DNA of 64,000 nucleotides from Woeseiaceae bacterium (GTDB taxonomy: Bacteria > Pseudomonadota > Gammaproteobacteria > Steroidobacterales > Woeseiaceae). The notes under the pieces are model-generated. The model made no database searches. It was not told the origin of the DNA and was given only the letters and a program-made list of their open reading frames with translations. The translations under genes and the position numbers were made by a program. How positions within the stretch are numbered: the stretch's first letter is position 1; every line of letters starts with the position of its first letter. This document shows, piece after piece, positions 1-64,000 of the stretch. Where the stretch lies: NCBI GenBank assembly GCA_021773135.1, contig JAJFKP010000017.1, positions 50,520 through 114,519 of the forward strand, given 5' to 3'.

Positions 1-1
1 A

Positions 2-241
2 AGCGCTCCAAGTAAGACGCATGCTCGCTCGAAACAATCGGCAGCGCCAGATCGGAAACACGTTTTACCTGTCGATTTGACGCGGCGAATGTTGGAGCTC
101 GAAAAGGAACTTGTCCTGGCAGCGTTGCGGCGGGCGAAATTCAATCAACGAGTTGCAGCAACGTTGCTTGGCCTGAGTTACCACCAGCTGCGCGGCAAGA
201 TCAGGAAACACACCCTCGATGTCCGCAACATGGAAACCTAG
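2..241 (+). CDS. C-terminal fragment of a Fis-type HTH (NtrC/sigma-54 activator-like) transcriptional regulator, 5' end outside the window
   Basis: Frame 2 is open from the window edge to TAG 239-241. The tail LEKELVLAALRRAKFNQRVAATLLGLSYHQLRGKIRKH looks like the Fis-family HTH that ends enhancer-binding proteins. Confidence 0.55.
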   Translation, partial: SAPSKTHARSKQSAAPDRKHVLPVDLTRRMLELEKELVLAALRRAKFNQRVAATLLGLSYHQLRGKIRKHTLDVRNMET

Positions 242-252
242 GAGTCGTCTCG

Positions 253-1164
253 CTAGGAGTCGTCCCGATAGCGTCGTACGTAGATTGCCGCGGTGGTAAA
301 CAGACCACAGACTACAATGCCAATCCAGAGGCCGCCGCTCGTGAGGAATCCGCCCAGATCCATGATGTCAAAAAGGCTTACGCCCTCCGAAACGGTGTTA
401 CTGCGTTCATCGAAAAAATCTGTCGGATCTACGCCCTGGAAAAGCGGCATCTTCCACGCTCTGATATAGAACGCCTCTGCCACTGCCGAAGACCCCAGCA
501 GAATTTTTTCAAGCATGGGCAGGATCAGGAGAGGCAGTACTGCCATTATGAGCGGCGAGCGTTTGGTGAATGCGGAAACGAACAGAAACCAGCCGATAAA
601 CGGGGCTGACCACAACGGCACCGCTATCATGAATACGAGCGTAGCCGCCCAATTGTCGACCAACGGCGCGGCGCTCCAGATCATATGCCCGGCATCGGCG
701 CCCTGGAAGCCGATCCATATGCTTGAGATCACCAGCACTGCGATATGCGTAGCCATTACGAATGCAAACGTGATGAGCGGAATAACGAAAATGGCTGTCA
801 GTAATTTCGACAGCACGGTTTCGAAATCAGTACACGGAATCGACCTCCAGAAAAGGATGCTGCGATCCTTGCGCTCGGCATAGAGTGCATCCAGCGTATA
901 AAAGATTGTCAGAAACCACATTCCGATCACGAAGAAAACAGAGACGCCTGACATGACCGCAGAAATTGCCGCAGCGCGTTCGTTCTCGCCGAGATTGGAA
1001 CCACCGAGCATAGCGAGGTCCACTGCCTGATCGAACGCTGAAAAGGTTGCCTGACCGGTAACGGTGCCAAGCGACACCAGCAACGCAATAATCGCGGGTG
1101 TCAGATAAATGGAACGATGCTCCCAAAGTTCCCTTCTGATGAGCGCGACCTGATCCTTGATCAT
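253..1164 (-). CDS. ABC-2 type transporter permease (multi-pass membrane protein)
   Basis: 303 aa hydrophobic ORF. Its start overlaps the stop of the upstream ABC ATPase by 4 nt (1161-1164). It is the last gene of a GntR/ATPase/permease operon. Confidence 0.7.
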   Translation of the reverse strand: MIKDQVALIRRELWEHRSIYLTPAIIALLVSLGTVTGQATFSAFDQAVDLAMLGGSNLGENERAAAISAVMSGVSVFFVIGMWFLTIFYTLDALYAERKDRSILFWRSIPCTDFETVLSKLLTAIFVIPLITFAFVMATHIAVLVISSIWIGFQGADAGHMIWSAAPLVDNWAATLVFMIAVPLWSAPFIGWFLFVSAFTKRSPLIMAVLPLLILPMLEKILLGSSAVAEAFYIRAWKMPLFQGVDPTDFFDERSNTVSEGVSLFDIMDLGGFLTSGGLWIGIVVCGLFTTAAIYVRRYRDDS

Positions 1165-2018
1165 TGTGCCGCTCCTTTAACTTTCGCAACGAACAGATCT
1201 GCGACGTCCGGAGTCCGGAGGTCACCAAGTCCCTGCAATTGTTCCCGCTCGACGCCCTCGAACGTCATGACTTTCTTGCCGAAGACATCCTTTTCATAGA
1301 TCGGATTCAGATGTTTCGCCTTGGCCGCATTTTCAGCGGTAGCCATAAGTTCCACGTACCGCTCTGACACTGCTTCCATCGGCGTATCCAGAACTACGCG
1401 CCCGTCGTTTATGAACATCACGTCGGTAAGAAGGTTTTCGATCTCCTCCACCTGGTGCGTTGTGATGATGATCGTGCGCTCTTCATCAAAATAGTCGTTG
1501 AGCAGGTTTGCGTAGAAATCTTTGCGAAAGATGATATCGAGACCGATTGTCGGCTCATCGAGGACCAGGAGTTTGGCATCAATAGCGGTAATGATTGACA
1601 GGTGCAGTTGGGTAACCATGCCCTTGGACAGTTCTCTGACTTTTGCAGTCTTGTGAATCTTGGTCTGGGCAAGCAGTTCTTCCGCGCGCTCACGTGAAAA
1701 TCGCGGATGAATCGATTCGAGGAAGTCGAGCAGCTGCGAAACCTTGATCCAGCGAGGCAAAACCGCTACATCCGCAATGAAGCAAATGTTCTGCATCAGG
1801 TCTTTACGTTGCCGGAATGGATCAAGGCCTAAAACGGATAGCGTGCCCTGGCAGTCCGTCAGCCCGAGGACGGCTTTCAGCAGAGTGGTCTTGCCGGCGC
1901 CGTTCGGACCAATCAGGCCCATGATGCGCCCTTTTTCGATATCGAAACTGACATTGTCCACAGCAAGCGTAGAGCCGTAGCTTTTGGAAACGTTACGCGC
2001 ACTGACAATGCTAGTCAT
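1161..2018 (-). CDS. ABC transporter ATP-binding protein
   Basis: Walker A GPNGAGKTT, signature LSKGM, Walker B LLVLDEPT. The ATG at 2018 is preferred over 2042 because GGGGAG lies just upstream. It overlaps the GntR stop by 8 nt. Confidence 0.9.
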   Translation of the reverse strand: MTSIVSARNVSKSYGSTLAVDNVSFDIEKGRIMGLIGPNGAGKTTLLKAVLGLTDCQGTLSVLGLDPFRQRKDLMQNICFIADVAVLPRWIKVSQLLDFLESIHPRFSRERAEELLAQTKIHKTAKVRELSKGMVTQLHLSIITAIDAKLLVLDEPTIGLDIIFRKDFYANLLNDYFDEERTIIITTHQVEEIENLLTDVMFINDGRVVLDTPMEAVSERYVELMATAENAAKAKHLNPIYEKDVFGKKVMTFEGVEREQLQGLGDLRTPDVADLFVAKVKGAAQ

Positions 2019-2409
2019 CTTGCTCCCCTTCTTCTGTGGCATCAGAGGCAGCGTATTGTTCGGCCCGGTTCAGCAGATCCTCAGCGTCCAGCCCCAGTCG
2101 CGCTATTGTCGCTGCAACAAGTGGCCATTCTTTTTCGAGAAATTTTTGTCGCTCATCCAACAACAGCTGCTTGCGAGCGCCCTCCGTAACGAACATGCCA
2201 CGACCACGTTTTTTCTCCACCAGTCCTTCGTCCACCAGCTCCTGGTAGCCTTTAAGTACGGTGAGAGGATTCAGCCGATATTCAGCAGCGACGTTGCGAA
2301 CCGACGGCAGAGCATCACCATCTTTAAGAACGCCTTCCAACATCATCGCCACAACTCTATCTCGCAGCTGGCGATAAATCGGCTGGTCGTCGTTCCATTT
2401 TGGATCCAT
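2011..2409 (-). CDS. GntR-family transcriptional regulator, YtrA-like short subfamily
   Basis: 132 aa. N-terminal winged HTH (PIYRQLRDRVVAMMLEGVLKDGDALPSVRNVAAEYRLNPLTVLKGYQELVDEGLVEKKRGRGMFV) with a short C-terminal tail. Precedes an ABC ATPase and permease as in ytrA operons. Confidence 0.85.
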   Translation of the reverse strand: MDPKWNDDQPIYRQLRDRVVAMMLEGVLKDGDALPSVRNVAAEYRLNPLTVLKGYQELVDEGLVEKKRGRGMFVTEGARKQLLLDERQKFLEKEWPLVAATIARLGLDAEDLLNRAEQYAASDATEEGEQDD

Positions 2410-2426
2410 TGCGTATCCGGTCCCGA

Positions 2427-2588
2427 CTATTTCTTATCGCTATTTGCGTCGCAGAAGACTACCTGCATTCCGGCGGTCTTCTCGGCAGTGGTAACAGGGC
2501 GGAGCACCAGCTCACCGTATGAACGCAGCGGCGCCCACAGGGCAATTCTTGTGAGCAATCGGCGTCCTTTTTGTTTCCAGTTTGTCAT
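2427..2588 (-). CDS. Hypothetical small protein (53 aa)
   Basis: ATG at 2588 is preceded by GGAG with a 7-nt spacer, directly after the TAG of the upstream ORF. It ends 17 nt before the GntR start. Too short for the ORF track and has no recognisable family. Confidence 0.3.
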   Translation of the reverse strand: MTNWKQKGRRLLTRIALWAPLRSYGELVLRPVTTAEKTAGMQVVFCDANSDKK

Positions 2589-2600
2589 CAGGGGGCTCCG

Positions 2601-2906
2601 CTATTTGGACTTAAGCGGTGCAACATTCTCCTGAGAGACGTCGCCGCGCAGTATCCTGGTATCGATGCGCAATTCGATATTAATAGGCATCAATAGCAGG
2701 CGATCGACTATCCCCGGTAACACGTCAAGTTTTTGCAGCTGCTCGGTGTCTGGCGTGATTTCGGTCGGTGCCGTGTGCAGGGGCACAGGCCTCTGTGCAT
2801 GCGGCAGATTCGCCCGTGCCTGACCTGCCACCAATGCAGCAGCCAGCAGCGCCATCACCACGATAGGAATCCAGCCGCTTGTCATTTGAATAAACTGTTT
2901 GCTCAT
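2601..2906 (-). CDS. Hypothetical exported or membrane-anchored small protein (101 aa)
   Basis: N-terminal hydrophobic segment WIPIVVMALLAAALVAGQA. First ORF of the minus-strand GntR/ABC operon, 47 nt downstream of a perfect palindrome. Confidence 0.45.
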   Translation of the reverse strand: MSKQFIQMTSGWIPIVVMALLAAALVAGQARANLPHAQRPVPLHTAPTEITPDTEQLQKLDVLPGIVDRLLLMPINIELRIDTRILRGDVSQENVAPLKSK

Positions 2907-2952
2907 CTCATCCCGCCAGTGCCAGTGCGCACGGCCCCCGTTAAGTGACGTA

Positions 2953-2974
2953 GTGTTATAGTTGACTATAACAC
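2953..2974. promoter_or_regulatory. Perfect 10-2-10 inverted repeat GTGTTATAGT-tg-ACTATAACAC, candidate GntR (YtrA-type) operator
   Basis: Read directly. Both arms contain GT..TA..AC cores typical of GntR-family operators. It lies in the divergent region between the GntR/ABC operon and the ECF sigma gene. Confidence 0.5.
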
Positions 2975-3256
2975 CAAGCTAGCTGAATGCAAGCAAGCCT
3001 GCGAAATAACCCGCAACTCGGCCGGCCCGCGTTTAATTAGTCAACGACAGGCTGGTTAAACTTTGAAATCAATGAGTTATAGTAAAATCTACTGCTTTTA
3101 CGCAGGCCATCTCCGGGCTTTCTGGCGCGCGGTAGCGAGTCTTCGGTGCGTGCTGTTTACGACCGCCAGGATATGCCGATGACAACGCTTGCGACGGGCA
3201 TCGACAAACTCCCACCGCGACTATGCGCTCGCCGGAACGTCGCTTATGCTCGCAAT

Positions 3257-3805
3257 ATGACGGCCGATCTCGATGATTCCGCTTTGATGCTGCGCTACCG
3301 GGACGGTGATGTTGCCGCTTTCGAGGCGCTGTACCGACGCCATAACGATTCGCTTTACCGGTACCTGTTAAGACTGTGTCTGAACCAGGCTACGACTGAT
3401 GATCTGTTCCAGGAAACGTGGGGCAAGATTGTCAAAGCACGTGGCAACTATCGTCCTACCGCAAAATTTTCTACCTTCCTTTTTCGGGTTGCTCACAACT
3501 GCTTTATCGATTATGTACGGCGCAATAAGCGCCATACGAACGAAATCGATGTTGACCCTGACCTGAGCGCTACCGCAGACGATTCGCCCGAATACCTGAC
3601 CGAGAGGCATCTCGCCCGCCGACGCCTGCATACCTGCCTGGCGAAACTTCCGGACGACCAACGCGACGTCTTCCTGCTGCATGAAGAAGCAGGCCTGTCG
3701 ATTGATGAAATCGCGCAGATAACGAGCGTCAACCGGGAAACAGCCAAAAGCCGACTTCGCTACGCGGTTCGTAAGCTAAAACTCGCGCTGACGGAAGAAA
3801 ATTAA
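3257..3805 (+). CDS. ECF-type RNA polymerase sigma-70 family factor
   Basis: Region 2 (DVAAFEALYRRHNDSLYRYLLRLC...DLFQETWGKIV) and region 4 (LPDDQRDVFLLHEEAGLSIDEIAQITSVNRETAKSRLRYAVRKLK). The ORF is open from GTG 3146. ATG 3257 (MTADLDDSALM) gives a typical ECF length. Confidence 0.85.
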   Translation: MTADLDDSALMLRYRDGDVAAFEALYRRHNDSLYRYLLRLCLNQATTDDLFQETWGKIVKARGNYRPTAKFSTFLFRVAHNCFIDYVRRNKRHTNEIDVDPDLSATADDSPEYLTERHLARRRLHTCLAKLPDDQRDVFLLHEEAGLSIDEIAQITSVNRETAKSRLRYAVRKLKLALTEEN

Positions 3806-3807
3806 TC

Positions 3808-4401
3808 ATGCGCGATAAAACAGAAGACAACAGTCAGCAAACCGATAGTTTCACGGTATCTGCTGTATACCAGCAGATTGCAATAGAGCAGGCCCCGCAG
3901 GAACTGGACAGCAAAATCTTGCGAGCGGCGACCATTGAGGCGCGCGGTAGCGGCAACCGAACACTGTGGTGGCTGCGACCGGCGGCGCTGGCCGCAACGT
4001 TGGCACTAAGCGTTGCCCTGGTGCTGCAAGTCGCGGATACAGGTGCGACGAAATCCATTCCCCGCGAGCTGGGATCGCCGACAGCTGCGCCGCAAAACGA
4101 GAATGTGTTCGATGCCGCGGCGGCGGCTGGCATGGAACGAATCAGGGAAGCTGAAGCAGCAGCCCGTGCAAACCCGGGCCCAACGGACCCGCCGACTGCA
4201 CCCGTCAATCGGGTTGGGCCTGATCCCGCTCTGAACAGATCCACGATCGACTACCAGGGTTGCAGTGCAGAGCAGAAGTCGTCGTCGGTTAGCTGGTGGC
4301 AGTGTATCCAGTCGCTAGAAAAGCGCGGCTTGACCGACCTGGCCAGGAGTGAACTCGAGGCACTTTTTGCGGCCAACCCGGGATTCGACGTACCCAATTA
4401 G
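3808..4401 (+). CDS. Putative anti-sigma factor (single-pass membrane protein)
   Basis: Starts 2 nt after the sigma stop. Short cytoplasmic N-terminus, one TM (WWLRPAALAATLALSVALVLQV), Ala/Pro-rich periplasmic part. No HxxxCxxC zinc motif. Confidence 0.55.
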   Translation: MRDKTEDNSQQTDSFTVSAVYQQIAIEQAPQELDSKILRAATIEARGSGNRTLWWLRPAALAATLALSVALVLQVADTGATKSIPRELGSPTAAPQNENVFDAAAAAGMERIREAEAAARANPGPTDPPTAPVNRVGPDPALNRSTIDYQGCSAEQKSSSVSWWQCIQSLEKRGLTDLARSELEALFAANPGFDVPN

Positions 4402-4628
4402 GTCTCGGCTCGAAATAGGCGCCCCCGGCAAACGCCTGTTATCAAGCCTGGCGTCCAGTTAAGGGTATTCCGATCCTTGAAAAGGGCTTGGTACTTCCTG
4501 CAAACTGCGTCTTGTCTTGATCCAAGCTGGATGTTTGATTGCCTGCGCCAACGCGCTTTCTTCGGCCTGCAGGCATCGCTCGCCAGATACACCTGAATAT
4601 AACGCTCCCTAGATAAGGTTGCCGCACA

Positions 4629-5606
4629 ATGAAAAAACCCGTTCGCGTCACAATTACCGGCGCAGCCGGACAAATCGGCTATCAGCTGGCATTTCGAATC
4701 GCATCTGGACAGATGCTGGGAGCCGATCAGCCTGTCATTTTGCAGCTACTTGAGATCCCACCGGCATTGCCGGCACTGCATGGCGTTGTTATGGAGCTTG
4801 ATGACTGCGCCTTCCCGACCATGGCCGGAATCGTCGCCACTGATGATCCTGATGTGGCATTCAGGGACAGCGACTATGCGCTTCTGGTTGGCGCCCGCCC
4901 GCGCGGACCCGGTATGGAGCGGAAAGACTTGCTGGAGGCCAACGCACAGATATTTTCCGTGCAGGGTAAGGCAATGAACGATCACGCGAATCGTGAAATC
5001 CGTGTACTCGTGGTCGGCAATCCGGCTAACACGAATGCGCTGATCGCCAGCGCGAACGCACCGGACATCGATAAGTCCTGTTTCACGGCCATGACGCGAC
5101 TCGATCATAACCGGGCGCTGGCACAACTCGCGGCCAAGACGAACAGTCATACCACGGATATTCGGCAATTGACGATCTGGGGTAACCACTCGGCAACCCA
5201 GTATCCGGATATCAATCATGCATCGGTCGCGGGAAAGGCGGCGACCGAGCTTGTCGACCAGGCCTGGCTTAGCGAAGAATTCATTCCAACCGTGCAACAG
5301 CGCGGCGCTGCTATCATCAAGGCTCGCGGTGCATCATCAGCGGCATCAGCTGCGTCGGCCGCAATCGATCATATGCACGACTGGGCGCTCGGTACGCCGG
5401 ATGACGACTGGGTCAGCATGGGAATTCCGGCTGATGGCAGTTACGGCATCGAAGCAGGCATTATCTATTCGTACCCCGTTCGCTGCGCGGCGCGAACTTA
5501 CGAAATTGTGCAGGGTCTCGATATCAGCGAATTCAGTCGGGCGCGTATGTCAGCCACCGAAACTGAACTGCGAGAAGAGCGCGCTGCTATCGAATCGTTA
5601 TTGTAA
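4629..5606 (+). CDS. mdh: Malate dehydrogenase (LDH-like, type 2)
   Basis: [18 protein letters not shown] Rossmann start, [20 protein letters not shown] and WGNHS motifs. 325 aa. Confidence 0.95.
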
Positions 5607-5723
5607 GACGGTAGCTCGTTCTACCTGAATGTGACTCGCGATCTGGCGCCACCTGGCGCCCGATGATAGGGTCTCAGGGCTGCGGCGATCCTCGCCGACG
5701 CTTATTCAAATGAGGAATATTTC

Positions 5724-8393
5724 GTGTCCGGTTTTCTTTTGAGTCTTGGCTGGTTTCTACTCTTTTTCGGCGGCGCAATTTATCTCGCCTATAGCCGCGT
5801 AAGCCTGTTTTCATCGACGGTTACGATGGGAGCCATCTTGCTGGCATACGTGTTTTTCGGCGACTGGAACCTGCTGTGGCTGATCGTACTATTTGCGTTG
5901 TACGGCGTACTTGTCTTCCCCAACTTCGTTGACCTCCGGCGGGAGAAAGTCACGCGGCCGGCGCTCGATATCTATCGAACAATGCTGCCCTCAATGTCCG
6001 ATACCGAGAAAGAAGCGCTTGAAGCTGGCAGCACGTGGTGGGACGGGCAGCTGTTTTCCGGCATGCCCGACTGGGATCGATTGATGTCGTTCCCCGCGCC
6101 CCGGTTGTCCGACGAGGAACAGGCGTTCCTGGACGGACCGTGTGAGGAACTTTGCTCCATGCTGGACGACTGGGAGATCGCGCACGAACGTGCTGACATG
6201 CCACCAGCTGCCTGGGAATATATCAAGAAGCACAAATTCTTCGCGATGATTATCCCGAAACATTACGGCGGGCTGGAATTCTCCGCGTATGCGAACGCAA
6301 TGGTAATTACGAAACTTGCCAGTCGCAACGCCACGGCATCGTCAACGGTGGGTGTCCCCAATTCCCTGGGGCCGGCGGAGTTGTTACTGCATTACGGCAC
6401 CGAAGAGCAAAAGAATCGCTGGCTGCCGGGCCTCGCCTCCGGAGATGAGATCCCATGTTTCGCGCTAACGTCGCCGCAGGCCGGCTCGGACGCCGCAGCA
6501 CTGATTGATACCGGCGTAATCTGCAAAGGAACCTGGGAGGGCAAACAGACGCTCGGCATTCGGCTGAACTGGGAAAAGCGCTATATAACCCTGGCACCGG
6601 TCGCAACCGTACTGGGGCTCGCATTCAAACTGTACGATCCTGATCACCTGATAGGCGACCAGGATGAATACGGGATCACGGCCGCCCTGATACCGACGGA
6701 CCTGCCTGGTATCAGCATCGGCCGGCGACACTATCCGTTGAACATCCCGTTCCAGAATGGCCCGACTTCCGGCGAGGATGTGTTTGTACCACTCGACTTC
6801 ATTATTGGTGGGCAGGAAATGGCCGGCAAAGGCTGGAAGATGCTGGTCGAATTACTGTCGGTCGGACGTGCCATTACATTGCCGTCAACGGCCGCTGGAG
6901 GTGGCCAGGCTGCTGCCTACGCAACCGGCGCCTATGCGCAAATCAGGCGCCAGTTTAACCTGCCGATTGCTAAGTTTGAGGGTGTTGGCGAAGCCCTTGC
7001 GCGCATTGCAGGCTACACCTACACCATGAATGCCGCTGTGTCAGTTACAGCCGGGGCAATTGACCAGGGTGAAAAGCCGGCCGTGCCATCGGCAATCCTG
7101 AAATATCACTGTACGGAGTTAGGTCGAAAAGTCGCGAACGACGCAATGGATGTTCACGGCGGCAAGGCGATCATGATGGGCCCAAAGAATTACGTTGGCC
7201 GAAATTACATGGCGACACCCATCGCAATTACCGTAGAGGGTGCCAATATTCTGACCCGCAGCCTGATTATTTTCGGCCAGGGCGCCATGCGCTGCCATCC
7301 CTACGTACTGCGTGAACTCCAGGCTGCACAGGACACCGATTCCGAGCGCGGGTTACACGAATTTGACGATGCGCTGTTTTCACACATCGGCTATGCGATA
7401 AGCAATGCCGCGCGCGCGTTTTTCCTGGCACTGACCCACGCTAAATTCAGCAATGTGCCATTGAATACGCCAACGCGACGCTATTACCAGAATGTAAATC
7501 GGTATAGCGCTGCATTTGCATTGACGACCGATTTCGCCATGTTGACGCTGGGCGGCAAACTGAAAATAAAAGAGTTGTTATCTGCACGTTTGGGTGATGT
7601 GCTAAGCAGCATGTACCTGGCTTCGACGGTATTGAAACACTTCGAAAACCAGGGCCGGCGCGCGACAGATATTCCACTGGTCGAATGGTCTGTGCGAACC
7701 TTGATGTACAGCGCCCAGGAACAGTTGCACAGCTTTCTACTGAATTTTCCGAATCGTCCGGTTGCATTTCTCCTTCGACTGATCATCTTTCCACGAGGGC
7801 GAACCTATTCCTCTCCCTCCGACGACCTGGGCAAGAAGATAGTCGACCTGATCACTGAAACGGGAGAGGCCAGGCAAAGATTAAGCGAACAAGCATTTAA
7901 GGCTCTTGAACCTGGCAGTCCACTGGGACTCCTGCAGGAAGCCCTTGAGTTATCAGAGAAACAGCTGCCGCTGGAGAAAAAGCTCCGCCAGGCACGTAAG
8001 GAAGGGCTCATTCAGTCGGAGTATCTCGGTCATCAGATAGAAGAGGCAGGGCGTGCAGGCGTTATCAGTGAAAAAGAGGCCAGCACCTTGCGTGAATATC
8101 ATGAAAAAGTTTTGCATCTCCTGTCCGTCGACGATTTTTCGCCGGATGAACTGGGGCGCCAAGATTCGAATACCGATAGCCCCGTCGTTGCAGAAACGAA
8201 TCGGCCGCCGGTCGAGATGGTTATAGCGCCGGACGAACCGGACGAAAATGAGGCTGCCGGCAGCAGGAAGGTCGCGAAGAAGGCGGCCAAGAAAAAAGTT
8301 ACCGGCAAAAAAAGCAGCAGCAAGAAAAAAACCAGTAACAAGAAAAGTTCCCCCAGGCAGTCAGGTGCCAAGAACGATAAGAAAGCAGGATAG
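5724..8393 (+). CDS. fadE: Long-chain acyl-CoA dehydrogenase FadE type, with Lys-rich C-terminal extension
   Basis: GTG start with GAGGAA upstream. N-terminal membrane-like segment, ACAD core (FALTSPQAGSDAAA, GGQEMAGKGWKML) and FadE C-terminal domain. 889 aa, ending in a KKAAKKK-type tail. Confidence 0.9.
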   Translation: MSGFLLSLGWFLLFFGGAIYLAYSRVSLFSSTVTMGAILLAYVFFGDWNLLWLIVLFALYGVLVFPNFVDLRREKVTRPALDIYRTMLPSMSDTEKEALEAGSTWWDGQLFSGMPDWDRLMSFPAPRLSDEEQAFLDGPCEELCSMLDDWEIAHERADMPPAAWEYIKKHKFFAMIIPKHYGGLEFSAYANAMVITKLASRNATASSTVGVPNSLGPAELLLHYGTEEQKNRWLPGLASGDEIPCFALTSPQAGSDAAALIDTGVICKGTWEGKQTLGIRLNWEKRYITLAPVATVLGLAFKLYDPDHLIGDQDEYGITAALIPTDLPGISIGRRHYPLNIPFQNGPTSGEDVFVPLDFIIGGQEMAGKGWKMLVELLSVGRAITLPSTAAGGGQAAAYATGAYAQIRRQFNLPIAKFEGVGEALARIAGYTYTMNAAVSVTAGAIDQGEKPAVPSAILKYHCTELGRKVANDAMDVHGGKAIMMGPKNYVGRNYMATPIAITVEGANILTRSLIIFGQGAMRCHPYVLRELQAAQDTDSERGLHEFDDALFSHIGYAISNAARAFFLALTHAKFSNVPLNTPTRRYYQNVNRYSAAFALTTDFAMLTLGGKLKIKELLSARLGDVLSSMYLASTVLKHFENQGRRATDIPLVEWSVRTLMYSAQEQLHSFLLNFPNRPVAFLLRLIIFPRGRTYSSPSDDLGKKIVDLITETGEARQRLSEQAFKALEPGSPLGLLQEALELSEKQLPLEKKLRQARKEGLIQSEYLGHQIEEAGRAGVISEKEASTLREYHEKVLHLLSVDDFSPDELGRQDSNTDSPVVAETNRPPVEMVIAPDEPDENEAAGSRKVAKKAAKKKVTGKKSSSKKKTSNKKSSPRQSGAKNDKKAG

Positions 8394-8535
8394 CGGCCTT
8401 TCGCGGGCATAGCTCAATATCGCAGGACGACTCCGTGCACACAGCACGGAATCACTTTGTGCCTTCGGAGCATGGACGGTGTGGACGTCCGCGGCCGCAC
8501 TGCAAACCGCAGGAAGTCGCTTTGGGTAGCAGGAT

Positions 8536-9912
8536 ATGGCAGTCAGCTCAGGTCCGGTCTACGAAGTAACGCATAAGATCGATCGCGCGATTGTCGCGGA
8601 CTTCGACCTGTGGCTGCACGAGCACGCGGAAGAAATGCTCTCGGTGCAGGGCATTCATCGTGTGAATATCCATGTTGCCGGCGATACTGATGACGGCAGC
8701 GCCATGCGGGTCTCGCACTATCATTTTGACAATGACGAGCATCTCGCCACCTATCTTGACGGCCCTGCTGCGACGATGCGCCTGGAAGCCGACAGGCAGT
8801 TCGGCGAGCAATTTAGCGTCTCGCGTCGAGTGCTGCACCGTGCAGGCGAATTTCATGAAAATCTCAAACCGGAATCGAAGTGCCTGAATTGCGGCACGAC
8901 GCTTGCAGGTCAATACTGCGGTCACTGCGGTCAGCGAGCACAGAACCGGCTGATCAGCATCTGGGAGCTGATTAGGGACGCGTTCGGCGACCTGCTTGAG
9001 CTCGACTCAAGACTTTGGCGAACGCTCATTCCGCTCACTATCAGGCCAGGAAAGTTAACGCGCGATTATCTTGAAGGCCGGCGAGCACGTTACATGCCGC
9101 CCTTCAGGACCTACCTGGTTCTGAGTATCGTGTTTTTCCTCGTCGCATTTTTTGATCCAACCGAAGAGTTTGGAGTCTTTCTCAATACCGCAGAACCATC
9201 ACCCGCAGCAGAGCAAAACAACCCGTCGCCAACTCAGGAATTTCGCGACGGCGTTAATGATGGGCTGACTGCTGAGGGCGATTCGGATGAGGATGATTCA
9301 GAATTCGTAAGCCCCGAGTCAGCAACACCCGAGCAGGTTGCCGGAAGCGACCAGGGTGTCAGCATTCAGATTGATAGGGACGGCACAACGGCAAATCGTA
9401 ATTGTGACGACATAGATGCCGAAGACCTGCCCGAATGGATGTCGGCCTGGATGACCGCTGACCGCCTGCAAGCCATGTGTGAACGAGTTTTTGCAGATGA
9501 TGGCAAAGCGTTCGCGGGTAAATTGCTGGACAACGTGCCGGCTGCGCTGATTGCATTACTGCCGCTAATGGCATTTATTCTGAAAATTTTGTATCCGCTT
9601 TCGAAACGATATTACGTCGAGCACGTTTTGTTCGTCGTCCATTTCCACGCCTTCGTATTTCTGATCCTTACTTTGCAAATTTTATTTGCTCGACTGACCT
9701 CATTACTCACACTGTCCGGCACGTTGGCGACGATAACGTCCGTAGCAGTAACGCTTTACATCCCCGTCTACTTCTTCAGATCAATGCGGCGTGTCTATCA
9801 GCAACACTGGTTCGTCACGTTTCTGAAATTCGTGGTTCTGACACTGGCGTATACGATCGGCTTGCTCGTGATTCTGATGATTACGGCGGCACTGGCGGCT
9901 TTTACCATCTAA
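8536..9912 (+). CDS. DUF4286-like N-domain fused to a zinc-ribbon/DUF3667-type multi-pass membrane protein
   Basis: CLNCGTTLAGQYCGHCGQ followed by SIWELIRDAFGDLLELDSRLWRTLIPLTIRPGKLTRDYLEGRRARYMPPFRTYL (DUF3667 hallmark). Acidic linker, then C-terminal TM helices. Confidence 0.6.
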   Translation: MAVSSGPVYEVTHKIDRAIVADFDLWLHEHAEEMLSVQGIHRVNIHVAGDTDDGSAMRVSHYHFDNDEHLATYLDGPAATMRLEADRQFGEQFSVSRRVLHRAGEFHENLKPESKCLNCGTTLAGQYCGHCGQRAQNRLISIWELIRDAFGDLLELDSRLWRTLIPLTIRPGKLTRDYLEGRRARYMPPFRTYLVLSIVFFLVAFFDPTEEFGVFLNTAEPSPAAEQNNPSPTQEFRDGVNDGLTAEGDSDEDDSEFVSPESATPEQVAGSDQGVSIQIDRDGTTANRNCDDIDAEDLPEWMSAWMTADRLQAMCERVFADDGKAFAGKLLDNVPAALIALLPLMAFILKILYPLSKRYYVEHVLFVVHFHAFVFLILTLQILFARLTSLLTLSGTLATITSVAVTLYIPVYFFRSMRRVYQQHWFVTFLKFVVLTLAYTIGLLVILMITAALAAFTI

Positions 9913-10034
9913 GCTTGCTACGCTCTGCAGGCCACAACATGGTGGAATTGCCTTGAGCGCAGGATCGAACACCACTAGAATTTCAGGGCTACGTCCGTCG
10001 CAGGATAAAATGAGACCCTCACAATCAGTCGACC

Positions 10035-11507
10035 ATGGATAAAAAAAGCATAGGAATCAGTGGTTTGGCTGCTTACACGCCTCCGTTTCGAGTCTGGCTC
10101 GAGGACTGGTGTGACTGGACTGGCAACCAATGGCCAAAGATTCGCGAGGTTGTTGGTCGTAGTTTCCGGGTCCGGGGACGGAATCAGAGCGTATATACGA
10201 TGGCGGCGACGGCCGTCATACGACTGATCGATCAATACGACATTGACCCTGCCCGCGTAAAATTTCTCGGGCTTGGCACCGAATCGAGCACCGATAATTC
10301 AGCTGGTGCGATTATTGTAAAAGGAATGGTCGACCAGGCACTGGTTGCTAAGGGCAAACAGCCGATTGCTCGCAGCTGTGAAGTTCCCGAGTTCAAGCAC
10401 GCCTGTCTCGGCGGTGTCTATGGCATGAAAAACGCGATCCGGCACCTGGCGCTCGATGGCGCTGGCGGTCAGGCTATTGTTGTCTGTGCTGACATTGCAG
10501 AATATGCCCGCGGATCGAGCGGTGAACCCACCCAGGGTGCCGGCGCCGTTGCGATGCTGCTGGAAGAGAATCCCAAACTCGTGGAAGTAGACCTGGTGCA
10601 ATCTGGCTCGGCGTCTGACTACCGCATTATGGACTTCCGCAAACCAATGATGCGATTTTGCGGGCAGGACCGGAGCGAGGGCCACCAGGTTCAGGACTTT
10701 CCCGTTTTTAACGGTAAATACTCGACCACGTGTTACATCGACGAAACCATACATGCATTGAATGACATGTATGAAAAGCGGGGATTGAAAGCTTCCGAAT
10801 ACCTGCGCTCGCTAAAAACTGTATTCATGCATCGACCGTATCGGCGCATGCCGGAAACCGGATGGGCAGTCGCCTACCTGTTTGCACTGGGAAACGGGTC
10901 TCCTGAAGATCGCGCCGAGTTGGCATCGTTCTGCTATGAAGCAGGTGTCGAGCCGGAGGCGTTGTTGGCGGAAATGAGCAGCAAACCTGAAATTGCGTTG
11001 CTCGCCGATCCCGAACGGCTTAACTACGAAGCGTACCCGCTCACCATGGCGGTATTCCGGATATTTCGAGCATCACGCCGCTATCGTCGCGAAATCCTCG
11101 ACAAGCTGGCGCTGGGCAGCGACACAATGCTGGATCTCGGCAACCTGTATACAGCCGCTTTGCCGGCGTGGATCGCAGCAGGGTTTGAACAGGCGGCAGA
11201 CGAAAATCTCGATATGGCAGGTGAAGAACTTCTGACCCTGGGGTATGGCAGCGGAGATGCCGCCGAGGTCATTCCTTTCATTGTCGCCGATAGCTGGCGC
11301 GAGGCAACCGCGGCTATCAGGTTCGGCCAGTCCATGGAATTTGCGGTCGATATCAATGAGGCGCAGTACGATGCGCTGCATGGTGGCAGGCGCCCGCCCA
11401 ATCTCGACTACCTGCCAAGTAACGAGTTCGTCATAGACAAGGTAGGCCGCACTGACGAACGCCAGTTCCAGGACCTCGGAATCGAGTACTACAAATACGT
11501 CAGCTAG
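10035..11507 (+). CDS. mvaS: Hydroxymethylglutaryl-CoA synthase
   Basis: GLGTESSTDNS (catalytic Glu), KHACLGGVYG (catalytic Cys), FMHRPY (His) and GNLYTAALP motifs of HMGS. 490 aa. Confidence 0.85.
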   Translation: MDKKSIGISGLAAYTPPFRVWLEDWCDWTGNQWPKIREVVGRSFRVRGRNQSVYTMAATAVIRLIDQYDIDPARVKFLGLGTESSTDNSAGAIIVKGMVDQALVAKGKQPIARSCEVPEFKHACLGGVYGMKNAIRHLALDGAGGQAIVVCADIAEYARGSSGEPTQGAGAVAMLLEENPKLVEVDLVQSGSASDYRIMDFRKPMMRFCGQDRSEGHQVQDFPVFNGKYSTTCYIDETIHALNDMYEKRGLKASEYLRSLKTVFMHRPYRRMPETGWAVAYLFALGNGSPEDRAELASFCYEAGVEPEALLAEMSSKPEIALLADPERLNYEAYPLTMAVFRIFRASRRYRREILDKLALGSDTMLDLGNLYTAALPAWIAAGFEQAADENLDMAGEELLTLGYGSGDAAEVIPFIVADSWREATAAIRFGQSMEFAVDINEAQYDALHGGRRPPNLDYLPSNEFVIDKVGRTDERQFQDLGIEYYKYVS

Positions 11508-11615
11508 ACCCTAGGCAGAGTCTCGACGGTCTGCAGAATCCACCGAGCGATGCCACATCACGCCGGCACTTGTGGATGATCCCTCGCTATTCCCTGTTGG
11601 CAAAACCGCCCTCGT

Positions 11616-11639
11616 GGAATGTACATATTCTGACATTCC
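11616..11639. promoter_or_regulatory. Inverted repeat GGAATGT-N10-ACATTCC upstream of the cytochrome gene
   Basis: Read directly. It ends 60 nt upstream of ATG 11699. The binding factor is unknown. Confidence 0.3.
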
Positions 11640-11698
11640 GGTGCGCTTGCTATCGTCTCTACTCCCGTGCGCGTTTTGGCAATTTTCGGAGAAACGAT

Positions 11699-12232
11699 AT
11701 GACTGGCAGAGAAAGGAGCGTGGTTGGAACGGCGATCGTTATGGCGATGCTCTCAATGGGGCTTTACGGCGTGAGTTTCGCGGCCGAGCCTACCAGGACC
11801 GAGCGCGAGTTTATTGAAATGCAAACGAGTATCAATGCGACGATGGTCGCCGTTGTTGACTGGGCCGCACATGAAATCTGGGAAGCTGGCTATGCAGAGA
11901 CGATGACCGGCCGCAATTGGCTAACGACCAAGCAATTTGCCATTCAGCTACTGGCATCCGGCACTCTGGTATCACTCGGCGGCAACGGCAAGGCGGATAT
12001 GGGTTGGGCTAATAACGCCGAATGGCAAACATGGTCAGCCAAAATGATCCAGGAAACCGAACGAGCACTGGTTGCCATCGACGCAAAGGACCAGGCTGCG
12101 CTGAAAGAATCCGGGGAAAGGCTGGTCGACACCTGTGAGGGCTGCCACGACGCCTTCAAACCGGACATTCCCACAGAAGGAATACTGCACGTTCCTCATC
12201 ATGAGTACGGAGAGCCGCTCATCACTGAGTAG
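11699..12232 (+). CDS. Class II cytochrome c (cytochrome c'/c556-like), exported
   Basis: GGAGA RBS 7 nt before the ATG, signal-like N-terminus (AIVMAMLSMGLYGVSFAAEP) and a single C-terminal CEGCH heme site, as in four-helix-bundle class II cytochromes. Confidence 0.7.
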   Translation: MTGRERSVVGTAIVMAMLSMGLYGVSFAAEPTRTEREFIEMQTSINATMVAVVDWAAHEIWEAGYAETMTGRNWLTTKQFAIQLLASGTLVSLGGNGKADMGWANNAEWQTWSAKMIQETERALVAIDAKDQAALKESGERLVDTCEGCHDAFKPDIPTEGILHVPHHEYGEPLITE

Positions 12233-12604
12233 GCATAGCGAAATGCTTGCAAGACCGATGCAGGCCCTGCCAATTCCTCCACTGCCGGTCAGGTTGACCA
12301 GTCTGCACCTGCAGGCCGTATCCAGCTCCTCTATTGGCGGTCAGCGTTGTCAGCCATGACCGGCGGGCCGCGGTTTTCAGCGGACTTGTAAGCGCGAGCC
12401 ACAAGCGGCTTTGTTGTAGCCTATTTGGACGAAATGCGCCTGCATTTAACGATTTACCCCCTGGTTGTCCATAACCAACATCCAGTAGTGGCTATAGATA
12501 TCTGAAAATAATTCAGTTTCCGGTTTTTGCCGCACCCAGGCTTCCGAGTCCCGCTCGATTTCGATTTTTTTGCAGTAGAATGGCCGCTCGCAACGGGGAT
12601 ATCG

Positions 12605-14383
12605 ATGCACGTACAAGAAAACAGCAAGGCCGGTTTGTCACAAACGGCACCACTTCCTAAAAGAGGCGACCCGGCTTTTACAGCAGAACCGGTTGCAATG
12701 ACCTCTCACTCGCTTGCGCCAGTTTCGCGGGACGCGGGAGCGCACCTGATTGGTGACATCGTCGGCAATCGTTATGTACTGCAGACGCGGGTCGGTCCCG
12801 GCCGTCTGGGCGTCGTTTACGAGGCGACGGATCAACAGCTAATGCAGGCAAGCCGCAGCGATTACCGCGTCACCATAGAATTGTTTTGTTTGCCGAGCGA
12901 ACAAGCTCACCTGCGGACACGTTTCGCCAGCGAGTTTGTGGACCTGCTCTCTTTATCTCATCCCAATATCGTAAGAATTTTAGATTTTGGAATCGATGGC
13001 GAAACGATCTTTTTTACCACCGAGTTGATGGAAGGTACTTCGCTTAACTCGATGCTCGACGCTGACTCGACCGATTCGTTTTCAGACAAAGAGATTCTGG
13101 CGGTACTTCGTAACGTTTCAGACGCGCTGCAATATGCGCACGCCAAAGGTTTCATTCACGGCGGAATCAGTTCGGATTCAATATTTATAACGACTGACTA
13201 TGAAGTAAAGATTTCGGACCTTGCCATTGAGGTATTGAAACGGACTCTCGGCAATCCTGACGACCAACTCGCGGCCAGTTCGCAACAGGCGCTCAAACCG
13301 ACTGCAGATGTGTTCGGAATCGCGGCGGTTGCTTACGAACTTCTGGCAAGCGTTGCACCTTATGAAGGACTGCCCCGCGGCCACGCGCGCAAGCGCGGAT
13401 TGCGGCTGCGACGAATTAAAGGCATTGCGCGTCACCGGTGGAAGGCACTCGTAAGCGCCCTTCAACTCCGGCCGGTCGATCGGACGCAGACGGTATCGCA
13501 ATTCGCCACAGACTTCGGTATTACCGGAACGGAATCTCTGCAGACCATTGAAGCAGGTGAAAAAGCGAAAGAGCGACGCTTGTTCTTGCCGGCTTTGCTG
13601 CTGGTTACCGTTGCGGCAGCGGTTTCGTTGGCGCAATTCGGTGTTTGGAATCCCGCCGAAGTTCTGTCAGACGTTCGAGAGCGGATTAGCGCCGGTGTAC
13701 CAACAGCCGTTACCGATAATGAACTTGTTGCGGAAACAATTACCGCAGAAGACCTTGCTGCAGGCGACGCTGTCATCGTCGACAACCAGCTCGACGAGGT
13801 CCTGCTGCAAACGACGCCCGATCCGTCAAGTGAGCCAGCAGGCGCCGAATCCGGCCCGGTTGAGGTCCCAATGGCTGATGCCGCCGTGCCTGCCGATCCA
13901 GGCTTTGTGGCGCAGGAGCCTGCGGCCCTCAATGAAACCCCGCTTCGGGAGGCGGCAAGCAGCGTCAGCGAACTCGCTGTCGCTGATACGACCGGAACGA
14001 TCGCGGTAGTGGCTGAAGCGCCGATTGCCGCACCGATAGCTGTGCCTCCCGCAATTGCTTTTGCCGAGGAAGCCGTGGTCGTGCGCGAAGGCCAGGATAT
14101 GGCCTCAGTTGTTCTGCAGCGTGTTGGCGACGCCGAGACCGAAATGCCGATATTTTGGTGGACCGGTGACAACACTGCGATCGCTGATCTCGACTATGCA
14201 GATCTTGGCGTTCGATCCGAGACTTTCGCGGCAGGCGTTGAATTCATTTCACTGTACGTGCCGTTAATTTCGGATTCGCGGGCCGAACAAAGAGAATCAT
14301 TCTATGTCTTTGTGGCGTCAGATCTCGAGCCAGAAACTGTTAGTGACCGCATTGAAGTTATCGTCAACGACGACGATCGATGA
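12605..14383 (+). CDS. Membrane-anchored Ser/Thr protein kinase-like protein (predicted pseudokinase) with C-terminal Calx-beta domain
   Basis: Kinase fold motifs GPGRLGVVY, SHPNIVRILDF and DVFGIAAVAYELL, but VTIE replaces VAIK and HGGISSDS replaces HRDLKPxN. One TM (LFLPALLLVTVAAAVSLAQFGVW), an Ala/Pro/Glu linker, and a Calx-beta-like end (EGQDMASVVLQRVGDAETEMPIFWWTGDNTAIADLDYAD...ESFYVFV). The start is uncertain; the ORF is open from 12527. Confidence 0.7.
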   Translation: MHVQENSKAGLSQTAPLPKRGDPAFTAEPVAMTSHSLAPVSRDAGAHLIGDIVGNRYVLQTRVGPGRLGVVYEATDQQLMQASRSDYRVTIELFCLPSEQAHLRTRFASEFVDLLSLSHPNIVRILDFGIDGETIFFTTELMEGTSLNSMLDADSTDSFSDKEILAVLRNVSDALQYAHAKGFIHGGISSDSIFITTDYEVKISDLAIEVLKRTLGNPDDQLAASSQQALKPTADVFGIAAVAYELLASVAPYEGLPRGHARKRGLRLRRIKGIARHRWKALVSALQLRPVDRTQTVSQFATDFGITGTESLQTIEAGEKAKERRLFLPALLLVTVAAAVSLAQFGVWNPAEVLSDVRERISAGVPTAVTDNELVAETITAEDLAAGDAVIVDNQLDEVLLQTTPDPSSEPAGAESGPVEVPMADAAVPADPGFVAQEPAALNETPLREAASSVSELAVADTTGTIAVVAEAPIAAPIAVPPAIAFAEEAVVVREGQDMASVVLQRVGDAETEMPIFWWTGDNTAIADLDYADLGVRSETFAAGVEFISLYVPLISDSRAEQRESFYVFVASDLEPETVSDRIEVIVNDDDR

Positions 14384-14483
14384 AGCGGCGCTTTTTGCCA
14401 CTTTAATCCAATCCTCCCGCGACGGAGAAACGTGCCTCAGCGACCGGTGAGGATTGATCTTTAGTCCACGGCTGAAAAGCAAC

Positions 14484-15062
14484 TCAGACTGGGCTCGTAT
14501 ACCGGGCCAAAGTATCCGAAAACTCGGAGTTTAATCGTTCCCATTCCAGCTTAAACCAAGGCGTAAAAACATCAGGCGTCTCCGCTAACTCCCGATCAAG
14601 CTCCCTCGCACTCAAGTATCTCAACGCCTCGATCTCTGTTTCGTTTGCCTGCGGGTCTTCCGCCAGCGACCCAAGGAACACGTGACAAAATTCGTTTTCC
14701 GCACCCAGCGCACCGAAAGTTGCCTGATAGGTAAAGCGATAGACGAACTCCAGATCAGCTTGCGTTTGTAGTTCATCACTGAGGCGACGGCTTGTGGCTA
14801 CCTCGATTGATTCACCCTGTCGGGGATGACTGCAACAGCTGTTGGACCAGAAACCCGGCCACAGTCTTTTTCCCTGTGCGCGTTGCTGTAGCAGAAGTTC
14901 ACCGCTGCGGTTGAACAAAAAAACCGAAAACGCACGATGCAAAACGCCATCGCCATCGTGGCACGCTGCTTTGCTCATCGTTCCTGACTGGTTGTCATTC
15001 TCGTCGACGAGAATAAGAAGCTCGTCTTCCGAAGATACAATTTTTGCTGATTCCTGTGACAC
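14484..15062 (-). CDS. idi: Isopentenyl-diphosphate delta-isomerase, type 1 (Nudix)
   Basis: HRAFSVFLFN, LLLQQRAQGKRLWPGFWSNSCCSHP, ENEFCHVF. Starts 10 nt after the upstream gene. Confidence 0.9.
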   Translation of the reverse strand: MSQESAKIVSSEDELLILVDENDNQSGTMSKAACHDGDGVLHRAFSVFLFNRSGELLLQQRAQGKRLWPGFWSNSCCSHPRQGESIEVATSRRLSDELQTQADLEFVYRFTYQATFGALGAENEFCHVFLGSLAEDPQANETEIEALRYLSARELDRELAETPDVFTPWFKLEWERLNSEFSDTLARYTSPV

Positions 15063-15072
15063 CTGGTTCCCG

Positions 15073-17295
15073 TTAAATCCGAATTTGAATTATTGTGTAT
15101 CCCGCGTTGACCAAAGCGCAAGACACAGCATCCGTTTTCCCCGGGCAGAGCGCTATGATCGACCCGCCACCGCCGGCGCCTGTCAGTTTTGCGCCAACTG
15201 CCCCGGCAGAGCGCGCGATGCCTGTCATTTGTTCGAGATCCGGAGACGAGACGCCGATTGCACTCAGTAAACCGTGACACACGTTCATCAACTCACCCAG
15301 CCGCCCGTAGTCTGACGCCTCGAGTGCTTCGACACCAGCCAACGCGACTTCATCAATGCTATTGAATATGCCCGTATACAGCGCCTTGTTATTTTCGTAT
15401 CGTCCGCGGACGCCGCTGACCAAAGACTTCGTATTTCCTCGGGTATGACTTGCGGCAACGACCAAAGGTAACGGCTCATCGAGATGTACGACGGTCGGAC
15501 CCGAAGCGTTACCCTTGCGGAACAGAATCGGTTTGGCGAATGTCGCGACATGATTGTCGATGCCTGATGGCGTTCCGTGGGTTATGGTCTCGCACTTCAG
15601 CGCCAGTTCGTTCACGTCGGCGTTTGTCAGGGACATTTTGATGAACTTTGCCGCAGCGCGTATCACAGCAACCGCAAAAGCCGCTGATGAGCCGAGACCC
15701 ATGCCCAGCGGAATACGGGCATTGACCGTTAGGTCGATGTCACGCGTGGTGCAGCCCAATTCTCTGAGAATCAGGTCGACGATGGCTGCTGCGCCGTCCA
15801 GACCAGTACTCCCTGCGCTCCATTGCTGCTGGATTCCCCAATCTGCGATAGCCAGTCGCACCCCATGCTGACCCTCCTCAATGTCGGCAGCCACAGCCCG
15901 ATCGATGGGTATCGCAAGCGCATGTCGGTCGTGAACGACCGCGTGCTCTCCAAACAAAATTACTTTGCCTGCCGCGGCATCGTCACGATCGCGTAGCAAC
16001 TGAGGCACGGTGCTGCTGGCATGAACGACTTTGAGTTCCTTGGCCTTGCGGATCTTTATTTCACCTGACTCAATCATTGCATCGACGACATCGGTGAAAA
16101 TTTCGTCAGGTATACCTGCTGATGCCGCAACACTGCGGGCGTGTAATCGCATATGGCCTTTTTGAATGCCGCTGGATACAAGCGCTTTGAGTGCCGCAAA
16201 GTTTTGCGCCAGACCGACCGCACCCATCAGTTCGGCAAGCTCGGTTGAACTCGTTACCCCGCTGATCGCTAGCCCAAGCGAGGCGCCAGGATTTGATTGC
16301 AGTGACCCGCCGACAATGCCGGGCTTCAGCGGCAGCTTAAGCTCACCGCACAGATCACCAGCGTCTCCGACAAACCAGTCAGTCAGCGCTCGATAGCGGC
16401 CTTTTGTTGCCGCATACGCATGCGCGCCGGCCTCGATAGCCCGCCAGTCGTTCCCTGTAGCAATCGCCACGGCGTCGATGCCATTCATAATGCCTTTATT
16501 GTGTGTCGCCGCCCGATACGGGTCCGCAAGCGCGAACCGGTTGGCCCTGACGATCCCGTCGCGAATTGCCAGAGCAGTATCGGCATTGGCATCCAGCGCG
16601 GAAAGCGGGACATTCCCGCGGGCGATGACCAGTGACGCATCGGCAAGGTTTGAGAGGATACGCAGCCCGACTCGGCCGCCGGCGACGCGCTCGATCTCGG
16701 GGCCCAGGGCCTCACAAAGTGTATTGACAACGTTCGCGCCCATCGCGTCGCGCGTATCGACATGCAAATGCACCACGACGATTGGCTCACCACCTTCCAG
16801 TTCGTGCTGTAAAAACTCGATGCCCCTGACGCCACCACCTCGCGCAACCAGGCTTGGCTGGAGTTTGTTCGCGAACTCGATAAGCGCTGACTTTGCTGTC
16901 TCCAGGCGCTGGATATATTGATCCGGAGCGGCCACATCCGACACCTGTATTTGTCCGATCAGCACGGGCTCACTGCCGGTGACAGTGAATCCACCGCTGT
17001 CGCGAAACAGCTTTGCGGCACCGCTCACGCCGGCCACAATCGATGGCTCCTCTACCACCATTGGTACAAGATAGTCCTGTCCGTTCACCAGGAAGTTGGG
17101 TGCAACGCCCAAGGGCAATCCAAATACGCCGACTACGTTCTCGATCATGTGGTCAGCGTTTCTTACCGGCAGCAAAGGCTGTCCGCCAGACAGCATCGCC
17201 GACATTTTCGAGTCAAGGTAACCGCGTTCCCGCAGTACCTCTATGCGCTCGCTAATCGATTTGCGATACAGCCCACTGATTCGCGAGTCGCTCAT
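15073..17295 (-). CDS. Bifunctional class II HMG-CoA reductase (aa 1 to about 423) / mevalonate kinase (aa about 442 to 740)
   Basis: HMGR motifs EEPSIVAG, DAMGANVVN, GIVGGS, GHMRLHARS. A linker (ASSTVPQLLRDRDDAA) is followed by GHMP-kinase motifs GKVILFGEHAVVH, PLGMGLGSSAAFAVA, TPSGIDN, KLTGAGGGGS, all in one uninterrupted frame. Confidence 0.85.
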   Translation of the reverse strand: MSDSRISGLYRKSISERIEVLRERGYLDSKMSAMLSGGQPLLPVRNADHMIENVVGVFGLPLGVAPNFLVNGQDYLVPMVVEEPSIVAGVSGAAKLFRDSGGFTVTGSEPVLIGQIQVSDVAAPDQYIQRLETAKSALIEFANKLQPSLVARGGGVRGIEFLQHELEGGEPIVVVHLHVDTRDAMGANVVNTLCEALGPEIERVAGGRVGLRILSNLADASLVIARGNVPLSALDANADTALAIRDGIVRANRFALADPYRAATHNKGIMNGIDAVAIATGNDWRAIEAGAHAYAATKGRYRALTDWFVGDAGDLCGELKLPLKPGIVGGSLQSNPGASLGLAISGVTSSTELAELMGAVGLAQNFAALKALVSSGIQKGHMRLHARSVAASAGIPDEIFTDVVDAMIESGEIKIRKAKELKVVHASSTVPQLLRDRDDAAAGKVILFGEHAVVHDRHALAIPIDRAVAADIEEGQHGVRLAIADWGIQQQWSAGSTGLDGAAAIVDLILRELGCTTRDIDLTVNARIPLGMGLGSSAAFAVAVIRAAAKFIKMSLTNADVNELALKCETITHGTPSGIDNHVATFAKPILFRKGNASGPTVVHLDEPLPLVVAASHTRGNTKSLVSGVRGRYENNKALYTGIFNSIDEVALAGVEALEASDYGRLGELMNVCHGLLSAIGVSSPDLEQMTGIARSAGAVGAKLTGAGGGGSIIALCPGKTDAVSCALVNAGYTIIQIRI

Positions 17296-18299
17296 CGCTG
17301 CTCCCTGCCGGATACTTTCACGCCGTTCAGGTCCAGTTCGACCGGCAATTCGACAAAGCCGTGCTCGCCAGCGGCTTCACAAAAACTCGAAATTGAATTG
17401 CTGTTGGTGCCCAATACGATGCCGATATCTCCGCCGCCGGATCCACATGGCTTGTACACGACATCACGGCCATAAGCCAAGCGGTAAATTTCATTGTGAC
17501 CGCCAGCGAAAATTCCGAGTGCCTGTGCAGCGCTGAACCGATGCAGTGTTGCTGTGTAGGCCCGTATCGATTCAACCATCCCGGCGGCGTCGGCTCCGGC
17601 CCACTTAACGGCAACGTTTTCCGCCGCTGCAATGAATGGAAGCCAATTTCGATCAGTCGGGCTGCCGGTGTCCAGCCGCCTGAGATGGGAGGGTGTATCA
17701 GCGGAATGGCCACTCCAGATGACACGATACAATAAATTGTCGGGCCAGGAATGATGCGCTGCCACAACGTTTTCATGCATGCGGTATTCAATCACGCCGC
17801 CGTTGAGACTGGTCGCAATATCAATCCCGCTGCCTAGTCCGCGCTGCAAACTCGCATGTGCCTGGTAGGCGAGTGCACCAGGTTCCGCTGTCTGCTCACA
17901 ACACTGGCATAACGCAACCACCAGGGCGGTCGTTGCGGCAGCACTGGAGCCGAGCCCGAATTTCTGGCCTGATTCCTGATCAGTGAATGCTGTCGTATCC
18001 ACACTGATTGCCAGTGGGTCAGGATCACCGTTGACTGCGCTGGTCCATGCGGCCTCTATCAGTTCCAATTCGGGGTGGCGGTCCTGCCACTCGAGCTTGC
18101 CATCTGCACTCACCCGGAAGCGCCACTCTCCGTCTGCGTAACCGGGTGTTCGCACGATGTGAAACTCGTCTTTCGCTGCCTCGATTCGTACGATTGCCCG
18201 GCTGTCTAATGCCATTGATATTGCAGGCGCGCCAACCAAAACCGCGTATTCGCCGGCTACAATGGCCTTGCCCGGCGCCGAGACCATAATGGGGCTCAT
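17292..18299 (-). CDS. mvaK2: Phosphomevalonate kinase (GHMP family)
   Basis: SAPGKAIVAGEYAVL start motif and GLGSSAAATTALV. ATG 18299 overlaps the decarboxylase stop (ATGA), and its stop overlaps the HMGR-MK start. The longer ORF to 18566 is read as spurious. Confidence 0.8.
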   Translation of the reverse strand: MSPIMVSAPGKAIVAGEYAVLVGAPAISMALDSRAIVRIEAAKDEFHIVRTPGYADGEWRFRVSADGKLEWQDRHPELELIEAAWTSAVNGDPDPLAISVDTTAFTDQESGQKFGLGSSAAATTALVVALCQCCEQTAEPGALAYQAHASLQRGLGSGIDIATSLNGGVIEYRMHENVVAAHHSWPDNLLYRVIWSGHSADTPSHLRRLDTGSPTDRNWLPFIAAAENVAVKWAGADAAGMVESIRAYTATLHRFSAAQALGIFAGGHNEIYRLAYGRDVVYKPCGSGGGDIGIVLGTNSNSISSFCEAAGEHGFVELPVELDLNGVKVSGREQR

Positions 18300-19258
18300 G
18301 TTGACCGCAGCAACCTTGCACCAGCGCCAAGTTTGCTGTGCATCAGGTCCTGCACGCCGGGCGTCTGTCGCAGCGCCGCCATAACGACATCGACAGAATC
18401 TGGGAGACAGATTGCTTTGACCTGAGGGCCGGCATCCATCGTGAAGAAGACAGCATGCCCCTGGTCCTGCAGCGTGCGAATGGCCTCCAGGCAGGACAGC
18501 GTGGCACTGTTCCAATAGACGATAGGCGGCTTTGAACTCCACATGACTGAATGCATTTTCAGGCAATTGTGTTCTGCAACCTCTGCAAGGCTGTTGAAGT
18601 CTTGTCGCAGCACTGCCGCTCTCGCTACCTCCAGGTCTTCGTCCTGCCGAGCCAGCCAGCTTGAATAAAAGGGAGATGTTTTCTCACCCCGTACCATTGC
18701 CTCACCGGACCCCACCGGCTTTTTCCCTTTCTCCGTTACCGCAACGACAACTTCGAGTGGCCATGGCTGGCTTTGCAGTAGTGGCTGCACCGAAATCTGT
18801 TCCTCGCCCGCAGTCAACTCAACGATGCCACCGTAAAGCGAGCGTGCGGCGGACCCGGAGCAGGCGCCGGCAAGTCGCGCAAGTGTCTGCGTATCAATCG
18901 TTGTTCGTGAAGACGCGGCGGCCGCGACAACGAGTGCCGCAAAGGCAGACGACGACGACGCAAGTCCGGCGCCTATCGGGAAATTGACTTCGCTAATGAC
19001 TTCCGCGGCCGCGCGCTTCGAACCGACGACAAGGTCCAGGCAGGCGCTCACCCGATCCAGCATTCCAGGTGCAGGGGCATCGTTGACACGCAGCGTGTCG
19101 CGGCCCGGGCGATCGCAAAACTCTACCGACATCGTTGTGCGCAGACTGTCCAGTGTTAAGGAGAAAGAGCTGACTGCGGGCAGATTCGCCTCATGGTCAC
19201 GTTTTCCCCAGTACTTGATCAGCGCGATATTAGGTTGTGCCTGTGCTACGGCTTTCAT
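18296..19258 (-). CDS. mvaD: Diphosphomevalonate decarboxylase
   Basis: NIALIKYWGKRD, FPIGAGLASSSSAFAALV, TMDAGPQV motifs. 320 aa. Confidence 0.9.
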   Translation of the reverse strand: MKAVAQAQPNIALIKYWGKRDHEANLPAVSSFSLTLDSLRTTMSVEFCDRPGRDTLRVNDAPAPGMLDRVSACLDLVVGSKRAAAEVISEVNFPIGAGLASSSSAFAALVVAAAASSRTTIDTQTLARLAGACSGSAARSLYGGIVELTAGEEQISVQPLLQSQPWPLEVVVAVTEKGKKPVGSGEAMVRGEKTSPFYSSWLARQDEDLEVARAAVLRQDFNSLAEVAEHNCLKMHSVMWSSKPPIVYWNSATLSCLEAIRTLQDQGHAVFFTMDAGPQVKAICLPDSVDVVMAALRQTPGVQDLMHSKLGAGARLLRST

Positions 19259-19374
19259 ATTTATGCGGCTTCTTGCCTGGCGCGATCAACGCTGAATATC
19301 TGGAGCCGGATTATAGCGCCGGAGCGCATCCAAAGCAGGATTCGTGTACGCTTGTCGCGATGACAGGAGTGTGC

Positions 19375-20277
19375 ATGATTGAGTCGGACAGTGAAGATTT
19401 CGTCCGAAGAATGGGTACCTACACGGATCGCACGGAGCGCTGCCTGGATCGTGTACTGCGGCCAGCCGACAAGGTGCCAGCGAGGCTTCATGAAGCGATG
19501 CGTTACGCTGTTCTCAACGGCGGCAAGCGCATTCGACCTTTACTGGTCTATGCTGCGGGAGCCTGTCTCGGCGTCGCGCCGGAAAAACTGGACGTTCCGG
19601 CTACAGCAATCGAACTCCTGCACGCCTTTTCGCTGGTGCATGACGATCTTCCCGCAATGGACGATGACGATCTGCGTCGTGGCCAGCCAACTGTGCATCG
19701 AAAATTCGACGAGGCCACGGCGATACTGGCAGCCGATGCGCTGCAGCCACTGGCTTTTCATACGATAGCAGCGGCGGTGGCGCTCGACGATACGGAAAGC
19801 CGGCAACTCACAAAGCTGATAGCAGATGCCTGCGGCTCGCGCGGCATGACTGGCGGACAGGCGATTGATCTCGCCTCGGAAGGCAAGAACCTTTCCATTG
19901 ACGAACTTACTGAAATGCACGGCCTCAAGACCGGCGCGCTGATTCGTGCCGCCGCCATGTCACCGTGCTACCTCGCGGGCGACCTCTGCGAGAGTTACTG
20001 GACGGCAATGGACGGTTTTTCCCGCGACATTGGCTTAGCCTTCCAGATTCGCGACGATATTCTGGACGTAACCGGTCAAACCGATGTCATCGGCAAACCG
20101 GCTGGATCAGATCAGAGTATGAACAAGGCAACGTGGCCGGCGATATTTGGCATGGACGAGAGCGTCCGTCGTTGCGACGAGCTGCTCGCCGCGTCTATGC
20201 AACACCTCGATACCTTTGGACTGCAGGCCGAACCGCTGCGACTGCTTGCCCATTTTATTGTTTCACGGCGCCGCTGA
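19375..20277 (+). CDS. ispA: (2E,6E)-farnesyl diphosphate synthase
   Basis: GGKRIRPLL, FARM LVHDDLPAMDDDDLRRG, SARM FQIRDDILD. ATG 19375 has AGGAG 7 nt upstream. Confidence 0.9.
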   Translation: MIESDSEDFVRRMGTYTDRTERCLDRVLRPADKVPARLHEAMRYAVLNGGKRIRPLLVYAAGACLGVAPEKLDVPATAIELLHAFSLVHDDLPAMDDDDLRRGQPTVHRKFDEATAILAADALQPLAFHTIAAAVALDDTESRQLTKLIADACGSRGMTGGQAIDLASEGKNLSIDELTEMHGLKTGALIRAAAMSPCYLAGDLCESYWTAMDGFSRDIGLAFQIRDDILDVTGQTDVIGKPAGSDQSMNKATWPAIFGMDESVRRCDELLAASMQHLDTFGLQAEPLRLLAHFIVSRRR

Positions 20278-21434
20278 TGGCGCGACGTCGCATCCTGCAT
20301 GTCGACATGGATGCTTTTTACGCATCAGTCGAGCAACGGGACAATCCGTCACTACAAGGCAAGCCAGTGGTGGTCGGTGGCAATACCCGCGGCGTCGTCG
20401 CGGCAGCGAGCTATGAAGCTCGGCAGTTCGGTATCCGTTCGGCAATGCCCATGCGTGATGCGCTCAGGCGCTGCCCTGATTTGTGTCGGGTCCCGCCGCG
20501 CATGTCTCACTATCAGACTGTGTCTAAGGAAGTTTTCCGCATCTTTCGCGAATTTACGCCGTTGGTCGAGGGTCTCTCACTGGACGAAGCGTTTCTCGAT
20601 GTTAGCCAGAGCCTGCAGCTGTTTGGCGACGAAGTCTCAATTGCTGCAGAAATAAAACGTCGCATACGTAAATGCACCGGGCTTACCGCATCGGTGGGTG
20701 TTGCACCCAACAAGCTGGTTGCAAAAATTGCTTCCGATCTTGATAAGCCGGACGGCCTTTGCGTGGTAACGCCCGCCAACCTGCGGACAACCCTTGATCC
20801 GTTGCCGGTGCAGGTCATTCCGGGTATTGGCAAGGAAACGCTCGCGCGTCTGCAACGAATCCCCATTAACACGGTTGCCGATCTGCGGCTCGCTGCAGAC
20901 AGGGACCTTGAATCCGTTTTCGGACGTTTTGCCGCACGGACCCGGGAGCGAGCATCCGGCATCGATGAGCGACCGGTAGTTGCGTCGCGCACGGACAAAT
21001 CGATCAGCGCGGAGGAAACGTTCGACGTTGATCTGAGTAATCGCAGAGACCTGCGCCGCCATTTGCTGCGCTTGAGTGAAAAAACAACGGGACGACTGCG
21101 ATCGAAGGAGCTTGTTGCCGGGACGGTCCAGGTCAAAATAAGGCGTGACGACTTTTCGACCTGTACGCGGCAGTGCGCGCTGCGCCCACCGTCCAATGGC
21201 ACCGAGACCATCTATGCGGCGGCCGGCAGGCTACTCGATGACTGGATGGCGGAGAACCCGGACGCGAAGATTCGGCTGCTTGGCGTGGGTGGCAGTGAAC
21301 TGGTGCGTGATGCGCAGCCCGATTTGTTCGCGCCGGCCGTGACTGCCGGTGGTTCAGCACTCGATCAGACGGTAGACCAGATTCGGGATCGGTTCGGAGA
21401 TCTTTCGCTGGGTCGCGCACGGACGCTGGATTAG
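20277..21434 (+). CDS. dinB: DNA polymerase IV (Y-family translesion polymerase)
   Basis: ILHVDMDAFYASVEQRDNPSLQGKPVVVGG, SLDEAFLDV, GVAPNKLVAKIASD. The ATG shares one nucleotide with the ispA TGA (TGATG). Confidence 0.9.
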   Translation: MARRRILHVDMDAFYASVEQRDNPSLQGKPVVVGGNTRGVVAAASYEARQFGIRSAMPMRDALRRCPDLCRVPPRMSHYQTVSKEVFRIFREFTPLVEGLSLDEAFLDVSQSLQLFGDEVSIAAEIKRRIRKCTGLTASVGVAPNKLVAKIASDLDKPDGLCVVTPANLRTTLDPLPVQVIPGIGKETLARLQRIPINTVADLRLAADRDLESVFGRFAARTRERASGIDERPVVASRTDKSISAEETFDVDLSNRRDLRRHLLRLSEKTTGRLRSKELVAGTVQVKIRRDDFSTCTRQCALRPPSNGTETIYAAAGRLLDDWMAENPDAKIRLLGVGGSELVRDAQPDLFAPAVTAGGSALDQTVDQIRDRFGDLSLGRARTLD

Positions 21435-21494
21435 TCTGAATCAGGTAAGATCTGCCGACCGACAAACAATATAAGCCTTTGCACGCTGCGCCTT

Positions 21495-23156
21495 ATGTAT
21501 ACGAGTTTCTTTGGCCTGAACGAAAAGCCATTTACGATAACGCCTGATCCGCGCTATTTGTTCATGAGCGAACGCCATGGCGAGGGCCTGGCACACCTTG
21601 TTTACGGCGTCACCGAAAGCGGTGGCTTCATCCAGCTCACCGGCGAAGTCGGCACCGGCAAGACCACGCTGGTGAGAACGCTTCTCGGCCAGATACCTGC
21701 TGAAGTCGATATCGCACTGATTCTCAATCCACAGCTTACCTCGCTCGAGTTTTTGCTCGCGATATGTGAAGAGTTAGGCGTAGCGATTCCTTCTATCAAG
21801 AACAGCTCGAAGGCAATGGTTGATGCCCTTAACCGGCATCTGCTGGAGGCGCACTCTCGCGGACGCCGGGTAATTCTGCTCATCGATGAAGCACAGAATT
21901 TGTCAGAGGGCGTGCTGGAACAACTGCGTCTCCTGACCAATCTGGAAACCGCGCGCCAGAAACTGCTACAGATTATTCTTATCGCGCAACCGGAGCTCAG
22001 GGAGAAATTATCTCAGGAAAGTCTGCGCCAACTGGCACAGCGCATTACTGGCCGATACCACCTGGAACCGTTGTCTCGTGAAGAGGCCGCGAAATATATC
22101 GATCATCGGCTGCGAGTCGCGGGCGCGCTGACAGAAATTTTTACGCCGGCCGCAAAGCAGGAAGTCTATCGGATATCAGGGGGTGTACCCCGGGTCATGA
22201 ACGTGATCTGCGATCGTGCACTACTCGGCGCCTACAGCCGTGAATCCCGCACCGTCGACAAAGACCTGGTCAGGAAAGCAGCCGGTGAGGTTGCAGGCCA
22301 GAAAGTTACCCCGATTTTCCTGAGGTGGCTGTTGCCTGTGCTCGGCATCGCCGCCCTGGTCGCAGTGATTTCCGTTCTATGGCCGGTGTTCGGTGAACGG
22401 TCCACGCCGGATGACGCCAGCAGTATAGTTTCGCCATCCGTTGACAGCAGCGGCGAGGAATCTGCCGCCCTGGCTGCGTATGTACCAGCAACCGAGGCGA
22501 CCGGCACGCCGGAGGTCATTCCGGACGCCGAACCTGCGGCTATCGATATTGATGCGCTGTTTGCAGGCTATGACGACGGCGAGAGCTTTCGAACGTTGTT
22601 CGAACTTTGGAATGAAACCTTTGACAGTGCTCGTGGAACGGCCTGTGAACAGGCCACGGCGGCGGGCCTGCGGTGCTACTTTCAACGCGGCACGTGGACG
22701 ACGCTGCAACAGCTGGATCGACCGGCAGTTATTACGCTGACCCGCAGTGACGGATCAACCTGGAGAGCAGCACTTGTCGGTCTGGACGAAAAGAAAGCAC
22801 GGCTGATGGTCAACGGAGGCGAAGTTGTGGTGCCGATCGCCAGCCTCGCTCCGTACTGGTTTGGACAGGCCCTGATATTGTGGCGCCCGCCGACCGGCAG
22901 TGACCAGCCGATAGGGCCTGCTTCGAGCGGTGAGAACGTCCGCTGGCTGAGAGAGAGTCTCGCTGCCCTGGATGACGAATATGCAGTGGCCGCGGACGCG
23001 GCGGACGCCTTTGACGAGGAACTCGTTGGGCGGTTGCAGGCGTTTCAGCGCAAGCACAGGCTCGAAGCCGATGGCATTGCCGGCCTGAAAACGCAGATCA
23101 TCATTAATTCACTGCTGGAGACAGACGACTTGCCGCGCCTGTCGACCAGTCCTTAG
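21495..23156 (+). CDS. gspA: ExeA/GspA-like AAA ATPase with C-terminal peptidoglycan-binding domain
   Basis: FGLNEKPFTITPDPRYLFMSERH, Walker A GEVGTGKTT, Walker B LLIDEAQ, one TM, and a C-terminal LQAFQRKHRLEADGIAGLKT PG-binding repeat. Confidence 0.8.
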   Translation: MYTSFFGLNEKPFTITPDPRYLFMSERHGEGLAHLVYGVTESGGFIQLTGEVGTGKTTLVRTLLGQIPAEVDIALILNPQLTSLEFLLAICEELGVAIPSIKNSSKAMVDALNRHLLEAHSRGRRVILLIDEAQNLSEGVLEQLRLLTNLETARQKLLQIILIAQPELREKLSQESLRQLAQRITGRYHLEPLSREEAAKYIDHRLRVAGALTEIFTPAAKQEVYRISGGVPRVMNVICDRALLGAYSRESRTVDKDLVRKAAGEVAGQKVTPIFLRWLLPVLGIAALVAVISVLWPVFGERSTPDDASSIVSPSVDSSGEESAALAAYVPATEATGTPEVIPDAEPAAIDIDALFAGYDDGESFRTLFELWNETFDSARGTACEQATAAGLRCYFQRGTWTTLQQLDRPAVITLTRSDGSTWRAALVGLDEKKARLMVNGGEVVVPIASLAPYWFGQALILWRPPTGSDQPIGPASSGENVRWLRESLAALDDEYAVAADAADAFDEELVGRLQAFQRKHRLEADGIAGLKTQIIINSLLETDDLPRLSTSP

Positions 23157-23177
23157 TCCTTCCGCGGATCACGACTA

Positions 23178-23801
23178 ATGTCATTTATTCTTGACGCACT
23201 GAAAAAGTCCGAAGCTGAGCGACAGCGCCAGAATGCGCCGGGAATCGCGAGTATCCCCGAGCGGCACAAAGCGAAAACATCCGGCAAATGGATATGGCTC
23301 GTGACGGGATTGCTGGCTGTCAATCTGCTGGCTCTCGGCGCTCTGCTTCTTTGGAAAAGTGGTGGCCAAGCACCGGTGGAGACGCCGATCGCCTCGACTC
23401 AACTCGAGCCGCCCGCCGCCACGTTTTCTGAAATGGTAACCGAGGTCAAGCGCAGCCAGCGCAGCGTTGGTCCACCGGCAGAGGTGCAACAGCAGACCGA
23501 GGACGATGCTGTGACTACGACTGCGCCACCTGCGCCGGCAGAGAACGCGATGCGCGGACAGGTCAATACAGGCCTGGAATCGTTCAATGACCTGCGAGTG
23601 AAGGGCGAACTGCAGCTGCCCGACATGCATTTGGACATTCACGTATACAGCGGCGCGCCTGAGGATCGATTCGTGTTCGTCAACATGGCGAAGTACAAAG
23701 AGAACGCGACCTTAAGCGAAGGCCCTGTTGTTAAGGAAATCACGCCGGATGGTGTTGTTCTCCAGCACCGCGACAAAGTGTTTCTGCTGCCGCGGCAATA
23801 G
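23178..23801 (+). CDS. gspB: GspB/ExeB-like general secretion pathway protein B
   Basis: MSFILDALKKSEAERQ N-terminus, a single TM, and a C-terminal conserved block (LPDMHLDIHVYSGAPEDRFVFVN). Immediately follows the ExeA-like gene. Confidence 0.7.
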   Translation: MSFILDALKKSEAERQRQNAPGIASIPERHKAKTSGKWIWLVTGLLAVNLLALGALLLWKSGGQAPVETPIASTQLEPPAATFSEMVTEVKRSQRSVGPPAEVQQQTEDDAVTTTAPPAPAENAMRGQVNTGLESFNDLRVKGELQLPDMHLDIHVYSGAPEDRFVFVNMAKYKENATLSEGPVVKEITPDGVVLQHRDKVFLLPRQ

Positions 23802-23827
23802 CAACCGTTATCTCGCTCAAGAAGTGG

Positions 23828-24508
23828 TCAGCTTTGCTGCTGAATAATAGTGTCTCCAGCCGGATCGATGAGATCCGTTGATTCGTTGCGGGCGTTGTTG
23901 ACCTTTCGGTCCACCGGCCAGGTACGAAATGCAGGTGCGTCCGCTGTGACTTCTTCCAGCAATTCTGTGTCACCATCCAGCCAGCGCTTTGCGTTTTCAG
24001 GCTGCAGCACCACAGGCATGCGATGGTGTACCTGCGCAAGAAAATCGTTGGCAGCCGCAGTTACTATAGTGGTTGTTTGCAATGACTCGTCTGAGTCCTT
24101 GCTGTCCCAATGCTCCCATAGTCCGGCGAATGCGAACGGCGTTCCATCAGCCAGCGAAATGAAGTACGGGATCTTGATATCGCCCTCACGATGCCACTCG
24201 TAAAAGCCGTCCGCGAGGATCAGACAACGGCGCTTTCGATACGCGTTCCGGAAGGACGGTTTTTCCGCAACAGTTTCGGAGCGGGCGTTGATCATTCGAT
24301 TTCCGATGGACGGGTCCTTGGCCCAGAACGGAACCAATCCCCAGCGCAGCATGGTTAGCTCGGGCGATTGGTTTTCATCCCTGCGAATTGCGGCAATGTA
24401 CTGTGTCGGCGCAATGTTATAGCGGGGCTTCACGTCGATCGATTGGGCCACGCCGAATAACGCGGCGACTGCTTCGCTGGGGGAATAGAAGGCGAATCGT
24501 CCGCACAT
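23828..24508 (-). CDS. yedK: SOS response-associated peptidase (SRAP/YedK family, abasic-site processing)
   Basis: MCGRF N-terminus with catalytic Cys2, NIAPTQ, LRWGLVPFWAKD, YEW motif. 226 aa. Confidence 0.9.
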   Translation of the reverse strand: MCGRFAFYSPSEAVAALFGVAQSIDVKPRYNIAPTQYIAAIRRDENQSPELTMLRWGLVPFWAKDPSIGNRMINARSETVAEKPSFRNAYRKRRCLILADGFYEWHREGDIKIPYFISLADGTPFAFAGLWEHWDSKDSDESLQTTTIVTAAANDFLAQVHHRMPVVLQPENAKRWLDGDTELLEEVTADAPAFRTWPVDRKVNNARNESTDLIDPAGDTIIQQQS

Positions 24509-24509
24509 A

Positions 24510-25283
24510 CTATTCCCGAATCCCGATGCCGCGATTCAGCAGGAACAAATTCAGTGAAAACAGGCCGACGACGAAAACACCGACCAGGAGGTAGGCATAC
24601 TCTATGCTGATATCGGAAACGCCAAGGATGCCGTAACGAAACGCATTGACCATGTAGAGAATCGGGTTTCCCAATGAAATATTCTGCCAAAATTCGGGCA
24701 GCATGGAAATCGAATAGAAAACGCCGCCAAGGTAGGTCAGCGGCGTAAGCACAAACGTAGGGATGATTGAGATATCGTCGAATTTCTTGGCAAATACGGC
24801 GTTCACAAAACCTAGCAAGGCGAAGACGACCGATGCGAGTATGACCATTGAGAAAGTAATCAGCGGATGTGCCACGGTCAGGTTAGTGAAGAACAATGCA
24901 ATCGCTGTGACCATGGCGCCGACGAACAGCCCCCGCACCACGCCGCCGGCAACGTGCCCCAGAATGATGGTCGCATTGGACAACGGCGCTACTACCATTT
25001 CCTCGACGTGCTTACCGAATTTGGCGCCGAAGAATGACGACACAACGTTGCCATAGGAATTCGTGATTACCGACATCATGATGAGTCCTGGCGCGATGTA
25101 CTGCATATAGTCAAAGCCGTCCATCTCGCCGATGCGTCGCCCAATCAGGTTGCCAAAGATAATAAAGTACAAAGTCATGGTTATTGCGGGCGGCACAATC
25201 GTCTGAATCCAGATGCGGACAACCCGGATGAATTCCTTTCTTACGATTGTTTTGAAACCGATCCAGTTGACTCTGAAATTCAT
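24510..25283 (-). CDS. yadH: ABC-2 family transporter permease (YadH-like)
   Basis: Six hydrophobic segments. Follows the YadG-like ATPase after 16 nt. ATG 25283 (MNFRVNW) is chosen over the overlapping upstream start at 25328. Confidence 0.75.
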   Translation of the reverse strand: MNFRVNWIGFKTIVRKEFIRVVRIWIQTIVPPAITMTLYFIIFGNLIGRRIGEMDGFDYMQYIAPGLIMMSVITNSYGNVVSSFFGAKFGKHVEEMVVAPLSNATIILGHVAGGVVRGLFVGAMVTAIALFFTNLTVAHPLITFSMVILASVVFALLGFVNAVFAKKFDDISIIPTFVLTPLTYLGGVFYSISMLPEFWQNISLGNPILYMVNAFRYGILGVSDISIEYAYLLVGVFVVGLFSLNLFLLNRGIGIRE

Positions 25284-25299
25284 TTTGCTGGATTTCCTG

Positions 25300-26226
25300 T
25301 TAGCCGGTTGCGGACTGCTTGTTTTCAACCAGGCCCATGAAAAGCTCTTCCAGCCGGTTTGCCTTGTTACGCAGACTGAGAACCGTGATGCCGGAATCGC
25401 TAAGCGTGCCGAAAAGTGTATTGAGATTAGTGCCGGCCGTTACGGCGACCTCGAGTTCACACGAGTCGCGCAGGTTGGTTTCGAATCCGGGCAGGTTCGG
25501 CGCTGACTCCAGTGGATCGCGCACACTCAACACGAAGACCTCGCGTTGCAGCTTGCGTAGAACTGTGCTCATTGGTGCGTCTTCGATAATCTTGCCCTCG
25601 TCGATGATCGCGACATGCCGACACAGGCTCTCCGCCTCCTCCAGGTAATGCGTCGTCAGAATGATCGTAGTGCCTGCTTCGTTGGTGCGGCGCAGGAAAT
25701 CCCACATCGATCTGCGAATCTCTATATCGACGCCGGCCGTCGGCTCGTCAAGGATCAGCAGGCGAGGTTCGTGAATCAAAGCGCGGGCAATCATGAGCCT
25801 GCGCTTCATACCACCGGAGAGGTTGCGCGCGATTTCTGATCGTTTGTCCCATAGCCGTAGCTCGCCGAGATAGGTCTCGGCTCGCTGCAGCGCGAGCCCT
25901 CGTTCAATGCCGTAGTACCCGGCCTGGTTGACGACGATGTTCAGCACCGAGTCAAACGTGTTCATATTTAGTTCCTGCGGCACCAGGCCGATGCAGGACT
26001 TGGCGGTTTCCAGATCAGTATCGATATCATGACCGAAAATCTCGACCCTGCCGGAGGTCTTGTTCACCAGCGAAGATATGATACCTATGGCCGTCGTCTT
26101 ACCGGCGCCATTCGGCCCGAGCAGCGCGTAGAAATCGCCGGACTCGACGCTGAGATCGATTCCCTTTAATGCCTGGACACCGTTTGAGTACGTTTTCGTC
26201 AGGTCTTTAATGGTTAGGGCATGCAT
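25300..26226 (-). CDS. yadG: ABC transporter ATP-binding protein (YadG-like)
   Basis: GDFYALLGPNGAGKTTAIGIISSLVNKTSGRV, LSGGMKRRLMIARAL, LLILDEPTAGVD, NKANRLEELF. 308 aa from ATG 26226. The 380-aa ORF extension would overlap the upstream gene. Confidence 0.85.
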   Translation of the reverse strand: MHALTIKDLTKTYSNGVQALKGIDLSVESGDFYALLGPNGAGKTTAIGIISSLVNKTSGRVEIFGHDIDTDLETAKSCIGLVPQELNMNTFDSVLNIVVNQAGYYGIERGLALQRAETYLGELRLWDKRSEIARNLSGGMKRRLMIARALIHEPRLLILDEPTAGVDIEIRRSMWDFLRRTNEAGTTIILTTHYLEEAESLCRHVAIIDEGKIIEDAPMSTVLRKLQREVFVLSVRDPLESAPNLPGFETNLRDSCELEVAVTAGTNLNTLFGTLSDSGITVLSLRNKANRLEELFMGLVENKQSATG

Positions 26227-26252
26227 AGCGTCGCGTATTGTATACGCGCTCG

Positions 26253-26924
26253 CTAGTTCTGTGTTGTTTCGTTTGACCTGGCAATTCGCTGCTGGGGCAC
26301 GGCAATTGACCGCGCGGCCAGCGTGAATTTGTCCTGCGTGACATCGGTAGCCTGCGTAAGGATTGATTGCAGTGCCGCCATTTGTGCCGCGTGACATGAC
26401 AGCAGTTGTCGACTGACACCACTGCCTAGTAGTTTTCGCCACAGGTCGGTGTGGCGGCCCAAGCGTGCGACGGGAGGTTCTCCGGTCGCCCTGACTGCGT
26501 CGAGTAATTCGAAAAACGTCAGCTCTGCAATGCGCTCACTCCAATACAGCGTGGCACCGCATATCACCCTTAACGCGTAGGGGTTTCTGCGCGCAAGTTG
26601 CCAGATGAAGCCGAGCGCGGCCGAAATTAAAGTATCAGCATCTTCCGTTGACCTTATGTCAAAAAGCCCGGCGCCTGGACGTTCCGCCAGAGTCTGTGTC
26701 CAGTAGGCCTCATCAGTTTCGCGAAACGAAAATAGCAGAAACGGTGTCTTTGCGAGGCGAGCGATCTGGCTGCTGCTCAGGCTGGTCATGCGTTTGCAGA
26801 GATCAACAGGCATGCCGTCAAGCCCGCGTTGCAAAGCCGCATCGCGCGGTGTCAGTTCAAGCCAGGCTTGATTCAGTGTCAGAACATTTTCGTAGTCAGT
26901 GGCATCAGGGCCGTTAAATCCCAT
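26253..26924 (-). CDS. Hypothetical regulator with two FlhD-like repeats
   Basis: Strong RBS GGGAGG. aa about 10-65 (LNQAWLELTPRDAALQRGLDGMPVDLCKRMTSLSSSQIARLAKTPFLLFSFRE) resemble E. coli FlhD (LSYLLLAQRL...[28 protein letters not shown]). A second similar block is at about aa 105-160 (FIWQLARRNPYALRVICGATLYWSERIAELTFFELLDAVRATGEPPVARL). The similarity was judged by eye only. Confidence 0.45.
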   Translation of the reverse strand: MGFNGPDATDYENVLTLNQAWLELTPRDAALQRGLDGMPVDLCKRMTSLSSSQIARLAKTPFLLFSFRETDEAYWTQTLAERPGAGLFDIRSTEDADTLISAALGFIWQLARRNPYALRVICGATLYWSERIAELTFFELLDAVRATGEPPVARLGRHTDLWRKLLGSGVSRQLLSCHAAQMAALQSILTQATDVTQDKFTLAARSIAVPQQRIARSNETTQN

Positions 26925-27067
26925 GGTTTTCCTCCCGTTTTCGCGATTTTTCGCTTGTTATTAGGGAAAATGGTCAAATTTGGTATTGTTGTTTGATTTC
27001 CCATTTATGGATGATATAGGCTCTTTAAATACTATATATGGTTATTAACTAGCATAAAAGGAAAGAA

Positions 27068-27628
27068 ATGAGGCTTACGGACAACCGCTATGCGAGCGAA
27101 AAACAACAATTCGAGCTCGCCCTGAGAATGATTCAACACGAGGCCCGAACCCGAACCATCCGCGAATGCACGGGCCTGAGTGACGACCGGATCCGCAAGG
27201 TATATACAACCTATTTCCGGGATGCAGGCGACTGCGGCGTAAAACGCCGGCGGGGCAAATCACCGCGCCAGATAACCCTGTTCGTGAAAACGCCGCAGAA
27301 TCAGCTGGAGGCAACCACGCTGATCGCCCTGTATTGCGCCAGCCTGCTACTGCGGGTCGATGCCAGTAACAACGTTCACTCCTGCTGGCCAAGGCCTGAC
27401 GTGGAGTTCGGCCATCGGGTTTGTCGCGCTTACGAGACCTATCTGCTACTGCACCCTGAACCATCGCTGAGTTTCGAATGGGCCTGGAACCTATTGCAAA
27501 GCATTAGCAGAAACGATGAGCTGTATCTCGCTGCTTGCAGAAGCTGTCGCAGCCGTTATGTGCAGGATGCGTACGCCCTGGACCGACGGATCTGTCCCAG
27601 CTGCGAAATAGCAGATAAACCCGGCTGA
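27068..27628 (+). CDS. FlhC-family transcriptional activator-like protein
   Basis: 186 aa. Collinear with E. coli FlhC: [31 protein letters not shown] vs [39 protein letters not shown] vs [17 protein letters not shown] vs RAWTLVRFV. C-terminal Cys4 site CRSC-x15-CPSC. Confidence 0.7.
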   Translation: [186 protein letters not shown]

Positions 27629-27664
27629 TCCAGGGCGGCAAAGTTTCGCTACACTGTGGCGGCC

Positions 27665-28552
27665 ATGAATAATCAAAACGTATTTGCCGGCGCATTCGTC
27701 GACAGGTCGGGCCATCGTCGCGAGGACTCAGACTGGCTGAGTACCGCCATTAACGGATCCGATTCCAGGTTCCTGCCGGTCTGGCAAAACAAATGCCTGA
27801 CATTTGGGGAATCGCCACGAATCAGTCTCCTCGAACGAGCCGACGTGGCGGAACACATCGTGGAAGATGAAACGATATTTTTGGGGCTGTACGAGGACAG
27901 GCCCGCTTTCGCCCTGCCGATGGCGGATTCGGTGGATGCCCCAATTGATGCAGAGGAACGATTTCATGACCTGCGTTACCTTGGCAGCGTGCTACCGGCC
28001 GACGAATCCAACCTGGCTGCCCATGCAATCGCGTTGATCAACTGGCACCGGCTACATCGGTTTTGCACAATCTGTGGCTCATCAACCCGCACTGAATCGG
28101 GTGGTAACACGCGCATTTGTGAAAACCAAACATGCGTGAATCGAGTTTTTCCCCGCGTAGATCCGGCCATCATTGTACTGGTTTCCCGTCGCGACCGGTG
28201 CCTGCTTGGACGCCAGTCATCATGGCCAGAGGGACGATTTTCAACGATCGCAGGTTTCGTTGAGCCGGGCGAAAGCCTCGAAGATGCGGTGCGGCGAGAA
28301 GTACTCGAAGAAACAAACATTCGCGTTGGCAGCGTGCATTATCACAGCTCGCAGCCGTGGCCTTTTCCGTCGTCCCTGATGCTTGGCTTCACCGCGAGCG
28401 CTGAGTCCGAAGACATTCAACTGAACGATGGCGAACTCGAAGACGCACGGTGGTTTAGCCGCAAGGAACTTCGGTCCGGTTTCCCAAAATTGCCATACCG
28501 CCTTTCCATTGCGCGACGCCTGGTCGACAACTGGCTTACCGATGGTACGTAG
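27665..28552 (+). CDS. nudC: NAD+ diphosphatase / NADH pyrophosphatase (Nudix, RNA NAD-decapping)
   Basis: Zinc ribbon CTICGSSTRTESGGNTRICENQTC and Nudix box GFVEPGESLEDAVRREVLEETNI, then SQPWPFPSSLM. A GTG at 27656 is an alternative start. Confidence 0.9.
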   Translation: MNNQNVFAGAFVDRSGHRREDSDWLSTAINGSDSRFLPVWQNKCLTFGESPRISLLERADVAEHIVEDETIFLGLYEDRPAFALPMADSVDAPIDAEERFHDLRYLGSVLPADESNLAAHAIALINWHRLHRFCTICGSSTRTESGGNTRICENQTCVNRVFPRVDPAIIVLVSRRDRCLLGRQSSWPEGRFSTIAGFVEPGESLEDAVRREVLEETNIRVGSVHYHSSQPWPFPSSLMLGFTASAESEDIQLNDGELEDARWFSRKELRSGFPKLPYRLSIARRLVDNWLTDGT

Positions 28553-28568
28553 TGATTAGCGTACGCCG

Positions 28569-29327
28569 ATGTGCCTGATCCTCTTTGCCTGGAAAATCGA
28601 TCCGGATTACCCCCTGGTGCTGGTAGCGAACCGCGACGAGTTTCATCAGCGCCCGACGCAGTCGCTGCACAGGTGGCCGGATAAACCGGACGTTATAGCG
28701 GGACGTGACCTGCAGGCGGGTGGCACGTGGTTGGGCGTCGGTCCGTCAGGAAAACTTGCCGCTGTCACCAACTACCGGGAAGAAAAGCCAAAGCGAACAG
28801 GCAAACATTCGCGCGGTGAGCTTGTTACGGATTTTCTCCTGGGTTCCGAAACACCGCAAGAATTCTCAAGTTCGATCGATTGCGCACGCTACGCGGGCTT
28901 TAGTCTTCTGACGTCAGATGCGGATGAAATTTGCTACCTTTCAAATCGGGGTGATGCGGTAACGCGACTGTCGCCCGGAATCTATGGCCTCAGTAACGCA
29001 TCGCTCGACACGCCATGGCCAAAGCTCTTAAGAACGCGAGAAGCGTTCCGCAATATCGTAACGACAGGCGATGCGAATGAAACGACGCTCATGCGACTAT
29101 TGGCCGACCGGCAAATGTCATCGGCAGCTGCGATTGAGCAGGGCGCCCTTCCTTTTGCGCTTGCGCGTGCGATCACTGCGCCGTTTATCGTTACACCGGA
29201 GTACGGTACGCGGTGCACGACCGTGGTATTGCGCAATTCAGCAGGTCAGACCAGCATCAGCGAACGTAGCTACGACGCAAGCGGAACACCAGTCGGTGAA
29301 GCACGCCTGTCAATCTCGGCGAACTGA
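28569..29327 (+). CDS. NRDE family protein (TANGO2/DUF833-like)
   Basis: MCLILFAW start, LVANRDEF (NRDE motif), GGTWLGV. Confidence 0.85.
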   Translation: MCLILFAWKIDPDYPLVLVANRDEFHQRPTQSLHRWPDKPDVIAGRDLQAGGTWLGVGPSGKLAAVTNYREEKPKRTGKHSRGELVTDFLLGSETPQEFSSSIDCARYAGFSLLTSDADEICYLSNRGDAVTRLSPGIYGLSNASLDTPWPKLLRTREAFRNIVTTGDANETTLMRLLADRQMSSAAAIEQGALPFALARAITAPFIVTPEYGTRCTTVVLRNSAGQTSISERSYDASGTPVGEARLSISAN

Positions 29328-29329
29328 GC

Positions 29330-29998
29330 TCAAGCGGGAATGCCATAAACCCTGAGAAGCCACTCCCGGATATCGAGAATCTCTTGCGGACATACTGCAT
29401 GCGCCATCGGATATTCGCGCCACTCCACTGTGAACCCGCAGGCTGACAGGCTGTCGCGGGCAGCCTTCCCCAGCTCCATTGGCAGCACCGGATCAAAGGC
29501 GCCGTGTGCCATGAATATCGGCAGATCGTGAGGCTGCGGCAGGTCTGACCCTGCACCTGCCGGCAATGGCAGGTAGGTTGACAGGGCCATCATTCCGGCA
29601 AGCGGAAGTCCGAAGCTGATTGCAGTATGTGCAGCAATTGCGCCGCCTTGCGAAAACCCGGCGAGGACGATCTTGTCGTAGGGCACTCCGCGGTCGTGTT
29701 CCTGTTCGATGATCTCGGTCAATCGCTTGCTACTGGAACGAATACCCGCTTCATCCATCGGCCCGCTTCGGTCAAGCGACACAATATCGAACCACGCACG
29801 CATCGACACACCGCCGTTTATAGTGACCGGCCGGATCGGCGCATGCGGAAAAATGAAGCGCAGGTTCAAGTCCTCAGCCAGTCTCAATTCAGGCACAATC
29901 GGCTCAAAATCATGGCCGTCCGCACCGAGCCCATGCAACCAGATAATACTTCCGTCGGGTTCTCCGGCGGGTTCCACGATCACTTCGGTTTCTGACAT
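29330..29998 (-). CDS. Phospholipase/carboxylesterase family alpha/beta hydrolase
   Basis: IWLHGLGADGHDF, nucleophile elbow GFSQGG, C-terminal H (YPMAHAV). 222 aa. Confidence 0.85.
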   Translation of the reverse strand: MSETEVIVEPAGEPDGSIIWLHGLGADGHDFEPIVPELRLAEDLNLRFIFPHAPIRPVTINGGVSMRAWFDIVSLDRSGPMDEAGIRSSSKRLTEIIEQEHDRGVPYDKIVLAGFSQGGAIAAHTAISFGLPLAGMMALSTYLPLPAGAGSDLPQPHDLPIFMAHGAFDPVLPMELGKAARDSLSACGFTVEWREYPMAHAVCPQEILDIREWLLRVYGIPA

Positions 29999-30121
29999 TT
30001 ATAACTCCACACAGCGGACGCGCATGGTAACAGCAAAAAATGAACGAGTGCGGACGCGGCAGTCGTGGTGGCGCGCAAGATTCTTTTTGCTCTGTGTGGA
30101 ACCGTGACATACTTAAGCACG

Positions 30122-31312
30122 ATGAGTCGTCTCTGGGAAAAAGGCCTGCCGCTTGACGAACGTGTGCTGCGTTACACGGCTGGGGAAGACCATCAGCTGG
30201 ATGCGCGCCTCGTGGAATTCGATATTCGCGGCTCAATTGCACATGCGCAAATGCTGGCGGAACAGGGCTTGCTGAGCGGGCAAGATTGCCAGGCAATTAC
30301 GGACGGGCTAGGCGAGCTGCAGTCTGAGTTCGACGCAGGTGAGTGGTGCATTCAACTTGAGGATGAGGATGTTCACACTGCCCTCGAATCACAACTAACG
30401 AAAAAAATTGGTGCAGCTGGCGCCCGGGTCCATCTCGGCCGCTCCCGCAATGATCAGGTTCTCACGGCAATCCGACTTTACCTGCGGTCGGCGACCGCCG
30501 AAGTGTCCGCAAGCGTTTCCGGCCTTTGCGAATCATTGGATGGACTCGCTGCCGCTCAGGGAGACATCAAACTTCCCGGTACGACCCATATGCAACACGC
30601 CATGCCATCGAGCGTTGCCCTGTGGTGTGGCGGATTTCAGGAAGGCTTTCAGGACGCGATAGATGGACTGGACGCCGCGCTACGACGCATTAACAAGAAT
30701 CCGCTTGGCAGTGCGGCCGGCTACGGCACGCCGGGGCTCGATCTTGACCGCGAGGCAACGACCCGCAAACTGGGTTTTGCGCAAACCCAGGAACCGGTTA
30801 CAGCGGTACAGCTGTCCCGCGGCAAGGCGGAAGCCGGACTGCTGTTCGAACTGTCGCTGCTGATGCAGGACTTGAGTCGTCTTGCCAGCGACCTGCTCCT
30901 CTTCTATACACAGGAATATCGTTACGTGTCACTCGCGCCTGAGGTCACGACCGGTTCGTCCATCATGCCGCAAAAACGAAATCCGGATGTTCTTGAACTG
31001 GTTCGCGCCGCGGCGGGCACTGTTCTGGCCTGCCTTAACGAATGTCAGCTGATCACGACGAAGCTGCCGTCGGGCTTTCAGCGCGATCTGCAGCGATTGA
31101 AGGCACCGGTATTCCGGGCAATTGACCTGACCATCGAGAGTGTCGATATCATGGCGTATCTCATGACGACAGTTCGGTTCCTGCCGGAGAACATTCGCAT
31201 GGGCAAGGAACTGTTCGCAACCGAAGAGGCGTTTGCGTTGGTGCGCGCAGAGGGCATTCCGTTTCGCGAAGCTTATCGGCGCATAGCACACAAACTAGAG
31301 GCTGCTGAATAA
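30122..31312 (+). CDS. argH: Argininosuccinate lyase (fumarate-lyase superfamily), C-terminally short form
   Basis: LGRSRNDQV, GTTHMQHAMP, GSSIMPQKRNPDVLE signature. 396 aa from MSRLWEK. It ends soon after GIPFREAYRRIA, about 60 aa earlier than E. coli ArgH. Confidence 0.8.
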   Translation: MSRLWEKGLPLDERVLRYTAGEDHQLDARLVEFDIRGSIAHAQMLAEQGLLSGQDCQAITDGLGELQSEFDAGEWCIQLEDEDVHTALESQLTKKIGAAGARVHLGRSRNDQVLTAIRLYLRSATAEVSASVSGLCESLDGLAAAQGDIKLPGTTHMQHAMPSSVALWCGGFQEGFQDAIDGLDAALRRINKNPLGSAAGYGTPGLDLDREATTRKLGFAQTQEPVTAVQLSRGKAEAGLLFELSLLMQDLSRLASDLLLFYTQEYRYVSLAPEVTTGSSIMPQKRNPDVLELVRAAAGTVLACLNECQLITTKLPSGFQRDLQRLKAPVFRAIDLTIESVDIMAYLMTTVRFLPENIRMGKELFATEEAFALVRAEGIPFREAYRRIAHKLEAAE

Positions 31313-31387
31313 CTTCACAGTATTTCAATCACGTTCTGGTATACCATTTGAGAAATCGTTGTTACCGTCATTTTGGTGGAGACCGTC

Positions 31388-31588
31388 ATGCAGAAAACTG
31401 TCAGTTCGATCGCATTGCTGCTGTCATTGGCCTTCCTGTCGGCATGCGGTCAGAAGGGTCCGCTGTTTTTGCCTGGCGACGCGAGCCAGGTTCAGTCTGT
31501 GCCATCTGCAGAGCAGGCACAGATTAACCCCGGGACAGACGACGAAGACGAAGACGACGACGAAGAACTAACAATAATCCGCAACTAA
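31388..31588 (+). CDS. lptM: LptM/YifL-family small lipoprotein with poly-acidic tail
   Basis: GGAGA RBS, lipobox LSACGQKGPLFLP typical of YifL/LptM, tail DDEDEDDDEE. Confidence 0.75.
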   Translation: MQKTVSSIALLLSLAFLSACGQKGPLFLPGDASQVQSVPSAEQAQINPGTDDEDEDDDEELTIIRN

Positions 31589-31622
31589 AACCGACGCGGG
31601 CCGCACCCGCGAGTAAAATCTG

Positions 31623-34325
31623 ATGAGCGACAGCAAACTCGTCCTGGTGGACGGATCTTCCTACCTGTATCGCGCCTATCATGCGCTGCCCAAACTCACG
31701 AGCTCCCGCGGTGAGGCGACCGGCGCCATTCACGGCGTTCTGAATATGATTAACAAACTGGCGCAGGAGGAATCCACCGAACACCTGGTGGTGGTCTTCG
31801 ATGCACCCGGCAGGACTTTTCGCGATGACATGTATGACGACTACAAAGCCAATCGTCCGCCGATGCCGGATGATCTGCGCGAACAGGTCGAACCATTGCT
31901 CGAGGCTATTCCGGCAATGGGACTGCCGCTGCTCAGAATTGACGGCGTTGAGGCCGACGATGTCATTGGCACTTTGTGCCAGCAGGCCAGCGAATCCGGG
32001 ATGGACGTACTGGTATCCACAGGTGACAAGGATATGGCGCAACTCGTCAACGAGCGAGTTACGCTTGTCAACACAATGTCCGGATCGATTCTCGATCGGG
32101 ACGGAGTCAAGAAGAAGTTCGACGTTTTCCCGGAACAGATAATCGATTACCTTGCCCTGGTCGGTGACAGCTCCGACAACATTCCAGGCGTACCAAAAGT
32201 AGGCGCAAAAACCGCGGCCAAGTGGCTGAACCAATATTCAAGTGCCGATGCAATCGTCGCCAATGCCGCGGAAATAAAGGGCAAGGTCGGAGAAAGCCTC
32301 CGCGACAATATTGAACAGCTCAGGCTGTCACAGAAACTGGCGACGATTCGTCTGGACGTCGACCTGCCGCAAGGTCCTGCGGACCTGAAGCGCGGCCCGG
32401 CGGACACTGACACGCTAAGGTCGCTGTATAGCCGCCTTGAACTGAAACGACTGCTGACACTATTAGGCGAAACCGACGCTGACGCAACGGCGGTCGATGC
32501 TCCGAAGCCCGCAGAAAAGGGAAACTACGAGACCGTACTTGACCAGGATGGATTCGAACGCTGGCTGAAAAAAATTGACGCCGCGACGCTGACCGCAATC
32601 GACACGGAAACGACCAGCGTCAATTACATGGAAGCCGAATTGGTCGGAATTTCACTAGCCGTGGAACCGGGAGAAGCGGCCTACATACCGGTTGCCCATG
32701 ATTATCCGGGTGCGCCGGATCAGCTGAATCGTGATGCTGTCCTGGCCGCGCTGAAAACATTTCTCGAGAACCCGGACAAGAAGAAAGTCGGTCACCACCT
32801 GAAGTACGACGCGCACATTTTTGCCCGCTACGACATCGCAATGCGGGGCATGGCTTTCGATTCTATGCTGGAGTCTTACGTTCTCAATAGTGTCGCAACG
32901 CGGCATGATATGGATTCTGTCGCTCGGTATTACCTGAACGTCGACACCATTCACTACGAGGACGTTGCCGGCAAAGGCGCCAAGCAGCTCACCTTCAATC
33001 AGGTTGATCTCGAACAGGCAGCTCCGTACGCAGCAGAAGATGCCGACATTACCCTGAAGTTGCACAACCAGCTGTGGGGCGAACTGGAAAAGACACCTAC
33101 ACTGCGTTCGGTCTATGCAGAAATCGAGCAGCCTCTGGTGCCGGTCTTGCTGGCAATGGAGGAAGCCGGTGTTTTGATCGACAAGGGCATGCTGAAGAAG
33201 CAGAGCAGCGAGCTGGCTACAACCATGCAGAGCCTGGAGCAAGAGGCGCACGAACTTGCAGGTGGACCGTTTAATCTCGGCTCGCCCAAGCAGTTGCAGG
33301 AAATCCTGTTTGGCCAGCTCGGCTTGCCGGTCATTCGCAAAACGCCGAAAGGGCAGCCCTCAACCGCAGAAGATGTTCTGCAGGAGTTGGCGAATGAATT
33401 TGATCTGCCGCGGGTGATACTTGAGTATCGCAGCGTCAGCAAACTGAAAAGCACCTATACAGATAAACTACCAAAACAGGTTGCGGCGCACACCGGTCGC
33501 GTCCACACGTCTTATCACCAGGCGGTAGCCGCAACAGGGCGACTCTCGTCAACGGACCCGAATTTACAGAATATCCCGATTCGCACTCCCGAGGGTCGCC
33601 GGATCCGGCAGGCATTTATTCCGCCGGACGGCAAGGTTCTGCTCGCGGCGGACTATTCTCAAATTGAATTGCGCATCATGGCGCACCTGTCCGGCGATGA
33701 GGGCCTCGTTAAAGCATTTACGGAAGACCTGGATGTGCACAGCGCGACGGCCGCGGAAGTTTTCGGGCTCAAAGCCGACGCGGTGACCGCCGATCATCGC
33801 CGCTCCGCCAAGGCCATCAATTTCGGGCTGATGTACGGCATGTCCGCGTTCGGCCTAGGCAAGCAACTCGGCATTGGCCGCGGGCAGGCACAGGAGTATG
33901 TCGATCTGTATTTTGACCGGTATCCGGGCGTGCGCAAGTTTATGGATAATATTCGCGAGCAGGCGCGCGCGGCAGGCTTTGTAGAAACGGAGTTCGGGCG
34001 CCGCCTGTACCTGCCGGACATCAACGCCCGTAATGCACAACGAAGACAGTATGCAGAACGCAGCGCGATCAACGCGCCGATGCAGGGTACCGCGGCGGAT
34101 ATTATCAAGCGGGCAATGGTTACGGTGCAGGACTGGCTGCACAGCGATAAAGTGCCGGCCCGAATGATCATGCAGGTACACGATGAACTGGTTCTCGAGG
34201 TAGACGAAGCCGCTGTGAATTCGGTCCGCGATGAAGTTGTCAGACTGATGAGTTCGGCAGCCGATCTTTCTGTGCCGCTGAAGGTTGATGCGGGTGTCGG
34301 CGAGAACTGGGACCAGGCCCACTGA
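31623..34325 (+). CDS. polA: DNA polymerase I
   Basis: 5' nuclease start LVLVDGSSYLYRAYHALP, 3'-5' exo block (IDTETTS), polymerase motifs DYSQIELR and QVHDELV. 900 aa. Confidence 0.97.
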   Translation: MSDSKLVLVDGSSYLYRAYHALPKLTSSRGEATGAIHGVLNMINKLAQEESTEHLVVVFDAPGRTFRDDMYDDYKANRPPMPDDLREQVEPLLEAIPAMGLPLLRIDGVEADDVIGTLCQQASESGMDVLVSTGDKDMAQLVNERVTLVNTMSGSILDRDGVKKKFDVFPEQIIDYLALVGDSSDNIPGVPKVGAKTAAKWLNQYSSADAIVANAAEIKGKVGESLRDNIEQLRLSQKLATIRLDVDLPQGPADLKRGPADTDTLRSLYSRLELKRLLTLLGETDADATAVDAPKPAEKGNYETVLDQDGFERWLKKIDAATLTAIDTETTSVNYMEAELVGISLAVEPGEAAYIPVAHDYPGAPDQLNRDAVLAALKTFLENPDKKKVGHHLKYDAHIFARYDIAMRGMAFDSMLESYVLNSVATRHDMDSVARYYLNVDTIHYEDVAGKGAKQLTFNQVDLEQAAPYAAEDADITLKLHNQLWGELEKTPTLRSVYAEIEQPLVPVLLAMEEAGVLIDKGMLKKQSSELATTMQSLEQEAHELAGGPFNLGSPKQLQEILFGQLGLPVIRKTPKGQPSTAEDVLQELANEFDLPRVILEYRSVSKLKSTYTDKLPKQVAAHTGRVHTSYHQAVAATGRLSSTDPNLQNIPIRTPEGRRIRQAFIPPDGKVLLAADYSQIELRIMAHLSGDEGLVKAFTEDLDVHSATAAEVFGLKADAVTADHRRSAKAINFGLMYGMSAFGLGKQLGIGRGQAQEYVDLYFDRYPGVRKFMDNIREQARAAGFVETEFGRRLYLPDINARNAQRRQYAERSAINAPMQGTAADIIKRAMVTVQDWLHSDKVPARMIMQVHDELVLEVDEAAVNSVRDEVVRLMSSAADLSVPLKVDAGVGENWDQAH

Positions 34326-34508
34326 CTCCTGCCCAAAGGCCGGCGACCCCATTGACCGGCAGCCGCTACGAGTTTGCTGCTGGCCTTTCCACAGGAACCG
34401 CTCGCCCCGCCGGCTACTCGACGGTGTTTTGGACAACCTGGCGTCGCGCACCCGCCGATGGTAGGCACCGCTTAATACTACATTATTTTCAATAGGTTAT
34501 AAGCCAGG

Positions 34509-34536
34509 GGAACTCCTCGGGCCATTATTGTTCCAA
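34509..34536 (+). promoter_or_regulatory. Candidate RpoE/AlgU (sigma-E/sigma-22) type promoter
   Basis: GGAACTC (34509-34515), 16 nt spacer, TCCAA (34532-34536), against the consensus GGAACTT-N16-TCnAA. An AT-rich tract lies immediately upstream (34480-34505). Confidence 0.5.
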
Positions 34537-34542
34537 TTCTTC

Positions 34543-34657
34543 GAGTGCGTTAGTCACTTGTCTGTTTACCTCCCTAAGCAGACTTGCAACCCGGTAACCC
34601 CAAGCCGGTTGCTAATGCTAGACCCCGACTGTCGCAAGACACGTCGGGGTTTTTTTG
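34543..34657 (+). ncRNA. Candidate sRNA of about 115 nt, positional analogue of Spot 42 (spf) / ErsA between polA and engB
   Basis: Bounded by the sigma-E-like promoter and an intrinsic terminator. Three hairpins: 34560-34583, 34586-34612 and 34622-34650. The first loop is UUUACCUCCCUAAG. The 5' end is only inferred from promoter spacing. Confidence 0.5.
34622..34657 (+). terminator. Rho-independent terminator
   Basis: ACCCCGACTGTC-GCAA-GACA(C)GTCGGGGT stem with a GNRA loop, followed by a T7 run. Confidence 0.8.
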
Positions 34658-34884
34658 TGCACGGACGCACTTATGTCGCGACGCACAGGGATGTGCGAGA
34701 GCGACGTTTATACAGGGATGTATTGATGTCGCGACCAAATCGCCGGGAGCGATTTTGGACAACACCACAGGTGTTGGCCCGAGGGGCAGCGGGCAGGATA
34801 GTCCGCTGCAACGACAGGACGTCCGGGAGCGGCGCTTGTGCAGGGACGCACTGATGCCGGGACAAAGTCGCCGGGCGCGACGTT
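34657..34884. repeat. REP-like intergenic repeat family: two full 44-nt units (34710-34753 and 34838-34881) plus a degenerate copy (34657-34708)
   Basis: Each unit has hairpin A (4-bp stem, loop AGGGAY), then TGATGYCGSGAC, then hairpin B (5-bp stem, loop CGGGM). The units are 33/44 identical by hand alignment, with 3 compensatory base-pair changes. Confidence 0.7.
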
Positions 34885-34898
34885 ATGCAAAATCGAAA

Positions 34899-35495
34899 CT
34901 AGGCCGCAGCACCGTCGCCTAACAATTTTTCCAGTGCTTCCCGGGCTTCCTCGACGCCCTGCCGATTAAGCGCGGAAAACAACTGTACGCTTGCGCTGCT
35001 GCCAAGCTCCTTCCTGACCGTAAGAAGAGCGGTAGACGCCTGACCCCGCTTTAGCTTGTCGGCCTTGGTCAGCAATACGTGAACCGGCAGTTCAACAGAG
35101 GCGGCGAACGCCAGCATTTGCCGGTCGAATTCCTGCAGTTGACGCCTGATATCAACGACCAGAATCAGGCCATTGAGACAGTCCCGCTGCTCGAAATAGC
35201 CCTGCAACAGGCGGCCCCAGTGTTCCCGCACGGCATCTGCTACCCAGGCAAAGCCGTATCCGGGCAAATCCACCAGTCGTTGTCCGGGCCGCAATTCGAA
35301 GAAGTTGACCAGCTGGGTCCTGCCCGGCGTTTTGCTGGTCCTGGCAAACTGGCGGCGATTGACTATGACGTTGATGGCGCTCGATTTACCGGCATTGGAG
35401 CGCCCGGCTACGGCAACCTCGGCGCCCTCATCCGGCAGGAACTGAGCTGCGGAATTGGCGCTCATAATGAACTTTGCGTCTGGGAATTGAGACAT
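34899..35495 (-). CDS. engB: Ribosome biogenesis GTP-binding protein EngB/YihA
   Basis: GRSNAGKSSAIN (G1), TPGRTQ, DLPGYG (G3), TKADK (G4). Start taken at MSQFPDAKF. The ORF is open to 35567. Confidence 0.9.
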   Translation of the reverse strand: MSQFPDAKFIMSANSAAQFLPDEGAEVAVAGRSNAGKSSAINVIVNRRQFARTSKTPGRTQLVNFFELRPGQRLVDLPGYGFAWVADAVREHWGRLLQGYFEQRDCLNGLILVVDIRRQLQEFDRQMLAFAASVELPVHVLLTKADKLKRGQASTALLTVRKELGSSASVQLFSALNRQGVEEAREALEKLLGDGAAA

Positions 35496-35707
35496 GGGAA
35501 TGTGTATAATTCGGGCCTGCGGCGCGGGCCGGGGCTCAATACTGACGGGTCTCTCGCTCAGCAGCAAGGCATAACAGCAACTCGCAGTTGTTAGCCAGTC
35601 AGGCGCTCGGCGTGAGAGATTTCAGATTTGCGTCACGACGTTAGAATTTCAGATTGATAGTCTCAGGCGGTATTGCGATGGCCGCTTTGAAGTAACGGTT
35701 GAAAGAT

Positions 35708-36328
35708 ATGAAGAAGATTTTTAGCGCGCTGGCCGGTTTGTTTCTATTTGCGGGCAGCGCTTTTGCCGATGGCCTCGTTGCGGGCGATGCCGCCGCCGGG
35801 CAGGCGAAATCTGTTACCTGCAGCGCATGTCATGGCGCGGATGGCAACAGCGTAAATCCGGTCTGGCCAAGTATAGCCGGGCAACACCCAACGTATATTC
35901 TTGAGCAATTGCAGGCGTTCAAGAACGGCGTTCGGAATGAGCCCCTGATGCTCGGCCAGGTCATGTTGTTAAGCGACGAAGACATGGCAAACCTCGCCGT
36001 TTTTTATGGCGAAAAACCTGCTGCAGCCAAGTCAGTCGCCGACCCGGCCAGCGTAGATCTCGGTGCACGCCTCTATCGCGGCGGTGACCGGGAAGACAAC
36101 ATTGCTGCGTGCGGCGCCTGCCATGGCCCGACGGGACGCGGCAATCCGGCGGCGTCTGTGCCGTCGGTGAAGGGACAGTATGCTGTTTATTCCGCCGCTC
36201 AGCTGCGCGCCTACGCCAGCGGCGCGCGGACTTCGGACGGTCCTACGCGAGTGATGCGTGACATCGCATCCAAGCTGAGCGAAGCGGAGATCCTCGCGGT
36301 CACCTCGTACATGCAGGGCCTGCAGTAA
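35708..36328 (+). CDS. cc4: Cytochrome c4 (dihaem)
   Basis: Signal peptide plus two CxxCH sites (CSACHG, CGACHG), each with a downstream Met region. Follows engB as in Pseudomonas. Confidence 0.9.
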   Translation: MKKIFSALAGLFLFAGSAFADGLVAGDAAAGQAKSVTCSACHGADGNSVNPVWPSIAGQHPTYILEQLQAFKNGVRNEPLMLGQVMLLSDEDMANLAVFYGEKPAAAKSVADPASVDLGARLYRGGDREDNIAACGACHGPTGRGNPAASVPSVKGQYAVYSAAQLRAYASGARTSDGPTRVMRDIASKLSEAEILAVTSYMQGLQ

Positions 36329-36392
36329 AAAGGCCTAAACCATTTTTGAAAGAAGCTGTCAGACCAAGATAGTTCTCAGCGGAGATTTCCCA

Positions 36393-37247
36393 ATGACGCG
36401 AATCAGTTTTTTAGTTGTTCTCTTAGCATTCATCGTGAGTGGCTGCGGCGGTTCCGATGATGCGGCCGTCCAGGCGCCGAAGGTTTCCCCAGCTGAGCAG
36501 AATACGGTTGCAGACGAGATGCCCGCGGCCCCGGTTGCGACCCCGGCCGACGAGGCCGAGCCCGCTGAAATGGTTGAAGAATCGGGAGCTGAGGAAGATG
36601 AAACGGAAGCTGCAGATGTCCCCATTGTCCTGGCCCAGGCTGACGTACCTGCTGCGAAACAGGACTGGAAATTTACAGAGGGCAAGCACTACCAGCGCAT
36701 GGTGCCTACCCAGCCGACCATTGGCGGAGCGGACAAGGTCGAAGTTGCCGAGATATTCTGGTATGGCTGCAACCACTGTTACACGTTTGAGCCGTTCATC
36801 AATCGCTGGGCGGAAAACGTACCGGCAAATGCGCGACTCGTTCGAATTCCCGCTACCTGGAATCCATTGGTCAAACTTCACGCGCAGCTTTATTACACCG
36901 AGGAAGTCCTTGTGAGTAACGGTAAGATCGCCGAACCGGAAGTGTTTCGTAATGCAGTCTTTGCGGAATATCACCGGCGCGGAAACCGACTCACGTCCAT
37001 CGATGCTATTCAGGAACTGTTTGCCAAACACGGCGTCAGTGAAGAAGATTTTACGAAGACCTGGGGTTCGTTTGAGGTCTCGCAAAAATTACGCATAGCT
37101 GACGATTTGCAGCGTCGCTACGGGATTACAGGTGTTCCCGCTGTTGTCGTTAACGGCAAGTATCGAACCGGCGCCGGCGAGGCTGGGGGATACCCGGAAT
37201 TGCTTGAGATCATCGACGAGCTGATCGCCAAAGAATCGGTTCGCTAA
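36393..37247 (+). CDS. dsbA: Thiol:disulfide interchange protein DsbA, predicted lipoprotein form with long linker
   Basis: Lipobox FIVSGC, an Ala/Pro/Glu linker of about 75 aa, then a DsbA fold with FWYGCNHCYTFEP and the cis-Pro region GVPAVVVNGKY. Confidence 0.85.
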   Translation: MTRISFLVVLLAFIVSGCGGSDDAAVQAPKVSPAEQNTVADEMPAAPVATPADEAEPAEMVEESGAEEDETEAADVPIVLAQADVPAAKQDWKFTEGKHYQRMVPTQPTIGGADKVEVAEIFWYGCNHCYTFEPFINRWAENVPANARLVRIPATWNPLVKLHAQLYYTEEVLVSNGKIAEPEVFRNAVFAEYHRRGNRLTSIDAIQELFAKHGVSEEDFTKTWGSFEVSQKLRIADDLQRRYGITGVPAVVVNGKYRTGAGEAGGYPELLEIIDELIAKESVR

Positions 37248-38176
37248 CCCGCATCCTCGGAAACAATGCGCCAGCGGCTGTCGTCAGAGCGCCGCCAATA
37301 AAGTCGCTTCGTTGTGGTTACCGGGCCGTCAGTGGTCTGGAGCACCTGGGTGAACCGACTTAAATACAGATCAGGAACTTCCGGGTCTGCGACCAGGAAC
37401 ACATCGGCCAGCGTCACACTGCCAAGCTTGCGTGCGTCGAATACGTTGTAGCGATATGACGCCCACGAGTCGCGATCCATACCACGATAGCGAAAGTCAT
37501 CCGCATACATGGAAAGATAGGTGAATAAATCACCGCTTTCGAGGCTTTCGCGCCAGGTAGCCAGCGCCGCCCGGAATTCAGTACGTGTCGCATCAATATC
37601 GCTTGGCTCCGCCCACTCGATTTCACGAGCAACGATCACGGGCGTCACCAGCGGCTGCAAGCTGTCCACCAGGCGTAACAACTCATCATTCGGGATCGCG
37701 AGGCAGCCATCTGTATCCAACGGCGGGCGGTGCGGGTTGTTATGGTCGACCCCATGCAACCAAATGCCGTAACCGGTGCGGTCGTTGTACCTGTCCCAGG
37801 CGTTCGGATAATCCAGCGGGAAAGCCGCGACCCCGTATTTGTCATGCAGTTTGCTGGTATCGAGTGTTTCGGTGATGAAATAGACTCCAAGCGGCGTTTT
37901 CCTGTCCCATGCCCGCTGTTTGCCTGCCCCCGCTGTGCCGATCGACATATAGCGCTGATCAACCGCAACGACCCCTTTTCCGGACCGCTCGAATCGATGC
38001 ATGGTGGCGGAACCCGCGTCAGCTATCAAAATATCAGTAACGGATTCCGGAACCTCGAGGAGGTACGCGGGCAGCAGGGACTCGCCGCTCGCCGTGACAT
38101 GCAGATCCTCGCCTCGAAGCCCTCCGGTGAGGAACATTCCAGCGACGAGAATTGATACCAGACGCATCTTATACAT
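37244..38176 (-). CDS. L,D-transpeptidase (YkuD) family protein with NTF2/SnoaL-like looking C-terminal domain
   Basis: Signal peptide and YkuD catalytic block GIWLHGVDHNNPHRPPLDTDGCLAI. The C-terminal 120 aa (LATWRESLESGDLFTYLSMYADDFRY...) resemble NTF2-like domains; that part is an inference. Confidence 0.75.
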   Translation of the reverse strand: MYKMRLVSILVAGMFLTGGLRGEDLHVTASGESLLPAYLLEVPESVTDILIADAGSATMHRFERSGKGVVAVDQRYMSIGTAGAGKQRAWDRKTPLGVYFITETLDTSKLHDKYGVAAFPLDYPNAWDRYNDRTGYGIWLHGVDHNNPHRPPLDTDGCLAIPNDELLRLVDSLQPLVTPVIVAREIEWAEPSDIDATRTEFRAALATWRESLESGDLFTYLSMYADDFRYRGMDRDSWASYRYNVFDARKLGSVTLADVFLVADPEVPDLYLSRFTQVLQTTDGPVTTTKRLYWRRSDDSRWRIVSEDAG

Positions 38177-38246
38177 AGCCTTGATTGCAGCTTTTTACGC
38201 GGAAAATATCAAGCACCCTGATCACAGATGACGGCCGTTGTCGCGG

Positions 38247-39278
38247 TTACGCGGCCTCTAATCCGCGCAGAAATTCCAGCGTATTCTGGCCAATCCAGTC
38301 AACGGAGTAACCGCCTTCAAGAACTACCAATGTCGGCAGTCCGAGTTCACCGATTACGCGTCCCATTTTGTTGAAGTCCTGGGTCTCTATTTCAAAGAAC
38401 GTCGTCGGATCACCGGCAAAAGTATCCAGTCCCAATGCAAGCACCAGTGCATCCGGTGCGAATCCCTGCAGCTGGCGCAACGCATCTGCAAGCACATCGC
38501 CGTAGGTGTCCCAACCGGTACCAAACGGTAGTGGGTAATTGAGGTTAAATCCGTGACCAACACCTTCGCCGCGTTCATCGGCATAGCCGAGGAAAAACGG
38601 ATACTCGACCAAGGGATCTGCATGCAGGGAAAGCGTCATCACATCATTGCGGTGGTAGAACAGGGTCTGCGTGCCATTGCCATGATGGTAGTCGACATCA
38701 AGAACGGCTACGCGGCGAGCGCCGCCATCGATGATTGACTGCGCGGCCAGCGCGTTGTTGTTTAGGTAACAATAGCCGCCGCAATAGTTGGACGCTGCGT
38801 GATGACCCGGCGGTCGGCATGCGGAAAAAGCAATTCGCGCGTCACCCTTGACCAACTCAGCGCCCGTTAGTGCAACGTTGGCGGACGATCGAATTGCCTG
38901 CCAGCTTCCCTTGACTATTGGGGAAGTTGCGTCGAACGAATAACGGCCGAGTTTACCAACAATGTTTTCTGTCTCGGCATAGCGCATGCCGGCACCGACA
39001 AAGGCCTCAGGTCGCGCGTTGCTACCGTTCGCCCCGGAACGCTCCCAATCAGTCCACGCTGTTTTGAGAAACTCCAGGTAGTCAGGCGTATGTAAACGAG
39101 TAATTCTCCCGTCAGGAAAAATGTCTGGTTCAATAATGTCGCCAAACCCTTCCTCCCGGAAAAGGGCAGCAATATTATTGGCCCGTGCCGGGCATTCCGC
39201 ACTCGGCCCCCAGGTATCACCGTCGGGAAACAGCAGGCCGTCATGCAGATTGTGATCGTCGGAATAGACTATTTTCAT
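38247..39278 (-). CDS. Histone deacetylase-family amidohydrolase (acetylpolyamine/acetoin-utilisation type)
   Basis: CRPPGHHA, LDVDYHHGNGTQ, EGGY motifs of the arginase/deacetylase fold. 343 aa. Confidence 0.85.
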   Translation of the reverse strand: MKIVYSDDHNLHDGLLFPDGDTWGPSAECPARANNIAALFREEGFGDIIEPDIFPDGRITRLHTPDYLEFLKTAWTDWERSGANGSNARPEAFVGAGMRYAETENIVGKLGRYSFDATSPIVKGSWQAIRSSANVALTGAELVKGDARIAFSACRPPGHHAASNYCGGYCYLNNNALAAQSIIDGGARRVAVLDVDYHHGNGTQTLFYHRNDVMTLSLHADPLVEYPFFLGYADERGEGVGHGFNLNYPLPFGTGWDTYGDVLADALRQLQGFAPDALVLALGLDTFAGDPTTFFEIETQDFNKMGRVIGELGLPTLVVLEGGYSVDWIGQNTLEFLRGLEAA

Positions 39279-39344
39279 GGTTTGCCTCGAGCCTGGTCGG
39301 AAATCGTCATGTGACGGCTGCCGCTCCGGACCTCCTGCCAGAAT

Positions 39345-41456
39345 TTACAGGTTAGTTGATAATGTGCTGCATTGCCCAGCGGCGTTGCAGATCACCAGCG
39401 CATCGACAGCAATGCAGGTCTGCGCGCCCACTATGACCGGATTGACATCGATTTCCTGCAGGTTCACGGCGAGCGCCTCTACCATGACCGAGAAACGTGC
39501 TGCCACGTGACAAAAGGCGTCGATCGCAGCCGGATGGTTGCCGCGCACGCCGTCAAGCAGCGGCCGCAAACGCAGACCATCCAGACACCGCCTGGCACAG
39601 GCTGCGTCAAATGGAGGCAACGCAAATGCCACATCGTGCAGGACCTCTGCGAGTGTACCGCCAAAACCCATGACCACAACGAGACCAAACTGCGGGTCGC
39701 GGTGAGCACCAAGAATCATTTCTATGCCGGGACCGACCATCGCGGAGACGAGCACCTTCGGGCCAAGGCGCGCGGCCATCTCGGCATAGGCAAGTTGTAG
39801 CGATGCCTCGTCTTCAATTCCGAGAATGACGCCGTTATGATCCGATTTGTGAGAGATCCCTGGGGCAGCCGTTTTCAAAGCGACCGGATATTTAATCTCT
39901 TTCGCAATTCGCGACGTCTCTGCGAATGTTGCAGCAGTGCCGCACCGGGTCGCCGGTACACCAAAGTCATTCAGCATATGAAGCGAAGTCGCCTCGTCGA
40001 CTTCAGCATTTTGTGAAATGCGTTTTTGCCATTTTTTGATCGCGTCGGCGGGCGGCTTCTCGTCGTTCATCTTCGGTGCAGCAAGAAAATCCCGATAGCG
40101 CATCAGGCCACGAACACCTTTGAGAAACGGGGTCACTCCGTCCAATACCGGAAAGCCGCGATGCGTTGCCTCGACCGCCAGTGAATCGGCACCGGTACCC
40201 TGCCGTGCCGCCACCAGCGCTACGGGTTTTCCGGCAACGCTGCGGGCATGCTCCATATATCCAATGTAGGATTTATAGATCAGGCCATCGGGAGCACGGT
40301 CGTGCATGACGGCACCCAGCGCCGCATTTTCATCCTGCATCATGATGGTCAGGCAATCCGTCATCTGCTGCGCTGCGCTCGCACCGCCACGGCTCCAGGC
40401 GTCCAATGGATTAACCGGCGGCAGTTCGGGATCGAGGTGTTGCGTCAGCGCTGTCACGGTGTGGTGAGATAAATCCGTAAGCGGCACGTCTATAGCATGC
40501 GCCAGGTCGGCGATAAGCTGACGCTCGCCGCCAGAGTCGTGCAACGTTACCAGGCCACCTGGCCCCAGGGGATTGAACTCTGCAAAGAGGATCAGCGCAG
40601 TAGCGAATTCATCCATGTCGTCCACACGGTGCACGCCGTAGCGCTCAAACAACGCTGTATAGGTTGCATCATCGCCTGCCATTGCGCCTGAATGAGAAAC
40701 AGCCAGTTCGGCGGTCTGCTGACTGCGGCCGACCTTCAGGGCAACAATCGGAATCTTGCGGACGCGAGCTTTTTCAAGCGCCGCGCGAAATCCGGCCGGA
40801 TCGCGAGCGGTCTCGATGAAGAGTCCAACGACTTTCGTTTCGGGCAGGTCCAGTACGAAATCGAGGTATTGATCCATCGACACTGAAAGTTCGTTTCCGG
40901 TCGAAACAGCAACATTCACGCGCAGTCGTTCTTCGCAATCGATTATCCCGGACATGCCGGAGCCTGAATGACTGATCAGGCTGGCATTACCCTTGCCGGT
41001 GTGGCATCTGCTGTCAAATCCACAGGCCCAGACGCCATCTCTGAAATTGTAAAAGCCCATGCCATTTGCCCCGCATACCAACATGCCGGAATTCTTAATT
41101 TTCACCTGTATGCGCGCTTTTAGGTTGGGCGTAACATCATCATCGAGGACCAGTGGGGACATGATGACCGCTGCCGGAACGCCGCAGGCGATCGCGTCAT
41201 CCAGCGACGCCTCGATCCGGCGATCACTAATGGCAAATATGACGAGGTCCGGCGTTTGCGGCAAATTCGCAAAGGCGGGGAAGCAGCGCTTACCCCGCAA
41301 CTCGTCGTAACCGGGATTAATCGGGTAAATGCTGCCTGCGTAGCGCCCGCGCAGCAGGTTCTTGAGCGCCCACTCACCCATGGAACCCTTTCGCGCAGAA
41401 GCGCCTACAACAGCAACTGAACGAGGTCGGAGCAGAGGATCAAGCTGGTGTTGCAT
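39345..41456 (-). CDS. ADP-forming acyl-CoA (acetate-CoA) ligase family protein, fused alpha/beta
   Basis: N-terminal CoA-binding domain (PRSVAVVGASARKGSMGEWALKNLL...IYPINP), succinyl-CoA-synthetase-like flavodoxin domains and a C-terminal ATP-grasp. 703 aa. Confidence 0.8.
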   Translation of the reverse strand: MQHQLDPLLRPRSVAVVGASARKGSMGEWALKNLLRGRYAGSIYPINPGYDELRGKRCFPAFANLPQTPDLVIFAISDRRIEASLDDAIACGVPAAVIMSPLVLDDDVTPNLKARIQVKIKNSGMLVCGANGMGFYNFRDGVWACGFDSRCHTGKGNASLISHSGSGMSGIIDCEERLRVNVAVSTGNELSVSMDQYLDFVLDLPETKVVGLFIETARDPAGFRAALEKARVRKIPIVALKVGRSQQTAELAVSHSGAMAGDDATYTALFERYGVHRVDDMDEFATALILFAEFNPLGPGGLVTLHDSGGERQLIADLAHAIDVPLTDLSHHTVTALTQHLDPELPPVNPLDAWSRGGASAAQQMTDCLTIMMQDENAALGAVMHDRAPDGLIYKSYIGYMEHARSVAGKPVALVAARQGTGADSLAVEATHRGFPVLDGVTPFLKGVRGLMRYRDFLAAPKMNDEKPPADAIKKWQKRISQNAEVDEATSLHMLNDFGVPATRCGTAATFAETSRIAKEIKYPVALKTAAPGISHKSDHNGVILGIEDEASLQLAYAEMAARLGPKVLVSAMVGPGIEMILGAHRDPQFGLVVVMGFGGTLAEVLHDVAFALPPFDAACARRCLDGLRLRPLLDGVRGNHPAAIDAFCHVAARFSVMVEALAVNLQEIDVNPVIVGAQTCIAVDALVICNAAGQCSTLSTNL

Positions 41457-41480
41457 CAGCGCTTGCCGCTTGGAATAAAC

Positions 41481-42674
41481 CTAGAACGGTCCGGGTGGCG
41501 TTGCCCGTTTACGCGGCGGGTCCCAGAATGGCTTGTCAACCACGATTGCTTCCGCCATTACGCGCGACCAATGCATTTCGCGTTGATAATACACTTCTAC
41601 ATAAAGTTTATCGCCAACCTTGCCGTGCGGCGAGCGGACTGTACCAAGCGCGATATTCTGCTTGCACACTGGCGACCAGACGGCCGACGTAATGAAACCG
41701 ACTTCCTTTTTCGATTTCGGGTTGGCATACACGTAAGAGTGATGCGCCGGTTTGTTACCCTCGATATCGAGCTTCACGAGTTGCCAGGTGGATCCCTTGC
41801 GTTTCTCTTCCGCCAGAGCACGCCGACCATTGAAGTTTGGTTTCTTGAAGTCGACCAGCCAGTCGAGACCCAGCTCCAGGGGGGATCGCGACCTGCCGCT
41901 GCGAACCGTTACATCGGCAGGCAGGAAATCAACGTACGCTGCGATAAAACCGGCTTCAATTCTGGACTGCTCGAGCGCTTCGGTACCGATAGCCATAATG
42001 CCGTAGATCTTGCCTGCCTCGAACAGCGCATCCCACAGGTCGAGCGCCTGGTCGGGCGACAGCCACACTTCGTAACCAAGGTCGCCGGTAAATCCCGTCC
42101 GCGAAATCATTATCCCGGAGCCCTGGAAATCGAAATGGGCAAGTCCGAAAGGCCTTAGCTTTTCGATGCCCTTGATTCCCATCGCCTGGAGAATGCTGAA
42201 GGATGTGGGTCCCTGCACGGCCAATGCACATATCTCCTCGGTTTCGTCGACGATGCTCACATCCATCCCGATTGCCGACATGGTCAGCCAGGACATATGC
42301 CGTTCCTGGGAACACAGGCGATAGTCGCCCTCCGACAGGTGAAAAATAGTGCCATCATCGATGACCTGGCCCTGATCGTCACACCAGACGGCATAAGCAA
42401 CCCGGCCCGGTTTTATCTTGCGCATGTCGCGCGTAACCAGGCGATTGAGATAGTCGAGCGCATCTGGCCCTGTAATCCGATACTTGGTCATCGGTGTCAG
42501 ATCAAACACACCTGTGCTGTTACGAATTGAGAAGTATTCGAGTGTCGTATCGTAGAACCCGTCCGCACTTGAATAGCCTTTCCACTCGTGCCAGTTATTG
42601 AGGCGGTCAATTTCAGCCTGTCGCGGATAGAACGGCGAGCGCAGCCGGCCTTGTTCGACTTCCTGAATCGTCAT
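41481..42674 (-). CDS. GcvT-family aminomethyltransferase-like protein (folate-binding)
   Basis: FDLTPMTKYRITGPDALDYLNRLVTRD, ISRTGFTGDLGYEVW, and EALEQSRIEAG blocks typical of GcvT/DMGDH C-domains. The start overlaps the upstream stop by 4 nt. Confidence 0.8.
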   Translation of the reverse strand: MTIQEVEQGRLRSPFYPRQAEIDRLNNWHEWKGYSSADGFYDTTLEYFSIRNSTGVFDLTPMTKYRITGPDALDYLNRLVTRDMRKIKPGRVAYAVWCDDQGQVIDDGTIFHLSEGDYRLCSQERHMSWLTMSAIGMDVSIVDETEEICALAVQGPTSFSILQAMGIKGIEKLRPFGLAHFDFQGSGIMISRTGFTGDLGYEVWLSPDQALDLWDALFEAGKIYGIMAIGTEALEQSRIEAGFIAAYVDFLPADVTVRSGRSRSPLELGLDWLVDFKKPNFNGRRALAEEKRKGSTWQLVKLDIEGNKPAHHSYVYANPKSKKEVGFITSAVWSPVCKQNIALGTVRSPHGKVGDKLYVEVYYQREMHWSRVMAEAIVVDKPFWDPPRKRATPPGPF

Positions 42675-44218
42675 AGTGCATACCCCGATTTTAGAATGGC
42701 TCGGGCAGCGTTGCGGCCAGCCGCGCCACTGATTCCCCCTCCCGGGTGCGAGCCGGCCCCACAGAGATAAAGTCCGTCCAGCGGCATTGCGTACTGCGCT
42801 GCGCCACCAACCGGGCGCGTAAAAAGGAACTGGTCGAGGGTCAACTCACCGTGATGCCAGTGACCACCGTGGATATGAAACTGTTCCTCGATATCTACAG
42901 GCGTCAGCAGTTCCGTCGCTGTAATGCGTTCTTTTAAATCCGGCATATATTCTGCCAATGTAGCGATAGCCAGTTTTTCGAAGGCGCTCCGGCTTTTCTT
43001 GTTCCAATTGGCCCTTAATTCGTAGGGAACGTACTGCACGATTGCCGACAATACGTGCTTGCCAGTTGGTGCCAGGCTGCTATCTCTGAAACTCGGGAAG
43101 ACGATTTCAAATACTGGCTTCGCTGACGTTTCTCCATACTTGGCATGATTGAACGCGCGCTCGACATAGTCGTCTCCGGGGGCGATGATAAAACGACCGG
43201 CGAATTCTCGCTTATCCACCCCTTTGATTGCCGGCAGGCCGTCGAGTGCCAGGTGCAGTTTGGCTGCATTACCGCGCATACGCATGTGGTGGATACGATG
43301 CGTGAATCCGGTTTCCACGTTTTTGGGTTTTACCAGTTCCATGATTGTCGTTTTCGGATCGGCATTGGAAACAACCAGCCAGCTTGAAAATTTTTCGCCG
43401 CTCTCCGTTTCTACACCGGCTGCCCGCCCATTCTCAACGACAATGCGCCTTACCTTCATATTGGTGCGTATGGTCGCGCCATTGTCCCTGGCGGAGTGGG
43501 CCAGCGCCTCTGACACCGCACTCATACCTCCGCTTGGCTGGTCGATCGCACCGTGTGTCGCCGCAAGTCGGTACAGGTAGGTGAGAATCGTATTCGGGGA
43601 TCGCGGGCCAAGGTGCGTGCCCATAACGGCGTCCAGACTGATTGCACCTCGCAGTATTTCACTGTCAAAACGCTCCACCACTTCATCGCGAATATTCATG
43701 CCGATCAAACGCAGAAACTCCTGCATTTCGACCTTGCCCAGACGTCGAATGTCGAGACCGAGTTGCGCCAGGGTCAGCAGGTCTGACCTGCTCGCATCCT
43801 TTGCCAGTCGTGGCGGCGTTTTGTTCAGAAAAGTCTTCAGGAGATCGGCAAATCGATTCATCCTTGTGCAAAAATTTTTGTAACCGGCTACATCGTGTGC
43901 GTTTACCCCGGATACTTCATCGCCACTGATCCGCACATGCTTGCCGTCCGTCGACAGCGCGACCGTGGGCATGTCGCTGGCAGTCATCTCAATGTTCAGG
44001 CCAAGATCCTTGCGCACCTGTGGTTGCAGCTGATAGAGCAAATGTGCCACGGATGATACCGAGTAGCCGTCCGCAAATGTGCGCGTGACGGCGGCCCCGC
44101 CCACCTGGCTGTTAGCCTCGAGCACAAGCACCTTCTTCCCCGCTTTAGCCAGCAGGGATGCACAGACCAGTCCATTGTGCCCGGCACCCACGACTATGGC
44201 ATCGTATCGTTCACTCAT
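42671..44218 (-). CDS. FAD-dependent oxidoreductase, CrtI/phytoene-desaturase-like (amine-oxidase fold), paralogue B
   Basis: YDAIVVGAGHNGLVCASLLAKAGKKVLVLEANSQVGG dinucleotide fold and C-terminal LYLCGAGSHPGGGISGAAGRNAA. 515 aa. Confidence 0.8.
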   Translation of the reverse strand: MSERYDAIVVGAGHNGLVCASLLAKAGKKVLVLEANSQVGGAAVTRTFADGYSVSSVAHLLYQLQPQVRKDLGLNIEMTASDMPTVALSTDGKHVRISGDEVSGVNAHDVAGYKNFCTRMNRFADLLKTFLNKTPPRLAKDASRSDLLTLAQLGLDIRRLGKVEMQEFLRLIGMNIRDEVVERFDSEILRGAISLDAVMGTHLGPRSPNTILTYLYRLAATHGAIDQPSGGMSAVSEALAHSARDNGATIRTNMKVRRIVVENGRAAGVETESGEKFSSWLVVSNADPKTTIMELVKPKNVETGFTHRIHHMRMRGNAAKLHLALDGLPAIKGVDKREFAGRFIIAPGDDYVERAFNHAKYGETSAKPVFEIVFPSFRDSSLAPTGKHVLSAIVQYVPYELRANWNKKSRSAFEKLAIATLAEYMPDLKERITATELLTPVDIEEQFHIHGGHWHHGELTLDQFLFTRPVGGAAQYAMPLDGLYLCGAGSHPGGGISGAAGRNAARAILKSGYAL

Positions 44219-45834
44219 CAGTCGTCACCGAAGTTGGCCGGCGTAATATCGCGGCGTTTGAGATCCAGCAGTATTTCCCTGGCAGCATTGCATCCCGGTG
44301 CGGCCATCACGCCTCCACCCGGATGATTGCTCGATCCGCACATGTACAGCCCGCCCACGGGGCCGCGATATTGCGCGTAACCCGGAATGGGCCGGTTAAA
44401 CATCAGCTGGTCCATGGTCAGTTCACCGTGAAATATATTGCCTTCCGTCAAGCCGGCTTCGTTTTCAATTTCCTTCGGTGTCCGGACTTCACAGTGCAGG
44501 ATCAGGTCCTTGAAATCGGGGCTGTATTCGGCAATCTGGTCAATAACGGTCTGGCCGAACTGATCGCGCTCCTCGTCGGTCCATTCACGCCCTTCAACCG
44601 TCGCCGGGCAGTACTGGACAAAGCAACTCATGAAGTGTTTGCCGGGCGGCGCCATGGTTGGGTCGCATACGGTTGGAATGACCATGTCCACGTAAGGGTC
44701 TTTTGACCACGTACCCTCTTTCCAATCGTCGTAAGCCCGCTCCATTCTCTCCATCGAATCGATGAAGTGCATATCTCCATCGAGTAGCGGACTGTTTTTT
44801 GGCAACGCAGGAAAGGTCGGCAGGCCATCCAGGGCAATATTGAGTTTTCCTGAAGAGCCGCGGATCTTGAAATTTTTCACGCGATTATAGAAATCATCGT
44901 CGAGGTCGTTCTTGTCCATACACTTCAGGAACGTACGTTTTACGTCCATGGCCGAGACCACGATTGACGCATCGATCTCTTCGCCGGTCGTCAGCGCGAC
45001 GCCTTTGACTTTGCCATTCTTAACCACGATCTGGTCTACGCCGGCATCCGTCCTGAGTTCGCCCCCGTAAGACTGGAACGCGCCGCTGATTGCTTTTGCG
45101 ACTGAACCCATGCCGCCACGAGCGTAGCCCCAGGCTCCCATGCTCCCGTCAACATCGCCCATGTAGTGGTGCAGTAGTACGTAAGCGGTGCCAGGTGAAT
45201 GGATACCCAGCGCAGTGCCAATAATTCCGCTGCCCGACAGCGCCGCTTTGATGACATCGGTTTCAAAATATTCGTCCAGGTACTCGGCAACACTCATCGT
45301 CCAGAAGCGAATCGTGTCATACATCCGCTGCTCACCCATTTCATAAAACCTCGATCCGAGATGGGCCAGCTCTTTAAGATCCTTGGGTTTAAAAGATGTG
45401 GGATCCGGCGGTGTACGCAGGAGAAAGTCGCGAATGAAGCGGCACTGGCGCATCGTATCGGCGGAATAGCGTTCGTACGCGTCTGCATCTGCTTTTGAGA
45501 AACGCGCATATTCGCGATAGTGGACCTCGTGGTCCGGGTAGCTGCCCAGGTAGTCCCCGTTTTCCATGAAAACGGTGCCGCCGCCATACGGCGTCACCTG
45601 CAGTCCGTGACGTGCCAGGTTCAGATCTCGAAAAATTTCCGGCCGCAGCAGACTGCAAACGTAGGAACAATTTGAGTAATACCAGTCCTTGTAGAGGTTG
45701 CGGCTTACCGTCGCGCCGCCGATATAGTCGTTCTTCTCCAGACACAGGACATCAAGTCCTGATTTAGCCAGGTATGCGGCGTTGGTCAGGCCATTGTGTC
45801 CTGCACCAACGACGATGGCATCGTATTTCTTCAT
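44218..45834 (-). CDS. FAD-dependent oxidoreductase, CrtI/phytoene-desaturase-like (amine-oxidase fold), paralogue A
   Basis: YDAIVVGAGHNGLTNAAYLAKSGLDVLCLEKNDYIGG and C-terminal LYMCGSSNHPGGGVMAAPGCNAA. 538 aa. Its stop shares a nucleotide with the next start. Confidence 0.8.
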   Translation of the reverse strand: MKKYDAIVVGAGHNGLTNAAYLAKSGLDVLCLEKNDYIGGATVSRNLYKDWYYSNCSYVCSLLRPEIFRDLNLARHGLQVTPYGGGTVFMENGDYLGSYPDHEVHYREYARFSKADADAYERYSADTMRQCRFIRDFLLRTPPDPTSFKPKDLKELAHLGSRFYEMGEQRMYDTIRFWTMSVAEYLDEYFETDVIKAALSGSGIIGTALGIHSPGTAYVLLHHYMGDVDGSMGAWGYARGGMGSVAKAISGAFQSYGGELRTDAGVDQIVVKNGKVKGVALTTGEEIDASIVVSAMDVKRTFLKCMDKNDLDDDFYNRVKNFKIRGSSGKLNIALDGLPTFPALPKNSPLLDGDMHFIDSMERMERAYDDWKEGTWSKDPYVDMVIPTVCDPTMAPPGKHFMSCFVQYCPATVEGREWTDEERDQFGQTVIDQIAEYSPDFKDLILHCEVRTPKEIENEAGLTEGNIFHGELTMDQLMFNRPIPGYAQYRGPVGGLYMCGSSNHPGGGVMAAPGCNAAREILLDLKRRDITPANFGDD

Positions 45835-45885
45835 CGACTGTTTTCCGCCCCAGTAATATCGGATGACTTTCTTCGGGTGACCTGC

Positions 45886-47220
45886 TCAGGCCGTATTGTT
45901 TGATCTATTATCGCCCGGCAGTTTTCTAATCGTAATTTCCACCGCCTGTTCAAATTTGTCCAGCGTTTCATCGAGACATTTCACATCATGAGCCTCGCAA
46001 AAAAACCACGGTTCACGTGAATCGGGTTCGACGAGAATTCCCAGCTCATGCAGCTCGGCAGCCAGTGCGTCGTAAAAATCATAGTTGGTATTAACCCAGT
46101 CCCGGTAATCCCGCGGGGCTTCGTCACTGAAAAACAGGCCAGACATGGAGGGATGTCCTACAAAGGAATGTGGAATACCTTTAGCCGTGAGGATCCTGCC
46201 AATGCCAGTCTGCATTTGGGTGCCATAGCGCCTGACTGTTTCGAGGGCGTCAGTCTCTTCGAGGATCTGCAGCGTTTTGTCGGCGGCAGCCAGTGACACT
46301 GAATGGCCGGTAAATGTGCCGCCGTGAACGACACCATCGCCGACGATTCGCATGATGTCCTCGCGACCCGCGACGACGGAAATCGGATAGCCGTTCGCGA
46401 GTGCCTTGGCGAAAGTACAAAGATCCGCTTTAACGCCGAGCAATTCCTGGACGCCCCCCATCGCCACGCGAAAGCCCGTTTTGACTTCGTCGACAATTAG
46501 CACAACATTATATCGGTCGCACAGCGATCTGACGTCCTGCAGGTACTGCTTCGTTGCTGTCAGCCCGCAGCAGTTTCCCATGATAGGTTCGATCAGGAAA
46601 GCGCCTATGTCGTTGTGATTCTTGCGCAGAACTTCTTCTACAACGTTGGCGTCGTTGAGCGGTACCGTATGAAACAATGGTTTTACAATCTGTGGTGTGC
46701 CGGCACAGAAGGGTAGAATCTCCGGTGCGCCGTCGCGCGGATCCCAGTCCTCAACTTCCGCGTACCAGAGAACCTCCGTAAATACTCCGTGGTACCCGCC
46801 CTCAACCACGATATGTCCGTCCTTGCCGCTGTGAGCTCGCGCAATTCTCAGCGCTGCCATGACCGCTTCCGTGCCGGAGTTCGAGAACCTGACCAATTCC
46901 GCAGCCGGCACCATCCTGCTGATGCGGTTGGCGACCTCATATTCGAGCTCGGTACCCAGTGCAAATACGCCGCCAACCTGCATTCCATTGCGTGCAGCCT
47001 CGTCCACGCGCGGATCGGCGTAGCCGAGAATCGCTGGTCCGTAGCCCAGGCGATAGTCTATATATTCGTTGTCGTCGATATCCCAGATTCGACCGCCCTT
47101 GCCTCGTTTCGCATAAATGGTCTTGTCGTCACCCCAGTAGCGAAAATTTGACGCAACCCCGAGCGGCAGTTTGCCGACTGCTTTCCTGAAGTGCCTGTTG
47201 GATTTCTCAAGCGACCGCAT
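45886..47220 (-). CDS. Class III (GSA-aminomutase-like) PLP-dependent aminotransferase
   Basis: SNSGTEAVMAALRIAR and DEVKTGFR (PLP lysine). ATG 47220 has a G-rich RBS. A GTG at 47250 is an alternative start. Confidence 0.85.
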   Translation of the reverse strand: MRSLEKSNRHFRKAVGKLPLGVASNFRYWGDDKTIYAKRGKGGRIWDIDDNEYIDYRLGYGPAILGYADPRVDEAARNGMQVGGVFALGTELEYEVANRISRMVPAAELVRFSNSGTEAVMAALRIARAHSGKDGHIVVEGGYHGVFTEVLWYAEVEDWDPRDGAPEILPFCAGTPQIVKPLFHTVPLNDANVVEEVLRKNHNDIGAFLIEPIMGNCCGLTATKQYLQDVRSLCDRYNVVLIVDEVKTGFRVAMGGVQELLGVKADLCTFAKALANGYPISVVAGREDIMRIVGDGVVHGGTFTGHSVSLAAADKTLQILEETDALETVRRYGTQMQTGIGRILTAKGIPHSFVGHPSMSGLFFSDEAPRDYRDWVNTNYDFYDALAAELHELGILVEPDSREPWFFCEAHDVKCLDETLDKFEQAVEITIRKLPGDNRSNNTA

Positions 47221-47282
47221 ACCACCCCCGCTGCTCCGTGACTGGCGCACAGGATCTCACGAACCATCCGGATAAGTCCATA

Positions 47283-47308
47283 AAAATGAATGAATAATCA
47301 TTCATTTT
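47283..47308. promoter_or_regulatory. Near-perfect palindrome AAAATGAATGA-ataa-TCATTCATTTT, candidate TetR operator
   Basis: Read directly. 11-nt perfect arms with a 4-nt spacer, centred in the 167-bp divergent region between the aminotransferase operon and the tetR-ACAD pair. Confidence 0.55.
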
Positions 47309-47387
47309 CTGGCATTATCTGCATCTACAACAAATGTTTATGATAATTCTGCCAGTTACCGCTGGTCGAATGATGTGAGTCAATCTC

Positions 47388-48032
47388 ATGGCAGCTGCCA
47401 GTGCAAACATGACGCGTCGAGAGATCGCCAAGGAGCGGCGACGGCAACAACTCATCGATGCCACGATCAAGTGCATCTCTAACAAGGGCCTGGGCAGCAC
47501 GACATTATCGGATGTCGCAAGTGAAGCCGGCTTGTCCCAGGGTATCGTAAACCTGCACTTCAACAGCAAGGATAATCTGCTGCATGAAACATTGAAGTTT
47601 CTTGCTGAGGATTACGACGCCGAGTTCATGCGCACGCTTGATGGCGCACCAGATGAACCTGCAGCTCGCCTGCTTGCGCTGATGAAAATGGATCTCAAGC
47701 CGGCGATTTGTGATCGCAGGAAACTCGCCGTGTGGTTTGCTTTCTGGGGCGAAGTAAAGTCTGTACCCACCTATCAGAAAATCTGCGCAACTTATGATGA
47801 CAAGTATGACGGCATCGTGCTGGACCTTGCCGACGCAATCATTCGCTCAGGAAGCTACGCTAACATCGAGGCGCAAACGGTAACGGATGTGTTGTCATCG
47901 TTAACCGATGGGCTGTGGTTGTCATGTCTCATCAATCCAAAATCTTTTAGAAGGGCAGCAGCACTCAACGCTGTTACCAGTTATCTTTACGCCATCTTTC
48001 CTGACCATTATCCACTGGAGTCTCAACATTGA
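47388..48032 (+). CDS. TetR/AcrR family transcriptional regulator
   Basis: N-terminal HTH RRQQLIDATIKCISNKGLGSTTLSDVASEAGLSQGIVNLHFNSKDNLL. 214 aa. Confidence 0.9.
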   Translation: MAAASANMTRREIAKERRRQQLIDATIKCISNKGLGSTTLSDVASEAGLSQGIVNLHFNSKDNLLHETLKFLAEDYDAEFMRTLDGAPDEPAARLLALMKMDLKPAICDRRKLAVWFAFWGEVKSVPTYQKICATYDDKYDGIVLDLADAIIRSGSYANIEAQTVTDVLSSLTDGLWLSCLINPKSFRRAAALNAVTSYLYAIFPDHYPLESQH

Positions 48033-49189
48033 AAATCGAACTGACTGACAGTGCACGCGAGTGGCAGGCCAAGGCGCGCGAATATGCGGATAATTTTCTT
48101 CAGCCGCACGAAGTCGAAGCAGAACTGAACGGGGGCGTGATCGATAGCGAAACTACGCGGCGCAACAAGAAACGTGCACTCGAACTCGGTTTCAGCGCGA
48201 TCGACGTGCCCGAACGTTGGGGCGGACTCGCATTACCGCTGGTCGATCAGGTCGCGATCTGGGAGCAGCTAGGACGCGTAACCAACGCGCTCTCATGGTG
48301 CTTTTCGGAGCCGCAGAGGTGGATGTTCGAGGCGTGCACCGCGGAACAGATCGAATGCTATGTCCTGCCCCTGATGCGCGGCGAGAAAAAAGACTGTTAT
48401 GCGATTACTGAGGCCGGGCCAGGTTCTGATGTGGCCGGCATCGAAGCGACGGCACATTTGGACGATGGCCATTATCGGCTGAATGGCGAAAAGTGGTACG
48501 TGACCAGCGCGAATTTTGCGGACTATTTCTGGTTCCAGGCGCAACTGCCCGACGAAGGCGGCGACGCACTATTCTTTGTGGAAAAGGATAGCCCGGGAAT
48601 CGAGATGACCGACAACCCGCTTTTCAGTCATACCTACGCCGCACACCACCCCACCTTTCAATTCAGCGACGTAATGGTCCCAGCGACGAATCGGGTTGGC
48701 AAAGCCGGCGATGGCATGGCCTATACCCGCAGCTGGTTTCGCCATGAGCGGCTGATGATTGGGGCTCGAAGTTGCGGCGCCGCAGCCAGGCTGATCGAAG
48801 ACGCTACCGCGTTCGCGCAATCGAGATTAGTCGCGGGTGTGCCGCTAAGCGAAAAGCAGGCGATTCAGCTCATGCTTGCCGATTGCGCAACGGAGCTTTG
48901 GGCCGCACGCCTGATGACCTTTGAGGCCGCAGCGGCAAGCGACCGCGGCGAGGATTTAAAGGCGCTGCACAATCGTTGCTCGATGGTCAAACTGTATGTG
49001 TCCGAGATGGCCAATCGCGTAGCGGATCGGGCACTGCAAATATTCGGCGGGCGTGGCTACATGCGTGAAAACGTTGCCGAGCGTTTTTTTCGCGAGCTGC
49101 GGGTGGACCGAATCTGGGAAGGCACTAGCGAAATTCAACGACTTATCATTGCCCGCAATCTTTTGAAGCGCGGACTCGATAACATGTGA
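48029..49189 (+). CDS. Acyl-CoA dehydrogenase family protein
   Basis: TTG start overlapping the tetR stop, GGAG 8 nt upstream. YAITEAGPGSDVAG, and C-terminal QIFGGRGYMRENVAERFFRELRVDRIWEGTSEIQ. Confidence 0.9.
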   Translation: MKIELTDSAREWQAKAREYADNFLQPHEVEAELNGGVIDSETTRRNKKRALELGFSAIDVPERWGGLALPLVDQVAIWEQLGRVTNALSWCFSEPQRWMFEACTAEQIECYVLPLMRGEKKDCYAITEAGPGSDVAGIEATAHLDDGHYRLNGEKWYVTSANFADYFWFQAQLPDEGGDALFFVEKDSPGIEMTDNPLFSHTYAAHHPTFQFSDVMVPATNRVGKAGDGMAYTRSWFRHERLMIGARSCGAAARLIEDATAFAQSRLVAGVPLSEKQAIQLMLADCATELWAARLMTFEAAAASDRGEDLKALHNRCSMVKLYVSEMANRVADRALQIFGGRGYMRENVAERFFRELRVDRIWEGTSEIQRLIIARNLLKRGLDNM

Positions 49190-49254
49190 CGTAAAGCATG
49201 AACGGTCTTGCTGGCCTTCCGTTTTGGATTGCCGGGATACAAACGCTAAGAAAA

Positions 49255-50496
49255 TTAGCTGATTACTTTTGGCGCTTTCCTGAGCTCGTGCAAGACCCAT
49301 TCAATCCAGCGCTGTTCCATTTGCTCCATGCCGGAAAACCGGCCGGGTCTGTAGTAACGGGATTGCACGCCCTTCCAGTTGTTAACGATGATCCTTTCGT
49401 CAGCCAGTGTCGTGACATCCCATAGCCATTTAAGCGCTTCGCGATCGTAGTCTTTGCCCTCCTCCGCGTCGCCGCGCACCAGCCAGTAGATTTCACACTG
49501 ACAGTGATCCTGGTCAACCGGAGTAAACACGTAACCGACAACATGGTCGCTGTAGGCCAGAAGGAATGACAAAGGGCCGACCGTAAAATCAGAAGCGCCG
49601 CCATCGTAGTCTGTAAGGTTTCCGAGCAAAGGTGCGAGTGGTTCGCCATCCCGGCTGCCCGTCTTATAGCCCTCGAACATGGCCGTGCGGCTATAGCCAT
49701 AACCCTGCTGACCGCTTGGTGCTTCCGTGTCTACGAAATCGAAGTCAATTTCTGTCAATCCGCAGGCGGACATTTTTTGACGCATTCTATCCTGCACGCG
49801 CTCAAGCTTTTTTTTGTCAAGCATTAGCGTGTGCATCTTTGCATACTCGGCATGTGCCGGCGCGCAGTGATAGCACTCCTGGTAGTTTTCAACCGAGAGC
49901 TTCCAGTTCGCTGCTATCGGGTAAGTTTTGGTCGCGGCTACCTTCAGGTTCTCGAAATCGAACATGGCCATCGGCTTTGCCAGGTCCCGCTTGGCGTATT
50001 CGAGAGATGGCGGATCGTTGCAGAAACATATGAATATGAGTCCGTGAACGATCTCCACTGAAACCGGGTGCAGACCGTTGGCCGACTTGTCGAAATCATC
50101 CGGCATGTCACGCGTACCGATGAGTCGCCCATCGGTGTCATAGACCCAGGCATGATAGGGACACTCGAAGCGACGCGTATTGCCTTCTTGCTGCAGGCAA
50201 ACGATTGAGCCGCGATGCCGGCAGACGTTGGCGAAGGCTTTGATCCGGCCGTTTTCGCTGCGGACGATGATGGCCGACTCGTTGGCAACTTTGAAAACCT
50301 TGAAGTCGCCAGCTTCTGCAATCTGGGACTGATGGCCGGCAAGGATCCAGTTGCGCATGACAATCTGGTCTAGCTCAAGCGAATAGATCTCAGGATCGGT
50401 ATAAAACCGCTGCTCCAGCGACCAGCCGGTCTTCTGGCAGGCTATCAGCTCACGAATAGGTCGGTCGTCTTGCATGGCTACCAGTCTCTTTGGCAT
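49255..50496 (-). CDS. Rieske [2Fe-2S] non-haem iron oxygenase alpha subunit (GbcA/CntA/Stc2-like class)
   Basis: CRHRGSIVC...CPYHAWVY Rieske site and NYQECYHCAPAHAEY mononuclear iron motif. The start is uncertain (50496, 50475 or 50541). Confidence 0.85.
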   Translation of the reverse strand: MPKRLVAMQDDRPIRELIACQKTGWSLEQRFYTDPEIYSLELDQIVMRNWILAGHQSQIAEAGDFKVFKVANESAIIVRSENGRIKAFANVCRHRGSIVCLQQEGNTRRFECPYHAWVYDTDGRLIGTRDMPDDFDKSANGLHPVSVEIVHGLIFICFCNDPPSLEYAKRDLAKPMAMFDFENLKVAATKTYPIAANWKLSVENYQECYHCAPAHAEYAKMHTLMLDKKKLERVQDRMRQKMSACGLTEIDFDFVDTEAPSGQQGYGYSRTAMFEGYKTGSRDGEPLAPLLGNLTDYDGGASDFTVGPLSFLLAYSDHVVGYVFTPVDQDHCQCEIYWLVRGDAEEGKDYDREALKWLWDVTTLADERIIVNNWKGVQSRYYRPGRFSGMEQMEQRWIEWVLHELRKAPKVIS

Positions 50497-50595
50497 TCGG
50501 CGTGTTCGACCCCTTATTCTAGTGCGCAAAGATAGGAACACGAAGCCGCCGTTTCACCTTGTGAATCTGCCGCACTATACTGACAGCCGATTCGT

Positions 50596-52587
50596 ATGTT
50601 CGATGCGCTATTAATGAACCCACCAAAATATGCGTCCGTCCTTGTTACCGTCATTGTCAGCGCGTGGCTGCCAGATTGCGCCTGCGCACAATCGGCTGAA
50701 GACAAACGACCACTAATCCTGGAAGACCGCAGCAAGTTACGATATCCGGGTCCACCTAGCATCTCGCCAGACGGGCGCCGGATTGCGTACGCCGAAGACG
50801 GCACGGTCTTCGTCATTAACGACAGCGGACAGGAACCTGTCGCGGTAACCACGGATTCAGGTTCTGCATGGTCGCCGCGCTGGTCGAACGACGGTTCTTC
50901 GCTGTACTTTGCGTCCGACCGCGGCGACATTGCTCAGATCTTTTCATTGCCTGTCGTCGGCCCGGGCGAAGCACGGGCAATCACCAGCTACGAGCACGGC
51001 ATATCGACGACGAATTTTTCGCCGGATGAATCGCGGCTGCTCGTAGAATTTCGTGATGACGAGCTACGTAACGAGGCGCAGGACTCCGACACGCCGAGGC
51101 CGCCGTTTGTGGTGACAAGGCGGCAGTTCAAGAGCGATGCCGGAGATGGCTATCTGACCGCGGGCAGCAGCCGACATTTGTATGTCTACGACGTTGAATC
51201 CGGGGAACTTGCCCAGGTAACGGCAGGTTCATTCAATGAGGGCGACGGCTCCTGGTCGCCGGACGGCAAGTCCATTGTGTTCGTCAGCAATCGTGAGCCG
51301 GAACCTGATGCGAGTTATCGCGCCGATATCTGGCTACTTGACGTGGCAGACAACACTGAGGGCGACCTGCAGCAGCTTACTGACAACGAGAATTCCAAGT
51401 ACTCGCCGAGCTTCAGTCCGGACGGGACGATGGTTGCCTACCTGTCTGCAGGTGACGGCGTATACAGCGTGCCGCACATTGCACTGGTTCCGGTCGGTGG
51501 CGGCACGCCGAGAATCCTGACAACAGGCCTTGATCGCTGGATCAGCGGTTACGAATTCTCGGCGAACGGGAAGTGGATATACGTGAGCTTTGACAATGCG
51601 GGCAGCTCACATCTCGCTCGCGTGCGCGTCAGTGACGGGCGCATCGAGAGAGTCATTGATGGCGAGATTTCAGTCGGCGCTTTCGACGTGGGTCCGGGAG
51701 CGTCGATTGCACTGAATGCAAGTCCGAAAGAGCGCATGTCCGATGTCCATCGACTTGATGGCAAACGACTGACCAGGCTTACCGACCTCAATCGTCACTA
51801 CCTTGACGAAATCATTGTGCATTCCAAGCAGAAATTCGCTTTCGAGAGTACAGGCGGCACGCCGGTCGAGGCTTTTATCACCGTGCCACACGGCTACGAG
51901 AAAGGCAGGACTTACCCGACCGTTCTGAATCTGCACGGTGGTCCGGTAGGTCAGTTTGACTGGAGTTATTCTTTCCCGTCTCAATACCTGGCAGCAAACG
52001 GGTACGTCGTTGTCGAACCCAATCCGCGCGGTTCATCGGGATTCGGTGAAGACTATATTCGTGCGATTTACCGGACGTGGGGAATAACCGACTACGATGA
52101 CATCATCGCTGCCGTTGATTACGCCATTGAGCAGGGCCTTGCTGACCCCGAGAGGCTGGCTGTAACGGGCTATTCCTATGGCGGTTACATGACCAACGTC
52201 GTTATCACGTCAACTGATCGTTTCAAAGCCGCAGCCTCTGGTGCCGGTCACAGCCTCATCGAGGCCAATTTTGGACACGATATTTACCAACAGTGGTACC
52301 TGTGGGAACTTGGCGTTCCGTGGGAGAATCGCGACAGATATGATCGGCTGTCCCCGTTTCTCAGAGCCGGTAACGCAACAACACCAACTCTGTTTCTGGG
52401 GGGGCGTGTCGACTGGAACGTACCGGTGATCAATGCCGAGTTGATGTTCCAGGCGCTGCAGGTGCGCGGTATTGACTCGGAACTGGTTGTCTATCCAGGT
52501 GTACATCACGGCGGTTGGCCAGATGAATACGAGCGAGACTACCTGCAGCGGATTGTCACCTGGTTTGATCGCTACACCAGCCACTGA
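50596..52587 (+). CDS. S9 family serine peptidase (prolyl oligopeptidase/acylaminoacyl peptidase) with N-terminal beta-propeller
   Basis: Repeated SP(D/R)G propeller blades, GYSYGGYMT nucleophile, and C-terminal D and H (VYPGVHHG). 663 aa. Confidence 0.9.
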   Translation: MFDALLMNPPKYASVLVTVIVSAWLPDCACAQSAEDKRPLILEDRSKLRYPGPPSISPDGRRIAYAEDGTVFVINDSGQEPVAVTTDSGSAWSPRWSNDGSSLYFASDRGDIAQIFSLPVVGPGEARAITSYEHGISTTNFSPDESRLLVEFRDDELRNEAQDSDTPRPPFVVTRRQFKSDAGDGYLTAGSSRHLYVYDVESGELAQVTAGSFNEGDGSWSPDGKSIVFVSNREPEPDASYRADIWLLDVADNTEGDLQQLTDNENSKYSPSFSPDGTMVAYLSAGDGVYSVPHIALVPVGGGTPRILTTGLDRWISGYEFSANGKWIYVSFDNAGSSHLARVRVSDGRIERVIDGEISVGAFDVGPGASIALNASPKERMSDVHRLDGKRLTRLTDLNRHYLDEIIVHSKQKFAFESTGGTPVEAFITVPHGYEKGRTYPTVLNLHGGPVGQFDWSYSFPSQYLAANGYVVVEPNPRGSSGFGEDYIRAIYRTWGITDYDDIIAAVDYAIEQGLADPERLAVTGYSYGGYMTNVVITSTDRFKAAASGAGHSLIEANFGHDIYQQWYLWELGVPWENRDRYDRLSPFLRAGNATTPTLFLGGRVDWNVPVINAELMFQALQVRGIDSELVVYPGVHHGGWPDEYERDYLQRIVTWFDRYTSH

Positions 52588-52654
52588 TTGTCCAAGACTA
52601 GGGAAAGCAGCGTATCAAACTTACACGCAACGACCGCGGCAATAGATCAGACTG

Positions 52655-53803
52655 TTGACCAGATCATCGAGAATAGCGCATGCCGCTGCTAACAATGCGC
52701 GGCTGTTTCGAGCCCCCGGACGGGCCAATATTATCGGCGAACACACTGACTACAACGATGGCCTGGTGCTGCCAACCAATACCGCGTTGTATACATGGCT
52801 CACCATCAGTCCGCGCAATGATCGCCTGGTAATGGTCACCGCAGAGAGTCTTGCAGAACATGGACGATTCGATCTTGATGATATCGCTCCTGTGCAACAT
52901 CCGACGTGGATTGATTATCTGAAGGGGGTGGCGGCTGAGATTGAAACGACGGGCATTGAATTGAAAGGTGCGGATTTAACGATTTTTGGCGAAATACCGA
53001 TCGGTGGAGGGCTTAGTTCGTCAGCGTCTGTCGAGATTGCGATGGCATTTGCAATGCTTGGCATTGCCGGTGTGTCCATGCCCGGGCGGGAAGTGGCCAA
53101 AGCGTGTCAGCGCGCAGAGCACAACTATGGCGGCGTCAAGTGCGGCATCATGGACCAGTTTTCAGTTGCCTGCGGTCAACATGGCGATGCGATGTTGCTC
53201 GATTGCCGCACGCTCACAACGGAATCGGTGACGATCCCCGTGGAAATGACGCTGCTGGTTACTGACAGCGGAGTCAAACACAGGCTTTCCGAGGGCGGTT
53301 ATAACCAGCGAGCGGATGAGTGTCGGAAAGCCGTTGAGATGCTAAAGGCCAAGGATTCTTCGATCATGGCGCTGCGCGACGTTGAGCCGGAAACCCTGGA
53401 CGTGCACGCGGCGATGCTTGGCAAAGACCTGCTGCGGCGATGTCGCCACGTAGTCAGTGAGAATCAGCGCGTCCGGCAGGCCTTCCATGCATTACAGGCA
53501 GGAGATATTAGCGGTGTAGGTACGCTGGTAAAGCACTCGCACATGAGCTTGCGCGACGACTATGAGGTTAGCTGTGACGAAATCGAATCCCTCGTTGGCA
53601 TTGCTGATGCCTGTGACGGTGTCCTGGGATCAAGAATGATGGGTGCAGGCTTCGGCGGATGTGTTCTATCCGTCGTACGGACAGAATGCGTTTCTGACGT
53701 CAGGCGTGAGATAGGCGAAAAATACGGCGCAATTTGTGGTGCGGAACCATGGATACACACAGTTTCAGCCGCAGCGCCGGCCGGAGAGGTTGCGGTGACA
53801 TGA
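52655..53803 (+). CDS. galK: Galactokinase
   Basis: PGRANIIGEHTDYNDG signature and GGLSSSASVE GHMP motif. TTG start. Confidence 0.92.
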   Translation: MTRSSRIAHAAANNARLFRAPGRANIIGEHTDYNDGLVLPTNTALYTWLTISPRNDRLVMVTAESLAEHGRFDLDDIAPVQHPTWIDYLKGVAAEIETTGIELKGADLTIFGEIPIGGGLSSSASVEIAMAFAMLGIAGVSMPGREVAKACQRAEHNYGGVKCGIMDQFSVACGQHGDAMLLDCRTLTTESVTIPVEMTLLVTDSGVKHRLSEGGYNQRADECRKAVEMLKAKDSSIMALRDVEPETLDVHAAMLGKDLLRRCRHVVSENQRVRQAFHALQAGDISGVGTLVKHSHMSLRDDYEVSCDEIESLVGIADACDGVLGSRMMGAGFGGCVLSVVRTECVSDVRREIGEKYGAICGAEPWIHTVSAAAPAGEVAVT

Positions 53804-54810
53804 AATCAGGGCACCATTCCCATTCCCGCCGAAACCTGCTTACCGATGAATGGGTGCTGGTTTCCCCGGACCGGAACGAACGCCCCTGGCAGGGTCAGCT
53901 TGAGAGCGTCATTCTGGAGCCCGATGCAATCTACGCACCCGATTGCTACCTGTGCCCCGGGAATCAGCGTGCCAACAAAGTTCATAATCCTGATTACAGC
54001 GGCCCCTTTGCTTTCGATAATGATTTTGCCGCACTCTCACCTGCTGGCGATGCAGAGTCTGGCGGCAATCCTTTGTTTGAATCACGCCCCGAATCTGGCC
54101 GCTGTCGGGTGGTCTGCTACAGCCACCAGCATAACGAGCGATTGAGCACCATGGGCGTCGCGCACATTGCGCAGGCTATAGAGATGCTCACTGAGGAGTA
54201 CGTCACTCTCGCTGCGGACGACGCGATGCGCTATGTACAGGTTTTCGAAAATCGCGGTCAGATGATGGGCAGCAGTAATCCGCACCCGCACGCCCAGATC
54301 TGGGCAACCGAGCACATCCCGGACGAGCCTGCCAAGGAACTTCTCACGCAAACACAATGGTGGAACGACAAGCAAACGCTGCTGCTTGCCGACTACCGGC
54401 GCGCGGAAACCGAGACCGGCAGCCGTGTCGTTGTGGAAAACAGACACTTTGTGGTGCTGGTGCCTTTCTGGGCAACCTGGCCATTCGAGACCCTGCTGCT
54501 GCCAAAAAGGAACTTCGCCGCATTCGATCAAATGTCGCCGGACGAAGTGACCGGCCTGGCGCAGATACTTAAATCTGTGCTTGCTGTTTACGACAGGTTG
54601 TTTGACGTGCCCATGCCGTATTCGCTCGGATTTCATCCGCAGCCCGCTGACGGGAACGCACATCCGGAATGGCTGTTTCACGCTCACATCTGTCCTCCTT
54701 TGTTGCGCTCGGCCAGCGTACGCAAGCACCTGGTTGGCTTCGAGATGTTTGGCATGCCACAACGTGACCTGACGCCCGAATTGGCGGCAGCGCGACTGCG
54801 TAGCGTTTGA
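53800..54810 (+). CDS. galT: Galactose-1-phosphate uridylyltransferase
   Basis: CYLCPGN zinc site and HPHAQIW active-site His-Pro-His. The ATG overlaps the galK TGA (ATGA). Confidence 0.92.
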   Translation: MKSGHHSHSRRNLLTDEWVLVSPDRNERPWQGQLESVILEPDAIYAPDCYLCPGNQRANKVHNPDYSGPFAFDNDFAALSPAGDAESGGNPLFESRPESGRCRVVCYSHQHNERLSTMGVAHIAQAIEMLTEEYVTLAADDAMRYVQVFENRGQMMGSSNPHPHAQIWATEHIPDEPAKELLTQTQWWNDKQTLLLADYRRAETETGSRVVVENRHFVVLVPFWATWPFETLLLPKRNFAAFDQMSPDEVTGLAQILKSVLAVYDRLFDVPMPYSLGFHPQPADGNAHPEWLFHAHICPPLLRSASVRKHLVGFEMFGMPQRDLTPELAAARLRSV

Positions 54811-54903
54811 TTTTGTATCATTTCTGCAGTGTCGGATACGTTATCGAATTCCACAGACGCACCGCCTGGCTTTGCCAAACTCACTATGCGCTGAGATTAC
54901 CCT

Positions 54904-56469
54904 ATGCATCTTGAATCACTTGATCTGGCTGTCGTTGTGATTTACGCGATCTCGCTTCTGCTTCTCGCGCAATGGGTGTCACGCGAGAAGCCTGGCCACC
55001 GGAAAAATACACAGGATTACTTTCTCGCCGGTCGTGCACTCCCGTGGTGGGCAATTGGCGCCTCGCTGATCGCAGCCAACATATCGGCTGAACAGATCAT
55101 CGGTATGTCCGGTAGCGCGTTCGTCATGGGCATTGCCATAGGCGCCTATGAATGGATGGCGGCGATAACGCTGATCATCGTCGGCAAATACCTTCTGCCG
55201 GTTTTCCTGGAGCACAAAATCTACACAATGCCGCAGTTTCTCGAGCAGCGGTTCGATTCGCGGGTGAAAACCATACTCGGCCTGTTCTGGTTGGGGCTGT
55301 ACGTTTTCGTCAACCTGACATCGATACTCTGGCTTGGTTCGCTGGCAATCAATACCGTCACGGGCCTCGATATCGGTTATGCACTGGTGCTGCTGGCCGC
55401 TTTCGCCACCGGTTACTCACTTTATGGTGGCCTCAAGGCCGTTGCCATGACCGATATCATCCAGGTTGTCCTGCTGGTGCTGGGCGGCTTCTTCATTGCG
55501 TATTATTCGATGGACGAAATATCCGGTGGCAGGGGTGTCATCGCTGGATTTCAGATGGTGCTCGAACAGGCGCCGGACAAATTCGACCTTATTCTTGCGA
55601 AGGACAATCCGAACTATGTGAGCCTGCCGGGCATTTCCGTGCTCGTCGGCGGCATGTGGATCATGAATTTGTCTTACTGGGGGTTCAATCAGTACATCAT
55701 CCAGCGCGCACTCGCCGCGAAGAGTAGCCGTGAGGCGCAGAAAGGGATTGTCTTTGCGGCTTTCCTGAAAATGCTTATGCCGGTACTGGTTGTATTGCCT
55801 GGCATTGCTGCCGTTATCCTGGCACCTGACCTGGAATCTCCGGACAAAGCGTACCCCGAGGTCATGAAGTTATTGCCGGCAGGACTTACCGGCCTGGTTT
55901 TCGCCGCGCTGATTGCGGCGATTGTCTCCTCGCTTGCATCGATGATGAATTCAATCTCGACCATATTTACGATGGACATCTATTTACAGTTCAGCAAAAG
56001 CCACAAATCGGATACCGAACTCGTTACTGTCGGTCGCATTGTTAGCCTGACCGCAATCTCCATAGCGGCAATCGTCGCCCGGCCGCTGCTCGGGAGTTTT
56101 GATCAGGCATTCCAGTACATCCAGGATTACACCGGCTTTTTCACGCCTGGTGTTGTCGTTATTTTCCTCATGGGAATTTTCTGGAAGAAAGCGACCGCCA
56201 TGGGAGCCATAGGCGCCGCCGTTGGTTCATTCCTGATCTCGCTTGCTTTCTATTTGCTCTTGCCGACGTTGCCGTTCATCGACCGGGTCGGAATCGTATT
56301 CCTGGCGTGTCTGGCAATAGGTATCCTGATATCCACCTTTCAGGGCCATGGAGAGCACCCCAACGCGGTGGACTACGAGGCTGTCGATACGTCGACGAGC
56401 GGCAGCTTTAACCTGGCATCCGGCGTCGTGGTTATGATGCTGATCGCACTCTACGCCACCTGGTGGTAA
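54904..56469 (+). CDS. Sodium:solute symporter, SGLT-like (probable Na+/galactose or glucose transporter)
   Basis: SSS family N-terminus (DYFLAGRALPWWAIGASLIAANISAEQIIGMSG), about 13-14 TM helices, downstream of galKT. Confidence 0.85.
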   Translation: MHLESLDLAVVVIYAISLLLLAQWVSREKPGHRKNTQDYFLAGRALPWWAIGASLIAANISAEQIIGMSGSAFVMGIAIGAYEWMAAITLIIVGKYLLPVFLEHKIYTMPQFLEQRFDSRVKTILGLFWLGLYVFVNLTSILWLGSLAINTVTGLDIGYALVLLAAFATGYSLYGGLKAVAMTDIIQVVLLVLGGFFIAYYSMDEISGGRGVIAGFQMVLEQAPDKFDLILAKDNPNYVSLPGISVLVGGMWIMNLSYWGFNQYIIQRALAAKSSREAQKGIVFAAFLKMLMPVLVVLPGIAAVILAPDLESPDKAYPEVMKLLPAGLTGLVFAALIAAIVSSLASMMNSISTIFTMDIYLQFSKSHKSDTELVTVGRIVSLTAISIAAIVARPLLGSFDQAFQYIQDYTGFFTPGVVVIFLMGIFWKKATAMGAIGAAVGSFLISLAFYLLLPTLPFIDRVGIVFLACLAIGILISTFQGHGEHPNAVDYEAVDTSTSGSFNLASGVVVMMLIALYATWW

Positions 56470-56482
56470 CAGGATTTTTTCG

Positions 56483-57778
56483 ATGAAGATTCAGTCACTA
56501 TTCTGCCTGGCCGTATTGACCGCATTTGCCGGTACCGCCCACGCTGATGAACACGCAGGCTTTAAGGCCGTATCGAGCATGGACGAGATCCAGGCCAGGC
56601 AGCGACAGGTACCGGACGACGACATCTGGTGGAACGTTCGCGGCGAGCAGATGCGCTGGATGCATTTGAACGCGCATCAGCTTTTTCCGACCGTCAACGT
56701 GTATCGGAAGGGCCCGGTCCGCGCACTGGAAACCAGGCTCATGCCTGCAATTGGCCAGACAGAAGTCAGCCTGGATTCCGGCACACTGACGTTCGACGAT
56801 TTCCTTGATAGTGAGTATTCCACGGCAATGGGCGTGGTCGTGCTCCACCAGGGCAGGATCGTGTTTGAACGTTACCCGCGCATGCGGGAATTCGAGAAGC
56901 CGATATACTGGTCGGTGGCAAAGGTCCTGCCTGCAACTGTGTTGCGTATCATGGAAGAACGTGGCGAGGTCGACGTTAGTAAAACTATCGAAGAGTACAT
57001 TCCGGACCTGGCGCAAAGCGACTTCGCTGGCATCACTGTTCGCAATATCCTCGATATGGCGACCGGCCTTGATTGCCAGGATGAATATGAAGAGCGTGAA
57101 TCCTGTTATTACCAGTATTCAATGGCGATTGGTGACGGGTTTCGCGAGCAGGATGCGCCGGACAATCCCTACGATTTCTTAAAGTCGCTCGAGGTTTCAA
57201 AACACGCTGAGCAGGGAACGCAATTCTCCTATTCAGGTGTTAACACGTTCATTCTGGCGTGGCTTGTTGAAGAGTTGACTGGCAGGGCGTTTCACGATGT
57301 CTTTACTGAAGAGGTGTGGCAGCACATTGGCGCAGAATCTGACGCCTCCTATATTGCCTATCGCTACGGCATTCCGCTCACTCACGGCGGCTTTCTGTCA
57401 AACATGCGCGACCTGGCGCGATTCGGATTGTTGTTCACACCAAGCTTTAAGGCGATTTCCGACCGGCAGGTGATTTCCACCAGTCACATTGAATTCATTC
57501 GCTCTGCGGGCAATCCGGAACTGCTCGCCAAAGCCGGCCTACCGCCGGTAGCGGTGAGCGGTATAAAGCACAATATCTATCAGTGGGACCGCATTCACGC
57601 CAACGGCACTTTCTACAAGGGTGGTTGGGGAGGCCAGGGCCTGATTGTTAATCCGGAACAGGACCTGGTTGCGGTCTTTACGAGTTACTTCAAGGAGGAT
57701 TCTAGCGAGACACACCTCGAGCCGGTTCTCTTTGATGTTCTCGAACGGAATTTTGGCAGCAGGATGAACCGCCAATAA
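56483..57778 (+). CDS. Exported serine hydrolase, beta-lactamase/esterase (class C-like) family
   Basis: Signal peptide, SVAK (SxxK) motif, YSGVN (YxN-like). 431 aa. Confidence 0.65.
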   Translation: MKIQSLFCLAVLTAFAGTAHADEHAGFKAVSSMDEIQARQRQVPDDDIWWNVRGEQMRWMHLNAHQLFPTVNVYRKGPVRALETRLMPAIGQTEVSLDSGTLTFDDFLDSEYSTAMGVVVLHQGRIVFERYPRMREFEKPIYWSVAKVLPATVLRIMEERGEVDVSKTIEEYIPDLAQSDFAGITVRNILDMATGLDCQDEYEERESCYYQYSMAIGDGFREQDAPDNPYDFLKSLEVSKHAEQGTQFSYSGVNTFILAWLVEELTGRAFHDVFTEEVWQHIGAESDASYIAYRYGIPLTHGGFLSNMRDLARFGLLFTPSFKAISDRQVISTSHIEFIRSAGNPELLAKAGLPPVAVSGIKHNIYQWDRIHANGTFYKGGWGGQGLIVNPEQDLVAVFTSYFKEDSSETHLEPVLFDVLERNFGSRMNRQ

Positions 57779-57857
57779 CGCTCACACCCGCCGACAAGAC
57801 TTCGCATGTCGTGTTGGCTATAGTCACTTTTACAACCAGCAAGAATAACGACCAATC

Positions 57858-59363
57858 ATGGATCAAAGTCGCATCGACTGGCCAAATTTCGGAACCTGTG
57901 TTGCGATCATTATTTTCGTTTGCCTGCCACTGGCCCTTGCCCCGGAAAGGGGCGGACAGATCATGGAAGCAATGTACGCCTACATTGCGACCGAGTTTGG
58001 CATTTTTTACCTGTCTGCCGGCGTCGCCTGTATCGGCTTTCTGGTCTGGCTCGCCTGCAGCAAATATGGAACCGTCAAGCTCGGCACTGAAGATGACGTA
58101 GCGGAATTCTCCACACTCAGCTGGGTCGCGATGCTTTTTTGTACCGGTGTTGGTGCGGGTCTCATGTACTGGTGCGGCACCGAGTGGGCTTACTATTATC
58201 AGGCGCCTCCCTTTGGGGCAGAGCCCCGCAGCGCTGAAGCTGCCGAGTGGGCGTCAACCTACGGCATGTACCACTGGGGCGTGTCGGCGTGGGCCTTTTA
58301 CTGCTTGCCAACCATCGCAATTGCCTACCCCTATTACGTCAAGAAGCTGGATTTTCTGCGCTTTAGCGGCAGCTGCCACTATTTTCTGAAAGGCCGCGAA
58401 CACGGCTTGCTCGCAAGATTTATCGATTTCCTCTTCATGATTGCGCTTATTGGAGGAGCCGCGTCTTCGCTCGGCTTTTCAACCCCGATGATCGCCGCGT
58501 GTATCGCACGAATATTTGATGTTCAGCATGACTTTGGTCTCGAAATGACTGTAGTTGTCCTGTGCATGCTTCTTTTCGCGACCAGTGTGTGGCTCGGATT
58601 GAAGAAGGGCATTAAGAAGCTAAGCGACATCAACATGCTCCTCGCCTTCGGGCTGCTCGCTTTCATACTTGTTGTAGGACCGACGGCGTTTCTGTTTAAG
58701 ACCAGTCTGAATAGTGTCGGTTTGATGGCCCAGAACTTCGTCCGCATGAGCTTTTGGACCGATCCGTTCACCGACTCAAGATTTGTCGAAGACTGGACCG
58801 TCTTCTACTGGGCGTGGTGGATCGCGTATGCGCCATTTGTCGGTCTCTTTGTAACGCGGATTTCCCGCGGTCGATCCATTCGCCAGGTCATCAGTGGAAT
58901 GTTGATTTACGGTTCACTGGGAAGCTGGGTCTTCTACATGATCATTGGCAACTACTCACTCTTCCTCGAACTGGAAGGGGTTATAAGCATTACGGAAGTA
59001 ATGAATGCGCAGAGCGGTAATGAAGCCATCGTTGCCATGTTAGATCAGCTGCCTCTTGCGACGCTGGTGATCAGCATCTTCAGCCTGGTCGCATTCATTT
59101 TCGCCGCCACGACCTATGACTCCGCGTCCTACATCCTTGCATCCGGCGCGACGCTGCATCTGAAAGCAGGAGACGATCCGGCGCGATGGCACAGGGTCTT
59201 CTGGGCATTTGCACTCGGCCTGATGCCGGCAACGCTGATGTTTATAGGCGGTTTGCGGGTTATGCAGGTAACACTCCTGATTGTGTCGGCGCCTATTCTT
59301 GTCGTCGGCGTCGCAATGTCGGTTTCGTTAATGCGTTCCTTACGCGAACAGCTGCACGCGTGA
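57858..59363 (+). CDS. BCCT family (betaine/carnitine/choline) transporter
   Basis: WTVFYWAWWIAYAPFVGLFVTRISRGRSIRQ BCCT signature. 12 TM-like profile. Confidence 0.9.
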   Translation: MDQSRIDWPNFGTCVAIIIFVCLPLALAPERGGQIMEAMYAYIATEFGIFYLSAGVACIGFLVWLACSKYGTVKLGTEDDVAEFSTLSWVAMLFCTGVGAGLMYWCGTEWAYYYQAPPFGAEPRSAEAAEWASTYGMYHWGVSAWAFYCLPTIAIAYPYYVKKLDFLRFSGSCHYFLKGREHGLLARFIDFLFMIALIGGAASSLGFSTPMIAACIARIFDVQHDFGLEMTVVVLCMLLFATSVWLGLKKGIKKLSDINMLLAFGLLAFILVVGPTAFLFKTSLNSVGLMAQNFVRMSFWTDPFTDSRFVEDWTVFYWAWWIAYAPFVGLFVTRISRGRSIRQVISGMLIYGSLGSWVFYMIIGNYSLFLELEGVISITEVMNAQSGNEAIVAMLDQLPLATLVISIFSLVAFIFAATTYDSASYILASGATLHLKAGDDPARWHRVFWAFALGLMPATLMFIGGLRVMQVTLLIVSAPILVVGVAMSVSLMRSLREQLHA

Positions 59364-59384
59364 TGCGAGCAAGGCAGTGAGCTC

Positions 59385-60629
59385 TTGAAACGCGTTACTC
59401 AGATAATTGTACTGATCGTCGCCGGCGAGATGATCTTCAGCCTGCCGTTTCACACGGCCCGCTTTTTTCGGCCGACTCTTCTCGATGTTTTCAATATTTC
59501 AAACACCAACCTTGGCGACATTTTCGCGATTTACGGCATTACGGCCATGTTGGCCTATTTTCCAGGCGGGCTGATTGCAGACCGTTACTCCGCAAGAAAA
59601 CTGCTCGCAACATCGATGTTGGCAACGGCCTTCGGCGGCTTCTATATGGCCACCATTCCCGACGCATTTTCGCTGGCTCTGCTCTACGGTTACTGGGGAA
59701 TCACGACCATTTTTCTCTTTTGGGCCGCCATGCTGAAGGCAACCCGTGAATGGGGAGGAAATTTATCGCAAGGGAAAGCGTTCGGTATACTCGACGGTGG
59801 TCGGGGACTGGTAGCCGCTGCGTTTGCCGTCTTCTCAGTAGCCTTCATGGCCGGCTTTCTACCCGAGGACGTGGTCTCCTCGACAGGTGCGGAACAAAGA
59901 GCGGCTTTCAGGAACGTAATACTGCTGTATTCGTTTACGACCGCAGCGGTGGGTGTGCTCACATGGTTTCTGCTGCCTGATACCGAATCGCTACCAGACC
60001 AGGCATCGATTGGAAACTCATTCAAGGGAGCCATGTCCGTACTGCACAAGCGCACTGTATGGGCAAAAGCGGGAATCGTTATTTTTGCCTATTGCGGCTA
60101 CAAAGGTCTCGACAACCTGTCTCTCTATGCCGTTCAGGTACTTGGCATGAACGAGGTTGAGGGAGCACGCCTCTTCGCCTATGCGTCCTACCTGCGGCCC
60201 ATAGCTGCCGTAGCGGCTGGAATTGTCGCCGACCGATTTGTCGCGAGCCGGGTAATCGGACTTACTTTTACGGTCTTGACGGTTTCTTTTGGCATGCTTT
60301 GGCTGGCCGTTCCGGAGAACGGCTGGCTGACGATCATCTATGCCAACATCTATGTCAGCGTGTTTGCGGTGTTCGCAATCCGCGGCATTTACTTCGCACT
60401 GTTGCAGGAGACGAAGACGCCGACCGAGTTGACCGGCACTACGATCGGCATAGTGTCATTTATCGGCTATACCCCCGAGATCTTCTTTGCGCCAATTGCA
60501 GGGCGCATTCTGGACGCGTCGCCCGGCATCGAGGGACACCAGAACTACTTCCTGTTCCTGGCAGCACTATCGGCCGTTGGTTTATTTACGGTGTTCTATC
60601 TCGTCCGCGTCAACAAGCAGCATGGGTAA
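59385..60629 (+). CDS. MFS transporter
   Basis: 414 aa, about 12 hydrophobic segments, GGLIADRYSARK loop 2-3 motif. TTG start. Confidence 0.75.
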   Translation: MKRVTQIIVLIVAGEMIFSLPFHTARFFRPTLLDVFNISNTNLGDIFAIYGITAMLAYFPGGLIADRYSARKLLATSMLATAFGGFYMATIPDAFSLALLYGYWGITTIFLFWAAMLKATREWGGNLSQGKAFGILDGGRGLVAAAFAVFSVAFMAGFLPEDVVSSTGAEQRAAFRNVILLYSFTTAAVGVLTWFLLPDTESLPDQASIGNSFKGAMSVLHKRTVWAKAGIVIFAYCGYKGLDNLSLYAVQVLGMNEVEGARLFAYASYLRPIAAVAAGIVADRFVASRVIGLTFTVLTVSFGMLWLAVPENGWLTIIYANIYVSVFAVFAIRGIYFALLQETKTPTELTGTTIGIVSFIGYTPEIFFAPIAGRILDASPGIEGHQNYFLFLAALSAVGLFTVFYLVRVNKQHG

Positions 60630-60964
60630 GCCGATCCAGATGTGATTCTGGCTGGCAGCTACCAGGTCTTCGGTTGCCAGAGCGACATTGTCTGCGGTTG
60701 CTTTCGCGTCTTAAGAATATTTCACTTGTTACAGGTTTACAGCTGCCTGTCTGTCTGGCCACAGACGTCACCGCATGCATCAGACTGCTAAAGTCGCGCA
60801 ACTTCTGGCCGGCCAGTGAAACAACAAATTTCCACTGCACAAAGCCTGCTGCGCTACATGCAATTCTGCAGGGTCGCTGGCTGGTGGATTATTGGCGGCC
60901 GGATTTTCGGCCGATTCGTAAACTTTAACTCGCTTGATCCGACCGAATATTCTGACCGTTGCAC

Positions 60965-61432
60965 CTAGATCGGCAGCACTGTCGTATGCTTTATCTCTGA
61001 TAACGCGATGCTGGAGTTAACTTCCTGCACACCCGGAAGCTGCGACAACTTTTCGTATATGAACCGTTCGTAGTCCTTGATGTCCTCGGCGACGATGCGC
61101 AGCAGGAAATCAATGTTGCCCAGCACAACGTAGCAATCCAATACCTCCGGATAGCCCCTGACAGCGTCCGCAAAGTCCGTCAGGTTGCTGCGACCGTGCG
61201 AGGTCAGCTTCACCTGGGCGAAAACCATGGTGCTCAGTCCAACTTTTTCCGGATCGAGAATGACCGGTTGATCCTTGATCACGCCTTCCTCTCGCAGGCG
61301 CTGCATGCGTCGCCAGCAGGCTGACTGTGAGAGACCAATCCGTTCGCCAATGGCGGCGGCGTTAATGCCTGTCTCGGTCTGGAGGAGTTGCAGGATTCGG
61401 CGATCTGTCTGATCAATAGGTATATTTTGCAT
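60965..61432 (-). CDS. bkdR: Lrp/AsnC family transcriptional regulator (BkdR-like)
   Basis: DRRILQLLQTETGINAAAIGERIGLSQSACWRRMQRLREEGVI HTH plus a RAM domain. Divergent from the bkd operon. Confidence 0.85.
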   Translation of the reverse strand: MQNIPIDQTDRRILQLLQTETGINAAAIGERIGLSQSACWRRMQRLREEGVIKDQPVILDPEKVGLSTMVFAQVKLTSHGRSNLTDFADAVRGYPEVLDCYVVLGNIDFLLRIVAEDIKDYERFIYEKLSQLPGVQEVNSSIALSEIKHTTVLPI

Positions 61433-61630
61433 AATTTATGATCAATAGGGGTCTTATATCGCATAGACTATGTCTGTTTCATGTACTTAGCAATGTATTT
61501 TGCAACCACTTTGCCAGTTTGGCCGGATATATTGGGCGACTACGTATTCCGCTGCATCGCAATGAGTGGCAGGATATGCAGCCCCCGAATTCAATTGCCT
61601 CAGACATCGAAGTCAACGAACTGGACCTGC

Positions 61631-62866
61631 ATGACTAGAAAATCGAGACTACATATACCGCATCCGTCAGCCCGTCCCGGTGACAAACCTGACTTCAGTT
61701 ACCTGAATCTTTCGCCCGCAGGAGCGGCCGACAAACCCGCCATTGACGTGCCCACGCGGGAGATCGAACACCTGAGCCTGGAGCTGGTTCGCGTTCTGGA
61801 CGACGACCATCATGCATTGGGAGCATGGAATCCGAATCTCGACCCGGAAAAGCTCCAGGTCGGACTGCGCTGGATGCTGCTCAATCGCGTTTTTGATGAA
61901 CGCATGTGGCAAATCCAGCGGCAGGGAAAAATAACGTTCTACATGCAGGCGACGGGAGAGGAAGCGGTTTCGATTGCGCAGGGCATGGCGCTGCGCGCCG
62001 GCGATATGTGTTTCCCGTCCTACCGAAACCAGGGCCTTTTCTTGCTGCGCGGCACGAAACTCGTCGACATGATGTGCCAGTGTTTGTCTAACACGCGCGA
62101 TATGTGCAAAGGCCGCCAGCTGCCGGTTCTTTATCACAATAAAGATGCAAATATATTTTCGCTTTCGGGCAATCTCGCCACGCAGTACCCACACGCGGTT
62201 GGCTGGGCTATGGCCTCCGCGATCAAGGGTGAAGACCACATTGCAGCATCGTGGGTCGGTGACGGCAGCACGGCCGAAGCGGACTTCCACCACGCGATTA
62301 CGTTTGCCGCCATCTACCAGGCGCCGGTCATCCTCAACATCGTGAATAACCAATGGGCGATATCTACCTTCCAGGGGTTTGCCGGCGGTGAAAGAAGACC
62401 GTTTGCCGCGCGCGGCATTGGCCTGGGCATTCCCGGCATCCGGGTGGACGGCAACGACTTCCTGGCAGTTTATTCTGCAACGCTGTGGGCAGCAGATCGT
62501 GCTCGCAGAGGGGGTGGCCCGACAATTATCGAACACGTTACCTATCGCGGCGGCGCGCATTCCACCAGTGATGATCCGACAAAGTACCGACCAAAAGACG
62601 AGTGGAAATCGTTTCCGCTGGGTGATCCCGTGGAACGACTCAAGCAGCATCTCATTGTTGAAGGTCACTGGTCAGACGAACAACACGAAGAAGTGATCGA
62701 TGAATATCGGGTCAAGGTTCTTGCCGCCTGGAAAGAAGCGCAAAAATTTGGAACGATGACCGAGGGACCATTCCTGGATCCCAGCGAAATGTTTGATGAT
62801 GTGTACGCAGACATCCCTCCACACCTCGAAGAACAGCGTCGCCAGATGCTGGCGCTGGAGGAGTAA
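61631..62866 (+). CDS. bkdA1: 2-oxoisovalerate (branched-chain keto acid) dehydrogenase E1 alpha subunit
   Basis: TPP motif GDGSTAEADFHHAITFAAIYQAPVILNIVNNQWAIST and YRGGAHSTSDDP. Start at MTRKSRLHIPHP. Confidence 0.9.
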   Translation: MTRKSRLHIPHPSARPGDKPDFSYLNLSPAGAADKPAIDVPTREIEHLSLELVRVLDDDHHALGAWNPNLDPEKLQVGLRWMLLNRVFDERMWQIQRQGKITFYMQATGEEAVSIAQGMALRAGDMCFPSYRNQGLFLLRGTKLVDMMCQCLSNTRDMCKGRQLPVLYHNKDANIFSLSGNLATQYPHAVGWAMASAIKGEDHIAASWVGDGSTAEADFHHAITFAAIYQAPVILNIVNNQWAISTFQGFAGGERRPFAARGIGLGIPGIRVDGNDFLAVYSATLWAADRARRGGGPTIIEHVTYRGGAHSTSDDPTKYRPKDEWKSFPLGDPVERLKQHLIVEGHWSDEQHEEVIDEYRVKVLAAWKEAQKFGTMTEGPFLDPSEMFDDVYADIPPHLEEQRRQMLALEE

Positions 62867-62869
62867 GGC

Positions 62870-63886
62870 ATGCCGCAGATGAATATGATCGAGGCAATTC
62901 GCTCGGGACTCGACGTCGTCATGACCCGGGATTCCAATACCGTTATTCTTGGCGAGGACGTCGGTTACTTTGGCGGCGTGTTTCGCTGTACCGATGGCTT
63001 GCAGCGCAAATTCGGGGAACACCGGGTGATCGATGCACCCATCGCCGAGGGTGGCATCATTGGCACGGCAATCGGCATGGGGGTTAACGGGCTGCGACCG
63101 GTTGCGGAGATACAGTTCGCCGACTACATATATCCCGGATTCGACCAGGTTGTTAGTGAGCTGGGCCGATTGCGCTACCGCAGCGGCGGGGATTTTTTCT
63201 CTCCCGTCACCATTCGTACGCCGTGCGGCGGCGGAATTCGCGGCGGCCAGACGCATTCGCAATCGCCGGAAGCGATATTTACGCATATCAGCGGCATAAA
63301 GACAGTGATGCCGTCAAACCCTTACGATGCGAAGGGCTTATTGATCAGTTCGATCGAGTCCGACGACCCGGTGATATTTTTTGAGCCGAAGCGAATCTAT
63401 AACGGTCCGTTTGACGGAGACCCGGACAAACCGGCCGTTCCCTGGACTTCTCACCCAAAGGGAGAAGTCCCAAACGGCTATTACACCGTGCCGCTGGGCT
63501 CTGCGGAGATCGTCGAATCAGGTGACGAACTCACTATAATTACCTACGGCACTCTGGTGCACATAGCACAGGCTGCCGCTGCACTGGTGGGTGTTAACGC
63601 GGAGATTATTGATGTCCGTACGCTCGCGCCACTGGACACGAGGACCTTGACCGAGTCGGTGAAAAAGACCGGGCGCTGCCTGATTGCACACGAGGCTACC
63701 CGCTACAGCGGATTCGGTGCAGAATTGACGGCAACGGTTCAGGAAGAATGCTTTTATCATCTGGAAGCGCCTATCGAACGCGTGGCCGGATGGGATACGC
63801 CCTACCCGCATGCGTTTGAATGGCAGTACTTTCCCGGACAAAAGCGTTTTGCTGCCGGAATTCGCAAAGTCATGGAGGCGAAATGA
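62870..63886 (+). CDS. bkdA2: 2-oxoisovalerate dehydrogenase E1 beta subunit
   Basis: VILGEDVGYFGGVFRCTDGL, DAPIAEGGIIG, IQFADYIYP. 338 aa. Confidence 0.92.
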   Translation: MPQMNMIEAIRSGLDVVMTRDSNTVILGEDVGYFGGVFRCTDGLQRKFGEHRVIDAPIAEGGIIGTAIGMGVNGLRPVAEIQFADYIYPGFDQVVSELGRLRYRSGGDFFSPVTIRTPCGGGIRGGQTHSQSPEAIFTHISGIKTVMPSNPYDAKGLLISSIESDDPVIFFEPKRIYNGPFDGDPDKPAVPWTSHPKGEVPNGYYTVPLGSAEIVESGDELTIITYGTLVHIAQAAAALVGVNAEIIDVRTLAPLDTRTLTESVKKTGRCLIAHEATRYSGFGAELTATVQEECFYHLEAPIERVAGWDTPYPHAFEWQYFPGQKRFAAGIRKVMEAK

Positions 63887-64000
63887 GCGAGTATGTTTTC
63901 AAACTGCCCGACCTGGGTGAAGGAACCGTTGAATCTGAAATCGGCGAATGGAATATCGCGATCGGTGATGAGGTTGCTGAAGAGTCTGTCGTCGGCACCA
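63883..64000 (+). CDS. bkdB: Branched-chain keto acid dehydrogenase E2 (lipoamide acyltransferase), N-terminal fragment, 3' end outside the window
   Basis: The ATG overlaps the E1-beta TGA (ATGA). FKLPDLGEGTVESEIGEW is the start of a lipoyl domain. Confidence 0.85.
   Translation, partial: MSEYVFKLPDLGEGTVESEIGEWNIAIGDEVAEESVVGT

Follow-up and report, generated by a model that had tools for sequence, protein, structure and literature searches.

A putative pseudokinase receptor with a Calx-beta ectodomain at a mevalonate gene junction in Woeseiaceae, and the kinase-TM-Calx-beta family to which it belongs

Among the mevalonate (MVA) genes of a Woeseiaceae bacterium lies an open reading frame that an initial annotation, made from the sequence alone, described as a membrane pseudokinase with a periplasmic Calx-beta domain, in a position that it called unexplained. 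What might such a protein do, and does its place among isoprenoid genes say anything about its function? We examined the gene within the 64,000-nucleotide stretch of DNA that was analysed as a whole, referred to here as the window (Table 1). Our analysis indicates that its product is probably a bitopic inner-membrane receptor whose kinase fold has evolved past phosphate transfer, and that it represents the most degenerate branch of a widespread family of HGD-type kinase-TM-linker-Calx-beta proteins.

Table 1. Features of the pseudokinase locus, in window coordinates
Feature	Position	Strand	Basis or remark
Class II cytochrome c (c'-like)	11699..12232	+	Cytochrom_C_2, 32.5 bits; signal peptide, C-terminal CEGCH; accompanies the pseudokinase in the window's clade only
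Conserved palindrome CTGAAAATAATTCAG, candidate operator	12502..12516	+	Block in alignment of window, L001, L002 and L006
-10-like hexamer TAGAAT	12576..12581	+	Invariant in four-locus alignment
Shine-Dalgarno-like GGGGA	12595..12599	+	5 nt 5' of ATG 12605; invariant in four loci
Complete CDS, membrane pseudokinase with Calx-beta ectodomain	12605..14383	+	592 aa + stop; ORF, translation, Pfam
N-terminal tail, residues 1-49	12605..12751	+	Disordered, poorly conserved; predicted pLDDT <50 at residues 1-39
Cytoplasmic pseudokinase domain, residues 50-310	12752..13534	+	Pkinase, AF2, Foldseek
Intact glycine-rich loop, G64-P-G66-R67-L-G69	12794..12811	+	MAFFT and HMM alignments
Glu92 at the β3 (VAIK) lysine position	12878..12880	+	Lys in 110/111 active kinases
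Retained αC glutamate, E110	12932..12934	+	Alignment; helix 103-115 in AF2 model
Degenerate catalytic loop HGGISSDS in place of HRDxKPxN	13157..13180	+	Alignments
DLA in place of DFG, metal-binding Asp205 kept	13217..13225	+	Alignment; D205 invariant in Glu clade
Single transmembrane helix, residues 326-344	13580..13636	+	Hydropathy scan; KAKERR just before (positive inside)
Disordered acidic Ala/Pro/Glu/Val-rich linker, residues 366-476	13700..14032	+	Predicted pLDDT <50; presumed periplasmic
C-terminal Calx-beta domain, residues 477-592	14033..14380	+	Pfam PF03160, 37.3 bits vs cut-off 27
Weak hairpin	14435..14452	+	Terminator-like match in 100-bp gap between convergent pseudokinase and IDI ends

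From its N- to its C-terminus, the encoded protein consists of a Hanks-type kinase fold, one transmembrane (TM) helix, an acidic linker predicted to be disordered, and a Calx-beta domain. Its ATG and the GGGGA in front of it are both kept in an alignment of four orthologous loci, and eight of nine full-length close relatives (P0001-P0010 minus the partial P0008) start no earlier than this Met, only P0002 (618 aa) being longer; a longer frame starting from a TTG at 12527 is unsupported. Upstream, the palindrome forms a conserved block within an otherwise variable 373-bp intergenic region and occurs as a single exact copy in the window. The TAGAAT hexamer was missed by a strict two-hexamer promoter scan, and we therefore treat it as a putative promoter element. 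Terminator-like matches such as the hairpin beyond the stop codon are no more numerous than expected by chance, and an Rfam scan of the window returned zero regulatory RNAs.

Profile scores, predicted structure and structural searches agree that the N-terminal half carries a Hanks-kinase scaffold, as the initial annotation had proposed. The Pfam profiles Pkinase (PF00069; 65.0 bits against a cut-off of 31.7) and PK_Tyr_Ser-Thr (PF07714; 67.7 against 23.1) both score above threshold, and the AF2 model (block-mean pLDDT 82-97 for the most part, falling to 60-68 at residues 211-230) has a predicted bilobal fold that can be superposed on solved kinases, the best Foldseek matches being Stk1, PknB and PknA (probability 1.0, TM-score (target) 0.74-0.77). 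The single TM helix that had been proposed was recovered in the hydropathy scan and is spanned by a continuous helix, residues 312-344, in the AF2 model. The topology is probably N-in/C-out, with the Calx-beta domain presumably in the periplasm. The intervening linker had been estimated at about 170 aa and is in fact shorter: the TM helix and the start of the Calx-beta domain (residue ~477) are about 135 aa apart, of which 111 are predicted to be disordered, and linker identity among orthologues is 22-44%.

Kinase motifs were called in a 121-sequence MAFFT alignment that included 111 active kinases as well as PknB, and were rechecked against an HMM alignment and the AF2 secondary structure. 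Neither a Lys nor a catalytic Asp falls at its canonical position in this comparison. Glu92 lies inside a predicted strand (residues 88-95); a β3 Glu is found in every close orthologue and is invariant in a 14-sequence alignment of the β3-Glu clade described below. A pairwise phmmer alignment with PknA had offered Arg88 as a basic β3 residue, a candidate that we ruled out in favour of Glu92 because the 121-sequence and HMM alignments, the predicted strand register and the K-to-E spacing all place Glu92 there. Canonical spacing is intact, with 18 residues from 92 to 110 and another 18 from 187 to 205. In the catalytic loop, H185 is kept, the HRD Arg has become G186, the catalytic Asp (Asp in 110 of the 111 active kinases) has become G187, and the catalytic-loop Lys and Asn have become S189 and S192; position 187 drifts among G, E, N and D in orthologues, and S192 stays the same throughout the Glu clade. 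D235 of subdomain IX is kept, A(S)SQ stands in place of APE, and position 67 of the glycine-rich loop is Arg, where 94 of the 111 active kinases have Gly. These results uphold what the initial annotation had read from the letters, namely an intact glycine loop (G64/G66/G69) and αC Glu, a β3 Lys turned Glu in VTIE, an HRDLKPxN motif replaced by HGGISSDS with loss of the catalytic Asp and the Lys/Asn, and a missing APE motif; its coordinates were exact throughout, and the substitutions proved to be conserved when orthologues were aligned. Its listing of DLA for DFG among the catalytic losses was right about the replacement and has to be amended as to the metal-binding Asp205, which is retained.

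A pseudokinase is defined by sequence as lacking at least one of the β3 Lys, the HRD Asp and the DFG Asp, and here the first two are absent and the third is present. Absence of the DFG Asp is not needed for this class, because one missing residue suffices, and since that metal-binding residue is kept, just two of the three canonical catalytic residues have been lost. Judged from these losses, the kinase domain probably does not carry out phosphotransfer.

The C-terminal assignment likewise stood up, with a Pfam match above the gathering threshold that covers profile positions 6-118 of 119 and seven strands predicted by AF2 between residues 483 and 586 (block-mean pLDDT mostly 68-90, with local dips). 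A phmmer match to Drosophila CALX CBD1 (3rb7, E=4e-4) places D557, E561 and E564 opposite acidic positions. In the 14-sequence alignment of the Glu clade, E495, D530, D557, E561, E564 and D589 never vary, and the full acidic set, which extends to D589-591, shows little or no variation. We take these acidic positions to map onto the Ca2+ sites of NCX1, and the domain may bind Ca2+. Across the wider family, E561, E564 and D589-591 are kept in only about half of the members; the domain also carries a family-specific WWT motif, with W518 and W519 at least 92% conserved.

The architecture had not been recognised as a characterised family. To that extent the initial annotation was correct, as a search of the accessible literature found no description of a kinase-TM-Calx-beta architecture, but the protein is far from isolated. 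An exhaustive HMMER search showed this layout in no fewer than 108 clusters formed at 50% identity, the kinase-TM-Calx order was found in 108 of the 125 top representatives, and Gly replaces the HRD Arg (H-G) in 113 of 120 family members. The window protein has the family's defining features: a kinase fold, a TM helix, a linker, a single C-terminal Calx-beta domain with WWT, and H-G. About one-third of the family has all catalytic residues, as HGD, and the remainder makes up β3-Gln, -His and -Glu clades, so that K, Q, H and E clades are resolved at β3. This is thus a large uncharacterised family that includes apparently catalytically competent HGD...DFG members together with several degenerate clades, and the window protein belongs to the β3-Glu clade, the most degenerate branch, found in Woeseiales. 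The family is visible only by exhaustive HMMER scan: word-index searches under-count it (about 10 clusters), and a scan of GTDB representative genomes returned just two loci because the search patterns were clade-specific.

Some proteins without the canonical residues are still active, among them WNK, SelO, SidJ and POMK (PMC12599244), and with these precedents the window protein might be an atypical enzyme, in which Arg67 of the glycine-rich loop replaces the β3 Lys (WNK/POMK-like) or which catalyses AMPylation or glutamylation (SelO/SidJ-like). Its glycine-rich loop, αC Glu and DFG Asp are kept, its kinase domain is under strong purifying selection, and HGD, the Asn and the DFG Asp persist in many members of the Gln and His clades. 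Moreover, a basic residue at position 67 tracks loss of the β3 Lys, being present in 61 of 68 members without that Lys against 2 of 52 with it (Fisher p=1.6e-23, a statistic that ignores phylogeny). Nevertheless, position 67 is Glu in P0245, which is 43% identical and probably located at the HMGS/IDI junction too, and Gln in P0247 (L018, same junction); Arg67 is therefore not essential in the Glu clade, and its candidacy as an essential replacement was rejected. Nothing is left of the catalytic base or of the Lys and Asn of the catalytic loop, the former catalytic position drifts among orthologues, and a Glu at β3 would repel the phosphates of ATP. On balance, we consider an active enzyme very unlikely.

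The genomic neighbourhood raises separate questions. The flanking genes encode HMGS, the cytochrome c', IDI, an HMGR-MVK fusion, PMK, MDD and FPP synthase, in agreement with the earlier placement of the gene between HMGS and the rest of the MVA genes with a class II cytochrome c adjoining. The pseudokinase gene lies at the HMGS/IDI junction, where two transcription units converge, and is preceded by a conserved upstream region of its own.

One could imagine a partnership in which the cytochrome c', as a haem protein sensing NO, CO or redox, docks on the Calx-beta ectodomain. Both products are predicted to be periplasm-exposed, and their genes are same-strand neighbours in all window-clade members (they adjoin in the window, L001, L002 and L021) and are both absent in L008-L011, which have an identical, intact MVA cluster. 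We nonetheless find this pairing improbable, given that 373 bp containing conserved promoter-like elements separate the two genes, that L018 has an opposite-strand TPR gene at the same junction in the cytochrome's stead, and that a tblastn search with the window cytochrome c' found none in 57 of 60 related loci, L021 being the sole match and L006 and L017 being left out.

The protein could instead regulate the mevalonate pathway, responding to a signal from the envelope or related to isoprenoids by acting on the neighbouring MVA genes or on MVA enzymes, an idea to which we give very little credence. The order HMGS-pseudokinase-IDI is found in the window, L001, L002 and L018, with partial flanks in L006 and L021 (HMGS and cytochrome c' upstream) and in L030 (IDI downstream), and this adjacency persists across deep divergence, the L018 pseudokinase being just 41-43% identical. 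However, the whole 20-kb region is collinear in the junction-carrying genomes, and the adjacency therefore stems from shared ancestry within one family. Relatives whose HMGS is 91% and 83% identical have intact clusters without the gene; the gene has a separate, conserved upstream region and runs toward the IDI-HMGR operon; and Glu-clade relatives elsewhere adjoin LPS glycosyltransferases (GT9/GT4), prpBCD, TctA, or a methyltransferase and PhyH, those at L004, L014, L023-L025 and L032 being without MVA genes. The pseudokinase occupies the junction in only part of the Woeseiaceae, and gene and cluster do not co-occur wherever either is found. Conservation of the MVA neighbourhood in orthologues, a point that the initial annotation had raised, thus does not hold throughout. 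No neighbour gene recurs across the family in 10 different contexts, and a scan of 49 window ORFs of at least 192 aa turned up neither FHA nor PP2C nor a second kinase.

We first drew a model of a single insertion of cytochrome c' and pseudokinase in one clade, because both are missing in L008-L011, an outgroup when judged by HMGS identity; this model was dropped because diverged pseudokinases occupy the same junction in L018 and L030, with another companion in L018. A tblastn search for pseudokinase or cytochrome fragments in loci without these genes gave no significant match. Signs of a mobile element were likewise lacking, with neither a GC anomaly nor meaningful repeats at the flanks. The data agree with a long-established, rapidly evolving resident of the junction that has on occasion been lost. 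Its patchy presence, changing companion and unrelated contexts consequently lend no support to an isoprenoid role or a fixed cytochrome c' partnership, and the best explanation for the mevalonate location is residence at a permissive convergent junction, a functional link being without support. A placement once called unexplained is now mostly explained by the convergent junction, the gene's absence in L008-L011 and the change of companion. For annotation, this means that the mevalonate neighbourhood should not be taken as functional evidence.

Both folded domains are under purifying selection. Among orthologues, dN/dS is 0.06-0.12 in the kinase fold and 0.08-0.18 in the Calx-beta domain, with values of 0.2-0.8 in the linker and 0.23-0.39 in the N-terminal tail, and the pocket and Ca2+-site residues are invariant over 14 sequences with 30-72% identity to the window protein. 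Despite its lost catalytic residues, its absence in some close relatives and its rapid overall divergence, a decaying remnant, meaning a kinase gene being lost and without a function of its own, is hardly credible and is contradicted by this analysis of selection, by the uninterrupted reading frame of all orthologues of good sequence quality and by the conserved upstream elements.

Our best reading is a non-catalytic receptor or scaffold with an ectodomain for Ca2+ or an envelope ligand. In such a mechanism, the periplasmic Calx-beta domain, held on a long, flexible, acidic tether, would bind either Ca2+ itself or, dependent on Ca2+, a component of the envelope; ligand occupancy would alter oligomerisation or conformation through the single TM helix; and the dead kinase domain would relay the signal without catalysis, as a scaffold or allosteric partner of a cytoplasmic protein, for instance an active Hanks kinase or some other effector. 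The former ATP pocket appears to be conserved as an acidic pocket, formed by Glu92, Glu110, Ser192, Asp205 and the intact glycine-rich loop; its likely role is to bind a cation or ligand or to lock a conformation, not to catalyse a reaction.

Against this reading, a pocket that no longer binds nucleotide would not usually keep an intact glycine-rich loop, the αC Glu and the DFG Asp.

More speculatively, the family as a whole might constitute an unrecognised bacterial receptor-kinase system responsive to Ca2+ or envelope ligands, in which dead members have turned the pocket into a cation or small-ligand switch and pair, HER3-like, with active paralogues or other effectors. We think this unlikely; if true, the family-wide swap of a β3 Lys for a glycine-loop Arg would mark a new way to rewire a kinase active site. 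Independently of that idea, apparently active members and several independently degenerate branches offer a natural comparison set for the repurposing of a kinase fold, with steps that include the change of the β3 Lys to Gln, His or Glu, the gain of a glycine-loop Arg and the stepwise loss of the catalytic Asp. Woeseiaceae are abundant in marine sediments, and the protein is a candidate periplasmic Ca2+/envelope sensor in this group. Bacterial pseudokinases are almost unexplored experimentally, according to a 2025 review (PMC12599244), and the kinase-TM-Calx-beta layout adds a whole family that is absent from the pseudokinase catalogue of that review and from the bSTK atlas, neither of which mentions 'Calx'.

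Several known systems share parts of this design. The receptor-type Hanks kinases PknB, Stk1 and PknA (PDB 1mru, 4eqm, 4x3f), the best matches by sequence and structure, likewise combine a cytoplasmic kinase fold, a single TM helix and an extracytoplasmic sensor. Unlike them, the window protein has lost the β3 Lys, the HRD Arg and Asp, the loop Lys and Asn, and the APE motif, and its ectodomain is a Calx-beta domain; it also differs from the PASTA kinases in having no PASTA repeats, the NF033483 profile reaching 88.4 bits against a cut-off of 450 and matching only the kinase domain. A membrane-attached degenerate kinase fold with a proposed or demonstrated role as scaffold or regulator is also found in MviN/ActPs3, EssB/YukC and the GLW family (PMC12599244). 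In ActPs3/MviN all three motifs are degenerate, with VALT at β3 and no DFG, and the activation loop carries a deletion (PMC12599244), whereas the window protein keeps the DFG Asp and the glycine-rich loop and has no such deletion. The GLW family has GLW in place of HRD and Leu or Trp at the β3 Lys position, EssB has a degraded glycine-rich loop, and DYD pseudokinases have a β3 Arg, a lost αC Glu and the DYD motif (PMC12599244); the window protein, in contrast, has HGG and Glu92, an intact glycine-rich loop, a retained αC Glu and DLA. Compared by description, it matches none of the seven pseudokinase families catalogued in PMC12599244.

For the ectodomain, the closest parallel is CBD1 of CALX/NCX (PDB 3rb5, 3rb7, 3ead), which belongs to the same Pfam family and aligns with the acidic residues E495, D530, D557, E561, E564 and DDD; the window protein differs in having a single, C-terminal domain of this kind, with WWT, on a bacterial bitopic protein, where it is presumably periplasmic rather than cytoplasmic. 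Finally, HER3 and the plant pseudokinase co-receptors also join a ligand-binding ectodomain to a dead kinase domain through a single TM helix. This likeness is one of analogy only, as homology is limited to the kinase fold, and those receptors signal by pairing with an active partner.

The 592-aa protein encoded among the mevalonate (MVA) genes is a membrane Hanks-type pseudokinase and stands for a sizeable undescribed family. Its N-terminal half matches Pkinase in Pfam (65 bits, cut-off 31.7) and its C-terminus Calx-beta (37.3 bits, cut-off 27); NCBIfam gave only partial matches to the kinase domain alone; the PASTA kinase model, for example, scored 88 bits where the cut-off is 450. The kinase region was aligned with M. 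tuberculosis PknB, the nine close relatives and 111 active bacterial kinases from a search, and the motif assignment was repeated by HMM alignment. The beta3 Lys, present in 110 of the 111 active kinases, is Glu92; HRD reads H185-G186-G187; the catalytic-loop Lys and Asn are Ser189 and Ser192; and APE is A(S)SQ. Retained are the three glycines of the GxGxxG loop (G64, G66, G69), the alphaC Glu (Glu110) and the subdomain IX Asp (Asp235). The initial annotation, whose codon coordinates were all exact, had read beta3 Lys to Glu, HRDLKPxN to HGGISSDS and no visible APE, and the alignments agree; DFG does become DLA, as it had stated, but the Asp (Asp205) is kept. One pairwise phmmer alignment, in a shifted register, set Arg88 opposite the beta3 Lys; the multiple alignment, the AlphaFold2 model (strand 88-95, alphaC 103-115) and the canonical spacings (18 residues both from 92 to 110 and from 187 to 205) favour Glu92 instead. 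At the canonical Lys and catalytic Asp positions, the alignments and the model's register thus place Glu92 and Gly187, and the kinase fold is predicted from these motifs to be non-catalytic.

The AlphaFold2 model, built on a 66-sequence alignment, gives a confident kinase fold over residues 50-310 (block-mean pLDDT mostly 82-97, falling to 60-68 at 211-230), whose top PDB matches in Foldseek are Stk1, PknB and PknA (probability 1.0, TM-score (target) 0.74-0.77). A long helix (312-344) holds a single hydrophobic transmembrane (TM) segment at 326-344, as had been proposed, with KAKERR just before it. Residues 366-476 are disordered, and a seven-stranded beta domain spans 483-586 (block-mean pLDDT mostly 68-90, with local dips). 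The segment from TM to Calx-beta is about 135 aa, shorter than the roughly 170-aa linker originally estimated. The positive-inside rule, together with the layout shared by all known receptor Hanks kinases, suggests an N-in/C-out topology. In sequence, the Calx-beta region resembles Drosophila CALX CBD1 (3rb7, E=4e-4), and D557, E561 and E564 align opposite acidic Ca2+-site residues of that domain; these acidic positions we take to correspond to the NCX1 sites.

Both folded domains are strongly constrained and the linker is a free-evolving tether. Across the window and three orthologous loci (L001, L002 and L006), Nei-Gojobori dN/dS is 0.06-0.12 for the kinase fold and 0.08-0.18 for Calx-beta, values that indicate strong constraint despite the predicted catalytic loss, against 0.23-0.52 for the N-terminal tail and TM region and 0.2-0.8 for the linker. 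In a 14-sequence alignment of the protein's own clade (30-72% identity to it), Glu92, His185, Ser192 and Asp205 of the kinase domain and E495, D530, D557, E561, E564 and D589 of Calx-beta are invariant; the catalytic-Asp position varies between orthologues (G, E, N or D).

Word-index searches returned about ten clusters, nameless or labelled 'protein kinase [Woeseiaceae bacterium]'. We then have, from an exhaustive HMMER search of the family profile against 1.84 billion representatives, 125 proteins shorter than 1000 aa among the best 150 matches, and by a crude hydropathy test 108 of these 125 have a kinase fold followed by a TM helix and then by a single C-terminal Calx-beta domain. As the weakest match listed still has E=1e-75, the family exceeds this list. 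Its hallmarks are Gly for the HRD Arg (113 of 120 alignable members), a WWT motif and, within Calx-beta, the invariant residues A525 and D530. Forty-two of the 120 retain the beta3 Lys, catalytic Asp, Asn and DFG Asp (GxGGxG / K / E / HGD / N / DFG) and so look catalytically competent from their motifs. In the remainder the beta3 residue is Gln (34), Glu (17), His (14) or another, and a neighbour-joining tree resolves Gln, His and Glu clades and a small 'GFG' clade with Lys kept and the DFG Asp lost. Our protein falls in the Glu clade; those of its members that carry a name are Woeseia sp. and Woeseiales MAGs. Deeper members of this clade retain HGD, even HRD; the protein's own branch has lost the Asp and is thereby the most degenerate. 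Gly-loop position 67 is basic in 61 of 68 members without the beta3 Lys and in 2 of 52 with it, but few evolutionary events lie behind these counts and two Glu-clade proteins, P0245 and P0247, have Glu and Gln there; we therefore do not regard Arg67 as an indispensable substitute in our protein. A distant member of the GFG clade, P0011 (beta3 Lys present, HGN, DFG to GFG), is encoded divergently beside a gene for Hcp, the T6SS tube protein; in Pseudomonas, T6SS is under the control of the Hanks kinase PpkA. At L004, a contig with 2x long-read coverage, the P0010 orthologue is read as two overlapping ORFs; a frameshift error probably accounts for this, not a true split.

Coordinates of the features discussed, in the window and in related loci
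Locus	Feature	Position (strand)	Remarks
Window	DUF4286-DUF3667 fusion	8536-9912 (+)	458 aa; directly upstream of HMGS
Window	Complete mevalonate-pathway cluster	10035-20277	in a Woeseiaceae gammaproteobacterium
Window	Cytochrome gene	11699-12232 (+)	class II (c'-type); signal peptide; C-terminal CEGCH; window's clade only
Window	Palindrome CTGAAAATAATTCAG	12502-12516	conserved
Window	TAGAAT box	12576-12581	conserved
Window	Shine-Dalgarno GGGGA	5 nt before ATG 12605	conserved
Window	Pseudokinase ORF	12605-14383 (+)	592 aa
Window	HMGR-MVK fusion	15073-17295 (-)	740 aa, single ORF; class II HMGR (TIGR00532, 365 bits), MVK (TIGR00549, 251 bits)
Window	PMK, longest ORF	17292-18566 (-)	424 aa; TTG start
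Window	MDD	18296-19258 (-)	
Window	DinB/IMS family polymerase	19965-21434 (+)	DNA-damage tolerance
Window	GspA-like AAA+/PG-binding protein	21495-23156	
Window	T2SSB-domain (GspB-like) protein	23178-23801	
Window	SRAP peptidase	23828-24508 (-)	DNA-damage tolerance
L003	P0011 locus	9216-11848	
L004	P0010 orthologue	3479-5477	kinase + TM, 541 aa; Calx-beta, 134 aa
L014	Glu-clade gene	9772-12183	convergent with GT9 heptosyltransferase, then GT4 glycosyltransferase (LPS core-type)
L025	Glu-clade gene	5447-7851	as L014

The gene starts at ATG 12605. We dropped an upstream TTG (12527), as 8 of 9 close relatives of full length do not extend N-terminally past the Met of that ATG (the exception is P0002, 618 aa) and the ATG and its GGGGA box are both invariant across four orthologous loci. 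The 373-bp gap after the cytochrome gene is mostly variable, and the three elements conserved in it (palindrome, TAGAAT box and Shine-Dalgarno) suggest that the pseudokinase gene probably has its own promoter. The palindrome, about 60 bp upstream of the TAGAAT box, has a single exact copy in the window. Downstream, 100 bp lie between the gene's end and that of the IDI-HMGR/MVK-PMK-MDD unit, which runs towards it.

The genes on either side agree with those first named: HMGS, a class II cytochrome c, IDI (type 1, 175.6 bits, cut-off 127), HMGR-MVK, a PMK-like GHMP kinase, MDD and FPP synthase. Woeseia metagenome bins very commonly contain HMGS, in conserved form (3685 matches at E<=1e-30, the best 120 listed being 82-93% identical). 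The HMGR-MVK fusion, for which a literature search found no report, is kept in L002, L008, L010 and L030, split in L001 and shortened in L018, whose contig name records about 3x coverage, making sequencing error a possible cause. The longest cytochrome ORF (TTG 11570) probably over-extends the N-terminus. The longest PMK ORF overlaps MDD by 270 bp; as PMK orthologues have 335-338 aa, the true start probably lies near 18299, leaving a 4-bp overlap with the MDD stop codon. The DUF4286-DUF3667 fusion is kept in L002, L010 and L018 and split in L001 and L009; its L008 counterpart is a single 361-aa ORF matching DUF3667 only, and L010 and L011 have an additional DUF4399 gene between it and HMGS. 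The DinB/IMS, GspA-like, GspB-like and SRAP genes are all syntenic across Woeseiaceae loci.

Why the pseudokinase gene sits here had been called unexplained; its location is real, but comparison of loci largely dissolves the puzzle. The window's clade (L001, L002, L021) shares the arrangement, with HMGS 95-97% identical where computed, and L006 has an HMGS match at the corresponding upstream position. In L008 and L009 (HMGS 91% identical) and L010 and L011 (83%), HMGS directly abuts IDI in the same collinear 20-kb region, with no detectable remnant of the pseudokinase or cytochrome gene. A single insertion into the junction was considered; no compositional or repeat signature of a recent one was found, and we abandoned the idea after two further loci. 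At the same junction, L018 encodes the Glu-clade pseudokinase P0247 (HGD, 41-43% identical) with a TPR gene (506 aa, opposite strand) where the cytochrome would be, and L030 carries a 50%-identical C-terminus adjoining IDI. The pseudokinase gene is thus an old, fast-evolving resident of the HMGS/IDI junction in part of Woeseiaceae, with a variable companion gene, and in some lineages was lost or never acquired there.

Elsewhere the neighbours differ. Glu-clade genes lie beside a methyltransferase and PhyH (L032), prpBCD (L004), TctA (L024) or an ECF sigma factor (L023), and members of other clades adjoin MgtC and GGDEF, GSDH, a cupin or Hcp; in the contexts compared, the family shares no recurrent neighbour. 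The GT9/GT4 context shared by the independent loci L014 and L025 might point to an envelope connection in part of the family. All MVA-linked cases fall in one bacterial family with a collinear region, so common descent, at a permissive site where two transcription units converge, accounts for the adjacency; a functional link to the MVA genes is very improbable.

The architecture had been put forward as uncharacterised, and the word 'Calx' is absent from the texts of the 2025 bacterial pseudokinase review (PMC12599244) and the bSTK atlas; no paper in the searchable literature combines Calx-beta with pseudokinases or Hanks-type kinases. A beta3 Glu, HGG and Calx-beta, all found in our protein, occur in none of the families catalogued there (ActPs1-3, GLW, CP1, DYD, DLHK, EssB/YukC, SidJ and SelO). 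The evolutionary series should be useful to specialists in pseudokinases and bacterial Ca2+ signalling. With a constrained kinase fold, a constrained Calx-beta domain bearing a conserved acidic cluster and a single TM helix, the protein is best read as a bitopic receptor whose periplasmic domain would bind Ca2+ or a Ca2+-dependent ligand, the binding being relayed by dimerisation or conformational change to the dead kinase domain. The conserved acidic pocket of that domain (E92, E110, D205 and S192, with an intact Gly-loop) suggests, as a guess, that it binds a cation or a ligand and is not just a vestige. No candidate partner (FHA, PP2C or second kinase) occurs among the 49 window ORFs of at least 192 aa scanned. 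In this reading the dead kinase domain would serve as a scaffold or an allosteric partner, in the manner of EssB/YukC, MviN or the eukaryotic receptor pseudokinases.

Follow-up and report, generated by a model that had tools for sequence, protein, structure and literature searches.

The bifunctional MvaE of Enterococcus faecalis, which is biochemically characterized, combines an acetoacetyl-CoA thiolase with a class II HMG-CoA reductase (HMGR). Class II HMGRs are obligate homodimers in which the active site lies at the dimer interface. Structures have been solved for the HMGR part of MvaE (PDB 7M3H, 7M1Z) and for class II HMGRs that stand alone (1QAX, 5WPJ, 9V7Y), the latter being proteins of approximately 425 aa in which the flap is the final element. 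Mevalonate kinases (MKs) such as those of Staphylococcus aureus (2X7I), Methanosarcina mazei (4HAC/6MDE) and Leishmania major (2HFS) are free proteins of approximately 300–330 aa. Within the MEP pathway, IspDF is bifunctional, for example in Mesorhizobium loti (PMC13001223). No description of a natural fusion of HMGR with MK was found in the full-text literature, although subscription journals lay largely outside this search and the absence is not proof. Hoshino and Gaucher (2018) mention only the trimming of "fused" partners, and such a fusion is absent from a survey of the diversity of HMGRs published in 2026 (PMC13488460). The doubt expressed in a first-pass annotation as to whether an HMGR-MK fusion had been characterized was thus justified, as the literature search yielded no paper on it.

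The fused gene and its domains

The window, namely the whole 64,000-nucleotide stretch of Woeseiaceae DNA that was analyzed, carries a gene in which HMGR and MK are encoded in a single minus-strand open reading frame (Table 1). No internal stop codon was found in the 740-aa frame (15073–17295) according to the ORF listing. The motifs quoted in the first-pass annotation, which gave no strand, all occur in its translation, within VVEEPSIVAG, RDAMGAN, PGIVGGS, GHMRLHARS, GKVILFGEHAVV, GLGSSAAFAVA and TGAGGGGS. Pfam detected HMG-CoA_red at residues 14–386 (E 2e-99), GHMP_kinases_N at 505–585 and GHMP_kinases_C at 656–723. The first-pass annotation had proposed one uninterrupted frame with a full class II HMGR followed by a full GHMP mevalonate kinase, and this description was upheld in each part: the same frame recurs in approximately 100 assemblies of the family, both halves score above the cut-offs of their models, and the motifs and catalytic residues of both were found to be retained and invariant when checked on an alignment of 50 fused homologues.

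Table 1. Coordinates of the fused gene, its parts and its neighbors within the window
Feature	Position	Strand	Basis
Fused hmgr::mvk gene	15073..17295	minus	Single ORF, 740 aa plus stop, ATG start
Class II HMG-CoA reductase domain, residues 1–421	16033..17295	minus	TIGR00532, 1QAX alignment
Interdomain linker, residues 422–442	15970..16032	minus	Alignment of 50 fused homologues
Mevalonate kinase domain, residues 443–740 plus stop codon	15073..15969	minus	TIGR00549
Cofactor helix motif Q146-P-S148-L-V-A-R152	16840..16860	minus	Alignment to 1QAX and 5WPJ
Diphosphomevalonate decarboxylase (MDD), first operon gene	18296..19258	minus	TIGR01240, 243 bits (cut-off 171)
Phosphomevalonate kinase (PMK)-like GHMP kinase	17292..18299	minus	GHMP_kinases_N; best NCBIfam TIGR01220, 88 bits, below cut-off
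Type 1 isopentenyl-diphosphate isomerase (IDI; NUDIX)	14484..15062	minus	NF002995, 176 bits; TIGR02150, 152 bits; both above cut-offs
HMG-CoA synthase (HMGS; divergent)	10035..11507	plus	PF01154 and PF08540 above Pfam cut-offs
Polyprenyl diphosphate synthase (IspA-like), divergently transcribed	19237..20277	plus	PF00348, E 8e-60

The HMGR half scored 365.1 bits against the NCBIfam model TIGR00532 over residues 2–386 (cut-off 259.95) and 333 bits against PF00368. It aligns to residues 5–416 of the Pseudomonas mevalonii HMGR (1QAX, E 2e-103), in register from approximately residue 40. E83, K267, D283 and H381 carry the same numbers as in P. mevalonii and were invariant in the 50 homologues, with His381 lying in a C-terminal three-helix flap that is included in the HMGR domain. 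The ENVxG dimer motif (E52, N53, G56) was also invariant in these homologues. The region of this motif (residues 51–59) has a pLDDT below 50 in an AlphaFold2 monomer model, which is not surprising for residues that make their contacts with a second subunit.

According to a published rule, the cofactor helix motif (H/Y)xSxxxR denotes NADPH and Dx(V/L)xxxL denotes NADH (PMC13488460). The structures 1QAX and 9V7Y are of the NADH type (D..L...L) and that of Streptococcus pneumoniae (5WPJ) is of the NADPH type (YPSIVKR), whereas the QPSLVAR of the window protein is neither, being closest to NADPH. Its Ser and Arg agree with the NADPH motif, the Asp of the NADH motif is missing, and R152 was invariant across the fused family (50 homologues); the 1QAX equivalents of Q146, S148 and R152 are D146, L148 and L152. 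The fused HMGR is predicted to be NADPH-preferring or promiscuous; since its motif opens with Gln in place of His or Tyr, the preference for NADPH is no more than a prediction. The idea of an NADH enzyme pulled forward by its kinase was dropped, as the cofactor helix is without the NADH signature.

The MK half scored 251.3 bits against TIGR00549 at residues 441–716 (cut-off 163.05), covering profile positions 1–276 of 276, and aligns over its full length to the solved MKs 2X7I, 6MDE, 4HAC and 2HFS (E 1e-31 to 1e-35). GHMP motifs I (GKxILxGEHxVV), II (GxGLGSSAA) and III (KxTGAGGGG) are present, as they are in 2X7I, 6MDE and 2HFS. Invariant in the 50 homologues were K444, E450, H451, G533–S537, E569, S577, D580 and G706–G711 (GAGGGG). 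The roles of these residues (catalytic Asp, Mg-binding Glu, motif Lys) are presumed to be those known for rat and bacterial MKs. A profile search of the genome found this half to be the only locus above the TIGR00549 cut-off, with the remaining GHMP matches being the adjacent PMK-like gene, MDD and galK. The fused kinase half is accordingly annotated here as the putative mevalonate kinase of the pathway and not as another GHMP kinase.

The linker had been placed by the first-pass annotation at 15973–16023, with a length of about 18 aa, and the alignment of fused homologues gave a placing close to this (approximately 21 aa). Among the 50 homologues it ranges from 16 to 50 aa, is rich in Ala, Ser, Asp and Gly, and has a mean majority fraction of 0.34, compared with 0.66–0.77 in the domains. 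The kinase is attached approximately 20 residues after the flap domain, which closes over the HMGR active site. In the AlphaFold2 model both domains were good and the confidence minimum fell in the linker (pLDDT <50), with no confident interdomain geometry (pTM 0.56), although the model is of a monomer in which interfaces formed only in the oligomer would not show. The HMGR and MK halves were found to co-vary (r = 0.89). No internal start with a ribosome-binding site for a free MK was found in the linker; the production of free MK from the in-frame GTG and TTG codons there was rejected, no Shine-Dalgarno-like sequence being present upstream of them.

Gene neighborhood and isoprenoid pathway

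The fused gene lies in a tightly coupled operon with the order MDD-PMK-HMGR::MK-IDI (mvaD-pmk-hmgr::mvk-idi). The MDD stop and PMK start, the latter at 18299, overlap in an ATGA, as do the PMK stop and the start of the fusion, and IDI begins 10 nt downstream of the fusion stop. A promoter and terminator scan of the operon gave matches that were no commoner than in shuffled sequences. The position of the PMK-like gene is conserved in related loci. The HMGS gene, which is predicted to supply the substrate of the fusion, has NCBIfam HMGS models as its best matches, yet these fall below their cut-offs; its orthologues adjoin the operon in related loci and are 77–82% identical. As both PMK and HMGS score under the NCBIfam cut-offs, some of the pathway functions given to genes around the fusion depend on synteny. 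It should also be noted that the PF00348 match in the IspA-like ORF starts at residue 83 and that the orthologue in a related locus (L086) is of 296 aa; the true start of this gene probably lies downstream of 19237.

Dxr, IspE, IspG and IspH were absent from the genome, which is 99.67% complete. With these enzymes missing, the mevalonate route is the only route to isoprenoid precursors, and the fused enzyme is apparently indispensable in this organism. The whole Woeseiaceae family appears to make all of its isoprenoids via this one fused enzyme, the absence of the MEP pathway being that of the present genome.

Distribution and phylogeny of the fusion

The search for the domain architecture and its taxonomic spread that the first-pass annotation had suggested showed the fusion to be widespread. 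It was found in 116 of the 121 Woeseiaceae genomes and in each of the 16 genera. In most cases a single frame spans residues 1–738, and approximately 100 of the 121 sampled genomes have one continuous frame, including contigs of at least 1 Mb. The fusion was also seen in 47 named loci from other taxa, and it occurs in at least six phyla. More than 120 metagenomic protein clusters, drawn from several sources, contain it; with more than 100 of the clusters the window protein shares 56–94% identity along 100% of its length. Cultured Cryobacterium, represented by RefSeq isolate genomes, also carries the fusion, the orthologue of Cryobacterium levicorallinum being WP_092450168.1.

Phylogenetic analysis placed the fused HMGR domains in one clade (SH-aLRT 95–99) that takes in almost all fusions. 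Membership of the clade was taken to require a colinear single frame of approximately 710–780 aa, which the window protein has; it groups with the Woeseiaceae fused proteins (SH-aLRT 99) inside the clade. A divergent fusion (L088), in which the MK-like half falls below the TIGR00549 cut-off, arose independently. A reversed MK::HMGR form exists, as do fusions with other operon neighbors, namely PMK-like::HMGR and HMGR::prenyl synthase. In a sister genus the fusion is extended to HMGR-MK-IDI, with PMK and MDD staying separate.

One locus (L086) represents a natural re-split, its linker containing a TAG after which a new ATG appears, and two family genomes (G065, G073) show split frames. P0196/L087 was considered as a second natural fission, but in it the stop stands where motif I has its conserved Gly (GKIILL*EHAVV); this reading was rejected, an error or pseudogene being more likely. 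Two loci (L048, L053) that had appeared to be unfused members inside the fused clade were also rejected, this appearance being due to contig truncation.

Interpretation of the fusion

It is considered very probable that the protein is a bifunctional biosynthetic HMGR and MK, the sole such enzyme of the pathway, which has spread with its operon and whose halves are joined by a flexible tether. The N-terminal class II HMGR would reduce HMG-CoA to mevalonate, probably with NADPH, and the C-terminal GHMP kinase would phosphorylate that mevalonate with ATP, activity of both halves being predicted from their conserved residues. The fused protein is the only HMGR and only MK of the organism, so that all isoprenoid precursors would pass through it. 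It probably originated when neighboring hmgr and mvk genes lost the stop codon that separated them, after which the fused gene would have spread across phyla together with the operon. A flexible tether of variable length would join MK to the last helix of the mobile flap domain of HMGR. The benefit of the fusion would be fixed 1:1 co-expression and co-localization, not a structured tunnel; co-assembly may also play a part, dimers being seen in the solved structures of both HMGR and MK.

There is practically no probability that the organism really has two genes and that an indel or an error in assembly or binning produced the single frame. The assembly is a draft of 64 contigs and a few relatives show split frames (G065, G073, L086, L087), but the same frame in approximately 100 independent assemblies of the family and in the 47 named loci elsewhere rules out a local error, as do the cultured-isolate genomes and the more than 120 clusters, and the linker is without an internal start bearing a ribosome-binding site. 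It is also very improbable that the reductase half is degradative, oxidizing mevalonate to HMG-CoA as in P. mevalonii. In structure the P. mevalonii enzyme is closely related to this half, and the best NCBIfam model, TIGR00532, is named "HMG-CoA reductase, degradative", a name also used in RefSeq and GenBank. However, the NADH-specifying Asp146, Leu148 and Leu152 are replaced by Gln, Ser and Arg, resembling the NADPH motif; the gene is set between PMK/MDD and IDI and near HMGS; without an MEP pathway, IPP must be made through the fused enzyme; and there would be no use in a single polypeptide whose kinase and oxidase compete for mevalonate. Equally improbable is a catalytically dead or regulatory half, for example an MK-like half that senses a phosphorylated intermediate and regulates HMGR. 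Pseudoenzyme domains are common in fusions, and the independent L088 fusion has an MK-like half under the cut-off, but in the clade of the window protein the ATP-, Mg- and substrate-binding motifs and the catalytic Asp are all invariant, the MK half scores well above the cut-off (251 against 163 bits), and the genome has no other MK to do the job.

A true substrate channel, in which mevalonate would be handed from HMGR to the tethered kinase via a defined interface, raising flux and preventing loss, is unlikely. The two steps are consecutive, and MK sits only some 20 residues past the flap that closes over the HMGR active site. The HMGR-then-MK order has been fixed at least two times independently and the reversed form also occurs, which suggests selection for proximity. 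On the other hand, the linker is hypervariable in both length and sequence, the relative domain placement is not confident (pTM as above), IDI has been added to the fusion although its step is not consecutive, with PMK and MDD left as separate proteins, PMK-like::HMGR and HMGR::prenyl synthase fusions also occur, and a natural split variant persists. The variable linker, the extension to IDI, the other neighbor fusions and the split variant fit the fusion of neighboring genes better than a purpose-built channel. Tethering with co-expression is favored over such a channel, given that the linker is floppy, that confidence in the relative placement of the domains is low and that the IDI of the sister genus does not catalyze the next step. 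The suggestion of the first-pass annotation that the fusion could channel mevalonate is, if anything, weakened. That the fusions are traces of a physical mevalonate-pathway metabolon is improbable. In such a complex MK, and in the sister genus IDI, would ride on the mobile flap of HMGR, the separate PMK and MDD would bind to this scaffold, and closure of the flap or feedback binding at the kinase would be coupled to reductase activity; if true, the tethered protein would channel and regulate flux as separate enzymes cannot.

For the bifunctional tethered enzyme that is preferred here, the naming in public databases has consequences. Public records name the fused proteins by the first half only ("HMG-CoA reductase, degradative"), so automated pathway reconstructions will score carriers as being without mevalonate kinase. 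Those liable to such misscoring are the Woeseiaceae, many other Gammaproteobacteria, some Acidobacteriota, Calditrichota and Cryobacterium, and a biosynthetic enzyme may be misread as catabolic owing to the word "degradative". HMGR and MK have been fused at least twice, extended to HMGR-MK-IDI and split again. These natural fused, tri-fused and split variants offer ready-made matched sets for testing whether tethering improves flux, a question that metabolic engineers now address with artificial fusions and scaffolds.

Comparison with known systems

The HMGR-MK fusion is real and unstudied, but only moderately surprising; it is a variation on a familiar theme and no new principle. Like the window protein, MvaE of E. 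faecalis is a natural bifunctional protein of the mevalonate pathway with a class II HMGR, and the two HMGRs are homologous (E 4e-81). It differs in that its partner is an N-terminal thiolase, joining the non-consecutive steps 1 and 3, whereas the window protein has a C-terminal MK and joins steps 3 and 4. Pfam detected no thiolase domain in the window protein, in which HMGR starts at residue 1, and the first-pass annotation was correct in distinguishing it from the thiolase-HMGR type. The window protein is an analogue of the MvaE type and not a member of it. IspDF resembles the window protein in that it is natural and widespread and joins two enzymes for isoprenoid precursors that neighboring genes encode, but it belongs to another pathway, has unrelated folds and joins non-consecutive steps, and is an analogue only.

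With the stand-alone class II HMGRs the reductase half shares a full-length colinear alignment, the catalytic residues, ENVxG and the flap, but the window protein runs on past the flap into the kinase. With the stand-alone MKs the kinase half shares motifs I–III and the catalytic Asp, although it lacks a separate start codon and is produced solely as a C-terminal continuation of the reductase. The same gene order of HMGR, MK and MDD is found in Corallococcus aberystwythensis (NZ_RAWK01000008.1, L050), with an HMGR 49% and an MK 36% identical to the halves of the window protein. There, however, the two are separate ORFs 85 nt apart, and this locus branches outside the fused clade. The unfused hmgr-mvk pair of C. 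aberystwythensis likely represents the state that preceded the fusion.

Structure and conservation of the fused gene

The window is predicted to encode a genuine, conserved and probably essential bifunctional enzyme, in which a class II HMG-CoA reductase (HMGR, residues 1–421) is joined to a mevalonate kinase (MK, residues 443–740). The uninterrupted frame of 740 aa proposed in the first-pass annotation was borne out by a single ORF with an ATG start, and all of the motifs quoted there are present in its translation. Pfam placed HMG-CoA_red at residues 14–386 (E 2e-99), GHMP_kinases_N at 505–585 and GHMP_kinases_C at 656–723. That each half represents a full enzyme, as had been claimed, is supported by NCBIfam, with both exceeding their equivalog cut-offs (TIGR00532, 365 bits, cut-off 260; TIGR00549 mevalonate kinase, 251 bits, cut-off 163). 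In the PDB, residues 1 to ~421 matched the stand-alone class II reductases 9V7Y (1e-114), 5WPJ of S. pneumoniae (8e-106) and 1QAX of P. mevalonii (5e-103), and residues 440–735 matched the stand-alone mevalonate kinases 2X7I (6e-35), 4HAC and 6MDE; no solved chain spanning both halves was found there.

The roles of the catalytic residues are established from P. mevalonii HMGR and from rat and bacterial MK. The fusion aligns in register with 1QAX from approximately residue 40, with Glu83, Lys267, Asp283 and His381 carrying identical numbers in both enzymes. Loss of such residues from one half had been named as grounds for doubt; they were found to be kept in both halves of 50 fused homologues, across which no change occurs in these four residues or the ENVxG dimer motif, nor in MK motif I (GKVILFGEHAVV; K444, E450, H451), motif II (GMGLGSSAA; S537), motif III (TGAGGGGS) or residues E569, S577 and D580. 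The MK motifs also line up with their equivalents in solved MKs.

According to the rule of Miller and Kung (2018), as quoted in PMC13488460, the cofactor helix reads Dx(V/L)xxxL in NADH enzymes and (H/Y)xSxxxR in NADPH enzymes. The fusion has Q146-P-S148-L-V-A-R152 at this position, with R152 invariant across the fused family, whereas P. mevalonii HMGR has D146, L148 and L152; the S. pneumoniae enzyme has YPSIVKR against QPSLVAR. On the basis of this helix, the reductase is predicted to be biosynthetic, with a preference for NADPH or use of both cofactors. The label "degradative" in databases is merely the name of model TIGR00532.

Coordinates of the fused gene, its neighbors and the compared loci
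Feature	Position	Strand	Remarks
HMGR::MK fusion	15073–17295	−	single ORF
Diphosphomevalonate decarboxylase (MDD)	18296–19258	−	TIGR01240 above cut-off; first in operon order
PMK-like GHMP kinase	17292–18299	−	domain and conserved position; below NCBIfam cut-off
Type 1 IPP isomerase (IDI)	14484–15062	−	10 nt after fusion
HMG-CoA synthase, divergent	10035–11507	+	490 aa; Pfam HMGS N and C domains
IspA-like prenyl synthase	19237–20277	+	divergently transcribed
galK-galT pair	52655–54810	+	TIGR00131 311 bits; TIGR00209 381 bits
HMGR-MK-IDI loci, sister genus	L093 (G022:C1:429000-433500), L094 (G096:C1), L095 (G008:C4)		proteins P0233, P0234
Divergent HMGR::MK-like fusion	L088:2920-5076 (G300:C10)		718 aa; another gammaproteobacterial family
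Apparently re-split locus	L086:5001-7241		JGI 3300010430 contig Ga0118733_100001966; Woeseiaceae-like, window synteny

Distribution

The gene was present in 116 of 121 sampled Woeseiaceae genomes, covering 16 of 16 genera, and in 71 of the 72 of high quality. Whether the fused frame could be an artefact was judged from independent assemblies; it is considered not to be one, because the continuous frame recurs among them, with approximately 100 Woeseiaceae genomes having a single stop-free frame over residues 1–738, some on contigs of at least 1 Mb.

Protein and genome searches, in line with the check suggested by the first-pass annotation, recovered the fusion from many taxa in several phyla. 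Among the matches listed, each of at least 120 clusters (56–94% identity) has the three Pfam domains. Their lengths are 728–780 aa in nearly every case; the exceptions are three shorter clusters, of which at least one is a partial. Even with the HMGR half alone as query, the matches were almost only fused proteins. Full-length fusions made up approximately 20–25 of the best 150 representatives at 50% clustering. In a class-wide sample, class II HMGR was detected in 33 of 300 genomes and the fused form in about 6–8. HMGR and MK lie in one continuous ORF in 47 of the 49 loci from named genomes (L005–L053), the others being L053, where a frame break interrupts the fusion, and the unfused L050. 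These loci belong to Woeseiaceae, Rhodanobacteraceae, Lysobacteraceae, Pseudomonadales MAGs, Salinisphaera, Rhodospirillaceae, Acidobacteriota, Calditrichota, a Myxococcales MAG, Methylomirabilota, Nakamurella and two cultured Cryobacterium strains, and the order MDD-PMK-fusion-IDI is kept in approximately 25 of these.

It should also be noted that HMGR and MK matches lie in different frames in two of the Woeseiaceae genomes (G065:C8:30129-32353 and G073:C41:22212-24844, approximately 490 nt apart in the latter). These breaks may reflect frameshift errors, loss of the gene to a pseudogene, or additional fissions.

Operon and pathway context

The minus-strand gene order is MDD, phosphomevalonate kinase (PMK)-like kinase, fusion and IDI, with ATGA overlaps at the MDD/PMK and PMK/fusion junctions which argue for translational coupling. 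With TIGR01220 (cut-off 166) the PMK-like gene reached only 88 bits, and no match above cut-off to any PMK model was found; by its position it is taken as a divergent phosphomevalonate kinase. Its longest ORF starts with TTG at 18566 and would overlap MDD by 270 nt, so the ATG at 18299 is the likely start. HMG-CoA synthase passed the Pfam cut-offs for both domains, lies far under all NCBIfam HMGS cut-offs (162 vs. 360 bits) and shares 77–82% identity with orthologues adjoining the operon in other Woeseiaceae. The listed IspA-like ORF has a GTG start and runs over the 5′ end of the oppositely oriented MDD; since its Pfam match covers only residues from 83 onward and its orthologue in L086 has 296 aa, the true start is probably approximately 50 codons downstream. 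The only other sizeable GHMP-kinase match within the window is galK, which adjoins galT.

The fused gene is the sole mevalonate kinase above the TIGR00549 cut-off in the genome. No Dxr, IspH, IspG or IspE was found in this genome, which is 99.67% complete, while control genomes score, and the mevalonate pathway is therefore the sole IPP route. With a single MK on that route, the fused gene should be indispensable.

Linker, extended fusions and possible channeling

Among fused homologues the linker is 16–50 aa long (median 25) and rich in Ala, Ser, Asp and Gly, and its majority fraction is 0.34, compared with 0.66–0.77 for the domains. AlphaFold2 with 50 sequences gave a mean pLDDT of 84.5 and a pTM of 0.56, with the confidence minimum at residues 428–432, and thus no confident interdomain geometry. 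HMGR, MK and type 1 IDI share a single frame of ~960–975 aa in three assemblies (contigs of 0.5–1.0 Mb) from a sister genus within Woeseiaceae, and frames of 928–998 aa occur in approximately 15 genomes of that genus, suggesting a trifunctional fusion, whereas IDI is a separate gene in the window. PMK and MDD remain separate in the sister genus, although they act between MK and IDI.

Metagenome gene calls also include putative reversed MK::HMGR and PMK-like::HMGR chains, HMGR::polyprenyl synthase::squalene/phytoene synthase (1162–1453 aa), and HMGR::SQS::epimerase and HMGR::squalene-hopene-cyclase-like fusions; these other class II HMGR fusions are represented by P0250, P0263, P0267, P0291, P0273, P0298, P0288 and P0266.

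A purpose-built mevalonate tunnel appears less likely, given a poorly conserved linker of variable length, a model lacking confident interdomain geometry, and extension of the fusion to IDI while the intervening enzymes stay apart. The variable linker, the absent geometry, the IDI extension and the other HMGR fusions favor instead a ready fusion of HMGR to any gene next to it in the operon, the benefit being tethered co-expression or co-assembly. Channeling of mevalonate within an oligomer of the fusion is given a low probability.

Origin and apparent re-splitting

In the HMGR-domain tree, the fused proteins described under distribution form one clade (SH-aLRT 95–99), apart from the unfused enzymes of Myxococcota and Chloroflexota and those of P. 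mevalonii type. Pairwise identities of the HMGR and MK halves are correlated (r = 0.89), which argues that the halves have evolved as one gene since fusion. In Corallococcus (L050), hmgr and mvk are adjacent yet separate, with 85 nt between them and MDD following, plausibly representing the pre-fusion state.

The L088 fusion has an HMGR above cut-off and an MK-like half below the TIGR00549 cut-off. In the tree its HMGR falls outside the main fused clade and joins the unfused HMGRs of L089 and L090 (SH-aLRT 100), which have a separate GHMP-like gene downstream. Forcing L088 into the main clade was rejected (delta lnL 163, p-AU 9e-58, for a group named after the tree had been seen), which indicates that the fusion arose at least twice. 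In L086, the linker holds an in-frame TAG with an ATG two codons on (…SAGD*AMSS…), giving an HMGR of 435 aa and an MK of 309 aa, an apparent secondary fission. A second split-looking locus was rejected as a fission, as a TGA replaces the motif I glycine and is probably an error or pseudogene.

Comparison with known systems

Members, among them RefSeq WP_092450168.1 of Cryobacterium levicorallinum, are publicly named only "hydroxymethylglutaryl-CoA reductase" or "hydroxymethylglutaryl-CoA reductase, degradative". The main value of the result lies in annotation correction and in a natural test set for questions of enzyme tethering, made up of the fused, tri-fused and split forms. A literature search, with most subscription journals outside its coverage, found no paper on the HMGR-MK architecture. 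The nearest characterized analogue is MvaE, the thiolase-HMGR fusion of Enterococcus faecalis. However, the present fusion is not of the MvaE type, because it lacks by Pfam the thiolase domain which defines MvaE, and it represents an unstudied variation on a known theme.

Follow-up and report, generated by a model that had tools for sequence, protein, structure and literature searches.

A divergent FlhC/FlhD-type gene pair of Woeseiaceae with an NrdR-type element in its shared control region

FlhD4C2 is the flagellar master regulator of enterobacteria, and the distant FlhDC-like pairs SetCD, AcaCD and BisDC activate the transfer genes of mobile elements. A 64,000-nucleotide stretch of Woeseiaceae DNA, analysed here over its whole length and called the window, contains an FlhC-like gene and, divergent from it, a gene with FlhD-like features, and raises the question of whether the two encode subunits of one transcription factor and what such a factor might control. 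Woeseiaceae are marine-sediment Gammaproteobacteria and count among the most abundant sediment bacteria; to our knowledge, almost nothing is known about their gene regulation. A first-pass annotation, made from the letters of the window alone, had proposed a chromosomal FlhDC-type activator rewired to another regulon, with the adjacent yadGH/SRAP genes or nudC as possible targets.

Subunit architecture of the pair

Both reading frames were found where they had been annotated: a frame of 186 amino acids (aa) at 27068–27628 on the plus strand, here called C, and a frame of 223 aa at 26253–26924 on the minus strand, here called D. The ribosome-binding sites attributed to the two genes could also be read, as GGAGG at 26931–35 (minus strand) for D and AAGGAA at 27058–63 for C.

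Judged from its sequence, C belongs to the FlhC family over its full length and keeps the Cys4 zinc site intact. It matches the Pfam FlhC profile PF05280 with 35 bits (E = 1.5e-8), above the gathering cut-off of 27, and because this match spans C residues 10–181 (profile positions 8–162 of 173), the whole-length collinearity with FlhC that had been claimed for the protein is confirmed. A PDB search with a profile of 33 C orthologues retrieved the FlhC chains 8j56_C (E = 2.3e-7) and 2avu_E (E = 1.4e-3), whose CxxC pairs align with the cysteines of C. The pattern of the zinc site, C157-x2-C160-x15-C176-x2-C179, is encoded by a zinc-ribbon segment at 27536–27604 (plus strand), and its four cysteines are kept without variation in 81 orthologue sequences, which bears out the C-terminal Cys4 site read from the single protein. 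Among Woeseiaceae, C proteins are 70–92% identical with 38% of columns invariant, and no other gene of the neighbourhood is as conserved as C, which exceeds the adjoining polA in this respect. Against the NCBIfam flagellar FlhC equivalog NF009365, C scores 33.3 bits and does not reach the cut-off of 216; a PHROGs search gave a weak family of unknown function alone (PHROG 19079, phage), and a PADLOC search gave no match.

D carries an N-terminal FlhD fold (residues 1–90; 26655–26924, minus strand) that becomes visible once the orthologues are taken together. As a single sequence, D scores 18.8 bits against Pfam FlhD PF05247, below the cut-off of 27 and over residues 37–77 only, whereas a profile of 71 D orthologues retrieved FlhD chains alone from the PDB, with 8j56_A at E = 2.5e-4, 5hxg and 1g8e as further matches (2.5e-4 to 8.6e-3 for all three) and profile positions 11–90 aligned to FlhD 13–96. 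PF05247 was matched by 41 of the 71 orthologues, searched as whole proteins, at E up to 1, the best at 1.1e-6. The AF2 model of D, predicted with database homologues, reached a pLDDT of 82.5 and a pTM of 0.78. In a Foldseek search with the whole model nothing appeared at E <= 1e-3 and TM-scores alone pick out FlhD, its chains being the only good TM matches; the match to FlhD 4es4_B (target-normalised TM 0.70, rmsd 3.1 Å over 76 columns) would belong to the N domain. Relatives of D form at least 145 clusters (50% identity) matching at E <= 1e-30, and among the 150 matches listed most are full-length proteins of 200–250 aa and some are truncated.

With two folded domains and a tail in its 223 aa, D does not match the size of a single-domain FlhD (about 105–120 aa), and against the NCBIfam flagellar FlhD equivalog it scores 13.8 bits, the cut-off being 90. 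Its additional part is a helical domain of about 100 aa that is specific to the family (residues 91–195; 26340–26654, minus strand), followed by a tail (residues 194–223; 26253–26345, minus strand) that is predicted to be disordered, with pLDDT below 50, and is poorly conserved in the alignment except for an AAAC motif. The first-pass annotation had seen two consecutive FlhD-like blocks in D. The first block stands, on the profile match and the PF05247 hits of the orthologues. For the second, the helix and strand order of the N domain recurs in residues 91–195 of the AF2 model, an hhalign comparison of the N and C halves with each other gave P = 0.0029 (probability 11%), and a PDB search with a profile of the C half had FlhD as its sole match, a weak one at E = 0.18; a Pfam search of the C half gave no match, and Foldseek of the isolated C-domain model (pLDDT 74) gave no match to FlhD. 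The extra domain may be a second, degenerate FlhD repeat that packs against the first, as these signals weakly suggest. Because they consist of weak sequence similarity and a predicted helix pattern, and the independent structural comparison was negative, a fused tandem FlhD is not established.

Conservation and genomic surroundings

The divergent D/C pair was found in 78 of 80 species-level loci, and the contigs of the other two are truncated, so the expectation that the two proteins co-occur across genomes holds. D adjoins C in divergent orientation in all 78 loci with both genes, across 143 bp in the window, and the flhD-flhC operon layout was seen in none of them. Across the family the neighbourhood is collinear over 12 kb, and the genes surrounding the pair in the window are housekeeping genes throughout. 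A Pfam scan of the ~50 ORFs over 1–64 kb of the window detected no flagellar, conjugation, integrase, relaxase or ribonucleotide reductase (RNR) gene, in agreement with the earlier statement on the first three classes, and the same 64 kb contain no tRNA gene, no Rfam match and no GC anomaly. Presence in every complete locus and housekeeping surroundings support the description of the pair as chromosomal and non-mobile, and the best explanation for its distribution is vertical inheritance of a pair confined to Woeseiaceae.

Beyond D lie genes for a yadG-like ABC ATPase, a yadH-like ABC-2 permease and an SRAP protein (23828–26226, minus strand; Pfam ABC_tran, ABC2_membrane and SRAP), and beyond C a nudC-like NADH pyrophosphatase gene and a TANGO2/NRDE-family gene (27656–29327, plus strand; Pfam NUDIX, NUDIX-like and TANGO2). 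The gap between D and yadG is 26 nt in the window, with a median of ~36 nt across loci, and no terminator was found between the two genes; because of this short spacing and the lack of a terminator, D probably heads a D-yadG-yadH-SRAP transcript. The gap between C and nudC, which is 27 nt from stop to start in the window, is unconserved, measuring less than ~135 nt in most loci and ~430–630 nt in another group, with a few intermediate values; in other species the junction has received four unrelated inserts of 3.5–4.9 kb, which include mscL and a bacteriocin-type exporter.

The shared control region

D and C share a divergent control region of 143 bp (26925–27067) with 32% GC, compared to ~55% for the genome. 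Conservation of the region among orthologous loci is strong, in contrast to that of the D protein, which is ~35% identical to most of its orthologues in the alignment. No sigma-70 consensus promoter was found in it by scanning. Upstream of C, a sigma-54 site (TGGTC-N6-CTAGCA) was considered and rejected on inspection by eye, as the G of its -12 GC is a T in many orthologues and the start site that it implies would delete the Shine-Dalgarno sequence of C; readings as sigma-28 or sigma-32 sites were discarded by eye as well.

The most conserved element of the region agrees with NrdR operators as they are defined in the literature, and it overlaps the putative promoter of C. Such operators are built from two boxes, each of 16 bp and partially palindromic, with a linker of 15–16 bp, the key bases of a box being C4, A6, A8, T9, T11 and G13 (PMC13584703). 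Box 1, TTCCCATTTATGGATG (26998–27013, plus strand), has five of the six (C4, A6, T9, T11 and G13), with G/T instead of A at position 8; box 2, ATACTATATATGGTTA (27029–27044, plus strand), which is separated from box 1 by a 15-bp linker and stops 23 nt short of the start codon of C, has all six. The window element thus holds 11 of 12 key bases, A8 of box 1 being the one that is missing, and the same scoring applied as a positive control to E. coli nrdA, nrdH and nrdD gave 11, 12 and 12 of 12, the linkers there being 15 bp long as well.

The element is a property of the family. Scores of at least 10/12 were obtained for 53 of 79 orthologous intergenic regions and of at least 11/12 for 33, and the linker is 15 bp long in 78 of the 79. 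Of 53 aligned loci, all keep at least five of the six key bases in box 2 and 45 do so in box 1, and a third box lies exactly 20 bp upstream of box 1 in 25 of these 53. In the 64-kb window the two-box pattern has one match, at 27001–27041 with one mismatch, against a chance level at which 16 of 100 window shuffles yield at least one; in the remaining ~850 kb of the orthologous loci, just two sites reach at least 11/12. Conserved bases outside the NrdR consensus (CC...GG, plus GGAT..TATA in the linker) point to additional or different binding partners. As NrdR is regarded as RNR-specific (PMC12051234, PMC4409342), an NrdR-type site, recognised here by its sequence, is unexpected before a non-RNR gene; no RNR operon lies downstream of the element, the next gene being the FlhC-like one.

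Scans with position weight matrices (PWMs) of the intergenic motifs found no further sites, either in the 64-kb window or in orthologous loci totalling 863 kb, and a few matches inside yadH were set aside as due to the codons of a conserved PILYMV peptide. Other copies of the motif could sit elsewhere in the genome, beyond the window and the flanks scanned. A metagenome scan for other operator copies, with the pattern CCATRTATGGB-N18-22-CYATAYATGG, returned 120 loci, of which two (L124 and L201) are from Woeseiaceae; both are the same D/C intergenic region and do not inform on the regulon. A 41-bp element that recurred in 10 metagenome loci adjoins an apparent IS982-type transposase ORF, seen by eye in one of them (L158), and because of this neighbour it is probably unrelated.

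Alternative readings, proposed role and relation to known systems

The conserved sites admit a reading without NrdR, namely that the 45-bp inverted repeat at 26999–27043 is the autoregulatory operator of the pair itself. In size it would correspond to the footprint of FlhD4C2, with arms ~31 bp apart; the arms, GACCATrTATGG and CyATATATGGTC, occur at fixed spacing in 53 of 66 intergenic regions with both arms, and the repeat is placed between the D and C genes. The related BisDC system is documented to activate its own expression (PMC7423338), and the conservation beyond the six NrdR key positions suggests a different or additional specificity. However, the repeat agrees with the NrdR definition in sequence and scores like the E. 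coli NrdR operators, the third box at its 20-bp distance recurs in nearly half of the aligned loci, and further sites are to be expected of a transcription factor that has a regulon, whereas no second copy of the motif was seen in the 64-kb window or the ~850 kb of flanks. We therefore regard autoregulation without NrdR as doubtful. A local role, with the yadGH ABC-2 exporter, SRAP, nudC and the TANGO2-like gene as regulon, appears to us improbable. The packing on both sides of the pair is operon-like, convincing terminators are absent in the window from both the D–yadG and the C–nudC junction, and the D–yadG gap is short in nearly all loci; but neighbours that are co-transcribed with D and C would share the promoter of the pair instead of being separate targets. 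Moreover, no extra motif copies lie close to them, the C–nudC junction is broken in many species by mscL or a bacteriocin-type exporter cluster, and adjacency is uninformative in a family that keeps the entire 12 kb collinear. The proposed rewiring to yadGH/SRAP or nudC thus received no direct support.

As to the source of the pair, D, at ~25 kDa, is closer to AcaD (22.8 kDa) than to FlhD (13 kDa) (PMC4207636), and FlhC-family proteins occur on conjugative plasmids of Burkholderiales and in phages (PHROG 19079), which would fit a domesticated activator of the AcaCD/SetCD/BisDC type left by an integrated element. We consider this origin very improbable, with a window free of mobile-element genes, tRNA genes and GC anomaly and with identical position and synteny in 78 species, on account of which any acquisition would predate the family. 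Searched by tblastn against 72,556 plasmids, C gave nine weak FlhC matches (22–30% identity) and none of IncC or SXT type, and D gave no match; the N-terminus of a Burkholderia plasmid FlhC fusion did not align significantly with the D profile (hhalign, P = 0.03). More weight attaches to the possibility that D and C are a functional FlhD4C2 flagellar master regulator of Woeseiaceae, unlinked to the flagellar clusters and activating class II flagellar promoters the way its enterobacterial and Burkholderiales counterparts do, although we still find it on the unlikely side. The lack of flagellar context noted in the first-pass annotation is correct for the window and says little in itself, as E. 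coli flhDC controls unlinked operons too; FleQ-type master regulators, on the other hand, are used by most Gammaproteobacteria outside Enterobacterales. Both proteins belong to the FlhD and FlhC families, but they miss the flagellar equivalog cut-offs (33.3 against 216 bits for FlhC, 13.8 against 90 for FlhD), their genes are divergent instead of forming an flhD-flhC operon, D has double the size of FlhD, and the conserved intergenic motif has no known resemblance to the E. coli FlhD4C2 box. Complete flagellar gene sets are reported for most benthic (sediment) Woeseiaceae MAGs (PMC12175321), so that a flagellar role is compatible with a window devoid of such genes. A weak point against it is that the pair also occurs in a MAG from the Caspian water column at 150 m (L008), planktonic Woeseiaceae being reported to lack flagellar genes (PMC12175321). 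In the portion of that comparative paper's supplementary text that was accessible, the terms flhC, flhD and flagellar were not found, and other literature on Woeseiales yielded no motility information.

The explanation that we prefer, and hold to be somewhat better than evenly supported as a whole, is that of a chromosomal, Woeseiaceae-specific heteromeric factor of the FlhD/FlhC type, with an NrdR-type-boxed C promoter and targets outside the window. D and C would be subunits of one factor, the FlhD domain of D binding C as FlhD binds FlhC, and would be transcribed divergently from the single AT-rich region between them. The dATP/ATP-sensing repressor NrdR, by the evidence of the boxes, would gate the production of C at least and probably both transcripts, and D, by its spacing, would head an operon running into the ABC-2 exporter and SRAP. 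The regulon would lie beyond the 64 kb, with the flagellar and motility genes of benthic Woeseiaceae as the most obvious candidate. A more far-reaching version is offered tentatively: NrdR may have gained a second direct target in an FlhDC-type promoter, D may be an internally duplicated, pseudo-dimeric FlhD, and dNTP and replication status may gate motility or some other lifestyle programme through D/C, in a complex with a stoichiometry unlike that of FlhD4C2.

A highly conserved C with a constant, fast-evolving two-domain partner makes the pair a good candidate global regulator of the Woeseiaceae, and the FlhDC-type factors known from flagellar operons and mobile elements would be joined by one that is chromosomal, inherited vertically and differently built in its subunits. 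Should the NrdR-type operator prove real, no earlier conserved two-box NrdR site would be known beyond RNR genes, and nucleotide-pool sensing would be tied to a master regulator. Both the regulatory role and the operator are directly testable in the cultured Woeseia oceani.

Among known systems, FlhD4C2 (E. coli 2AVU; FlhDC complex 8J56) shares with the Woeseiaceae pair the two-subunit build with adjacent genes, a C subunit collinear with FlhC and bearing the identical Cys4 zinc site, and FlhD folding and collinearity in the first 90 residues of D. It differs from the pair in that the latter has very low similarity to it, far under the equivalog cut-offs, divergent genes, an extra domain of ~100 aa in D and no flagellar genes nearby; and while enterobacterial flhDC is controlled through many global-regulator sites, the Woeseiaceae pair has NrdR-type boxes. 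AcaCD (IncC) and SetCD (SXT/R391 ICEs) are likewise distant FlhC/FlhD-like heteromeric activators, in their case of a non-flagellar regulon, with a D subunit of ~200 aa, well above FlhD, and weak Pfam FlhC/FlhD matches. They reside on mobile elements and activate transfer genes, whereas the Woeseiaceae pair is chromosomal, vertically inherited and set among housekeeping genes, and AcaC and AcaD show no similarity to it by tblastn at E <= 0.01. BisDC (ICEclc) is heteromeric too, an activator whose C subunit is FlhC-like, and its positive autoregulation is one possible model for the intergenic element; in contrast to the Woeseiaceae proteins, BisC is a DUF2857 protein, BisD is ParB-like without an FlhD domain, and both are borne by a mobile element. 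The best plasmid matches to C are proteins of ~400 aa from Burkholderia, Paraburkholderia and Cupriavidus (WP_114158321.1, for example), annotated as 'FlhC family transcriptional regulator' and 22–30% identical to C over the FlhC domain. In these, unlike in C, the FlhC domain forms the C-terminal half of one polypeptide, after an uncharacterised N-terminal part of ~230 aa, and the genes lie on conjugative plasmids beside type IV pilus genes.

The intergenic element, for its part, differs from the NrdR operators of RNR promoters by preceding a transcription-factor gene instead of an RNR operon, by G/T at position 8 of box 1 and extra conserved bases, and by the third box that about half of the Woeseiaceae loci have 20 bp upstream of box 1. 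It resembles them in its two partially palindromic 16-bp boxes with a 15-bp linker, in the conservation of C4, A6, (A8), T9, T11 and G13, and in its overlap with a promoter immediately upstream of the gene that it would regulate.

The FlhC-like and FlhD-like proteins

Both open reading frames lie exactly where the first-pass annotation had placed them, that of the 186-aa FlhC-like protein (C) on the plus strand at 27068-27628 and that of the divergent 223-aa FlhD-like protein (D) on the minus strand at 26253-26924. The proposed likeness of C to FlhC along its whole length was borne out by Pfam, where residues 10-181 matched FlhC at E = 1.5e-8 and 35 bits (gathering score 27). In the PDB, the FlhC chains 8j56_C (E = 2.3e-7) and 2avu_E (1.4e-3) were matched by a 33-orthologue profile, with collinear N-terminal and C-terminal segments. 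The Cys4 site noted earlier, C157-x2-C160-x15-C176-x2-C179, pairs with the FlhC cysteine pairs in the alignment and is invariant in 81 sequences. Against the NCBIfam flagellar FlhC equivalog, C scored 33 bits versus 216 required. Judged by these sequence comparisons, C is a member of the FlhC family, though not near kin of characterised flagellar FlhC; in public databases it already carries the PF05280 tag and, in some sources, the name 'FlhC family transcriptional regulator'. Across the orthologous loci L001-L080 it is the most conserved protein of the 12-kb neighbourhood (70–92% identity), above nudC, the ABC transporter genes and SRAP, and at least on a par with polA. A weak full-length match of C (27068-27628) to PHROG 19079, a phage family of unknown function, was also detected (E = 5e-5); therefore, FlhC-like proteins occur in phage genomes too.

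D is among the least conserved proteins of the same neighbourhood (29–88% identity in L001-L080, ~35% for most orthologues), and invariant columns across the family make up 2.7% of D versus 38% of C. Alone, D stayed below the Pfam FlhD threshold (18.8 bits against 27, residues 37-77). The sole PDB matches of a profile of 71 D orthologues were the FlhD chains 8j56_A (E = 2.5e-4), 5hxg_B (2.3e-3) and 1g8e_A (8.6e-3), profile positions 11-90 covering FlhD 13-96, and 41 of the 71 orthologues, counted at E up to 1, matched Pfam FlhD individually (best E = 1.1e-6). An AlphaFold2 model of D, made with 49 database homologues, was confident (pLDDT 82.5, pTM 0.78). Foldseek of this model against the PDB gave no match at E <= 1e-3, and good target-normalised TM-scores were confined to FlhD chains (4es4_B, 0.70, rmsd 3.1 Å over 76 columns; 1g8e_B, 0.67). 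Because orthologue profile, Pfam and model all match FlhD, the N-terminal FlhD domain of D is real.

Of the two consecutive FlhD blocks originally proposed for D, the first therefore stands, and a tandem FlhD is possible but unproven. Residues ~91-195 are predicted well as a helical domain whose order of secondary structure in the model mirrors that of the N-terminal domain; a disordered tail comes after it. The two halves of D were aligned by hhalign over 70 columns in the register initially proposed (P = 0.0029, probability 11%), and the sole PDB match of the C-half profile was FlhD 8j56_A, at full length (E = 0.18). A Pfam search of the second domain yielded no match, and Foldseek with a separate AlphaFold2 model of it (pLDDT 74) retrieved no FlhD. 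An exhaustive search with the D family profile gave 598 clusters at 50% identity, of which at least 145 reached E <= 1e-30; the 150 matches listed were mostly full-length proteins of 200–250 aa, some being shortened, and the predicted two-domain build is shared throughout the family.

Chromosomal setting and neighbouring genes

Scanning species-representative genomes with the 186-aa C protein yielded 153 loci, the best 80 of which belong nearly all to Woeseiaceae or Woeseia MAGs, with 70–92% identity to C, and the window is therefore assigned to this gammaproteobacterial family of marine sediments. In 78 of these 80, the D gene is the immediate upstream neighbour of C, in divergent orientation, the other two contigs stopping before its position, so that the expected co-occurrence held. 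Gene order is collinear across the family: ExeA-GspB; SRAP, yadH, yadG and D on the minus strand; then C, nudC, TANGO2-like, esterase, argH and polA. In the 64-kb window, Pfam annotation of ~50 ORFs revealed housekeeping and metabolic genes only, and no tRNAs, Rfam matches or compositional island were found. In tblastn searches of 72,556 plasmids, D had no match and C only nine weak FlhC matches, on Burkholderiales plasmids. The pair is chromosomal, as had been claimed, inherited vertically and no mobile-element remnant.

Two loci on conjugative Paraburkholderia and Burkholderia plasmids (L081, 4302-5489; L082, 4341-5543), adjoining type IV pilus genes, encode FlhC-family proteins of ~400 aa whose C-terminal half (residues 230-380) constitutes the FlhC domain. 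Their N-terminal 230 aa gave no Pfam match, and the segment 'APFLMVE...DW' aligned weakly with 'PFLLFSxRExDxxxW' of Woeseiaceae D (hhalign P = 0.03); from this alignment, they could be D-C fusions.

The window also holds a mevalonate-pathway gene cluster (10035-20277), here in a gammaproteobacterium: HMG-CoA synthase (10035-11507), a Nudix protein (14484-15062), HMG-CoA reductase fused to a GHMP-kinase domain (15073-17295), a GHMP kinase (17292-18566), diphosphomevalonate decarboxylase (18296-19258) and, by eye from the translation, a farnesyl-diphosphate synthase look-alike (19237-20277). Within this region, a gene at 12527-14383 encodes a Ser/Thr protein kinase that carries a Calx-beta domain at its C-terminus. 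Elsewhere, an ECF sigma factor (3146-3805) is followed by a possible anti-sigma factor, an ORF without Pfam match (3808-4401).

The first-pass annotation had further suggested that the pair is rewired to another regulon, with its neighbours as possible targets. D stops 26 nt before the yadG start (median ~36 nt across nearly all loci), no terminator was found between them, and D-yadG-yadH-SRAP is probably a single transcript. On the other side, C and nudC lie close together in ~47 loci; the gap widens to 430–630 nt in ~25, and four loci have more than 3.5 kb. One insert of the middle class (L035, 6618-6998) carries a small ORF that reads by eye as mscL from its translation, and one of the longest (L021, 6900-11320) carries ORFs whose translations, again by eye, suggest an HlyD-like protein alongside a bacteriocin-type ABC exporter of the peptidase C39 type. 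The junction is an insertion hotspot across Woeseiaceae and therefore lacks functional fixation. Scans with the conserved intergenic motifs gave no additional copy near the adjacent genes. These genes may be transcribed from the promoters of the pair, and nothing marks them as its regulon; the proposed rewiring to them is unsupported, the original observation being largely correct and its interpretation partly supported.

A motif-like sequence, GATaCTsTATATGGTC, lies inside yadH (24640-24660, minus strand), ~140 bp upstream of SRAP, and recurs at equivalent sites of seven loci (L001, L005, L016, L033, L036, L059, L060). It was rejected as a regulatory site and considered a coding coincidence, because it arises from the codons for PILYMV, a conserved peptide of YadH.

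The shared control region and candidate regulon

Of the new elements, the most interesting is a putative NrdR-type operator between the divergent genes, in the promoter region that they share. The D-C intergenic region comprises 143 bp with 32% GC, against ~55% for the genome, and contains a conserved 45-bp block in which GACCATrTATGGAT is followed, at a constant spacing of 18 nt, by ACTATATATGGTC. The block, which ends 24 nt upstream of the C start codon, is present in 53 of the 66 regions in which both arm motifs were located, despite a D identity of only ~35% to most orthologues. It was initially read as an inverted repeat of FlhD4C2 size, which would fit an autoregulatory D/C operator, an alternative that we consider less likely. 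The block agrees at every point with the published NrdR operator definition, i.e. two partially palindromic 16-bp boxes with a 15–16 bp linker and conserved C4, A6, A8, T9, T11 and G13 (PMC13584703). Box 1 (TTCCCATTTATGGATG, 26998-27013) and box 2 (ATACTATATATGGTTA, 27029-27044), separated by 15 bp, together match 11 of the 12 key bases, and the two-box pattern has this single match in 64 kb (~0.17 expected by chance). Among 79 orthologous intergenic regions, 53 score at least 10/12 and 33 at least 11/12, 78 having a 15-bp linker; the other ~850 kb of these loci hold just two sites at 11/12. Applied to E. coli as a positive control, the same script scored the known nrdA, nrdH and nrdD operators at 11, 12 and 12 of 12, with 15-bp linkers. 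Of 53 loci, 25 have a third box, placed exactly 20 bp upstream of box 1. We infer, on good grounds, that NrdR would control the D/C promoter region. NrdR is treated as RNR-specific in the literature, where a single-box topA case in Pseudomonas has been questioned (PMC12051234, PMC4409342); therefore, a conserved two-box site before a transcription-factor gene would be unusual.

A metagenome scan for more operator copies was uninformative on the regulon. In ten metagenome contigs (L099, L108, L111, L125, L148, L158, L159, L173, L197, L199) a 41-bp element recurs, CCATATATGGGATTAACACGGCGCTTATGCACCATATATGG, consisting of two CCATATATGG palindromes 31 bp apart, a geometry that is NrdR-like too. 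In L158 an ORF resembling by eye an IS982-type transposase begins just downstream of the element, which may be an IS end or IS operator.

The flagellar regulon is the obvious candidate target of the pair, because complete flagellar gene sets have been reported in most benthic Woeseiaceae MAGs, being absent from planktonic ones (PMC12175321). That the pair is a plain flagellar master regulator is a less likely reading: D and C are far removed from flagellar FlhDC by their NCBIfam scores, their gene arrangement differs, the pair recurs in every complete locus, a water-column MAG (L008) among them, and the D subunit is enlarged. AcaD of IncC plasmids, at ~23 kDa (PMC4207636), is enlarged like the Woeseiaceae D protein, so enlarged D subunits have a precedent.
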